Of a DNA stretch of 64,000 nt, positions 1-64,000 are shown piece by piece. Made by a program: the position numbers and the translations under genes. How positions within the stretch are numbered: the stretch's first letter is position 1; each line of letters opens with the position of its first letter. The notes under the pieces are model-generated. The model was not told the origin of the DNA. It did not search any database and saw only the letters and a program-made list of their open reading frames with translations. The stretch covers positions 744,001 through 808,000 of the forward strand of contig NW_026515673.1 in the NCBI RefSeq assembly GCF_025526975.1, written 5' to 3'. The stretch comes from Fimicolochytrium jonesii. Taxonomy: Eukaryota.

Positions 1-247
1 GCCGATTCAAGTGACAGCGGAGCCTTAACGGTTGGTGGGCAATCTCAACTCCCGAAAAGGTATCGGACGCGTGTAAAAAGAAGCAGAAGCTTTTGCTGGG
101 CATTGGGAGGAGTTCTCCATCGCTCCGAATAGTTGCTGAGGCTCTGTTTGCTTTCTTCCGAACTGTTTGCCGTCGCACGAACAGGAAAATCCCCAGCAAT
201 AGCAATTTTGGAATCCTGCACCCGTACCATAAACCGCCTGCCTTAAA

Positions 248-1566
<1,319 letters not shown>

Positions 1567-2192
1567 ACTGGTTCGGTTCATGTGACCCAGTGAAACCCCT
1601 TTGCAAACAATGCTCAAACCTGTAAAACGACGACACAAATGGGGAAGTGCACTCGTGTCTACTCATTGCATGTGGCGCACCCCATTCAACAAAACTGGAA
1701 GCCTCGACATTTTAGTTATCGAAGAGCTACATTCCCCAGTTGTAATTCTTCACCCGCTTTCCCGTGTGATTGGGAGGCGGGAGGGGCATCGATTAGTCTG
1801 GAATGGCAAAAACCCCGATTGTGTCTCGTTTTTGTGCGTCCCGTGTTCCTACCCCATTTCTCCCTATAGAAATTTTGTTCTTTCTCATTTAAGCCGTTGA
1901 TTTTGAGGACTTGCTCGTGGTTGTCTGTAATTCTTTCTGAGTTCTGTTAGTAAGTGGGACTGACATCGGCTATCAGCTTGCCTTACTGTTCTAAGCCGAG
2001 GAAAAGCAGATGTTTTCCGTCATGCATTGGATAGCATTCATGGACAGACTTGGCCATCGATTGGCGATGCTCGGCACTCATCAAAATCTAACATCTCTCC
2101 ACTGCCCGTGATCGTAAAGCACTCCGAAACACGCATGCCCTCGGATACGTCAAATCTACATTCCAATATTACAAGCAAATTCTTCCAATAAT

Positions 2193-3565
2193 CTATACAA
2201 GTGCTGGCCTGGGCTCCTCGGCGTACTGCGGAACCAACCGAAAAGAAAAAGACGGACGCTTTGTCAGCGTTCGCGTTTGAGACAATGCGCCAGATGAAGC
2301 TCCCCTACCTTGTAATGCAGTTCCGTCACATCCGTCTGGCCGATGAATTCCCAGCCTCCGGGCTTGATGTGGTAGACTTACAGAGAAGTGCACGGGGTTA
2401 AAATAACGCTGACTAAAACGTACGACATAAGAATGATTTGCTTACCATTTACGACTCCACCGGATGCGGCATCTGTATATCAGTAGAAACACATTTGCGA
2501 GCATCAGCAACATTCCCGATTGAACCAATTCCCAAGGAAGTGCTCATTACCTCTGAAGGTGGCGTGGTAGATAGCCCTCCTCCCGAGCTCGATAGCTTCC
2601 GGCAAAGACAAGTCGTGGCGGAAACCAGCATCCAGGACACCATACGCGAATGTGGAACCGGAACCGACAGAGAACAGATCTCCCTTCAGACGTTGGCCGT
2701 CGGAATCAACGTAGAACAGTTGCGGGCCCTACAAATCCGCCGGTGTTTAGAGGTCGTTTTCGAGAGAGAAACAAACACCGGATGAGAGTAGTGGCTTACA
2801 GTCTTATCCCATCCCGTGATCATGGTTCCCATAGACAGTCCCATCCCCTTGTACGCATAGACCATGTTGGAGAGCAATTTCGATGCCGCGGCCACGGAAA
2901 TGCGCTCCTTATTCCTCAACTCGTATACCCTGGATTCATTCAAGGCAGTAAGATCTCTGTCCAAGTATTCCCAAGGGATTAAACCGATCGCCTCAAATCC
3001 GTTCCTCACCTGCAGCGACGACCTAACTCCCGTTCCCAGTAGGAACAATCGGCGGCACCACCAGCCATAGTTCCCAGCAAATATGGATTGATTTCAATAA
3101 CCTTCTTGACATGCTGCGATGCTATTAAAATGATAGGTTTAAGTCTCCGCGTCAGTCTTTCGTCCTGTGGAATGGGAACAAGCAGAAGGAACTGAAATAC
3201 CAATATATGTGCCACCGGTCGCACGCGAATCAACAGCGACAATAATGCCTCCCTGGAACTTGAACGCCAGTGTCGTCGTTCCCTTTGCCATCTTGATGCG
3301 GTTCTCAGCTTCGTCGCTCATTTGATGCTGCAGCCACGCGATGGGCTAAAGATCACACGCATATTGTAAGCGATTCGGCACCATTAAGAGCGTCAGATAC
3401 CTAGAACGACTCGCTGCGACGTACGTCAGTCATATTGGGAACTTCGAAGGTAGGGTGCTGGAACATGTCCGGGTTGACTTGGTTGGCGATGCTGTACTCA
3501 TCTTCCTCGCCAAGTTCGAGGTGGGCCGATGACGTTCCCGTGGGGAGGAAGTCGAGGTTAAGCAT
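2193..3565 (-). CDS. PRE2: 20S proteasome subunit beta5 (chymotrypsin-like), multi-exon, with propeptide
   Basis: [56 protein letters not shown] and [34 protein letters not shown] are seen. The last exon is [10 protein letters not shown]. Confidence 0.95.
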
Positions 3566-3845
3566 ATTAGAGACGGGTGACAAAAGCTGTGAGGGCTGGG
3601 TGCTTGAGCTGTGAGGTCCGTTTCACTGTAGTTTCTAGGTTTGAGTAGGTGATGTCGGATGGGGAACAGTCGAGAAGTTAGAACCTTTTGAACGTTACCG
3701 TCGTGAGAGTCGTGAGAGAAAGACAGTTGCAAGACTAGCCAGCCTCGCGTCCATATGGATCTCGACTCGGACGCGTCTAAAAGCACCCGTTTGAAGTGGT
3801 CCTACTGTACTTTCAAACGCCATCACCGCATGAACCATCGTCAGA

Positions 3846-4452
3846 ATGCTCTCTCCGGACCCGACCCGCTCTCCGTCAGGATCCTCCGCCGCCGCCGAAG
3901 AAGGCCAGCCGTCCGCCAGTAACGCTCCCGCCGACGACGCGGCCGCCGCCATGTCTCGCCCAGCGTCCGCTCGCGTTATCAACTCCGCTATGCAGCAAAG
4001 ACTGAACCTGGACCATGTTCGTGAGTCGCATACTAGTAAACATATTGCATATAGCTGGGCTGAGGTCCTAATGAGGCCTTGCTTGCTTCGCAACACAGAT
4101 TGATATTCGGATGAAAAACGAGCTGTATCTCCGCCAACACCCTGAAATACGACACATTTTGGACTATTTCGTCACGCAGGTCCTCGTTCAGCAGCCGGAG
4201 GACATCGGGGGATATGCGTTAGGTTAGTAAAGCGAGCTTAGACGCGTAGACGTGGAGCAGATGGGCCGCTGCATGGGACGACGGCCCGAGACTGGAGTCA
4301 GAGTGTTGATTGAATGTGCAGCAGACTTATCGTGTTTCGTTTGTTGCACGATTTCAGAACTCTTCTCGGACCAGGCATTGAGGGAAAAGGTGGAGAAGCA
4401 TTCGTCGGAATGCCAGCAATTGGATGCATCAGAATTGGACGATGAGGCGTGA
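3846..4452 (+). CDS. Small RIIa/D-D docking domain protein, RIIAD1-like (exons 3846-4016, 4099-4222, 4358-4452)
   Basis: The spliced product contains IDIRMKNELYLRQHPEIRHILDYFVTQVLVQQPEDIGGYALELFSDQALREKV, which resembles the RIIa helix pair of RIIAD1. Introns are GT-AG and in frame. Confidence 0.75.
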
Positions 4453-4748
4453 GGCTGAAGGAGATGGAGACGATCATCCATTTTTGGAAAGGGGACGTGA
4501 CGTGACGAATGAGTGCTCCCCACGCCTCAGGCGTTTCCTGGCTGCTTCTGCTCTATTATCGTACGTGGTAACGGTAGCTCAGACCAAAGTTTTGGAATGC
4601 ATGGCTCATGTGGTTGGGTGCACATGCGGGGAACGGTCGAAGTGCATATATGTATACACAGTTGATTTTACATCGTCATCGTCCCTGGCGTGGCGGTTAT
4701 ACGAAAAGCTTTCAAACACTGGAAAAAAGGTGCAACATGATGCCCGTT

Positions 4749-6041
4749 TTAGTCCGCTGTTGGTTTTGGCGATACAGCTTCGCAAGTTACTATGTACTCG
4801 GTTGTTACGCCTTTTTTCTGACGCTTTCGCCGATTCCTGTTTTTGTGACCAGGGCCCTCCGTCGGCGGCCTTCCACTCTCATCTTGAGGCTGTTCTAGCG
4901 CTCGTTTGACCTTTTTAGCCTTCTTCTCTACTGGTTCAGAGGGACCAGCCTGTGTGGAGTACGGCCGTTGACCTAATTGCTTTTCCTTCTTGCAGAGTTC
5001 CTTCTTCAACTGCTTCTTCATCTTCTTCTTCATCGCATTTTTGGATAGTTCTCCGGGCGCCCTTCCGGCGACTGCTTCACAGAGCGCTTGGTCATGCTCT
5101 GACAATTTAGGTTCGCGCATTTTCGGATATTGAGAAAATAGATCTTCGTCCAGCTCCGGTGAAACGACATATGCGGGTTTCACGGCAGTCGCTGTTCCAT
5201 GGACATCCATATCGAAGGCTGGGTGGGCTTCCATGTAGGCTCTTACGTCTGACGGCGATGCTCGGTGCAGATCCTCTAAGTACTTTAAGAGCGATAGGAG
5301 AACTGTATCTGCAGCCGGGTCGACGTTTCGATTCGTTACTGTAAAGGTGGGGAGATGAAGGCCGTTCCGAGGGGTGAAACTGGCTTTCCCAGCTGTGTCA
5401 TCGATCAAGATCGTATTGCGCTGTAGGGCGAGAAGCAGCGCATTTAGGATTGGGGTTTCTCAGACTAAGGGCACACGATCCCATCCATACCTCATTCCAT
5501 CGTCCTCCAGGATTCGCCTCCGGGTCATTCCAAAACCTTTCCAAATCCTTCTTTCCCACGTGAGACTTGCTGGCGACCTGGCATTTTAGTCGATCCCAGC
5601 CAAACACCAATGCTTCTTGATGGTGGCGGAAGACTTCCGTAAACATGAGCATCGCGTTCCGGGGACATGCTGACGTCCATGATGCGATCGCATAGTCTTG
5701 GAATATTCTATTCAGAAAAGTGTCCAAGTACGGTCGTCTGCAAGTACAAAATTCAAACGAGGTCAGGCACTAGTTTCAAAAGGCAAGGGACACGCAGTCT
5801 TCCGCACAGCTCAACTCACAGGTAGCATCTTCCTTGATAAGAATCATAACGCAGTTAGGTTTAGTTATTCACAATGAAAGAGGTCCAAGGCGATGGCAGC
5901 TTACTTCTGTCTTAGGAAGTGAAAACATGGTTGTGGCGGACAGAACGGATTCTCTCTTGCCATCTTCTTTTCGGTCTTTGTGATCCGCTCGAGTAGCGTT
6001 CCGTTGACGTCCAATACCAGCAGAAACTCCTTCCTACTCAT
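4749..6041 (-). CDS. FCP1-homology (NIF/HAD-fold) phosphatase-like protein, multi-exon
   Basis: LLVLDVNGTLL (HAD motif I variant), RPYLDTFL..WTSA, KKDL and LIDDT..K motifs, followed by a Lys-rich C-terminal tail. The exact 3' end is uncertain. Confidence 0.8.
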
Positions 6042-6372
6042 GGCTGCTGTGCTTATATGGCTCGAAGTTAGAACAAAAGAAAAGAGCGACATGGGGTCCA
6101 AAATGGGTCCAAAAGTCCGATTTTCCCACGCGCGCCCGAGGATCATCGATACAAATCAATGCCGTTCTGAATGCCGTCCAACTTCGAACACCACTGCCCC
6201 AACGATCTGCAAGCCTGAACCCGACATACATACGATCCCGCTTTGTTGAGTCGTCTGCTTGAAGGCACACGTCGGATAACCAGCTTACAGTGAGCAGTTT
6301 CATAATTTATCAGCAGTCCCCATTTCATCATCCACGACATCCATCACCATTCAGGGCGGCGGAGAGAACCCA

Positions 6373-9300
6373 ATGTTCTGGCGGTTTGGCTTCCACAATG
6401 CGTCGGCTATAGACGGATTGTTGGACAAGGAAGGGCTGACGTTAGACGAGCTGTTGGAGGAGGAGGAGACGTTACAAGAATGCAAGGCTCACAATACAAA
6501 GCTGGTTGAGTTGTAAGCATATTCATCCTTCAGAACACCGTGTACTACTAGGCTGGGTGGGAAGACTTACCGACTTTGGCCTTGCCTTCTAGCCTGTGCA
6601 AGCCAGAGGTGCTCAAGCAGCTTCTGGGTTTCATAATGAACTCCGACGACCTCGAGGAGGCTAAGCGCTTCAAGTATGTCATGCATCTTCATGGTCTCGC
6701 TTGCGCGTGAGCTGATCTCCCCGTGCCCCCAATAGATACCCTTACCTGGCGTGTGAAATCCTCAGCTGCGAAATCTTTTCAATATGTGAAGGGATTGTAT
6801 CCAACGAAGAGCTTATGAATGATTTCTGGACGCTCCTGGACCGCCCTGCTCCATTGAATCCCTTGACGGCGAGCTACTTCAGCAAAGTCAATGGTGTCCT
6901 TTTGTCGAAGAAAATGCCGGAGGTTGGATCCGTGGCGTCTTGCTCAATGCGCATCACCTACGACCGCATCGTTAATCCCATGTTGCATTTTCAGATGATA
7001 ACCTTCATTCGCAAACAACCGAATGTCGTACAGCGATTACTCTCCCATGTTGGCAGTTCCGCGATATCAGATCTTCTGCTGAAGTTAATAAGCATGGAGG
7101 AATTGCCAGAAGGAAGCGGGACTGTTGAGGTGGGCTGGTGCCGACTGTCATTGCGGTGAGCTAGTCGATCACTAAACATCTTCGGTCAACAGTGGCTCAG
7201 TAAGGAGGGCCTGATTCCATCGCTACTAAATCGGATGGACCCGAAGTTGGATTCGGAGGTATGCATCGTAAATCTGAACTGAAGGTGGGAAGACTACATT
7301 CTTACGTCCCATTCAGGTGCATAACACGGCTGCACAAACGCTGCTCGATGTGATTGCCGTCAGCTATCAGACCATCGGCCCGCAAGAGATCCTCCCAACG
7401 GGCTTGGGAGGATCCGTCCTCGGGGAGCAGCCAGCACTCACGACTTCGATTAGCGGAAACACGTTGGTTGATGAGTTGAAAAGGTGAGCACCGCTCGTCT
7501 CGACTTTTCGCGTAAGCGCACCAGGCTTCGGAACATTGACGAAGATTTCTCGTAGTGAGGAGATGATGAACAAACTTGCATCATATATGCTAGATGAGCG
7601 GAGCCCCCAATCCGCCACTACTCTCGTGAATGGCATTAACATCATAATCGAGCTCATTCGACGATACTGCAGGTGGGACAGCCCGTGCGAAACCGACGCT
7701 CGTTTCATTGCTGAACCCATCGTTCCCCACAGCGAAATCGAGCAAGCGGAATACCAGCAACACCAGTATCAACAACAGCCGGTGACTCAACGAACAGGTC
7801 CGCCGCCACCAGCCCCTGAAAAACTAAGAGCACTTGCAACAGACCTCAATGACCTGCTCCACGTGATCGGTTCACGTTTGACGCAATTTTCTCAATTGTT
7901 ACACGGGTCCCATTACTTGGTATGCGTCAGTGGTACCTGTCTTTCGAGGGTCTACTCTAATAGCGCCTTGCTTTTCAGGAAGAAAAGGATGCCCCGGTTG
8001 GGAAGGCTCCTACGCTCGGATCTGAGCGTCTGAAAACCTGCGAGCTTTTCGCCGAGATCCTGCACTTACAATATCTGTACACATCGAGTCCGCTCTTCGA
8101 AAGACTCATTACCGTGCACCACGGGCACCCCGACAAATCTGACTCTGACGAAGATTCGGGCAAGACGGAATTGACCCCAAAATCGCCTACGGAACAGTCT
8201 GCACCATCAGCTACCGAGTCGACCCCTCCCGCGAGAAGCGTGGCCAATGAGCTTGTATCCCTAACGAACAAGTTCATTGACGCCAAAATATTACCTGTGT
8301 GCCTGGTGGGTTCAATCTGTGAAATACCACGTTACATCCGCAAGCTAATGGATGACGGAATCGCTAGGATCTATTCTTTCGCTTTCCATGGAACAACTTC
8401 TTGCATTCGGTTGTATACGATATGATCGCGAAAGTGTTCAACACGTACTCCTACACCAGCACCACCAACCTCCCCAAGGCTCCTACGGCCTTACCTGGCG
8501 ATGATGAAGGTATCGTCCCACAAGAGGCGATAAGCCCTGCCCAGAGTGCTGTTGAGGCACAGATGGGAGCGGTGAAGATCATTGTCCGGAGATTGGTCTT
8601 GTCGGTAGGTTTTGAAGCCCGATACAGTTTTTCACCGTTGTTGACATGGGAACAAGAAGCTAACGGAGATGATCAGATATTCAAGGATGGAGAGTTGACA
8701 AAACAAATCACGAGGGCTCAAAGGCAAAACGATGCGCAAGTGTAAGCAGTCGTCGAGCATTGAATTTCTCAAATGGACATGCCTGACCTGTTATGATAGG
8801 GCAAAGCCGAAAGGAGTGCGTCTCGGATACATGGGGCACTTGACCTACATCGCGGACGAAGTCTGCAAGCTTCTGGACAAGTGCAACGAGGATCTGAGCA
8901 AGGAACTAGGCGGTGGGTTCACATGCGACACGAGTGTCAATGCGCTCGTATTCTCATCTTCCTGTTTCTTTACAGAACTTGTTGTCGCCGAAGACTGGCA
9001 AAACTACGTGCTCGGAGCCCTGAAAGAAACGAGAGAACGAGACCGACAACCATTAGGAGGCGTTCGGCCAAATGGCGGTCCTCAGCAGCATCAGGTCCCA
9101 ATCATGGGAGGCGTTGGTGGAAGCTTCACGGGAGGGCCCGATGAAGCGGATGGCCTGAAGATTGGAGGGACTGTGATCAAGCGAGAACCTGATGAAGATG
9201 AAGATGAAATGGATCCGACCAACGCTGGTGATGCGTTCATGGGAGATGGAGATGTTTCCAGCGATCAGGTAAGGATCGCTTTCTGGCGGAGAAGCCCCGG

Positions 9301-9982
9301 CCGGACGCATTCGCTACCAAGAGGATTACTTATCGCCTGAACCCTCGCCCCACTTTAGTTTGCAAGGTTTCTTTGCCATCAGGTTGGTTTTGAAATGCTG
9401 ACTGTGTACGGGCAGGCTGTGTGAGTCTCATTCATTTCGCCACCTACAGATCGTTGCAGATCTACCTGATCGGTTCATTGGAGTTGACAACTCGGATGAC
9501 GAAGACGACGGCGAAGACGGCGGATCAGGATGGCTGGGGTAAGAGTTTGGCAAAGGTAGACGGTTCGACTCCCATAGTAACCTGACTCTGGGCGGGCATG
9601 ATCAGAACGTTTGAGAGCAAGGACTTTGACGTTCGTGAAGCATTCGACTCCGTAAGTAGCCGGCGACAATCTTGGTATCATCTACCCACAAGAATGCTGA
9701 TCCTCAATGCCCTCCCAGGATAACCCCTTCCCTGACAAGCGCTCCTCCTTCGGCGCCGACTTCGCCGAGGTCAGTAAAGTAGATTCGGGGGATATTCCCT
9801 GCAGTATCGTTGAAGAGGACGAAGATATCCCCGATCCACCAGCGGACGAGCAGAGAATCTCACCTCCTCCGACCAGCGATACCCAGAAAGCGCAAGCATT
9901 CGACCTGACTGACCTGGGGAAATCGCTGCCAGAAACAGACGATGAGAAGCCACCTGCTCCGGAGGGCGAGCCAAGAGCATGA
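6373..9982 (+). CDS. SIT4-associating protein (SAP155/185/190; PP6 regulatory subunit family), many exons
   Basis: The N-terminus MFWRFGFHNASAIDGLLDKEGLTLDELLEEEETLQECKAHNTKLVE is typical, as are KYPYLACEILSC, FFRFPWNNFLHSVVYDMI and RLGYMGHLTYIA. The tail is acidic. Confidence 0.92.
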
Positions 9983-11568
9983 TAGGCACCGGACTTGGTG
10001 GCGCGTCCGGCAAACCGTAATTCGATGACAAAGTAACTACCCACAAGTAAATGTATCTAGGACTCGAAGTCCTCAGAAAGGAAGCAAGTTGCGGGGGGCC
10101 TGCTTTTGGGAGAAGAATCACACGGGAAGCCTTCGGACTGGTCCAAAGCTTCTCTGTTTCTATTCTATTCTGATTTGGTTCGATTGTTTCCTCCTTACTT
10201 CCGTACTTTTACTTGAATTTCCTACCACCCCTTCCCCACTACGCGTATATGCCAATAGTCTTCCCTCCCCCTCTTTGTTTTCGATCGTCATAATTTGGGA
10301 GGTTTTCTTGGTGTCTCGTTCTAATTCTGTATAAAAATACGAGTATTTTCAGTACCATCAACAGCTTTCCAACGAGACTGGTGGGCGAGGTTCGATTGCT
10401 GTCACAGCCTCACAGGTTGTCCAGCTTCGCTTCTAAACTTCAAAGCTTGTCCGTCTGCTTTCGGACGCAAATCCAGACAGCAAAGGAATACGCGTCTTAG
10501 GGCATCTCCACCGTGGACTCCAAAAAGTGTCGCCCAGTTCCATCATGGGCTGAAAAAAGAGGTCTAAGGGAAAAAGCATCTCCTCCGTTCCCCGTTTGTG
10601 AGGTCTCGCGCACTTCATTGGGTGCATGGGATTTGAGTCACTTACTGTAGAGCCAGTAACTGTACTGCCGCTACTGTACATATGTGGTGTCGCCGAAATC
10701 GACGCTATACGGCGAGCCATGGCACCACCCACCGTTATCGTGCAATGCCGAAGCAGGAAGAGCAGGTCTTCCCAATAATCAACCTAGACGGCCATTGATG
10801 AACATCTGAGGATCTGATAGGGAACGATACCTTCTTCATAAAAAAGTTCATCCTGTGCCGTTCGCTCGTGGGCGGCGGTATCGAACAAACATTCAATATG
10901 CCGTTGTTGACATCAATTGACATGTTCTTCCGACTCCAAGCCTAGCCTGTCCCATTCATTCCCCTTTTTGCAGTTGTCGTGTCTAGGTGTGAGGAATATC
11001 GACGTTCGTATGGAAGCCAGACTTCGGCCGACCAGTTTGTTTTCTAGGTCGACGTGCACCTATACAAGCGCGGGACTGATCTCTACAGCATAACAGCGCT
11101 CCCCTCAATTTCCCTCAGCGAGGGCCTCAGCGAGGGAGTCTCTTACATCTGAATTTGAGGGTTCCGCGGAAGCTGTGACATAGGTCGGCTTTGCATCATG
11201 CAGTCAGTTCACATGGAGAAATCCAAAAAATCCGACTTGGGTTGTTCCCATTTGGCGCCTTTCGCGCCTTGGATTAGGATCTGCACGGGAAGCTGCGGGA
11301 AGGCTTTGAGAGGCTTTGAGTGATGTGATGCGATTGTCGTCGTCCTCCGGGTCTTTCCGCGGGAAGTGGAAAGCTGACTTGAAGTCGCCGCCATCTTTCG
11401 TTCGAAATTCTTCACATATATATCAGGACAGGACGGCATGAACTGCCGGCTAGATATTTCAGGAAGGGCCAGCCTACCTTACAAATCCCCCGTTCGTTGA
11501 AAAGGTTCGGGAGGCATTCCCAACGCATTGGCGAGTTCAACTTTCGCTCATATCCCCGCTCACTCACG

Positions 11569-12969
11569 ATGCTGAACGACTCGGCTCCTGCCGGCTTCGT
11601 TGACGCACCTACTGTCATCGCAGGCAGCGTTGCTGCCGCTGCCGCTGCAACGTCACTGAGCGCAATGTCTAGCGACCATAGCAACTCCGTGGTGTCAACG
11701 CTTGTGGAGGCAAAGACCAAAGCGCTGCAAATTGCGGTATGTTTACCCAGAACCCATACTATCCCACCCTTTTCTTTCCCAAGAGAGACTCTTTGCTGAT
11801 TAATGATGGCGTGGGACACAGTCGGTCGCAATCTACTCGTCTCTGCTCTACATCAACTCCTTCGTCCTCGCGGTCCTTCTGTACAACTGGCGGCTGACAT
11901 GGCCTTTCTTCGTGGTATATTGTGGCTGGGCATATCTGTTTGACTCGGGGACGCCGTTCACAGGGGGAACGGATCGCATGCGGTTCTTTAGGGATTGGAG
12001 CTTTTGGAATTACTTCGGGTGCGTTATAATCCCGGAGGATTTGGGTCAAGGTGTTGATTGACGATGGGAGTCGGCACTGACGCTCCATGATATATAGGCA
12101 ATACTTTGATGCCGAACTTGTGAAAACTGCCGAGCTGGACCCAACAAAGAACTATCTGTTCGGTTACCACCCTCACGGAATCTATTGCTACGGGCTTCTG
12201 TAAGTGGTGGCTTCTCATCTCTATGGTACGAGCTTCGGAGCTTACATCATTCTCCCTTTCTAGTCCCAACTTCATAAGCAACTACTCAAATTTCTCGGGA
12301 CAGTTCCCCGGCATCAAAATCCGCATGACAACACTAGACGTCAACTACGTCATTCCCCTCTGGCGCGAAATCTCAATGGCCCTCGGCGTCGTCTCAGTCG
12401 GAGCCAAATCCCTCAAACACATCCTCAGCAGAAAGGGCCCCGGCTGGTCGGCGATGGTCGTTATCGGCGGCGCCGACGAGGCGCTGCTCGCATATCCCGG
12501 CACCAGCGACCTGATCCTGAACCAACGCAAGGGTTTCGTGAAGATTGCAGTGCAGACCGGCGCGGCGCTGGTTCCGGTATTCACGTTTGGAGAGAACGAC
12601 CTATATTGGCAGGTTACGGAGACGAATGCGCCCGAAATCCGCAAAGTGCAGAAGCGCGTGGCGAAGATCTTGACGTTTTCGATTCCGTTGATGTGGGGAA
12701 GTTTTGGGCTGTTTCCGAGGAAGACGAGGCTCGTGTCGGTTGGTGAGTATACTCTCTGGGATGCATTCCATGGACGAACTCTTGGCTGATCTTCCCTTAT
12801 CATTCCTGAAGTTGGCGCGCCGATACATATCAAAAAACAAGACAATCCCTCGCGGGAATACATCGCGGAGATTCATCAACAGTACGTGGATGCACTGTTG
12901 AAGTTGTACAATGACCACAAGGACCGGTATGCGGTGGACAGGACGAGGGACCTGCGGATAGTGCGATGA
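11569..12969 (+). CDS. DGA1: DGAT2/MGAT-family acylglycerol O-acyltransferase, multi-exon
   Basis: FGYHPHGI, VIGGADEAL, RKGFVKIAVQTGAALVPVFTFGENDL and VGAPI motifs are present. The start codon could be 11569 or 11665. Confidence 0.88.
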
Positions 12970-13353
12970 AGAGTTAGATTAAACGGGCGAAGTTAGAGGC
13001 GGCATATGGTTTTCCGTTTTTTTACTTGACATGATGGACTAGTCATACTTGCGGCGTATTTATTTCTATTGGTTCTCAAGTCCGTGCGCAAACAAAACTT
13101 TGCTGTGCGAAGTGCAAAGGGCTAAATGCAAGGAACTCGTTACGGGGTATATTACGCTCATCGGAATGAACAACTAAAAGACTGAAAAACTATGGGGGCG
13201 AACGCAACGTTTTGGGAATGGGAAGCGGGGAGAGCACAGCAGCGAACACAGATTTTGCGAAGGGTGCTACATGTATCCACTCACAGGATTTCCAGTGACG
13301 GCAGCCTTCATGTGTAAATCACGGAGCAAACGCCAACGCAATGCTATCCCACA

Positions 13354-14382
13354 TCACGACAACTCCATCGACCCGCCCACATCCGCTCCAAACGACGCCA
13401 CCCTAACAGGTTTTCGATGCTGACCCGCCGCAATCCCCATCCCATTCTGCTGCTGCTGTATTTTCAGGTTCCTAATCTGCTGCTCGACAGCCGCATTGTC
13501 GTGTGGAGCCCGTGACGATGCGCTGTTTTCATCCATTTCGAGACTGAAGGGCTCGGACGAGTCGGAGATGTGACCTGGGTCTCGTATCGACGTGTGCTGT
13601 GATGACGCATTCGCGTCGCTGCTCTCGTCCTCATCGTCGTCATCTTCATCCTCGTCTCCGTCGTTGGTATCGCCGTTCACTCCCTCTTCCTCATCCTCAT
13701 CATCGTCGTCGTCGTCTCCGTCGTTGTCCTGAAATCGATTCGAACGTGGTGCGTGCGCGGGTTCTGTTATTTTGGTGGCCATTTTTCGACCTTCTTTTAA
13801 AGCGCTTCGCATGTTGTAGTGAGATGCGCGCATTGCTTCGAATTTGTCGTGTTTTTCCCGCTCTGCAGAAATTTCCCATGGATATATTCAGTAACGGGAC
13901 ATCAACCCGGATTCAACACTGCAAGTGTATTCACGAACAAATACCTTCAGCAGTCATCGTCTCCTCCGGCTCATCATCATCCCACTCATCCACCGATACC
14001 CGTCTCTTCACAACGACGGGATGAGCCCCATTCGCGTTCTCCTGGGCCCGCTCAGCATTCCGGTCCTTCTCCCTCTCCCTCTCCTTCTCAACATCCACCA
14101 GCGCATCGGTCAATTCCATCGGCGGCACTGCGGCGGTGCTGCCGAGGACCATATCCGATGCCGAGTCGTAGCGGATGTAAGGGGTTTTGGGCTCAGTGAT
14201 CTTCATCGTGGCGGATTTGGCGGCTTCTGTCATTTGAAGGTTGTCTTCGTCCCACTTGATCCTAAAGAAAGGTTTGGGGTTGAGCGCAGGAACTGGTTGA
14301 ATTGTACACTGGAAGTAAAAGCTTACCCTCGCGGCGCACCGACGTCCTCCGCCGAGTGCTTTAGAATTCCTCGAAGGGGCAT
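13354..14382 (-). CDS. GLC8: Protein phosphatase 1 inhibitor-2 (IPP-2/Glc8 family)
   Basis: RGILK, IKWDEDNL, MKITEPKTPY and FEAMRASHYNM motifs, followed by an acidic tail. Confidence 0.88.
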
Positions 14383-16082
14383 TTTGGAAAGTCGGACCTG
14401 CAATTCTTGTGTGAAAAACTTGGGCCACACACCCACACAAATATCGGGTGATTGCAGGTTGTAGTATGTACCTGAATAGCTACTTTTATGCGATAGGTAG
14501 GCCTGAGTGGGAAACTTGGAACCGAGTGCCTTTGAGTGTGTGGGTTTGCGCAAGAATTGGGAAACTGCCGAGAGGGTCGAACTGCAGCGAGACGTTTTCA
14601 AGGGCGTTGTGGGGCCCAGGTCCAGAACATCCAGTAGGCCCTACCGACACGCCCCCGCGTCCCCACGAGGCCCCACGTGCTAAGACCGCTCCCCCCCGAC
14701 AATAACGGGTTGCAATGCACATCCATTAGACAATGCATGAGAGACAGAGAGGGTTCTAGTAGGGATTGCGTCTCCTCAGGCTCTCCCCGCTCATGGTTGA
14801 AAGGGGCAAGCGGAGACGGCTTGACAGGAGTCGAATAGGGGGTCTGCAAGAAGCGCCGAGTTGAGCATCGTGAGTTCTCGGAACGCGTTGTGCACGCATA
14901 GCGGTTTGGGACAGCTAAAACATATCCTTTTTGCTCGTATTGCAATATCTCCGGACCTCTGTGACCGACCTCATCCTCTATCGTATCGATACGTCGGGTC
15001 CGAACCGCCTTCCTCCGGCCTACCCCATGCCCGCTGATGAGAGTTTACGATGTGGAATAGTACACATCAGACCCACCCTTTCTCATCCGTCAGGGAGGAC
15101 TGCAGAAGATCCAGCGGCTGTTTTTGCAGCGCCAAGAAATCCCGACCAAGCGCTAAAGAGTGCGGGAGTCCGTAAATCCCTCGTGCGAGAGTCCACCTGG
15201 CGACCTCGCTCCCCAGTTGGGCAAACAACAACCCGAACGTGCGACATGGACAGATCGATCCAGAACCTTTACGGCAGATGCAGAGTACCAAGGCGTCGTC
15301 AATGGGGAGTTGGTGCTGCGTAAACTGAATGGAGTGTCATTCGCATTCCGTTCCGGAAGTTAGATTGAAACGATCTGGAGTTGTACTTCGTATACCGGGG
15401 AAGGAGGGTCTGCAGATTCTCGAAGTTGACATAGAGATGACGGGGAAATAAAGCTCCTCGGCGTGGGCGACAGGGTACCCTCCGACTCTCAAGAATTGAA
15501 GGATAGCGTCAGAACAAGTCTGCATAGGCGGGCGGCTGCCACATGAGTATAAACACCAAATAGCTAGCCATGTTGAGAAAGAAAATTCATGAAAAATCAA
15601 TGTGCAGGTGCAGGGGGAGTTCCCGTTCCTTTCCATTCTTTATCGTTCTCAACTTCTCATCTTAACTTGTGCCCTGCCGCACGTGTGCCAGATTGTCTCT
15701 CTTTTCCCACGAGAAAGGCGGGAATAGAGAATTGACGACTTCGCTCCCGTGAGCATCGCCCTGATATTCCCCGAACGCGTTACGCACGCGTGCTCAGAAG
15801 TTAGGACTCGAAAGTTGAAAAGTGGAAGTGGTGAAGTTGCTTTCGCACAGGCGAGCTTTCCAGTCCCGACTTCCTATGTATTCTATGTGGAGAATTCCAG
15901 CTGAAGTGCAGAACACAGTTGTTTCTGCAAATATGATTGAAAAACAAGCGTATAGATGAAAAAGGTACAAAGTTATGGAAGAAGGTCGAGGAGAAGCGAC
16001 AACAATTGCCACAATAAATATGATGATGCTGATGCACGCCATAAAGCAGAACCCGGGTCTTGAATATACAACATAATGCCAA

Positions 16083-19000
16083 TCAGTAAGACCTCCCAGA
16101 GTAAAGGGCAGCCATGGCGGCCCCGAAATCTTGTCCCTGTCCCATGCCTCCGTACATATACTCATCCTGCGGGTAGCCCAGCCTGCCCGTACTCATGCCA
16201 CCATATGCTGGGGGCGCGCTGGCAACCATCGGCTTGCCCATCATGGCTGGATTCCAAGGTAGGCTCGCTGGGCGACCCGTGTACTCGATGGCAGCAGCGG
16301 CGGCCGCTGCTGCAACACCAGGTCCGCCAATGCCGGTGTAAGTCACCGCCTCGTAGATGTCAACCATCCGTTTCTGGGTGACCTGAATCTTCTGCAGCGA
16401 AGCCACCGCCATCGCATCGCGCTGCTTGATGGCAATCTCCAGCTCCCCGACTCGGTTGCGCAACCCTTCGATTGTGCGATTCTGCTCCACCACTGTTTGC
16501 TCCAGCTCCAGTGCGACAGTGGTTGCATCTCCCGTTGCTCTGATCTCACCCGCGACTTCCAATTGGGCACGCAAACCGTCGACTACGCCTTCCAACTCCA
16601 CGCATCGCCCGCGTAACGCGGCGTGAGCGGAAACCAGCTCTGCGTGCGTTCTTTGCGCGTCCTGTGAGACCTGCAACTGCTGCTTCAGAGTCGCGATCTG
16701 CGTCGCAAGCCCTTCGTTGGCGGACTGGATGCGGGTGAGGGCAGACGCTTGGGCATTAGTGAGGGCGTGCGCACTTGCGAGGTCCATCTGGAGATTATAC
16801 ACGGTGGTCGAGTCGGCGGAGTCCAGAAACCCTGCAACCGTGGGCGGGGCCGTCGTTCCTCCAACTTGACCTTTGGCATCACCGAGGATACCTCCCTGTA
16901 GGGACGCTTCCCATCCCGCAGGCGCTACTATATCCGCTTGACTACGTTGCGGGCTCACGTTTGTGGACGTCGCACCGCTCGTGAGGAACGCTGGGTTGGT
17001 TTGTATATTGTACGGCGGCCGTGGACGGATGGTTTCCTGCGAGACTTTCCATTGACCTGAAGGTGGCATCGGCGTGTCGTGAACGTGCTCAGGATACGCT
17101 CCAGCCTGCGGTTGCAGTAAGACGGGCTGCTGCGGTAGCTGCGGCCGCGGGGTGGGTTGCAATGGCTGTTGCTGCTGTGTCTCAGCCACGGTGCCCTGCA
17201 CGGAAGGTTGCGCTTCTAATTCCTGTACTTTCGGCTCCACAGGCAATGGCGGCCGCCCAAACGTGGCTGGCCGCGGCCCAAACCCGCCCTTTCCACTGTA
17301 CATCCCCGCCATCAGGCTTCCCATATCGTCGTTCCTCATCGGCAGGCTGCCTTGCTGCCGATGCTCCTCAAACTGCTTGTTCGTCTTTCCATCCCAACCA
17401 CCGAGAAGCACCCCTCCCGCGCCATTGTCATCGCGCAAATCACTCGAGGACGTCCCGCCGCGGGATTTCCACCGCAGCCCAAGTTTTTTGGTCAGGGACC
17501 TGGCGGTGCTACCTTGTTTGGCGTTGGAATCGGGGGCATTCCCAGACAAATCCCCCTCGCTATTACTAAGCGTCGCCTGGCTGTTGACCAATCCCGAATT
17601 GGAAGAGAGGTTGGATTTGCTACCTCGGCGGTGCAAGGAAAGGTGGGACAAGGAGAGCAGGCGGGAGAGCGTATTCCGCCGGGGACCTCCGGATGCAGCG
17701 CTGGGACGCCGTTGCAATGTTAAGCTAGTGAGGGCGGGGTTGGGAAGCGTTTTCGACTGGTAATCGTAGTTGAATGGTGGGTTGCTCACCCCTTGGGATT
17801 GTGGGTCGGGAAGAGGTTGGGATTGCACCTGTCCCACTTGAGCTTGCCCTTGTCCTACTTGAGCTTGCTCCTGTTCAACCTGAGCTTGATTCAGATCCGC
17901 GAAATGTTGTTCCAACAGCTTCTCTTGCTCCGGGTCTTCCTGCTTCTCGTCCTGCTTCTCCTTGTGGTCTTCCCCTTCTTGAACCGCTGCAGCAGTCAAG
18001 GCTGCTGGCAGGATCATATGTGCCGCCTTGTGCAACATCCCGGAATCTTTTGAGTCTCCAACAGATTCGGCCAGCAGCGCCGCTGGGAGCACGGTGTGAG
18101 CGGCCTTCTTGAAGAACCCTTCCTGCTGGGCAGGTGAGTTTGAGTTCGACCGAGAACGATCGTCTTTCTGTCCATTATGATGGTCCCTCGATCCTTCCGC
18201 ATGTACGATCGACTCGGCTAGTAGTGCTTGGGGTAACACCTTCCTAGCAGTCTTCGATATAATCCCTTCATGGTGAGCATCTGAGTGATTTCCTTTCTCC
18301 GTAACAATCGACTCGGCCAGCAGTGCCCCAGGCAGCACTTTCCGAGCGGCTTTTGCCATAAGCCCTTCAGGATGCGAAGTATCCGGGTGCCTCGACTCAT
18401 TCTGAGCTACAAGGGACTCAGCCAGAAGGACCTCCGGCAACACCTTCCGAGCAGCTTTGCTTATAAGCCCTTCATGATGGTGGTGGTTGTCCCTGTCGAC
18501 CAGGACCGACTCGGCCAGCAACGCTCCCGGAAGCATTTTACGAGCAGTCTTCGCCACAAACCCTTCATTTTCAGGAGGATCCGCATGCTTTTGCTTCTCG
18601 GCTATAAACGACTCGGCCAACAGCACCTCCGGTAGCGCTTTACGAGCCGCTTTCGCCATAAGCCCTTCGTGGTGATGGTGGTGGTGGGAATCTGAGTGCT
18701 TACGATGGTGCTTGGGATGCTTCGAATCCCTTTCGTCTGCGAGGGATTCCGGCAACAGCGCGTCCGGGAGCACTTTACGGGCGGCTCTCGCCAAATGTCC
18801 TTCGTGCGGTGAATCGGCACGGAAGTGATGATGGTGTTTGTCATGTTTCGAGTCGTGGCCACCCACCAAGGACTCCGCTATCAGCGCCGCCGGTAATACA
18901 GCATGAGCGGCTTTAGAAATGATCCCTTCATGCGGGGAAGATGACCGTGACCGAGAATGGTGCGAATGATGAGGATGCGAATGATGCGAGTGTTTGTGGT

Positions 19001-20432
19001 CGTGGTGATGATCTCTCGCAGCCACATACGTCTCAGCCAGCAACGCCTCCGGTAACAGCGTGTGCGCGGCTTTCGACAAGAAGCCTTCTTCTGGTGTTCC
19101 TGAGCCACTGCGAGAGTGGTGCTTATGTTTGTGGTGGTCCTTTTCCTTTACAACCGCATCAGCTAGTAGCGCCTCTGGAAGCAATGTGTGCGCGGCTTTT
19201 GATAGGAATCCTGGCTCCGGTTGCGGTGAAGCTGAGCTTTCGCGCGAATGGTCGTTGTTTATATTTACTTCTACATTCACAGCAGGAGCTGCGCCTACTA
19301 TGGCTTCCGGCAAAAGTGCATGTGCAGCCTTCGACAGCAGGCCTTGTTGAGGGGCTTGCTGTGGGGCTTGTTCGGGGGCAGGTGAACTGGTGCGCGACGG
19401 AACCTCCGCTGTCCTTTCCGCCCTTTGTCGGTTTTTAGGCTTGGTCGTGGGCGACGGGGCAGCAGGTGGAGTCCCCACATCCTTCGCCGCTTCAGTGGAC
19501 GTCGCAGCCGCTGTGGTGGCGTTTGCGTTGGCACCATATTTGAAACTGCCAAAGGGGAACGCATGCTTCCGCAGGTGCTGTGGCCGCGGCGTATCGTCCG
19601 CATCCTCATGTAGCAGTGGCAATGCATACGGCTGGGCGGGTTGGGCCTTGACTGCCGCTGCACCATCCGCTGAATCAACCTTGTCGTCGCTAGAGCGCCT
19701 GAACATGCCCAGGAACTTCTTCGGATGATCGTGCGCCTGTTCTTCCGCCGTCTCAGTCGCGGCGCCGAACGTGAACATGCTCACTGCTTTCGCTACAATG
19801 CCCTCCTTCGGCTCAGCAGGCTGCTCAGCTGCATTACCAGATCCATTCGCGACGTCTACATCTTGCGCCACTGGCTTCTCGGGAGCTGGCGTGGTGTCGA
19901 AGGTAAAGATGTGCCGGGCTCTCGCTACCATGCCTTCCTCTGGCTTCGTAGGAGCCTCTTCCACAGTGGGCGTATGCTCATTCCCCGTCCCCGTCACGTA
20001 ATGCAATGCTCGTTTCAGTACACCTTCCTTCTCTCCCGCACTTGCATCTACTTCCACGGTTTCCTGTGGGTCGGTCTCGCCGACGTCAGGCACCATCTGG
20101 CTATCCACCACCTCTTCCTCAATAACGCGGCGACGAGCAGCTCTTACGTGAACCGGCCGTAACGAGTTTCCGTCGTCGGTGGGCCGCGAAACGGCTCGTA
20201 GCACTCTGTGGTTGATCCCATCTCGTACTTCTAAAACGTGCGGAATCGACTCAGGGGTCGCAGCCGCGATCACTTCTTCCTCGTACTCCTCCTCGGTCTC
20301 TTCTACTTCTTCTCCATTGTTGTCGCGAACATACGCTCCCTCGTCGTCTTCGTCGGTTGCTCCAATGCCATCCTCCTCATCATCGTACTGCTCATTATCG
20401 GGCTCTTCCAGAGCTTGACTGCTTGCTTCCAT
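16083..20432 (-). CDS. Large intronless low-complexity protein (~1450 aa): acidic N-terminus, His-rich region with ~12 helical repeats, C-terminal coiled coil; function unknown
   Basis: The ORF is uninterrupted for 4.35 kb with the first ATG at 20432. The repeat consensus is EG(F/L/I)xxK(A/T)A(H/R)xxLPxALLAES. Confidence 0.8.
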   Translation of the reverse strand: MEASSQALEEPDNEQYDDEEDGIGATDEDDEGAYVRDNNGEEVEETEEEYEEEVIAAATPESIPHVLEVRDGINHRVLRAVSRPTDDGNSLRPVHVRAARRRVIEEEVVDSQMVPDVGETDPQETVEVDASAGEKEGVLKRALHYVTGTGNEHTPTVEEAPTKPEEGMVARARHIFTFDTTPAPEKPVAQDVDVANGSGNAAEQPAEPKEGIVAKAVSMFTFGAATETAEEQAHDHPKKFLGMFRRSSDDKVDSADGAAAVKAQPAQPYALPLLHEDADDTPRPQHLRKHAFPFGSFKYGANANATTAAATSTEAAKDVGTPPAAPSPTTKPKNRQRAERTAEVPSRTSSPAPEQAPQQAPQQGLLSKAAHALLPEAIVGAAPAVNVEVNINNDHSRESSASPQPEPGFLSKAAHTLLPEALLADAVVKEKDHHKHKHHSRSGSGTPEEGFLSKAAHTLLPEALLAETYVAARDHHHDHKHSHHSHPHHSHHSRSRSSSPHEGIISKAAHAVLPAALIAESLVGGHDSKHDKHHHHFRADSPHEGHLARAARKVLPDALLPESLADERDSKHPKHHRKHSDSHHHHHHEGLMAKAARKALPEVLLAESFIAEKQKHADPPENEGFVAKTARKMLPGALLAESVLVDRDNHHHHEGLISKAARKVLPEVLLAESLVAQNESRHPDTSHPEGLMAKAARKVLPGALLAESIVTEKGNHSDAHHEGIISKTARKVLPQALLAESIVHAEGSRDHHNGQKDDRSRSNSNSPAQQEGFFKKAAHTVLPAALLAESVGDSKDSGMLHKAAHMILPAALTAAAVQEGEDHKEKQDEKQEDPEQEKLLEQHFADLNQAQVEQEQAQVGQGQAQVGQVQSQPLPDPQSQGVSNPPFNYDYQSKTLPNPALTSLTLQRRPSAASGGPRRNTLSRLLSLSHLSLHRRGSKSNLSSNSGLVNSQATLSNSEGDLSGNAPDSNAKQGSTARSLTKKLGLRWKSRGGTSSSDLRDDNGAGGVLLGGWDGKTNKQFEEHRQQGSLPMRNDDMGSLMAGMYSGKGGFGPRPATFGRPPLPVEPKVQELEAQPSVQGTVAETQQQQPLQPTPRPQLPQQPVLLQPQAGAYPEHVHDTPMPPSGQWKVSQETIRPRPPYNIQTNPAFLTSGATSTNVSPQRSQADIVAPAGWEASLQGGILGDAKGQVGGTTAPPTVAGFLDSADSTTVYNLQMDLASAHALTNAQASALTRIQSANEGLATQIATLKQQLQVSQDAQRTHAELVSAHAALRGRCVELEGVVDGLRAQLEVAGEIRATGDATTVALELEQTVVEQNRTIEGLRNRVGELEIAIKQRDAMAVASLQKIQVTQKRMVDIYEAVTYTGIGGPGVAAAAAAAAIEYTGRPASLPWNPAMMGKPMVASAPPAYGGMSTGRLGYPQDEYMYGGMGQGQDFGAAMAALYSGRSY

Positions 20433-21910
20433 GGCTTGAGACCGAACAGATAGGTGCGGCAAACGGGTAAGTCAAAGTTGCCCAGTAAGGGGTATGGCGA
20501 GCCCTAGTGTCGAAACCCTCGTTGCCAAGAACGAATGAAAACCGTGCGGCTCGAGGGGCACCGGATGGTCGAGAACAGCTTTGTCCGTATCTGTGTGATT
20601 CGCTTAATCTCGTAGATTATAACGCTGCGCAGGTATTCGGGATATCTCTGCCCTTTTATGTAGTTTGTTTCAAAGCCTCATAAGTTCATATCAGAGATGT
20701 CTCATGAACTGTAGCGTTTTGCCCGTCGACACCAGAGTGGGTTCCTTGGCGAGCGGAGTTTCTTCGGTGGCTTGAAGTGTGGCTTGTGCGCGTCCTAGTC
20801 GATAATACTGTCATTCCAATTCGTCTCTCTCGCCACAATCCGTTTTTTGCGGTCTCAAAATCAAGAAACAACACATTGAAGTCAGGAAAGCACAAGCTGG
20901 AAGACTCTAAGGGCGACGAGGACGATGATAAGGACGGAACACGGAACCTTCTAATCGTTCTCTCGACAAACAATCTGGTCGAAGGCGGCGGCGATGACCG
21001 CGATAGATGCGAGTAGAACAAAGATGACAGCTATTGGAAAGGGATGAGGAGTGAGCGTCCTTGCACCAGAAATGCAGTCATATCTCTTGAAGGAACGATC
21101 ATGGACTGATAGCAGCAGCCGGCTCGTTACATCCAGACTCGTCCTACTGCACCACTCAGACGATGCACAACCCCGCTCGCGTTTGCAACGATACGTTGAG
21201 CTCCGTGGGCGCTGGGAAGCAATACGATACATAATACGCACTGCATTGACCTCATCGACTCCGATGGCCAGACTACGGAGTGTATGGACCACACGGACTC
21301 GCAGAACGACGTCGTCCTCGTGTCTGTGACCGACGCTACTATCAAGGTTACCACTATTGTGGAGTCGGACTCGGACAACGAGCTGGAGTGCGAGACCGGG
21401 GGATGCCAGCAGCGCCATTTGTGAACCGGGGCACCCGGCACATCTCGCCGTTCTCGCTGTGGAAGCACATACATGTTCGCATCCGTACAGCCGTTACATT
21501 TGACTTTGCATCTGCCACTGAGGAACTGATGACTGCACGCGCAGGAAACGAAGAATGAACGCAATGGTAATGGTGGGTGGTAATGATTACTGGCCAGACA
21601 TCTGGTTACGACGGGTTCTGCGCCCTGTTTGTGGAACCCAAAAGTCAACGACCAGCTTTCATGCTCGGAATGATGTGTCCTTGGGGCGTCCCTACTGAAT
21701 ACGCAGGGGCAACTTGGGCAGGTGTGGCTTTTGAACGTCCAAGTCCATTTTGTGCCAATGCATGTGCAGTTGTGCGCAAGCGTCACGCGCGCTCTGCGGG
21801 CGTCGACGGTCGTCCTGCATTCAAACTTCAAAGGCTCCCCTTAGAGTCCCCTGTCAACGAGAAACACTGACGGACAGGACAGTCCCATCACCACCATCCG
21901 GTCTCCCACC

Positions 21911-22430
21911 ATGTCACCCCCTTCAATCGCAAACCCCACCTACAAGCCCATCCCGCACCCCGCCACGGGTTCATTCCCTACCTTCCAGGCCTTCTGGCCA
22001 TTCTACCTCGGCGAGCATGCCAACAAGACGTGCCGAAGGCTGCACTTGACTGGTAGGCTAAACGCCCAGGGATATATATCATATATGTTATACTGTCGGA
22101 CGCATAGGCTGACGTTCACGGCGCGCCGTTGTTGTCTCTCTAGGAACAACCTTCGTGATCGGCGTCCTCGCCACCGCCATCACCACCTTGCAACCGCGTC
22201 TGCTCATATATGTCCCGCTGATAGGGTACGGGTTTGCGTGGGTCGGACATTTTTTCTTTGGTAGGTTTGCTTTCAGATCGCACTTCCCATTGTGACGTGG
22301 ATTGTGGATTATCTGATATATTGCGTTTGCAGAGCACAACAAACCAGCGACGTTCAAGTACCCCGTGTGGTCATTGATGAGCGATTTCAAGCTGTGGTGG
22401 GAGGTGGCGACGCTGAAGAGGGCGTTTTAA
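21911..22430 (+). CDS. DUF962/Mpo1-like small membrane protein (3 exons)
   Basis: The spliced product reads FQAFWPFYLGEHANKTCRRLHLTG...GYGFAWVGHFFFEHNKPATFKYPVWSLMSDFKLW. Confidence 0.88.
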
Positions 22431-22906
22431 CATGATGGCGATAACAGGAGGAGGGAGGTTTAAACGGAGTGAGAGGAGTTGGACGATGGTTCTTGTTTTG
22501 ATTCATGGGGCGTGGTCACTGTGGAACCGCTCTACTATCAAGTTTTCCGTCCGGCGTATGAGCAGCTATCGTAGGAGAGGTTATAAATAGGATTTGGATT
22601 GCCATTTGGGCCATGTACGGTTGTGGCCTCTATAAATATCATTGCTATGTTCACTAGTCTGGGTTCATCAAGCCATCCCAAAGGAGCGGAGGATGCATCA
22701 AGTCACTCGGTGGCAAAGCATAGTAGGCTGTGGAAGCGGGTATGTACACTATTGCCTACGCTCTCGTTTCTATTCCTGGGAGATCGCTAACAAACTCATT
22801 TGCAAGAACCGGGTGCAAGACAGGAATCAAGTGCATGATGGGAACAGAAGGAGCACGATGCATCCCAACGCACCATAAGCGTCCCAACAACGACTTCCAT
22901 CGCAAC

Positions 22907-25612
22907 TCAACGATCCTCCCTCGCCTTCTTCGCAACCGGCCCCTCCGCGTCCCCACCATCCGCCTCACTCCCCTTCCGTTTCGCGCCCTGTCCCTGTCCC
23001 GCCGCCGACGGCCCCGACGACGGTGCCGAACCACCCTGCTGTGCTGCCCCGGACCCACCGAGCCCGAAAGCGACTTTCTCGCGATTGAACGTGTTCACGT
23101 TCCGTTCGGTGTCGATGACGGTCGTGGTTGTGACTTTCGGTTGTTTCGTGGCTGGTTTGGCGGGTTTGGGGCGTTTGGCGGAGGCGAGGGGTATGTCTGC
23201 TGGGAGTGCGCTATACGAGAGAGAGGATTCATTTGCGTCAGTCTCTTGCTAGTGAACGGGAGACGTAAGAGATGAGAGCATTTACCTCCGATTCCCAACA
23301 CTAAGCACCAAATGCGCGGCCCCCGCCGCCCTCGTCCGCTCACTCAACGCCGCCGCCGTCCCCAACGGCGTATCCGTACTACTCATCTTCTCCATCTTCA
23401 GCTCCTCCTCAATCTTCCTCAACCGCTTCTCCGTCTTCATCTTCCCGCTCTTCTTGCCATGGAACTTATGACTCAGCTGCCTGAACGCCTCCTTCTGGTT
23501 GAGCTCGCGGCCATACTCGTCGTGGTACTTCAGGTCAACGTCCGGGTTGTACAGCTTGTACCGCTCCTCGATCTCGCGCGCGCGGCGCCGCTCGGCGTTA
23601 CGTGCTTCGATCGCTTCTTGTTCTTCGCGGTACCAATCGTCGTCGTCGCGGTGGTTGTTATTTTTACCTTTTTCTTGGTTGTTGCGTTCGCGGTTGCGTT
23701 GTTTTTCCTTTTCGCGTTGAAGCTCGCGGAGCCGATCGGCTTTGCGTTGTTCGTTGAGGAAGAGGAGCTTTTCGGCTTGTTTGCGTTGGCGCTCGAGTTC
23801 TTCGGGGGTGGTTTTCTCGACGAAGCCTTTTTGCGTGAGGAGAGAAATGGTGGCTGCTAGACCGGCGCCGACTAAGGGTTCTTCTTCGAGGGGCGCAGGC
23901 TGCGTATAGATACAATAAGTCAATGACACTCTAAATGGCGAAACGAAGATGACAGTTTCTTTTAACCCAACGTACCATAAGCTCCCCATCGTCGGACTCT
24001 TCATCCTTCTCCTTCTTGATTGTCACTTCCGTTTTGCTTCCATCGTCCATTTCCCAACCTCCCTTCTCATCGCCCTGGTCAGCCTCGTCAACGTCCATCT
24101 GGTCCACATCGTTCTCGTGCGTCTTTGCTTCCTGCTTCACCGCCGGCGTCGGCCGTATAGGTTCAGGCGCTTTGACGACAGGTGCTGGCGCGGTAGCCAG
24201 ATTGCGGACAAACTCCGATGTGGCGGATAGGACCATCCCACCCTCGATTGGTGCGTCCTCTTCTTTTATCTGACGTGCGGCTGTCAGGAATGACGTGAGT
24301 GAGTCCGCGCGCGATGGTAGAGGAAGACCATGAAAAAGGGGTGCTTACCATCAGCAATCGCCTCCACATCGTGCTTGCTCCGCTTCTTCATCTGCAGTCT
24401 TCGGGATCGCGCTAACGCCGACTGAAGGTCATCGTCATCCACAAAGTTCACCGCATCAATGTCCGTATTACGGTTGCTGAAGCTGTAATCTATTGGCCGT
24501 GACGCGCTGCCTGCATCCCCGTTGTCACCCGCCGTTGGTAAGTCCACCTCCATCGCATCATCCCCATTCGCCCGCGGCGCGTTCCCTCCCTCAACCGCAT
24601 CACCCTCCTCATCCACCGCCCGCCTTTCACGACGAGACGACTTCTTCTTCTTCTTTGGCTTCTTGAATGCCACCATTTCCTCCTGGGTATAGTAGTCCTT
24701 GATCTCCAGATTCTTCTCGTACGTCAGGGCGATAGCGCCCGCCCGCAGCTTTTCGCCCACTTCTTTTTTCCGTGTCTCCACATCCACCATCCCGTTTTCG
24801 CTGATCACGAACCCTCGCTCGGGTTCGCCGTCGATCTCTTCGTCATACTGAGAGAGGAGGTTCCGCTTCTTCCCGGGGTCGAGGAACTCTTCGTCGTCAT
24901 AGACGTTGTAAGCTTTCTTTCCCTTTTTCTTGTTTTCGACGTTTTTGCGACCTTTGGTGTCGTCGGCTATATTTACGTTATGAAGGATATCCCCCTCCTC
25001 TTCATTCTCCAGGATCGTAGAATCCTTCAAAGTCAGAATCGTTTCACCGCCGACAGCGACATCCTCCAGATCATGGTCCACGCGCAATCCCTTCAGATCC
25101 GACGCCTTATAGTCCGACACCGCAGACCGATCCATCTCGGCTAAATCGCTCTCCCGCTTCTGAGCCAGCATCTCAGCCTTCTTCTTCGCCTTCGCCTTCC
25201 GCTTCTCCTCCTTCTCCCTCTGTCGAAGCACCCATTTTAGTGAATCCCCCGCAGCATCCTCGTCGTCCGACGCAGCCCCCAACGTCGCCCCCTCCAGCTT
25301 GACATTCCGCTTAGCCTTCTCCTTCTCCTTCGCAATCGTCTCAATCAGCCCCTTGCGCGCGGCCTTCTCGGCGAGCTCTTTCTGGTGTTTGGCATAATTC
25401 TGTTCGGCCGCCTGCTGGCTTTCGCTGGTTCTGGATTCGGCTAAAGGTTTCAGGCCGAGTTTGACGCGCAGGGCGTTGGTTTCTTCTATGGAGAGTTCAA
25501 CGTCGCCGGTGTCGCCGTCTGCGGGAGGGCGGACGATGTGTCTGTTAGGAGGTGAGCATGATTGACTTTGGACAAGGGTTGGTGCCGGCCTGTGCTTACC
25601 GTCGCGAGCCAT
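22907..25612 (-). CDS. SNU66: U4/U6.U5 tri-snRNP-associated protein SART1/Snu66, multi-exon
   Basis: LSIEETNALRVKLGLKPL (HIND motif), ETILTLKDSTIL and YHDEYGRELNQKEAFRQLSHKFHGKKSGKMKTEKRLRKIEEE are present. Confidence 0.94.
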
Positions 25613-25958
25613 TGCTGACAATTTCCGTGGCAGGGCGAGAGTATTGGAGGTGAACTGTCCTGTATTTTGGCGAACGCTGTAGCAGGAGTGAACTGTCAGA
25701 AGATACTGTAAGTCCTAGTGGAGGAGACTCCTAGTGCGGGGCTGTTAATTGGGAAAGCGGGGAAGCCTGGGGATTCACAAGCCTTGGCCCCCCGTCTCCT
25801 TGGCCCGCGTGGGAACTGCGTGGGAACAGGAACCTGCCCATTCTTCCACAAACCCATACACCCCATAGACCCATCAACCCTACCCACAGTCATACCCACA
25901 GTCATACCCACAAGCGCCACCGATTAGCATCCACCTCAAGCGCCCTTCCATCGTCTTT

Positions 25959-27261
25959 ATGAGCCATCACCGCTGGTGGAAACGCAGCCCCTCCCCCCCG
26001 AAGACCCACCCGCCGCGTGAAGATGACCACACCGACTACCATCTCCTCTTCGGCGACGGCACGGACGCGAAGGCTGAGGATGAGATGAGGAGGCATAAGG
26101 ACGCTTTTTATCGGATTTATTGTAAGTTAGGGGGTATAAACCCGCCGGGGAATGAAGGTATATTGGGATGGTGATTAACGATTTCTTCTGTATGTCTGGG
26201 TACGCAGCGGAGATCAGCAAGAGGCGGAAGGAGATGGGGTTTGCAACAGCGAGGGATGGATCAGCGACGGGCCCGCCGAGCACACCTGGAGAGCGGCGGG
26301 AATTCCGTGATCTCGTTGATGGGCTCACGTATAAGAGGTATGGGCAAAATAAGCCAAACACCCACCCGTTCCCAATCTACGCACCCACGCAATAAAGCAT
26401 CCCTGACATCGCATTAGCAAGATATCCTACGGCATCGTCGGCTGGCTCTTCCACACCTACCTCTGCCATTGCTACTTCCGCCGCGTCATCCTGTGCGCCA
26501 ACAGCCCGAGTACGTGGGGCTTAATCACACACCCGATGGAGACATTAACAAGCTGCAAAGTCCACCCCTTCACCTTCCTCGACTGGATCAGCATCCTCGA
26601 ACTCCTCTTCTACACCCTCTGTCTCGCCGGGCAGGTGATGTACCGGCCCCTCGAACGCTGGATTCTGACTTACGGCGTATACGTCACGAACGGCGCGGTG
26701 TGCACAGCCTGGTGGTTCCTCTCCCGCGCCGCCGTGCGCGACGCAGGCTGGAGGTGGTGTCCCCCCCAAATGGGCGGCTGTGGAACCTGGACAACCCTCT
26801 GGTCGCCCGTACTGCACTGGTGGCTCTTCCTCCTCCTCCGCCGCCGGGCCCTCGCGTTAGCGCATTGGGAGGTCGAAACGCTCCTCGTCGACGCGCAAGC
26901 CATGGCTAGAATCAAAATACCTATCGGCAACGGGTTCAGGTTACAGACCCCACCCTTCTACCGACGCCCCTACACATGTTACCAGCTCTGGGCATGTTTC
27001 TCGTCCGCGCTGCCCATCCTCATTTGGGAATGGTACATCAAACACCCCGCGCCGAAGACTTCCTGGCAGCCGACGGATTTAGCAGTGTGGCCCGGGCTGG
27101 TGAAGGTGGTGATTGTGACGGCGGGGAGCACGGTGGTGTTGAAGGGCTATTTTAGCTTTTTGAGTTTTCAAAATAGGTGTGTGGCGTGGACAGAGCCGTT
27201 TAGGAAGGGGTTGGTGTTTGGGGAGGCGGATGGAGTCGTGACCGTTGGGATAATCTATTGA
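25959..27261 (+). CDS. Hypothetical multi-pass membrane protein (probably 3 exons)
   Basis: A long hydrophobic, Trp-rich ORF (26536-27261) is preceded by two short exon-like ORFs with GT/AG sites. No family was recognised. Confidence 0.5.
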
Positions 27262-40972: not shown

Positions 40973-41641
40973 GACATAGGGAGGACGGCGAGGGGCAGGA
41001 TGTAGTCCATAGGTATGTGATTATAAAGTTTATGGGGAAAATGGAGACGTAGGTGTCAGAGCTATCAGATGGTCGACGAACAAATCCCCATCCTCGGTAG
41101 CCAACGCCGTGGCCCAGCCGCCCAGATGCCCGACATCGATTAGGTAGGCGTGATGGAGGGTTCCCATCACAAGGGGCAGCCAGCAAACGTCAGTTGGGAA
41201 AACTGTTACGGCAACTTAATTCTCTCTGTAACACCATGCTCAGCCTAGCGCGAGCAAGGCAGCAAAACCATGAAACATCTGAACATGTCCAAACACTGAT
41301 GAGCTGACTGCCCTCGATGCATGTTGCCACATATCGCGGAGTAACGGCGATCGGACTTGCGACGCGTGGCTCGTGGAAGCCCAGCTGCGCTTCTGGCTTA
41401 TGTCCGGGAGCTTCCTTCTCCTCCTTGCGCAAGCCTCGTTCCAGCCAGCATTGGTTCCTTGGCGTAGTTCCAACTCTTTACGTAGTCAGGGCAAAGTCTA
41501 TCACGGTGTGAAGGGCTGGCAAAGGGCGAGCCGCCGACTCTCCGCTCTCTTGCTCTCTCCACAAGTCACTTAAAGCGGAGGTTCCGCTCACGCGTTCAGA
41601 CGATCTCACTCAATTTCCAGCACCCGGACTTTGTGGCAAGA

Positions 41642-44600
41642 ATGTTTCTGCAACGTTCTCGCTTACATTATACTGTCTGTGCGTTGGTGCGGCGGCCGAG
41701 GGCTATCTCGACACGACCGGCTGAGGCTGCTGCTGCGCGCACGATCGCACGCTTCCGCGCACCGACGCCCTTTCACGGCTTCCCGTCCTGCGCAACGGCA
41801 TCTCTAACGTATTCGCCACAACAGTCTTTCGGAGCTCATATCATTCGAACCTATGCCACGAATAGCGCACGAAAGCTGGAAAGCGCCGCTGTCCAAAAGA
41901 AATTGGTAGAACGGTAAGAAGAATCGATATTTTCACAATACCCGCCAATAGCAGGCGTCTGATGTCGGTCGACAGGCTGGTTGATCTATCAAAGAAAGAG
42001 CTACTAAAACACGCGATATACTATGGAGTGCCTTGTACCAGCAAAACGCCAAATGAAGAGATCGCGGAAAAGATCGCGGAGACGTTGACGTCGGGGAAGC
42101 CGCTGCAGCTGAAGGAGAAGGCTTCAATCCCTTTGCCGGCTTTGCATAGGTATTTTCGTGTCTTCTATTCATGTTTGTGAATGCGGCATTGGGAGTGTAA
42201 TTGGGATGGTAACGAGTGCTAAGCCTCTGCGTATTTCTTTCAGCTTGCTGGAAATGTCTCTCAAACAGCTCAGGGTCATGTGCAGCTTCCTGCAAATCGA
42301 AGAGCAGGAGTTCAAAGACGAGCACATCGACCGGGTTTTGATAATCCATAGACTAGTCTGGGAAGCGCAGGCTAATCAACGAGCTATGCACGTGCTCGCA
42401 GACCGGTAGGCACATACTTCGTTTGTAAGTTCGTGTGCAGTGAAGTTCCTCGGCGAATCAACAACGAACAATTTTTCCCGATCCCACATTGTCCACCCGC
42501 AGCTTCAGAAGGTCTCTGTCGAGGGAGGATATGGTGATAGTTGCAAAGCTTTGCGGTGTGGAGACAAGGTCCTCTGACAGGCGGTACCTTATGACACGTC
42601 TTCGGAAAAGATTTACTGAAGGCTTCGTCTTCGTACGGAACACGGAAGTTGATGGAAGAACGGGGCTGGTGTCAGGCGAATCTGTCTCGGAGATCGAAAT
42701 GCAAAGCGCCCAATCTACATGTGCACAGAATGCGCCAGGTTCAACCCTTCCACCGTCGGAACTGCAAACCCCGAAAACCGCTAGCGCCAAGACCGAAGCC
42801 CAAACCAACGCCACCCACCCCCAGAAAGCAGGGATCGGCCGAGCAAAAGCGAAACAGTCAGCAACATCAACGCGCGTCATACTGCCTGAGGTTGAGACAA
42901 AAGCCATGCCGCTCGCTCCCCGCGACCCGTCTCCGTCCGCGGAAGCCGTAACTCCACAATCCTCCAATGAAGATGGTCGAGGGAGCAAGATCCAAACCAA
43001 ATGGAAGCAGCCAGTTGCGGGGAAAATTTCCTTTCAGCACAAGGGCGAGCCGAAAGTGCACAAATTGACACTGTCTGAACTTATCCAGTACGCAGCCTCC
43101 GTTGGGCTCGCGACCACCGGTACGAAGGATGAGCTACGAATCCGAGTCAAGGCGTTTTTGAAAGAAAATCGCGCGAAGCAGCATCCGCCCTACAACATGA
43201 AATTACATGAAGCTGTTCAGTACGCAGAGTCTGTCGGGCTCTCGTCCGCTGGCACTATGGATGAGCTACACGAGAGAATCAATGCATTCTTGAGAGAGCA
43301 TCGCGCGAAGCGGTCGCCGCTCCGCTCTTTGACAGGACGTGAAGGTGCACATTACGCAGAGTCCATTGGCCTCTCGTCCGCTGGCACGAGGCAGGAGATA
43401 CTAAAGCGAATCAGGGCATTTTTGGGAGTGAGTCGCGCGAAGCAGCAGGCGCCTGGCGAATCAGAGGGTGAGGAACCCGAGGAGAAGAGAGACACCATGT
43501 CCAAATCGAGCAAGACATCAAGAGCCAAGCAACTAACCACCGATCAAAGGTCTCCGAAAGCGCTCGATTTCGCCACTATGACAGGGGAACAGCAAGCCGA
43601 GGAGCATAAAGAAGGTCGGCCCAAATCAAACCCTCAGAAACCAACCACAAACCAAGGGTCGCAGGAAGCGCAGCCCGATTTACCCGCTATGGCAGTCGAA
43701 CAGCAACCTAACGAGAAGAAAGAAAGTGCGCCTAAATCAAAGGAGAATTCAAAACCCCAGAAAACAACCACCAACCGAGGGTCCCCAGAAACGCCGTTTG
43801 ATTTCTCCACTATGACAGTCGAGCAGCAACCCAAGAAGAAAGAAAGTACGCCCGAGAAGAAATCGAAACCAAAGAAACCCACTAGGAACCAAGGGTCGCC
43901 ACAAGCGCAGCTCGATGTCTCCACTATGACAGTCGAGCAGCAACTGGAGGAGAAGAAAGAAAGTGCTGCGCCCAAATCCAAAAAGAAGAAATCAAAAGCT
44001 GAGAAACTGACCACCAATCAAGGGACCCCGGAAGCGCGGCTTGATTTCTCCACCATGACAGTCGAGCAGCTCAAATCCCACGTCCGACGGTACGGCCTTC
44101 CTCTGGCCGGCACGAAACCCTTTCTGAAACGCCGACTCGAGAACCATCTGCAGGAGATAAAACCCCTTCCAAGCCCTCGCACGATCGTCGCGATCGACGT
44201 CGGTGCGCTCAACCTCGGTTACGTGCGCTTGACCGTCCCGCCGTTCGACGGCGCCGACGAAAAACCGACCATCACGGATTGGGGACTGCTGAACATGAGC
44301 GCACCATTCAACTCCCTCTCAGCAATGGCGTCGGAATGCGTGGGCATCGCAGACCGGATCACCAACCCGCCCGCAGACATCTACATCATCGAACGCCAAT
44401 CGTGGCGGTCCGTCGGCGGACGCATGGCCATCCCCGTCGCGATCCTGGCCTCGCGCACGATCGAAGGAATGCTGATCGCGCTATTATCCGACCAACGCCG
44501 CGCTGGCGGGAAGGTGCAGGATATGACCCCCGGATCGGTCTCGCAGCACTTTGATCTGCACAACAAACTGAAAGCGAAGACCGGCACCAGCGCGGCCGTC

Positions 44601-44882
44601 GTTACCAGCGGACACTATGCGAAGAAGGACAACGCCGTTTCATTGGTCAAGAGCCTTGTGAAAGGCGGGTATGTGACCTGTCCTCCCGGATTGCTGGAGA
44701 GGTTTTTGAATACGCGGAAGAAAGATGATATTAGCGACGCGTTGTTGATTGGGTTGACGTGGATTGATCAGTGGACTGCGGCAAAGAAGGATGCGGCGTT
44801 GGTGGTTGAGAGATGTGGGGAGGAGGAGTTTGTGGTTAGTGATCCGATGGATGAGAGGTTGAGTGCCGTGGCGGGGATGTGA
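41642..44882 (+). CDS. Mitochondrial Holliday-junction resolvase Ydc2/Cce1-like protein with expanded SAP-type and tandem repeats
   Basis: RuvC-like catalytic motifs IVAIDVGALNLG, IIERQ and KKDDISDALL, immediately preceded by a SAP domain (MTVEQLKSHVRRYGLPLAGTKPFLKRRL). The N-terminus resembles a mitochondrial presequence. The 5' exon structure is approximate. Confidence 0.82.
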
Positions 44883-45301
44883 GGGAGTTTTCTTGGGATT
44901 TTTGGGGCATCTATGTTGTGGGAGAAGTGTAACGAGTCCTTTTTGGAACGGTTCGGATGGCTGTTTGGGTTTTTCAACCCGCCTCTGATGAAGGTCGGAA
45001 ACAAGCTTGCGTGTTCCTTGGATTGGAATGCTCTCATCATGTAAATAATACCGTCATAGTAACATGAGATGCAAAATGATTCCAATTTGAGGATCGCAGG
45101 CTGCCCGTCGGGATGTGTGCAGCTCTATGACATGGCAGAAGCAGTACCTCATATCAGAAGGAGTTGGAGAGTCTATCCGCACCATTATTCGCGCCCCAAA
45201 AGCACTACCCGCTACGCTGCCATGCCAACACCGCTACCTTACGACTGAAATCTATGCCAAAACGCTAGCATAAACTACGGTTTCTCTCCTAACCAGAATC
45301 C

Positions 45302-47257
45302 TCATCGTCCCCAACCGGCACCTCCTAAACTTGCCACCGTCGCCGAAGACGGCACAAATCCCCTCGCCGGCGGTTTCGGTCCACCTCCGTCTGCAGGCAT
45401 TCCCGCCGTATGCGTCATTACACTCCCCGACCCCGGCCCACCCTCCTTGAACACCATCGTCGTAGACGACCGCCCCGTAACCGACTCCCTGCTCCCCGCC
45501 GCCGACCGGTGTTTGAGTCCCGCCGCACTGGCGGATGATGACTTGAGTTTCTTTTTCGATAATTTGGACGCTGATCCCGATGATGTGAGGGATGACGTGG
45601 AATTCACTGCGGATTTCGGGCGCGAGAGCGAGGTGATGGATGTCGAGAGTGGCGGATCGGGTCTGTTGCGTCCCGCAGCGGCGGGCGTTGGTCGCGGAAT
45701 GTGCGATTGCATGTCGACGTCTCGGGACGCTGAGATCTCCGTCCCCGAAACAGCAGCAGACGGTGATCCACCCACAACATCCCCCCGCCGTCCGGGCGCG
45801 GCTGTTTGCGGGCGTGCCGTGCTTGTCGGTGGTAGTGAACTTGCTGGCTCCTCCCCGCGTATGGGCGGCGCAGAAGCGGGCCGTGCACCAGCTTTCCTCC
45901 CTTTCGGCTTCTTCTTCCCTGCCCCGCCAGTCTTCCCCCCACCCGTCTTTGCATCCCCCGCAGCGGCCGCCGTCTTCCCACCCTTCTTCACCGCAACAGC
46001 ACTGGTCGGTCGTGAACTGCCGCGATTCTTCTTCGCCTCCGCTTCCTCTGCCGCAGCTTTCGCGGCGCGTTTGGCTATCTTCCGCTGCAGTTTGCGGAGT
46101 GCGACGAGATGCGAGCGGAGATGTGTTTCGGAATTGGTGAGCAGTGTGCGGAGCGTTTCGTCGGTTGTGAGCTCGTGGGCCATGCGGCCGTCGTTGTTCT
46201 TTACTGTTGGGTCGCTGCCGGCTGTTAACTGGAAATGCAAATAGATGGGTGAGCACTTTAGTCACCGCCCGGCGCTTAATAGATGTGTGGGTGTATAACC
46301 TGTTTACCCCGCACGTATCACTCACCAAAACATTAGCAACATCCTTCAAGTTATTGACACTCGCAAAATGCAACGCAGTGCTCCCAAACCCATCCCTGCT
46401 CGTCAACAGGTTCGGCGGTTCCCTATCCCCCTTCTTCACCGGTGGTGGTGGTGGTGCGGCTTTGCTTTTATCCGTGGTGGGGAGAGAGGCGAGCAGCGAT
46501 GTGAGAGATGCCAGGACGGGTTTCGCGTTGCCTTTCCGTAGGGCTTGCCGGAGGAGGAGGGCGACGAGGGGGATGTTGCCGGAGTTTGCTGCCCTGTTGG
46601 GGTGGATGTTGGGGTGAGAGATGTGGGCAGGAAGTATCTTGTGACGAGGGATGGTGAGGAAACCTACCAGTGTAATGGCGTGACCCCATACCCGTCCGTG
46701 GCAGTGACGTCGGCGCCGAAGGAGAGCAGGATATGTGCGATGCGGCGATTGCCGTTGCGGCAGGCGACCGAGAGCGGGCTGGGGTATTGGGAAGTGCATC
46801 AGAGAAAACGGGATTCAGGCATTGGGCTACGAAAAGGTTTTACGTACGTTAACCCCAGGACGGGATTCCGGCAGTTGCTCCGGCCTGGGTTCTCCCATAG
46901 CGCTTCGTAAACCTGCGAATGAAACCAACAGCCCAGCCAGTAGATGAGATTCCCAAAACGCAAACCGCTCCTCAATAAAGACAAAAGAAAACTCACCCGA
47001 TCCAACCTCCCTTCCTCAACTGCCTGCAACAACCCCCTCTCTTTCTCTCCCAACTCCTTCTCAACGCCGAGATCCGGTCTCGCCGACGCCGGTCTCTTCC
47101 CGCTCAGTAAACTCGTCGACCCAAGAGACGCGCGACTGGATCGCAGGGGTGCGGCGGATTGGGGTCGGGATGATTTGCGAGGGGAGGAGAGGGTGGTGGT
47201 GGAACGGGCGCCGGCGAGGGAGGCGTGGGAGGGCGCTGTGCTGCGGGATTTTTGCAT
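45302..47257 (-). CDS. Ankyrin-repeat protein with basic low-complexity tails, multi-exon
   Basis: TPLSVACRNG, GVTPLHWAANSGN, GSTALHFASVNN and GSDPTVKNNDG are ankyrin-type motifs. Confidence 0.82.
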
Positions 47258-47950
47258 TATTTTTTGAGGGGATTGAGTGGTCGGGTGAGCGGGGACGATG
47301 TCGGTTGGGTTTAATAAAAGCGATGGAGAGTATATGTGTTGCTGGGTGTCTGTGGCGGATCGGAAGCAAATGCAATCGAGTGAGAGGTATTTCCTGAAAT
47401 GCCTGAAATGTGGATTGGTTGTCCCAAAATGTGAAGCCGAAACTTTTAGTCATCCGACAAACAACTGGGGCACCTCGACAACGCAAGTGCAAAATTGAGT
47501 ATTTTCAACTGTTTGAGCCCTCTGATGCGTCCAAACTGCGTATGAATCCAAGAAATCGAAACTCAAAACAGGGTATTTTCGTAGAATTGACAGGAAGCGG
47601 CGGTGACATTACATAAGAATTGACACTTCCGCGCTGTCAAATGACCCAGACAAATCTCCCTCCCATTACAGTGTTCGCATATCACGCATTACATATTCCC
47701 AAAAAAAAAAAGTCCCCTCCTATATTTCATGTCCAAGTCGACGGATATGCGTGACAATTGTACAGCAAGAAGTGAAGAGAGGGGAAAAGGAAGGAGTTAC
47801 GACTCCAAGACCCAAAAAGCAAAAACGAGGAAATTACGTTCTGAAATCCGTCTTGGATGGTCATATACGCGAGGTAGGAGGGGTATGAAGGAATGCGAAG
47901 AGAGAGGTTGCTGATATAAAGGGGGGAAAGTCTGAGACGTAGCAATATGG

Positions 47951-49617
47951 TCACATAGCGGAGCCCGGCCGTGCCTGTGCCATCGTCCGCACCCATCTCC
48001 GCCGTCGAGTGAGCGAGACCAGCCCTGCCGTCGGAGTCGGGTTCATCCACTTATGATCACTTTCGGGAAATAAACCACTCATTAGCACCACATTCCACTA
48101 CATACAAACATGCTTTCATTCGATGGAACGTACCTATAAACCCACCCCTCAGGGTCCGTAGTCCCCCAACTCGTATCGCACCGCCAGTCGTCGTCGTGCC
48201 ACGTCCAGCCGTGCGGTAAGGTGTAGTCGTCTGGTGAGGGGCAGGACATGGCGCCGGAGTGGTCAGACCAGGGGGCACGTTCTTCGGCGAGGAGGTGGGA
48301 GATCCAGCCTGGGCCTGAGGGGGAAAAACCAATTTGAGGTGTAAGCAGTGTACTGCGATGTGTAGGCGGATTTGAGAGGAGACGGATATACGTACCAGCC
48401 CACCATCGCTGATTCTCAAACAAGGAGACGACCATAGGCGGTTGTGGTTGCGGCATGGGCGGTGTGGCTCGTTTACGCTCCCCGCTCAACGATCGCATCT
48501 GTGCCTGCTGCTGCTGCTGCTGCTGCGTTTCAATCTGTCGTTCCCTCCCCGCCCGCCTGGCATCCGCCCCAATCCCCGCAAACGTCGCCAACCCACTCAC
48601 AGCATCCAAAACCCCCGTCATCTGCCTCGCCAATCTTCCCGGCAACGTCATCGGTATACCACCCTTCCCCCCCATTGGCAAATCCGCCACCAGCGCGACA
48701 TTCAAGCTTTTCCACTTCAAACCCGTCGTGTTGCGCAGGAGGACGAGGATGCCGCTGAGCATGAGGAGGTAATGGAGCGGGATGAGGAAGTAGAATGTCC
48801 AGGTGATGGGGATCGAGAGGACGGTGTAGGAGAGGACGCGGGAGGTGAGTTCCGGGTGGGTCCAGTCGAGCTTTTGGAGGAGGGCGTGGAAGGCGTCGTA
48901 GGCATCGCAGTATTGGGCCATTACGTTCTGCATGAACTGGGGTTCACAATGGGAAAAGGCGGTCAGAATGATAAGCCGCCATCCCTTTCAATGAAACTGG
49001 AAAGTTGCATGAAGACCAACCTGCATGTTCTTGGCGTATTGCTCAGATCCTACCGTGATGCTGGCGTACCAGTTCGGCGTTGTCCCTGATGTCTCAGAAT
49101 GTATCGATCCTCGTTGCTTGACGACGTAATTCCTCAGAATCAAATACATGATGTACAGATTCGGCACAATGCATAGTATCGTCGGATAGTAGCCTATATG
49201 CGCAGATCGAGCGGAGATAAGTACTTGAAGGGCAGGTACCATCACCACCCATAAGCAATCACACCACTCACATAAAGTAACCCAACCCAACACCAAAATC
49301 GGGCTCTTAATCGGATCCCTCCACCTAACCATCGTATCAAAGCACTCCCACACCGCCACAACAGGGCTCAGTCTCACAATCAATCTACTGAAATGCCCCG
49401 TGGTCGTCACGAGACTCAGGCCGGGGGCTTCGGGTAACGGGCGGGCTTGTTCGCGGGCGGTGTTGATGAGGAGGTTTTCCATGACCGAGGGTTGTTTTGG
49501 GGCCGGTGAGTGCGAGTGGGAGTGGGAGAAGTAGGAGGTGCGGGGCGGGGAGGAGGATTTGGAGGGCCGGGAGGGGGAAGAGCGGTGGGAGGAGAAGAGG
49601 GAGGGCATTATCGGCAT
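47951..49617 (-). CDS. Pex23/24-family peroxin (Pex28-32-like) with membrane domain and C-terminal DysF domain
   Basis: FENQRWWAG..GW, WTWHDDDW, DPEGWVY and TRRRRWVR form a DysF signature; upstream segments are hydrophobic. Confidence 0.85.
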
Positions 49618-49995
49618 TTGTGGTGGGTGCTTGGGATATCGTTTGTTTGTTGTTCAGAGTGAGTGTGGTGATCTCGCCTTGGTTTCTCAAGATGCCGTCG
49701 ACCCTAAACCCCTCTTTATATAAAATTCCTGCCTTTTCCCCAGCCCACCAGTTCCCTCACACTCAACGAGAAGGACCAGCCCTCGCCTCCGGTCCACCCC
49801 GCAAGATTGCCGTAGTAAGATGCACTGCAAACAAACGCGTTATCTGTCTTAGAAATTCGTTCCTACGTAGCCCTTGTGACCTAGTGACTCGTTCTTTGGC
49901 GCCAAGTGCCCTATGGCGTAGAGGGCGATAGGGGGAATGCGGAGAGACGGGAAGCAGATGGCGAGAGTTAACCTTGTTTTTTCTGAGATACAAGT

Positions 49996-50085
49996 TGCCG
50001 TCATCGGCGACGCCTCAGGCAGAGGTACAATGATGTGGATGGCAGATAACCACCACGGAAAATGGGATGGGGTGAGGATTCTAGA
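49996..50085 (-). ncRNA. Candidate Fanzor omegaRNA scaffold (3' of the Fanzor stop codon)
   Basis: It lies where characterised Fanzor1 omegaRNAs lie. The minus strand folds into hairpins (GTGGTGGT/GCCATCCAC, CCTC/GAGG, GCCG-ATGA-CGGC), and 52 nt of it are duplicated in Fanzor intron 4. There are no expression data. Confidence 0.45.
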
Positions 50086-53076
50086 CTACCTACGGTTACG
50101 GGAGAATGCGTCTGGTCTGCGGCCATTGCCAAACACCACCGAACGCACAATCGAGAGGAAATTCTTGGTGCTTAGGACGTCCCGATTGTGCACTCTCATC
50201 CGTAGTGGTCGTCTTCCAGGAATCTCAAATGGCGTCCAGTCTTGGTTGATACATTCGGGGTTGGGGCAACCCACCAATCCATGGACGAATTCCATTCTTC
50301 CCTTTCGAGCTTGCCACGGCCGAGGTGACAGCCGGCGTCGGATGTTTTTCTTCACACGCCCGTGGCAGTCTGGGCACACGGAAGACGTTCGATACTCATC
50401 TAGCAAGTAGCATGGGATGCTGTTTCTTGCAAAGAGTGTGCGGAATCTGATTTCCATGATGATGAGTTAGCATATTGAAATACATAAAAAACAATGATGG
50501 TCACTCACCCCTTGGTCTTTGATGACTCCTGAAAGCGCATGGTTTTTCCAGCATCGCTCCAATCACCCAAGATGACCGCAAAATGCTTTCCATACAGGCG
50601 TCGCATGTTCTTGATGAGCTTGGTCTCAGACTTTTGCCGCAGTGAGAACGCCTTGAATCTGCAAGCTACGTGAATCTCATCCTGGTAAAACTCATCCAGG
50701 GCGGGATCTGGGATATGGATGGATGTCAGCCCATGTGTTACCAAAGTTGAAAATCAAAGTTGAAGTAGAACATCATACCCGCATGTAAGTGATCCACAAT
50801 GAACGCTGAGAACGCCTCGATGTTCATGCTCTTGTGCGATGGCATATGTGATTCCATCTCAGCGATGCTGGCATTGATCTTTTGCTCCGTCATGTCTCGT
50901 TGAAAGTACCGAGACTTGGTCTCGACTGCCCGTTGATTGGATGTGTATCTGGTATGGGGTGGTGCATTGTGAGATTACTACTGCCCTGCTGCCCCCGCTG
51001 TCCCTGCTGTCGCCGCTATCCCCGCTGCCCATCATCGGCGACCCCTCAGGCAGAGGTGCAATGATGTGGATGTCAGATAACCATGCCGCTATCCCCGCTG
51101 TCGCCGCCGCTATCCCCGCTGTTGCCGCCGCTATCCCCGCTGTCGCCGCCGCTATCCCCGCTGTCGCCGCCGCTATCCCCGCTGTCCCCGCTGTCCCCGC
51201 TGGCCCCGCTGTCCCCGCTGCCCATCATCGGCGACGCCTCAACCCTCCCCGTCCCCGTTCCCAGGATCCCCTTCGTTTGACATTCTGCAATCAGCTGAAA
51301 CGTACCTAAATGGCCGCCCCTTCTTGATGTCTCGACAGAACAAGAGGGCAGGCTTGCCCGGATCAATGCTGACGATGTTTGGAGCCTCCCTTAGTTCGGC
51401 GATGTGGTGCTCAAAATACAGCTGTTTGACTTCTTCCTGCTTTTGGGCTTTGCTGCGCTTCCGGGCGCGATGGCCGTACTTGAGCCCTGGCTTCTTGAAG
51501 TGGATGGTAGCGGAATACCCGTTTGTGCTGATTGACCCATCAAATTTGAGACCAAGCTTCTTTCGATCCTTGAAGACCTTGTCCTGCAATCCGTCATTCA
51601 GCGAGGTGAGGTGAGTGAAATAAGCGCAGAGGGATAGAGACTTACATTCACGTTGAGAAACTGCCCCCACAGCTCCCGCTTACGTTGATCGGTGAGTTTC
51701 CCCATGCGATGGCAGCCCAAGGCCAGGATATGAGTGGTTAGGATCTTCGTGTCGATCCGAACAGATGACTGGATTCGAGGTTAGCGCAGCGGGATAGCGG
51801 AAAACAGCCGCATTCCACGGCGCTCATAGAGGCATGAGAGCTCACAATAGGCATCTGTGATGAGGCAAGGCAGGTGCGGACCATGATTAGACAAAAGAGG
51901 AACCCGCGGGGAGGGGGGGGACGGAAATATACTAACTCACCTAAATATGGCATTGCGTCCACCGCAAGGCTGTACGCAAGCGGCTCATCCTGGGGAGGAA
52001 ACAGAGCCCATAACTCGTCGAGGACGGTCCGCTCAAGTCGTGTGAGGCGCGCAAGCTCCTCTTCGGTTGGGTACTCTTCAAACGTCGCGTACTTCGTACT
52101 AAATTGACGGACACGAGGATAATAGTGTCGCCGCTGCGCTCTCCGGAGATGCCGTTCGACTTGCTTCAAACCAAGCCTCTCATTGACGTAGCGCAGAAAC
52201 ATTTGCATGAAATGCTCTTGTACATTGACTTTGAGGTTTGTGAAGATGCTGGTAGCCGTGTACGCTGCGGTCTGTTGGCATTTCCGCATGCGGATGGGGG
52301 CAAATCCGTGAACATCACAGTAGTCTTGAACCCATGGATGCAACTCTTGCGCGATGACCGGATTGCCATTGTAGCCTGGATTTTTGAGCAGCTCAAACAC
52401 CACACTGATGTGCTTGTCGGTGATGTCCGGGAAATTGTGTAGAGGATGATCAGCTGTGGTGGGCAGACGCAGTAAGTCAGGGCGCTGTTTCATGGGAAAT
52501 ATACAGCGCAGTGTACCTCAAAAACTCGCCAAGGTAGTACTTGAGAAAAAAGCTGGTGTGGCGCGCAAGGATGTGAACATTGCCGATGGATGCCGTCAGG
52601 CGCTCCCTTTGCTCCCTTTGAGCTTGATTATGGATGATTCGGTGAAGCAAAACCTTGGTGCTGGCGTGTGTCTGCGGGCGGGGTCGTTGAGCTGGTGGTG
52701 GTGGCGGGGGTGGTGGTGGCGGCGGTTCATACACCAGGGGTCCACCCGGTGTACTGGGAAAAAGGAAAGGGATGGGAGCGGGGAGGTTCAACGGGCGCTG
52801 CAGACCCCTGTCCGCGGGTGAAAGCCCTCGCTGCGGCTGCTGCTGCTGCCCGTCTTCATTGCCGGAGCTCTCGCCAACCATGTCTGCAATTGCTTGGGGC
52901 AAGTGGCGTTGGACAGAAGGTGGGAACTCGAATCGCGGGGGCTGCAGTGGTGTCTGCACAGCGGTTGGCAGACGTGGGGTAGCGGGAGTAACCTTCCTCC
53001 TCTTCCGCCGTGGTGGGGTAGCTCCGGTAAAGATGCCACAGCACAGGTGCCCCTGGAGCGCCTGGTGTGCTGGCAT
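50086..53076 (-). pseudogene. Fanzor1 (eukaryotic TnpB-like RNA-guided endonuclease), 7 exons, one in-frame TAA at 51783-51781
   Basis: Exons are (53076 or 52881)-52530, 52453-51941, 51854-51646, 51583-51306, 50948-50779, 50707-50509 and 50446-50086, and they splice in frame (693 aa from ATG 52881). RuvC-I is SIDPG, RuvC-II LLDEYRTS and RuvC-III HNRD. Zn ligands are CPDC and CPNPEC. Other typical motifs: ILGDWS, FRYTSNQR, RIDTKIL, SISTNGYS, and the RRPDAFSR tail. Confidence 0.9.
50985..51241. repeat. GC-rich minisatellite (about 18-nt unit GCCGCCGCTATCCCCGCTGTC-like) plus omegaRNA-like copies inside Fanzor intron 4
   Basis: Tandem units are directly visible at about 51085-51220. The intron 51305-50949 is 357 nt, whereas the other five introns are 62-86 nt. 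Confidence 0.9.
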
Positions 53077-53324
53077 GATGGCTGTGCTGTGCAGGCAAGT
53101 GGTGAGATCAAGGGGACCAAGCAAGGGGCCTGCTCTCAAGGAGGATCCAGGATTTCTGCTTACCTGCGATGTGTTGAAGGCTTTTAGAGATTGGTTGGGG
53201 GCTTGCCTTGATGTGCGAGGGTGGAAGTGTGCGCAATTGTGCGCAATTGTAAGAAGGAGCTCGGTCTCGGTGTGAAAGCAGGTCTGGAATTTGTCTTCTC
53301 GCCTGTGGAGCCGTTCCAGGCCAT

Positions 53325-53658
53325 TAACCCTAACCCTGCCCCGCGCGCTGAAGGCTGTATGTACTGTACACAAGGCCGAGGGTGAAGGCTGTAAGCCCGA
53401 CAGTGAAACCAGTCCGCGCCGTGCAGCGGGCCAGCCTGGCCAGCCAGCCTGGGGACCAGATTGGGGATGGCCAGATTGATATATACCCACCTCTTAATGG
53501 AATTGAGCGTCCGCGTCACAACAGATGTGCCATGTAGCGGGCCAGAGACGCGCCGTCCAGCGGGTCAACCCGGCCAGCCAGCCTCAAAACTTAGGTGGGG
53601 TTAGGGTTAGGCACAGTTGGGGCGCAGTCGTGGCTTGTCTTAGGGTTAGGGTTAGGGT
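53325..53658. promoter_or_regulatory. Divergent promoter region with telomere-type repeats (TAACCCTAACCCT at 53325; TTAGGG tracts at 53591-53612 and 53640-53658)
   Basis: The repeats are directly visible and inverted relative to each other, between two head-to-head genes. An ATATATA element lies near 53479. The regulatory role is inferred. Confidence 0.4.
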
Positions 53659-53817
53659 GGCTGATCGCCGCATCTCCAAGACCACACTCTCCTCCTCTCA
53701 CACGAAACATCAGGCGCTCGCAGCGGACGACAGCCCCCTCACCCCCCTCACCCCCCTGGCCAATGCCCACCTCCTTCCAGCTCAAGCCCGGCAACCCACA
53801 CAGAGCACACATTAAGC

Positions 53818-55595
53818 ATGCTCAGCGCTGACGAGGTGAGTGGCGGGTTTGCAGGCGTGGGCGTCCCCGCTGGGTGTTGACCGCCTGGGCTTGCGGCCCA
53901 TGCTGAGAACAACCGCCGCTTGCGGGAGGTCAACCTGCATGGGCTGCGCTGTCTGGGCGTGCTTGCTTTACGCTGATCTTGTGGCCCATGCTGAGCATGA
54001 CCGCCGCTTGCGGGAGGTCAACCTGCATGGGCTGCACTGTCTGGGCGTGTTTGCTTTACGCTGATCTTTCGGCCCATGCTGAGCACGACCGCCACTTGCG
54101 GGAGGTCGACCTGCATGGGCTGCACTGTCTGGGCGTGTTTGCTTTACGCCGATCTTTCGGCCCATGCTGAGCACGACCGTCGCTTGCGGGAGGTCGACCT
54201 GCATGGGCTGCGCTGTCTGGGCGTGCTTGCCAAGCGCTGATCTTGCGGGCTGAGCTGCTAACACCTTCCCTTCCCCCCTTCCCCTCTACCGCGCCGCAGG
54301 CCACGCCCCCCGTCGCACCCACCGCGATCGAGGCTCTTCTGATGGGCATGGGCAAGAGCCGCGCTACAGCTCTCTTCGGCGACATGGTGGCCTTTTTGTA
54401 TCCGCTGCTGGTAGACGCCGGCCTTGCCGCCCGGGACGCCAGCCTAGAAGACAAGGCCAAGGCGATTAGCCTTCTTTCAAGAAAGATCAAGCAAGACAAC
54501 CCCACCCTTTAGGGTGGGTGGATCAATAGGCCAACGCGGTCCCGTCACCAGAAGAAGCGCGCCAAGCACCACATTGGGCTCCAGTCCGGCATCATCGCCG
54601 CGATCAGCGATGGCAGCCTTACCACGGCCGACTTCTTGGTCGACCCCCAGCCCTCCGCTAGTCGCCCGGCTGCTCACATTGTGCTGCCAACGCCCGCCTC
54701 GTGCGATGGCTGGGAGGGCAAGATGGTCTATGCGGGGTTTGGGAAGAGGCCGGGGAAGGCGAGGGGCCTGGATGGGCTTGAGCGAATTGAACCCTGGGCG
54801 GGGGCCGACATCTACATCCACGACGAGCACGGTGCCCTTGTGGCCACAATCTCGTACAATAGCGCAGGTCGTCGCAAACACAACCTGCGGCTGGGGCTCG
54901 TCGTCGAGTCCTGTGGATCCCGGCCGGCTGTGGTTCGATGGAAGGCCTCAAGGGGCACAATGCACGCCGAGGGGCTTTGTTGTGGCAACAAGAACTCGGG
55001 ATATGCCAGGGGGACATCGCACTATTCAATGAAAGGAGGGGCAGACATGTCCGCAAAGAAGTTTCTCGTCGCCACGGAAAAGGCCTTCACCAAGCCACTG
55101 CTGCAGGAGCTCGCCAAACGCAACCCCACCGTGGCGGCCTCCCTGATGATGGCCATGCCAGAGGTGTACGGGCCAAATTCCGATGAGTTCCCCCTGCTGT
55201 TTGCCACCACCAACTATCAAGTCGTCGTTCAGTCCGACCCGTCGGACGACGGCGTAGCCGGCGAGCTGAACCCGCACACAGGACGCGCCATATGGAAGCT
55301 GACCCCAAAGGAGGAGCTTCCGGAGGAGCTTCAAGCCCGCAAGCTATGCGCATGGGCGGCAGGCTACGCCGCCGCTCCGCCAACCGTCGTCGGCGAGTGG
55401 GTATTTGCGCTGCCAGAGCAAGGCTTCTACTTGGTGCTGCAGCCCGACTGCATGTGGACGTGGATGCCTGACAAGCTCCACGGAACGGAGGTGCTTGACA
55501 CGTCCGGGGGCAGTCGCCACACAGCTGTTGTGAAGCTGTCCCTGGCGCCGGCCGCGGCCATCCGGAAATACGGCCTCCCTAATGAAGATGAATAA
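53818..55595 (+). pseudogene. Tet/JBP-like 2OG-Fe(II) dioxygenase gene (exons 53818-53835 and 54300-55595) with one in-frame TAG at 54510-54512
   Basis: The frame stays open on both sides of the TAG. Motifs GTMHAEG, ATTNYQVVVQSDPSD (HxD position reads QSD), WVFALPEQGFYLVLQPDCMWTW, LHGT and distal R(HTAVV) match the double-stranded beta-helix layout of transposon-associated Tet-like dioxygenases. The intron has a GTGAGT donor, CTAAC branch point and CAG acceptor. Confidence 0.6.
53896..54247. repeat. Four tandem 88-nt repeats, each with internal hairpins, inside the intron of the dioxygenase-like gene
   Basis: GCCCATGCTGAG starts at 53896, 53984, 54072 and 54160, an exact 88-nt period. Confidence 0.95.
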
Positions 55596-55807
55596 CCCGG
55601 CAGTCATCCGTTCGGACCTTTTAGGTTGCCGGTCTAATATATCGCAGCCCTCCGCTCTCTAACTCATCATCCGCTTGGGCCTTTTTGGTCGTCGGCTGTT
55701 AGTGTAGAAATGATTGCAATGTACACAAGTCGCTACCCACGATGGTCTTCTGAAAAGCCTTCCTGAATCACACACTGCGTTCGAAAACTGTTAGAAGCGC
55801 ACGAAGC

Positions 55808-55870
55808 GATTTGGATGAGGGCAGGATCGATTTGGATGAGGGCAGGATCAATTTGGATGAGGGCAGGACA
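55808..55870. repeat. Three tandem 21-nt repeats (GATTTGGATGAGGGCAGGATC)
   Basis: Directly visible. Confidence 0.9.
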
Positions 55871-56672
55871 TCGGGGCCTCAAGTTTCCGCGCCGGCAAGG
55901 CCACTCACCTCGCAATCCTCGGCTACGACACACTGTGGATTCAACGCTGGGGTCGATGGTCTTCCGACGCATTCCAACGGTATATCCGCACACACCTCGG
56001 CGTTCAACTAGCGCTGCGGCAGAATTCCGCTCCTTTTACCAAAGCTGGGGTTGTATATTAGATCTCCTATTATCTGTGGCTCATCTCCGCCCATATTCAT
56101 GTATATTTGCCATTTGCTCAATACACGGCCACTTTGCCCTACTTCACATCTACTTCATATCTACCCAACATCTAGCAACCTCAAACCGGCCTATTCTCTG
56201 CGGCGCCAAGCGCAAACCACGGTGCATAGGCACAAACACGGTCCCCGGGCACTTCCCGGTTTGACGTGCGGGGGACAAATTTCTCCCCAAAATCCATTGA
56301 TGGCTGACTAGTACAGCGTGGGGCGAAAATTGGTCCCCCCGAAAATTGGTCCCCCGGCAATGACATCTCATATTCGCTCTACTTCACATCTGCGTATCCG
56401 GCAACTTGCCTTGGCATCTCACCTCTCATATCGCCGCCATCTTTGGGTCGGACCGCGCACGGGGCTCATTTCTTGAACGCAAATCATCTCTCATATTGTC
56501 ATAAGCATCTTGCCGTGCGTGATCCGGCGTCGTTGGGTCCAAAGATGTGCTGGATCATATGTATTTTTTTATCGTTGTTAATATACGTGTACGCGGCACA
56601 ACCCCTACCCGTACAGCCCCTACATGTACTGCTCCCCCCAATAAACCCCGCGCTCCAATAAAATCTTTCCTC

Positions 56673-57211
56673 TGTTATGGACGACGCGCCCATACCATAA
56701 GCTTACCTACTGACAGCCGCCAATGTCAACCGCCAAATGTCAAACGCCAATGTCAATGTCAATGTCAGTGTCAATGTCAGTGTCAATGTCAATGTCAATG
56801 CCACTCCCCCTCTCTCCTCTCATTTCGCCAATCCTCCCGCAATATCACCACTCCTCCTCTCTCCTCTCATTTCGCCAATCCCCCCTCGGCTTCTCCACAC
56901 CCCCCACTACTTCCCCATAGCCAGCAGCTGTAGCAATGCTCTCTACGCTCGCCACGCACGCTCTAGGAGCATAGCTGGCGCCCCCCCAGTCCCCTCTTGT
57001 TGTTGTTGTTCTCTGATCTGCTGGGTTGCCTATCTATAAATAGCCGGCCTCTCTTCGTCCATTCCCTTCCTCCCCAGCAGATCAACACCAGTTCTTCTCA
57101 TCTCCTGTTCTAGTCCTTGTTTCTTGTTTCGCCAATACAACCTCTTGTCGCCTATCACACTCGCCCTGTCTTCTCTACTTCGCTTCCGCCCCCGTCGTCG
57201 AGATCATAACA
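56673..57211 (+). repeat. 5' LTR of element 1 (539 nt)
   Basis: It starts TGTTATGGACGACGCG, the same start as the LTR of element 2, and ends TAACA. TATAAA is at 57035, and a (TGTCAA/G)n microsatellite is at about 56750-56800. Confidence 0.88.
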
Positions 57212-57280
57212 GTTTGATCTGCTCCAACACTGCGAAGTTCAGATCCTGTCCAGCCCTGCATCCGACAAACCTTTTTCGCC

Positions 57281-58279
57281 ATGTCCCAACCCGGATCTGT
57301 ACCTTTCACCGCCAAGCAATGGAACGATATGTGCCAAGCCATCGCCGCCTTGGAAAGCCAAAACGCCAACTTGCAGGCCAACCTAGCGCAGGCCCAAGCC
57401 GACGCACAAGCTGCCCAGAGCATCGCCGCCCAGGTTCAAGCTGATACGTACACCCGTCCCCAAGTCGCCAACCCTGCTCTGGAGCCAAGAATCAGCTCGC
57501 CCAAGAAGTTTGATGGTACCCGCAGGAAATCCCGTGGGTGGTTGAACAACATCCGGTTGATGTTTGCTCTCCAGCCCGACCGCTACCCCAGCGACATCAT
57601 CAAGATCCAAACGATTGGCACCTACCTCACCGGCACTGCGCAAGCCTGGATGGCGCCCCTAGTCGAACGCCAAGATCACAGCCTTCAGGACTTTGATAGT
57701 TTTATCAGTCAGATGCAATCGGTCTTCGGAGACAGCGACAGGGTCTGCACCTCTGAAAACAAGCTCCAGAACCTTCGCCAAACCCGTGCAGCAACCGAGT
57801 ACGTTGCTGAGTTCCGCCAGCTACAATGCGATGTCTCCTGGAACGACCAGGCCCTGATTGCTACCTTCCGCCGTGGCCTAAAAGAAGACGTCAAAGACCT
57901 GATGCTCACAATGCCCCCTGCGGCCACCATTGATGTGTTGATGGAGCAGGCTATCCAGTGCGATAACCGGCTGTTTGAGCGCCGCCTGGAGCGAAACAGA
58001 AGCCGCCAGACCTTCCCGGTTCCCCATACCTTGTTTACTACTACCACCACTGTCGACCACAGCGAGCCTATGCAGATTGACGCCGCTCGTCCCCGCGGCC
58101 CTCTGAGCCCTCAGGAACGCCAACGCCGCATTTCCAACAAACTCTGCCTTTACTGCGGTGGCGCGGGGCACATTGCAAAAGTCTGCCCCGTCAAGAACAA
58201 GACCACCACCCGTGCCGCCAACGTCGACATCAAAGAACCCTCCACCAAACAGGGTTTTCCCAAAGTCCAGCCGCAGTAA
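57281..58279 (+). CDS. gag: Retrotransposon Gag (Tf1/sushi/PEG10-like capsid plus zinc knuckle)
   Basis: PKKFDG, LTGTAQAW, LRQT..YVAEF, EPMQID and CLYCGGAGHIAKVC are present. Confidence 0.93.
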   Translation: MSQPGSVPFTAKQWNDMCQAIAALESQNANLQANLAQAQADAQAAQSIAAQVQADTYTRPQVANPALEPRISSPKKFDGTRRKSRGWLNNIRLMFALQPDRYPSDIIKIQTIGTYLTGTAQAWMAPLVERQDHSLQDFDSFISQMQSVFGDSDRVCTSENKLQNLRQTRAATEYVAEFRQLQCDVSWNDQALIATFRRGLKEDVKDLMLTMPPAATIDVLMEQAIQCDNRLFERRLERNRSRQTFPVPHTLFTTTTTVDHSEPMQIDAARPRGPLSPQERQRRISNKLCLYCGGAGHIAKVCPVKNKTTTRAANVDIKEPSTKQGFPKVQPQ

Positions 58280-60513
58280 AGCCCCAGCGACTGGACAACA
58301 CACACCGCCCCGGGCCTCCTAACCTCGCAGCTCCTGCAACGGGAGAGGCCACCCCCCTGGTTCCCGACTCCGTTATAGCCGACACAACCCTCCTAGCCGC
58401 TGCCCATGTCGAAAACTCCGAAATTAACCCCCGCGCCATGCTTGCGCTGGGTCCCGTCAAACCCTTCAACTACCCCGTTACCATCATGGTATCATCCAGC
58501 CGCGCCCCGATACCTATCTCAGCCATGATCGACAACGGTGCCCTGTCCTGCTTCATCGACAGAGACTTTGCCCGCAAACACCGCATCGCCCTAGTCCCAC
58601 AGCAGCGTCCACTGACGATTGAACTCATTGACGGTCAACTCAGCTCTGCTGGACCAATCACCCATCACACCCAACCAGTAGGCATGTGGGTCGACGACCA
58701 CTTCGAAGAACTCGTCTTCCATGTCACCAAATCACCCCATGCTCCAATCCTCCTTGGTCTCCCCTGGCTCCGCCTCCACGACATTAACCTTGACTTCAAG
58801 AACCTTTCGGTCGGTTTCCGTTGCGACAGTCAGTACCATGAATTCGCGAATTGGGACAACTCTCCAGCACCCCTGAGCCCAGCACCCGCCAGAACCCCCG
58901 AGCCCTTGATCCGCATCCCCCAGGATGAAGTTCCCGTCAACGAAACATGGTCGATTCCAGTACCCAAGGTATCTCGCTCCAGCACCCCAGAACCGGCTCC
59001 CACGCCGCTCCGAGTCTCGTTCATCTCCGCCCCAGCCTTCCGGGTCGCAGCAAGGCATGACCAGGTCTTTGTCGCCTACACCAACCCTGCGAAACCCGAT
59101 CTCCCGACCTCGCCTAGCCCCAGTAACCCCCCGACACCCGAGAAAGACATCAAAGACTTCCTGCCCCCCGAGTATCAAGACTTCGCCGACGTTTTCGAAA
59201 AGAGAAATGCTGACACACTCCCCGAGCACCGACCCTACGACTGTCCAATCGATCTGGAAGAAGGCAGGCAGCCACCTTTCGGCCCGATCTACAGCCTCAG
59301 CGAACCAGAAATGAAGGCACTCTGCGAATACCTCGAAGAAAACCTCGCCAAAGGATTCATCAAACCCTCAAAGTCCCCTGCCGGTGCGCCAGTCTTATTT
59401 GTGAAGAAAAAGGACGGTTCTCTCCGCCTCTGCGTCGATTATCGAGGCCTGAACAGCATCACGGTGAAGAATCGCTACCCCCTGCCCCTGATCAACGGTA
59501 TCATGGATCGTTTGCGCGGCGCCCGCCGTCTCACCAAGATCGACCTTCGCGGCGCTTATAACCTCTTACGCATGCGCCCGGGCAATGAATGGAAGACCGC
59601 CTTCCGCTGCCGCTACGGCCTATTCAAATACAATGTCATGCCCTTTGGACTCAGCAATGCTCCTGGCCTCTTCCAGTACCTGATGAACGACATCTTCCGC
59701 GACATTCTCGATGTGTTTGTTGTCGTCTACCTCGACGATATCCTGATATTGTCCAAGAACCCCGAAGATCACCCCAAACATGCCCGCGAAGTCTTGTCCC
59801 GCCTCCGACAGCATGGGTTGTACGCCAAACCAGAGAAGTGCGAATTCAACCGCGAATCCGTTGAGTTCCTAGGCTTCATCATCTCCGAGAAAGGCATCCA
59901 GATGGACCCCAAGAAGATCGCTGCCATCACGGATTGGGAACCTCCCAAGACTGTCAAAGGCGTCCAGCGATTCCTCGGCTTTGCCAACTTCTATCGCCGA
60001 CTCATCCAAGGTTATTCCAGGATCGCTACCCCGCTCACAGCCCTGACCCGGAAAGACATCCCGTACGCCTGGACACCCGCCGCAAACACCGCCTTCGAGA
60101 ACCTGAAGAAAGCATTCACCACCGCCCCCATCCTTGCTCACCCTGACCCAGAGAAGCCCTTTGTCGTCGAAACTGACGCCTCCGACTTCGCTCTCGGCGC
60201 AGTTCTCCTCCAACCTGACCAGGACAATCAGCTCCACCCCATGACCTTCCACTCTCGCAAATTCACGGCCGAAGAGATCAACTACGAGATCTACGACAAG
60301 GAACTTCTGGCCATCCAAGACTCCTTTGCCCAGTGGCGACACCATCTCATTGGCGCCTGTCACAAGATCACCGTTTACTCTGACCATAAAAACCTTCAGT
60401 ACTTCATGACCACCCGCACCCTGAACCGCCGCCAAGCCCGCTGGTCAATATTCTTCTCGGATTTTGACTTTGTCATTACCTACCGCCCCGGTTCCCAGCA
60501 GCACCAAGCCGAT
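58252..60513 (+). CDS. pol: Pol (protease-RT-RNase H) in the -1 frame relative to gag, truncated by a nested insertion
   Basis: The -1 frame is open from the slippery site GGGTTTT (58252-58258). Motifs are IDNGA (protease), LCVDYRGLN, VYLDDIL and ETDASDFALGAVL. Confidence 0.9.
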
Positions 60514-61044
60514 TGTTAAGAATGGGCGGAGCCGACGGAAATAGAGGCGACTTGTGGTGCAGGTTGTTGACAGGTAATGGTATTCAGACCGAAACAAGAA
60601 CTAGAACAAGACTAGGAAGAACTGGTGTTGATCTGCTGGGGGATCAGGAAGTGGGGAGCTCAGGGGAGGCGGCTATTTATGCTTTTCTGGGAAGGCTGGG
60701 GAAGCGTGGGGAAGCAGAAGGGTACGGAATGAGAGGGAAGCCAAGAGAAGCGCCAAGGGTGGGGGAAGCATAGAAACAGAAGACTGGGGATGGGGTGGCT
60801 ACGCTGAGGCTGTGGGCGGGTACGTGGGGAAGTATGAAGAAGGGTTTGTAAGCGCCGAGTGTTGGGAGGTGTGGCTACGTGCGGCTGCGTGGAGAAATGA
60901 AGGCAGTGGCAGGTGTGGGGTAGCGCGGCTGCGTGCGGCTGCGAGGTTTGGCAGATGTCAGGTTTTCACAGGGAATTGACATTGACTGACTGTTGGGATG
61001 CTGTCATGAGGTAAGCGCATGGTATGGACGCGTCGTCCATAACA
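60514..61044 (-). repeat. 3' LTR of element 2 (531 nt), preceded by a polypurine tract AGGAGGGGGTGA
   Basis: The minus strand begins TGTTATGGACGACGCG right after the PPT and ends CTTAACA. Confidence 0.9.
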
Positions 61045-61056
61045 TCACCCCCTCCT

Positions 61057-64000
61057 TTAGCCACGGCGTCCGGATGTTGTTTTGATGTTGGCAGGCTTTG
61101 GTCGGGGTTTGTCGGGGTACTTTTGGTGGAACTGGGCAACAAGCTCTTGACAGCGGGCAAGGTGTTCCACTGGCTCCCATGTGTTCTCCGAGCTTGGCCA
61201 ACCCTGCCACTTGATGAGGTACTGAAGGTGCGTGCGTCGAATACGGGAGTCAAGAATGTCTTCCACAATCCATTCCTCCTGTCCTTCGACTTCTTCTGGT
61301 GGGGTGGGTTCTGGCTCAGTTCGCTCCGGAATGGTGAAACGTGGTTCAAGAAGGGAGACATGGAAGACGTTGTGAATTTTGTAGGATGGGGGAAGCTTGA
61401 GGCGATATGTGACCGAGTTGATCTTCTCCGTGATTGTGAAGGGGCCAATCTTACGGTGATCAAGTTTCTGGGAAGGTCGGAGAGTCTTGAGATTCCGCTG
61501 TAAGAGCCAGACACTGTCCCCGGGTTTCATGTCTGGGCCAGGTGCCCTCTTAGCATCGGCAAAGCGCTTCATGCGTCCTTGGGCCTCCTTGAGCTCAGTG
61601 GCAAGCTGTTCATGGATTTCCTTGAGATGGTTGGCACGAGCTTCGGCTGCAGGATTAAGGGATTCGGTTGTGGTGGCGGAAGCCAGACTGAATCGAGGAT
61701 GGAACCCATAGTTGGCGTAGAAGGGGGTTGTCTGGGTGGCGGAGTGGATGGTGTTATTGTAAGAGAACTCAGCAGAAGACAAGAGTTCCTTCCAGTTATC
61801 TTGTTGATAGTTGCAAAAGCAGCGAAGGTATTGCTCAAGAATCTGATTGGTCCGCTCGGTTTGTCCATCGCTCTGGGGATGGAACGCCGATGAGAGGTTG
61901 ACCTTGGTTCCCAGGAGAGCGAAGAGACGTTTCCAGAAGTGGGAGTTGAACTGTGGGCCACGGTCAGATACAATATCGTCGGGGAGTCCATGGAGCCGGA
62001 TGACATGGTGCCAGATCAGATCTGCAGTTGACTCAGCGGTGGCAGTTTTCCTGCACGGTACAAAGTGCGCCATCTTGGTGAACCGGCAGATGACAACGAG
62101 CACAGAATCAACCCCATCACTGGCGGGTAGATGCGTGATGAAGTCCATGGAAATTGACCCCCAGGGGCGGTCAGGGACCTGCAGGGGTTGAAGGAGTCCG
62201 TAGGGCTTGTGTCTGCTGGTCTTGGCTTGAGCACATACGTCGCAGGACCTGATGTAGGACTCGACAAAACGCCACTGGCTAGGCCACCAGTAGTTGCGTG
62301 AGATGAGCTCCAGGGTCTTTGACATGCCGTAGTGTCCTGCCAAACGCGTGTCATGCATGTCCCGGCAGATCTCAGCACGGAGCTTGTTGGTGGGGACGTA
62401 GACAAGGTTGTCGTACAGCAGAACCCCATTTTCCTCGGAGAATCGCTTTATCCGTTCTTGGTCTTCTTGAGATTGCTGGGCAATGGGGGCCCTAAGCTGT
62501 CGCCGGATGGTTTGCGCAAACACGTCAGATGCCAGGGCAGCTTTGATTTGGTCAAGGAGCGAGGAGTCCAGTGGGGTCAGATAAGTGGCGGCCAGGCGGA
62601 GGTGGTCAGGGGTGAGGATCGTGGTTTCCTGGGAGCGGAATGCTTCTTCCCCCTCCCTTAGCTCGTATTCAGAGCGACGAGAGAGGGCGTCAGCTTGGTG
62701 TTGCTGGGTACCAGGGCGGTATGTGCTGACAAAGTCGAAATCAGCAAAGAAGATTGACCAGCGGGATTGGCGGCGGTTGAGGGTACGGGTAGTCATGAAG
62801 TACTGGAGGTTCTTGTGGTCACAGTAAACGACGACCTTGTGGCGGGCACCAATGAGGTGGTGTCGCCATTGAGCAAATGAGTCTTGGATAGCCAGGAGTT
62901 CCTTGTCGTAAATCTCATAGTTGATTTCCTCAGGAGTAAATTTGCGGGAGTGAAAGGCCACGGGGTGGAGTTGATCTGTGTCGTCGGGTTGAAGGAGGAC
63001 GGCGCCAAGGGCAAAGTCGGAGGCATCGGATTCGACAATGAAGGGCTTGTCAGGGTCAGGGTGAGTCAGGATAGGTGCGGAGGTGAAGGCTTTCTTGAGG
63101 GTTTCAAAAGCTAGGTGTGCAGCGTGGGTCCATTTGAATGGCAAGTCTTTGCGAGTGAGCGTGGTCAGGGGTGCAACGATCGCAGAGTACCCTTTGATGA
63201 ATCGCCGGTAGAAGTTGGCAAAACCAAGGAAGCGCTGGATGCCTTTGACATTCGTCGGGGGTTCCCATTCGGTAATGGCAGCCGTCTTCTTTGGGTCCAT
63301 GGAAATGCCTTGCTGGGAGATGATAAACCCCAGGAACTCAACAGAGTCACGGTTGAATTCGCATTTTTCCGGTTTCGCATACAGCCCGTGCTGGCGGAGC
63401 CGTGAGAGCACCTCTCGGACGTGGTTGGGGTGGTCTTCTGGGTTTTTTGAGAAGATCAGAATGTCGTCAAGGTAGACCACAACAAAAAAGTCGAGAATGT
63501 CACGGAATATGTCGTTCATGAGGTGTTGGAATACTCCAGGGGCATTGGTGAGCCCAAACGGCATGACATTATACTCGAATAGGCCGTAGCGACATCGGAA
63601 CGCTGTCTTCCATTCATCCCCTGGCCGGATCCGAAGAAGGTTGTAGGCTCCCCGGAGGTCAATCTTGGTGAGCCTGCGTGCCCCTCGAAGACGATCCATG
63701 ATGCTGTTAATCAAGGGCAAGGGATAGCGATTCTTGATGGTGATATTGTTGAGTCCACGATAGTTGACGCACAGACGGAGGGAACCGTCCTTTTTCTTGA
63801 CAAAGAGGACTGGGGCACCGGCGGGAGACTTGGAGTGCTTGATGAACCCCTTAGCTAGGTTCTCTTCAAGGTAGTCACAGAGTGCCTGCATTTCAGGCTC
63901 GCTGAGACTATAGATCGGGCCGAACGGTGGCTGTTTGCCCTCTTCTAAGTCGATGGGACAGCCGTAGGGTCGGTGCTCTGGGAGGGTATCCGCGTTCTTC
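61057..64000 (-). CDS. pol: Pol (RT-RNase H-integrase-chromodomain), 5'-truncated by the window edge
   Basis: YLDD; HHCC motif (HDTRLAGH..CDVC); SMDFI/VSDRGPQF/DGQTER (DDE); GPF; and chromodomain EWIVEDILDSR..YLIKWQGWPSSENTWEP. Confidence 0.96.
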   Translation of the reverse strand, partial: KNADTLPEHRPYGCPIDLEEGKQPPFGPIYSLSEPEMQALCDYLEENLAKGFIKHSKSPAGAPVLFVKKKDGSLRLCVNYRGLNNITIKNRYPLPLINSIMDRLRGARRLTKIDLRGAYNLLRIRPGDEWKTAFRCRYGLFEYNVMPFGLTNAPGVFQHLMNDIFRDILDFFVVVYLDDILIFSKNPEDHPNHVREVLSRLRQHGLYAKPEKCEFNRDSVEFLGFIISQQGISMDPKKTAAITEWEPPTNVKGIQRFLGFANFYRRFIKGYSAIVAPLTTLTRKDLPFKWTHAAHLAFETLKKAFTSAPILTHPDPDKPFIVESDASDFALGAVLLQPDDTDQLHPVAFHSRKFTPEEINYEIYDKELLAIQDSFAQWRHHLIGARHKVVVYCDHKNLQYFMTTRTLNRRQSRWSIFFADFDFVSTYRPGTQQHQADALSRRSEYELREGEEAFRSQETTILTPDHLRLAATYLTPLDSSLLDQIKAALASDVFAQTIRRQLRAPIAQQSQEDQERIKRFSEENGVLLYDNLVYVPTNKLRAEICRDMHDTRLAGHYGMSKTLELISRNYWWPSQWRFVESYIRSCDVCAQAKTSRHKPYGLLQPLQVPDRPWGSISMDFITHLPASDGVDSVLVVICRFTKMAHFVPCRKTATAESTADLIWHHVIRLHGLPDDIVSDRGPQFNSHFWKRLFALLGTKVNLSSAFHPQSDGQTERTNQILEQYLRCFCNYQQDNWKELLSSAEFSYNNTIHSATQTTPFYANYGFHPRFSLASATTTESLNPAAEARANHLKEIHEQLATELKEAQGRMKRFADAKRAPGPDMKPGDSVWLLQRNLKTLRPSQKLDHRKIGPFTITEKINSVTYRLKLPPSYKIHNVFHVSLLEPRFTIPERTEPEPTPPEEVEGQEEWIVEDILDSRIRRTHLQYLIKWQGWPSSENTWEPVEHLARCQELVAQFHQKYPDKPRPKPANIKTTSGRRG

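What the first reader, a model, noticed from the sequence alone, without database searches (positions are those of the whole stretch)
49996..55595. Fanzor RNA-guided nuclease paired head-to-head with a Tet/JBP-like dioxygenase: candidate new two-gene mobile module
Seen: a spliced Fanzor1 gene (minus strand) and a spliced 2OG-Fe(II) dioxygenase-like gene (plus strand) diverge from a shared ~0.7-0.9 kb region at the edge of a TE block. Both have one repeat-inflated intron and one nonsense codon, suggesting a shared history. No transposase is visible. Known: Fanzors are transposon cargo, and Tet/JBP-like enzymes that oxidise 5mC or thymine are cargo of some fungal DNA transposons. I do not know of a described Fanzor-Tet pairing. 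Inference: a selfish unit coupling RNA-guided cutting with removal or modification of host cytosine methylation (anti-silencing), or RNA-guided base modification.
Basis: partly seen in the sequence, partly recalled or inferred. Interest (0 to 1): 0.88.

Follow-up and report, generated by a model that had tools for sequence, protein, structure and literature searches.

The report
Chance-adjacent Fanzor and Tet-like transposon genes
Two broken genes sit back to back in a chytrid fungus, an RNA-guided DNA cutter of the Fanzor family and a predicted TET-type DNA-base oxidase, but each has its own scattered multi-copy family and the other annotated copies do not appear to be neighbours, so the pairing is likely an accident of transposon clustering rather than a new two-gene system.

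Summary
Both genes are real. Minus strand: a 7-exon Fanzor1 (758 codons, 45% identical to Spizellomyces Fanzor, D-E-D kept, one TAA). Plus strand: a 2-exon gene (437 codons, one TAG, QxD instead of HxD). Its relatives keep HxD..H..R, and its low-confidence model matches TET2, NgTET1, CcTet and CMD1 best, so it is a predicted TET/JBP-like dioxygenase. The module is not supported. Named records of one chytrid species hold 11 further Tet-like and 19 further Fanzor copies. By GenBank accession order, which I infer follows position, 0 of 11 and 0 of 19 sit next to a partner (nearest 15, 56, 81, 90 genes apart; 7 Tet-like copies share no contig with a Fanzor found). The intron repeats are unrelated, the 88-bp one is family-wide, the trees show no co-descent, and no ends enclose the pair. 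One chance adjacency has probability 4-39%. Limit: no genome DNA was available, so unannotated partners are untested. What remains is a dispersed, likely mobile TET-like family in chytrids (also three near-identical copies in Powellomyces), outside the lineages covered by the 2025 survey, plus an intron-rich Fanzor family.

The parts
50086..53076 (-). Fanzor1 gene, 7 exons, 758 codons, pseudogenised copy of a multi-copy family
   Evidence: Gene model; 87-91% identical to paralogues, 45% to S. punctatus P0023; SpuFz1 structure hits E 4e-24, 1e-29, 7e-15
51781..51783 (-). In-frame TAA in Fanzor exon 3 (codon 378; K in paralogues), upstream of the RuvC residues
50949..51305 (-). Fanzor intron 4 (357 nt) with 9/21-bp tandem repeat and a copy of the 3' flank
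49998..50085 (-). 3' flank of the Fanzor ORF, expected position of the omega-RNA (inferred from SpuFz1, not shown); 49998-50052 recurs at 51029-51083 (93%)
   Evidence: folding no better than shuffles (z -0.9); no Rfam match
53077..53296 (-). Upstream sequence shared with another Fanzor copy (P0022), so part of the Fanzor element; similarity not detected beyond about 53300
53325..53658 (.). Four GGGTTAGGG motifs between the genes: one on the Fanzor sense strand (53328-53336), three on the Tet-like sense strand (53598-53657); possible promoter motifs
   Evidence: 4 found, all here, 0.35 expected in 64 kb
53818..55595 (+). Predicted TET/JBP-like 2OG-Fe(II) dioxygenase gene, 2 exons (53818-53835, 54300-55595), 437 codons, pseudogenised copy of a multi-copy family
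53836..54299 (+). Intron (464 nt) with 4.1 copies of an 88-bp unit that other family members also carry
54510..54512 (+). In-frame TAG (codon 77; W in paralogues)
55230..55517 (+). Catalytic-motif codons: Q (H in relatives) 55230-32, D 55236-38, H 55479-81, R 55515-17
55861..56061 (+). Short remnant resembling the C-terminus of a tyrosine recombinase (motif recalled; not confirmed by Pfam or PDB)
56673..60520 (+). Neighbouring Ty3/gypsy retrotransposon (gag, protease, RT, RNase H; truncated); shows the site is a transposon cluster

Best explanation
Two decayed genes, a Fanzor1 and a predicted TET/JBP-like dioxygenase, lie head to head, and they likely arrived as independent insertions of two different mobile families in the same transposon cluster. 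Shown: both families are multi-copy and dispersed over many contigs, and both window copies carry a stop codon (the dioxygenase also lacks its first iron ligand), so neither is expected to work here. Inferred for intact Fanzor copies, from SpuFz1: a non-autonomous SPu-1-like element whose protein, loaded with an RNA from the element's 3' end, cuts the empty donor site and so helps the element persist, with a transposase supplied in trans. Inferred for intact Tet-like copies, from fungal TET+ transposons and CcTet: an Fe(II)/2-oxoglutarate enzyme carried by an unidentified DNA transposon that oxidises a methylated base, most likely 5mC on transposon DNA (6mA or thymine not excluded), and so loosens silencing. 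Any help it gives Fanzor would be unspecific and in trans.
For: Separate families: 11 other Tet-like models on 11 contigs and 19 other Fanzor models. Nearest Fanzor to a Tet-like copy is 15, 56, 81 and 90 accessions away; 7 of 11 have none on their contig; 13 of 19 Fanzors have no further Tet-like copy on theirs. If partners were always present and annotated 20% of the time, 0 of 19 has p = 0.014. One chance adjacency: 4% genome-wide, 14-39% if both families keep to 3000-1000 gene neighbourhoods. No co-descent: the window Fanzor is sister to P0028 (support 0.95), but the Tet-like copy on that contig (P0012) is not sister to the window Tet-like copy; private changes 2.9% vs 5.4%, Fisher p = 0.039, terminal branches 0.039 vs 0.074. 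No TIR, TSD or Helitron end around the pair above chance. The relative SPu-1 is a Fanzor-only element (PMC3627910, PMC10432273, passages). TET-like fold: top 4 of 48,161 chains are TET2 (Z 8.2, rmsd 4.2, 195 aligned), NgTET1 7.1, CcTet 6.8, CMD1 6.6; HxD in 8 of 11 paralogues, all four motif residues in 6 of 11, in 3 of 4 Powellomyces proteins and 6 of 6 unnamed relatives. CpG o/e 0.56-0.92 in the Fanzor, intergenic, Tet-like and gypsy segments (1.03 in the post-Tet segment) against 0.99-1.02 in the rest of the window.
Against: No DNA of other copies could be read (0 runs listed), so partners that are present but unannotated are untested. The Fanzor list is a lower bound: the search covered 455-2000 aa plus one cluster's members. 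Position-ordered accessions are my inference from few calibration points. The closest other pair (P0028/P0012, 15 accessions) involves the window Fanzor's nearest relative. The layout looks tidy: 741 bp, divergent, telomere-like motifs on both sense strands. The age difference is weak and biased by unequal family sizes; difference from the majority residue is 5.8% vs 7.5%. The Tet-like call rests on a model of mean pLDDT 45.5; Foldseek gave no E <= 0.001; the window protein and its paralogues have no Pfam hit, and relatives hit PF20515 only below its cut-off. No substrate was tested and no transposase for either family was found.
Confidence: 0.8

Rival explanations
1. A composite element carries both genes (Fanzor for homing, TET-like enzyme against silencing, on a bidirectional promoter); most other annotated copies are fragments, or their partner was not annotated.
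For: Tight divergent layout and TTAGGG motifs on both sense strands; both gene types are known cargo of the same superfamilies, e.g. Helitron, EnSpm, hAT, Harbinger (PMC12730594 abstract; PMC13565253 passage); both families diverged to a similar degree.
Against: 0 of 11 and 0 of 19 annotated copies adjacent although both broken window genes were themselves annotated; no co-descent; no enclosing ends.
Confidence: 0.08
2. A one-off nested insertion: one element landed inside the non-coding end of the other (or of a third, tyrosine-recombinase element), giving a single chimeric locus that never spread.
For: Fanzor-family similarity stops near 53300; a C-terminal extension shared by two Tet-like copies (P0002, P0007) is not found downstream here; a 10-bp direct repeat flanks the Tet-like gene (53365, 55720); Ty3 nested in SPu-1 loci is reported (PMC10432273 passage).
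Against: The 10-bp repeat is within chance (9-43% of control zones); element ends could not be mapped; the recombinase remnant is unconfirmed. Functionally this is a special case of the best explanation.
Confidence: 0.08
3. The plus-strand family is a 2OG-Fe(II) oxygenase with another substrate (AlkB-like repair, RNA or small molecule), or a host family spread by segmental duplication rather than transposon cargo.
For: AlkB-family chains follow at Z 5-6, within about 1 of CMD1 and CcTet; no curated family cut-off passed; two copies (P0009, P0012) share the same defects, as after duplication.
Against: All four TET/JBP representatives rank above every other chain and recur at the top of Foldseek; PF20515 is the only consistent Pfam hit, 3 of 12 rows; one copy per contig, star-like decay and a parallel 94-95% identical trio in Powellomyces fit a mobile family.
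Confidence: 0.04

Closest known systems
SPu-1 / SpuFz1 (Fanzor1 of Spizellomyces punctatus)
   Same: 45% identity over 610 aligned residues; D-E-D RuvC residues with the E close before the CxxC; multi-copy, no transposase, chytrid host.
   Different: Six introns and a longer low-complexity N-terminus (SPu-1 is one 633-aa ORF in 2.1 kb); no 30-33-bp TIR found here; 3' flank not shown to be an omega-RNA; this copy has a stop.
TET+ fungal DNA transposons (PU, AG, PE types; Kojima 2025, PMC12730594) and Pfam PF20515
   Same: Multi-copy TET/JBP-like gene in transposon-rich DNA; HxD..H triad; same nearest structures (CMD1, CcTET, NgTET, TET2).
   Different: Described there only from Pucciniomycetes, Agaricomycetes and Pezizomycetes ('chytrid' and 'Fanzor' 0 occurrences), inside elements with a transposase; here a chytrid, no transposase or ends found, about 40-residue insertion after HxD, below the PF20515 cut-off. 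Type assignment not tested.
CcTet, NgTET1, CMD1, TET2 (solved TET/JBP enzymes)
   Same: Best four fold matches, Z 6.6-8.2.
   Different: 5-10% identity; no sequence-level match; substrate unknown; CMD1 shows that this fold can do other chemistry on 5mC.

Membership tests
Fanzor1 | Sequence homology to Fanzor1 across REC, RuvC and zinc-finger regions | tested here: met
   SpuFz1 hits for three separate exons; 45% to P0023
Fanzor1 | RuvC D-E-D with the E a few residues before the zinc finger | tested here: met
   IDPG 496, LDEY 654 then CPDC, NRD 726; feature stated in PMC13565253 passage
Fanzor1 | Uninterrupted reading frame in this copy | tested here: not met
   TAA at 51783-51781
Fanzor1 | omega-RNA from the 3' end; RNA-guided cleavage | not testable with these tools
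   No RNA holder listed; folding z -0.2 to -1.4; no DNA of other copies to align
SPu-1-type element | 30-33-bp terminal inverted repeats | tested here: not met
   Best inverted match score 9-10, within null 7-12.5; decayed or more distant ends not excluded
TET/JBP dioxygenases | Double-stranded beta-helix fold closest to TET/JBP | tested here: met
   Top 4 of 48,161 chains are TET/JBP, rows 5-50 other 2OG-type oxygenase folds; model is low-confidence, pLDDT 45.5
TET/JBP dioxygenases | HxD..H iron triad and 2OG-binding Arg, at family level | tested here: met
   All four in 6 of 11 paralogues and 9 of 10 outside relatives; equivalence to TET residues rests on conservation, not on a residue-level structural alignment
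TET/JBP dioxygenases | Triad and open frame in the window copy | tested here: not met
   QxD and TAG at codon 77
PF20515 (2OG-FeII_Oxy_6) | Score above the curated cut-off (27 bits) | tested here: not met
   Window protein and paralogues no hit; relatives 16-20 bits
TET/JBP dioxygenases | Oxidation of 5mC, thymine or 6mA in DNA | not testable with these tools
   Needs an enzyme assay
TET+ DNA transposon | Gene lies inside an element with transposase and defined ends | tested here: inconclusive
   No transposase, TIR or TSD above chance in this one copy; other copies' DNA unavailable
Proposed Fanzor-Tet module | Pairing recurs at other loci | tested here: not met
   0 of 11 and 0 of 19 annotated copies adjacent; indirect test, unannotated partners not covered

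The most novel reading that the evidence does not exclude
A transposase-less chytrid element co-mobilises an RNA-guided Fanzor nuclease and a TET-like methyl-base oxidase from one bidirectional TTAGGG-box promoter, joining homing with erasure of host silencing; further paired copies exist but escaped annotation.
Probability: 0.08. Interest if true: 0.8.

Novelty: new member of a known kind. Interest (0 to 1): 0.3.

Why it matters
The pairing, the part that would have been surprising, is probably accidental. The by-product has modest value: a likely mobile TET/JBP-like family in Spizellomycetales chytrids would extend transposon-borne TET genes beyond the three Dikarya lineages surveyed in PMC12730594. 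Both species that hold it are reported as high-6mA chytrids (PMC11258239 passage), and 5mC marks transposons in Spizellomyces (PMC12695648 passage), so apparently intact copies (P0003, P0010, P0011, P0034) offer a direct test of 5mC versus 6mA as substrate. The intron-rich Fanzor family adds SpuFz1 relatives with possibly different ends.

Tried and rejected
No genome held for this window. No sequencing run was listed; this says nothing on expression. Scans for related loci found none: Tet-like in metagenome contigs (0 of 71 stretches), a distant Tet-like relative in viral contigs (0 of 22) and phages, Fanzor in metagenome and viral contigs (0 of 407 and 0 of 51). First AlphaFold model on close paralogues only was useless (pLDDT 32.6). 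Sequence searches of PDB for the Tet-like family gave nothing significant. ESM Atlas gave no usable hit for P0003 and no answer for the distant relatives. TIR, TSD, CA..TG and Helitron-end scans gave only chance-level matches; the 10-bp repeat TGTACACAAG was rejected as a TSD on the null. Self-targeting of intron 4 by the 20 nt at 50017-49998 was considered and set aside: the upstream bases there are G-rich, whereas Fanzor1 TAMs are described as AT-rich, and the scaffold end is unknown. Rfam: no match. A Toxin_21 hit at E 0.51 in one paralogue is chance. No complex prediction was run, as no binding is claimed. Earlier scan notes: nothing found. Iyer et al. 2014 and 2009 are not held.
Full report
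Observation. The region holds two spliced genes facing away from each other with 741 bp between their ATGs. Minus strand: seven exons from 53076 to 50086 give 758 codons with one TAA (51783-51781); six introns of 62-357 nt have normal ends, the first a GC donor. Exon limits agree with tblastn of 20 paralogue models. Three exons hit the SpuFz1 structure at E 4e-24, 7e-15 and 1e-29; the read-through is 45% identical to S. punctatus P0023 and keeps IDPG, LDEY-CxxC and NRD. Plus strand: exon 53818-53835 (MLSADE, a start shared by 4 paralogue models), a 464-nt intron, exon 54300-55595; 437 codons with one TAG at 54510-54512. Downstream lie a possible tyrosine-recombinase scrap (motif recalled; unconfirmed) and Ty3/gypsy elements from 56673; upstream of the Fanzor's 3' end lies a host peroxin gene.

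What the plus-strand gene is. The window protein has no Pfam hit. A search of 5.8 billion proteins gave 9 hits: the window's own record and 8 paralogues at 66-89% identity, all named Fimicolochytrium jonesii; cluster members added 3, making 11 other copies on 11 contigs. A profile search of 1.84 billion representatives gave 10 hits, 7 outside this species: Powellomyces hirtus (one cluster of three 607-aa copies, 94-95% identical, and one further protein), Geranomyces, and four unnamed clusters. Their alignment shows F-x(3)-N-x(5)-HxD, W, F-x-x-P-E-x-G, W-x-W, HGT and R. H, D, H and R are all present in 6 of 11 paralogues and 9 of the 10 outside proteins aligned (the Geranomyces fragment ends before the motif and was left out); the window copy has Q for the first H. 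Three unnamed relatives hit PF20515 'Tet-like 2OG-Fe(II) oxygenase' at E 0.0009-0.011, below the cut-off. AlphaFold on 12 sequences gave pLDDT 45.5, pTM 0.50. Foldseek had no hit at E <= 0.001, though CMD1 and CcTet fill 7 of the first 10 rows. VIA-align ranked TET2 (Z 8.2, rmsd 4.2, 195 aligned), NgTET1 (7.1), CcTet (6.8) and CMD1 (6.6) first of 48,161 chains, then AlkB-type enzymes at Z 6.0 and below. Such Z values alone are middling, the C-terminal strands of the model are unreliable, and no residue-level alignment was seen; the call rests on agreement of fold ranking, motif and Pfam. I put TET/JBP-like at about 90%.

Is the pair a module? No genome, reads or related loci were available, so I used annotated copies. 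The Fanzor search (455-2000 aa only) gave 11 hits, 10 from the same species, and cluster members 10 more. One, P0021, is a model of the window's own locus and was left out, leaving 19. Result: 0 of 11 Tet-like and 0 of 19 Fanzor copies are adjacent; nearest distances 15, 56, 81, 90; 7 Tet-like copies have no Fanzor on their contig. With a fixed partner annotated at 10, 20 or 30%, 0 of 19 has p = 0.135, 0.014, 0.001. One adjacency among 12 and 20 random copies has p = 0.04 over about 11,400 positions and 0.14-0.39 if both keep to 3000-1000; this window is a transposon cluster and was picked for looking odd. Trees on masked alignments show short inner branches and private changes in nearly all copies; the window Fanzor groups with P0028, while the Tet-like copy on P0028's contig groups with P0009, P0003 and P0011, not with the window copy; private changes are 21 of 721 against 23 of 425 sites (p = 0.039, biased by family size). 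Against my reading: P0028 and P0012 are the closest other pair, the Fanzor list is incomplete, and unannotated partners are invisible.

The Fanzor intron repeat (9/21 bp) and the Tet-like intron repeat (88 bp) are unrelated; the latter is read in 6 other copies. No TIR, TSD or Helitron end encloses either gene or the pair above chance. Fanzor-family similarity reaches about 53300. The four GGGTTAGGG motifs are non-random and unexplained; they may be promoter motifs used by each element.

Mechanism. Shown: both window copies are broken. Inferred for Fanzor: as SpuFz1, an omega-RNA from the 3' end guides cutting next to a TAM; SPu-1 elements carry no transposase and are proposed to act with transposons in trans (PMC10432273, passages; PMC3627910, passages); restorative homing is the current model (PMC13565253, passages). 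Inferred for the Tet-like family: oxidation of a methylated base to escape silencing, as proposed but not validated for fungal TET+ transposons (PMC12730594, parts 1-4 of 7 read). 5mC is confined to transposons in Spizellomyces (PMC12695648, passage), and CpG is mildly depleted in most of this window's transposon block (0.56-0.92, one segment 1.03, against 0.99-1.02, no significance test). F. jonesii and P. hirtus have over 1% 6mA (PMC11258239, passage and one supplementary row) and CcTet also acts on 6mA (PMC13297926, passages), so the substrate is open: my odds are 5mC 65%, 6mA or both 20%, other 15%.

Novelty. Searches for Fanzor with dioxygenase (4 papers) and Fanzor, TET, demethylase (3 papers) listed only editing reviews (listings seen), so I found no described pairing; but the pairing does not recur, as far as testable. 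Fanzor introns are known (PMC10530073, passages). Transposon TET genes are known from three Dikarya lineages; chytrids are not mentioned in that survey's main text, and searches listed no paper on chytrid TET expansions (listings only). Iyer et al. 2014 and the survey's supplements were not seen and may list chytrid members. Verdict: two new members of known kinds, adjacent by chance; interest 0.3.

Noticed in passing
window 49998-50052 and 51029-51083, 51222-51241: 55 nt from the Fanzor 3' flank (expected omega-RNA zone) recur inside Fanzor intron 4 at 93%, and its last 20 nt a third time (19/20). Templated insertion, nested mini-element end or self-matching guide are all open.
   Followed up: partly
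window 51248-51286 vs P0022: The P0022 model seems to read part of intron 4 in the opposite orientation, hinting at an inversion in another copy (weak, low-complexity match).
   Followed up: partly
window 53328-53657: Four GGGTTAGGG telomere-like motifs, the only ones in 64 kb (0.35 expected), each on the sense strand upstream of a gene; also a 36-bp direct repeat at 53415/53549.
   Followed up: partly
window 55807-56061: Three 21-bp tandem repeats followed by a scrap resembling a tyrosine-recombinase C-terminus; if the Tet-like gene rides a YR element that would differ from described carriers.
   Followed up: partly
window 56673-64000: Two Ty3/gypsy elements in opposite orientation, 80% alike over 1.3 kb; the first ends abruptly at about 60520 against LTR-like sequence.
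   Followed up: no
P0034, P0041, P0042: Three 607-aa Powellomyces copies, 94-95% identical, with intact HxD..H..R and their own N-terminal repeats: a recent parallel expansion and good assay candidates.
   Followed up: partly
P0009, P0012: Two Tet-like copies on different contigs share the same defects, so a broken copy was duplicated or moved in trans.
   Followed up: no
window 18058-19221 and 43065-44095: Degenerate coding repeats (about 100-bp and 114-132-bp periods) in host ORFs.
   Followed up: no
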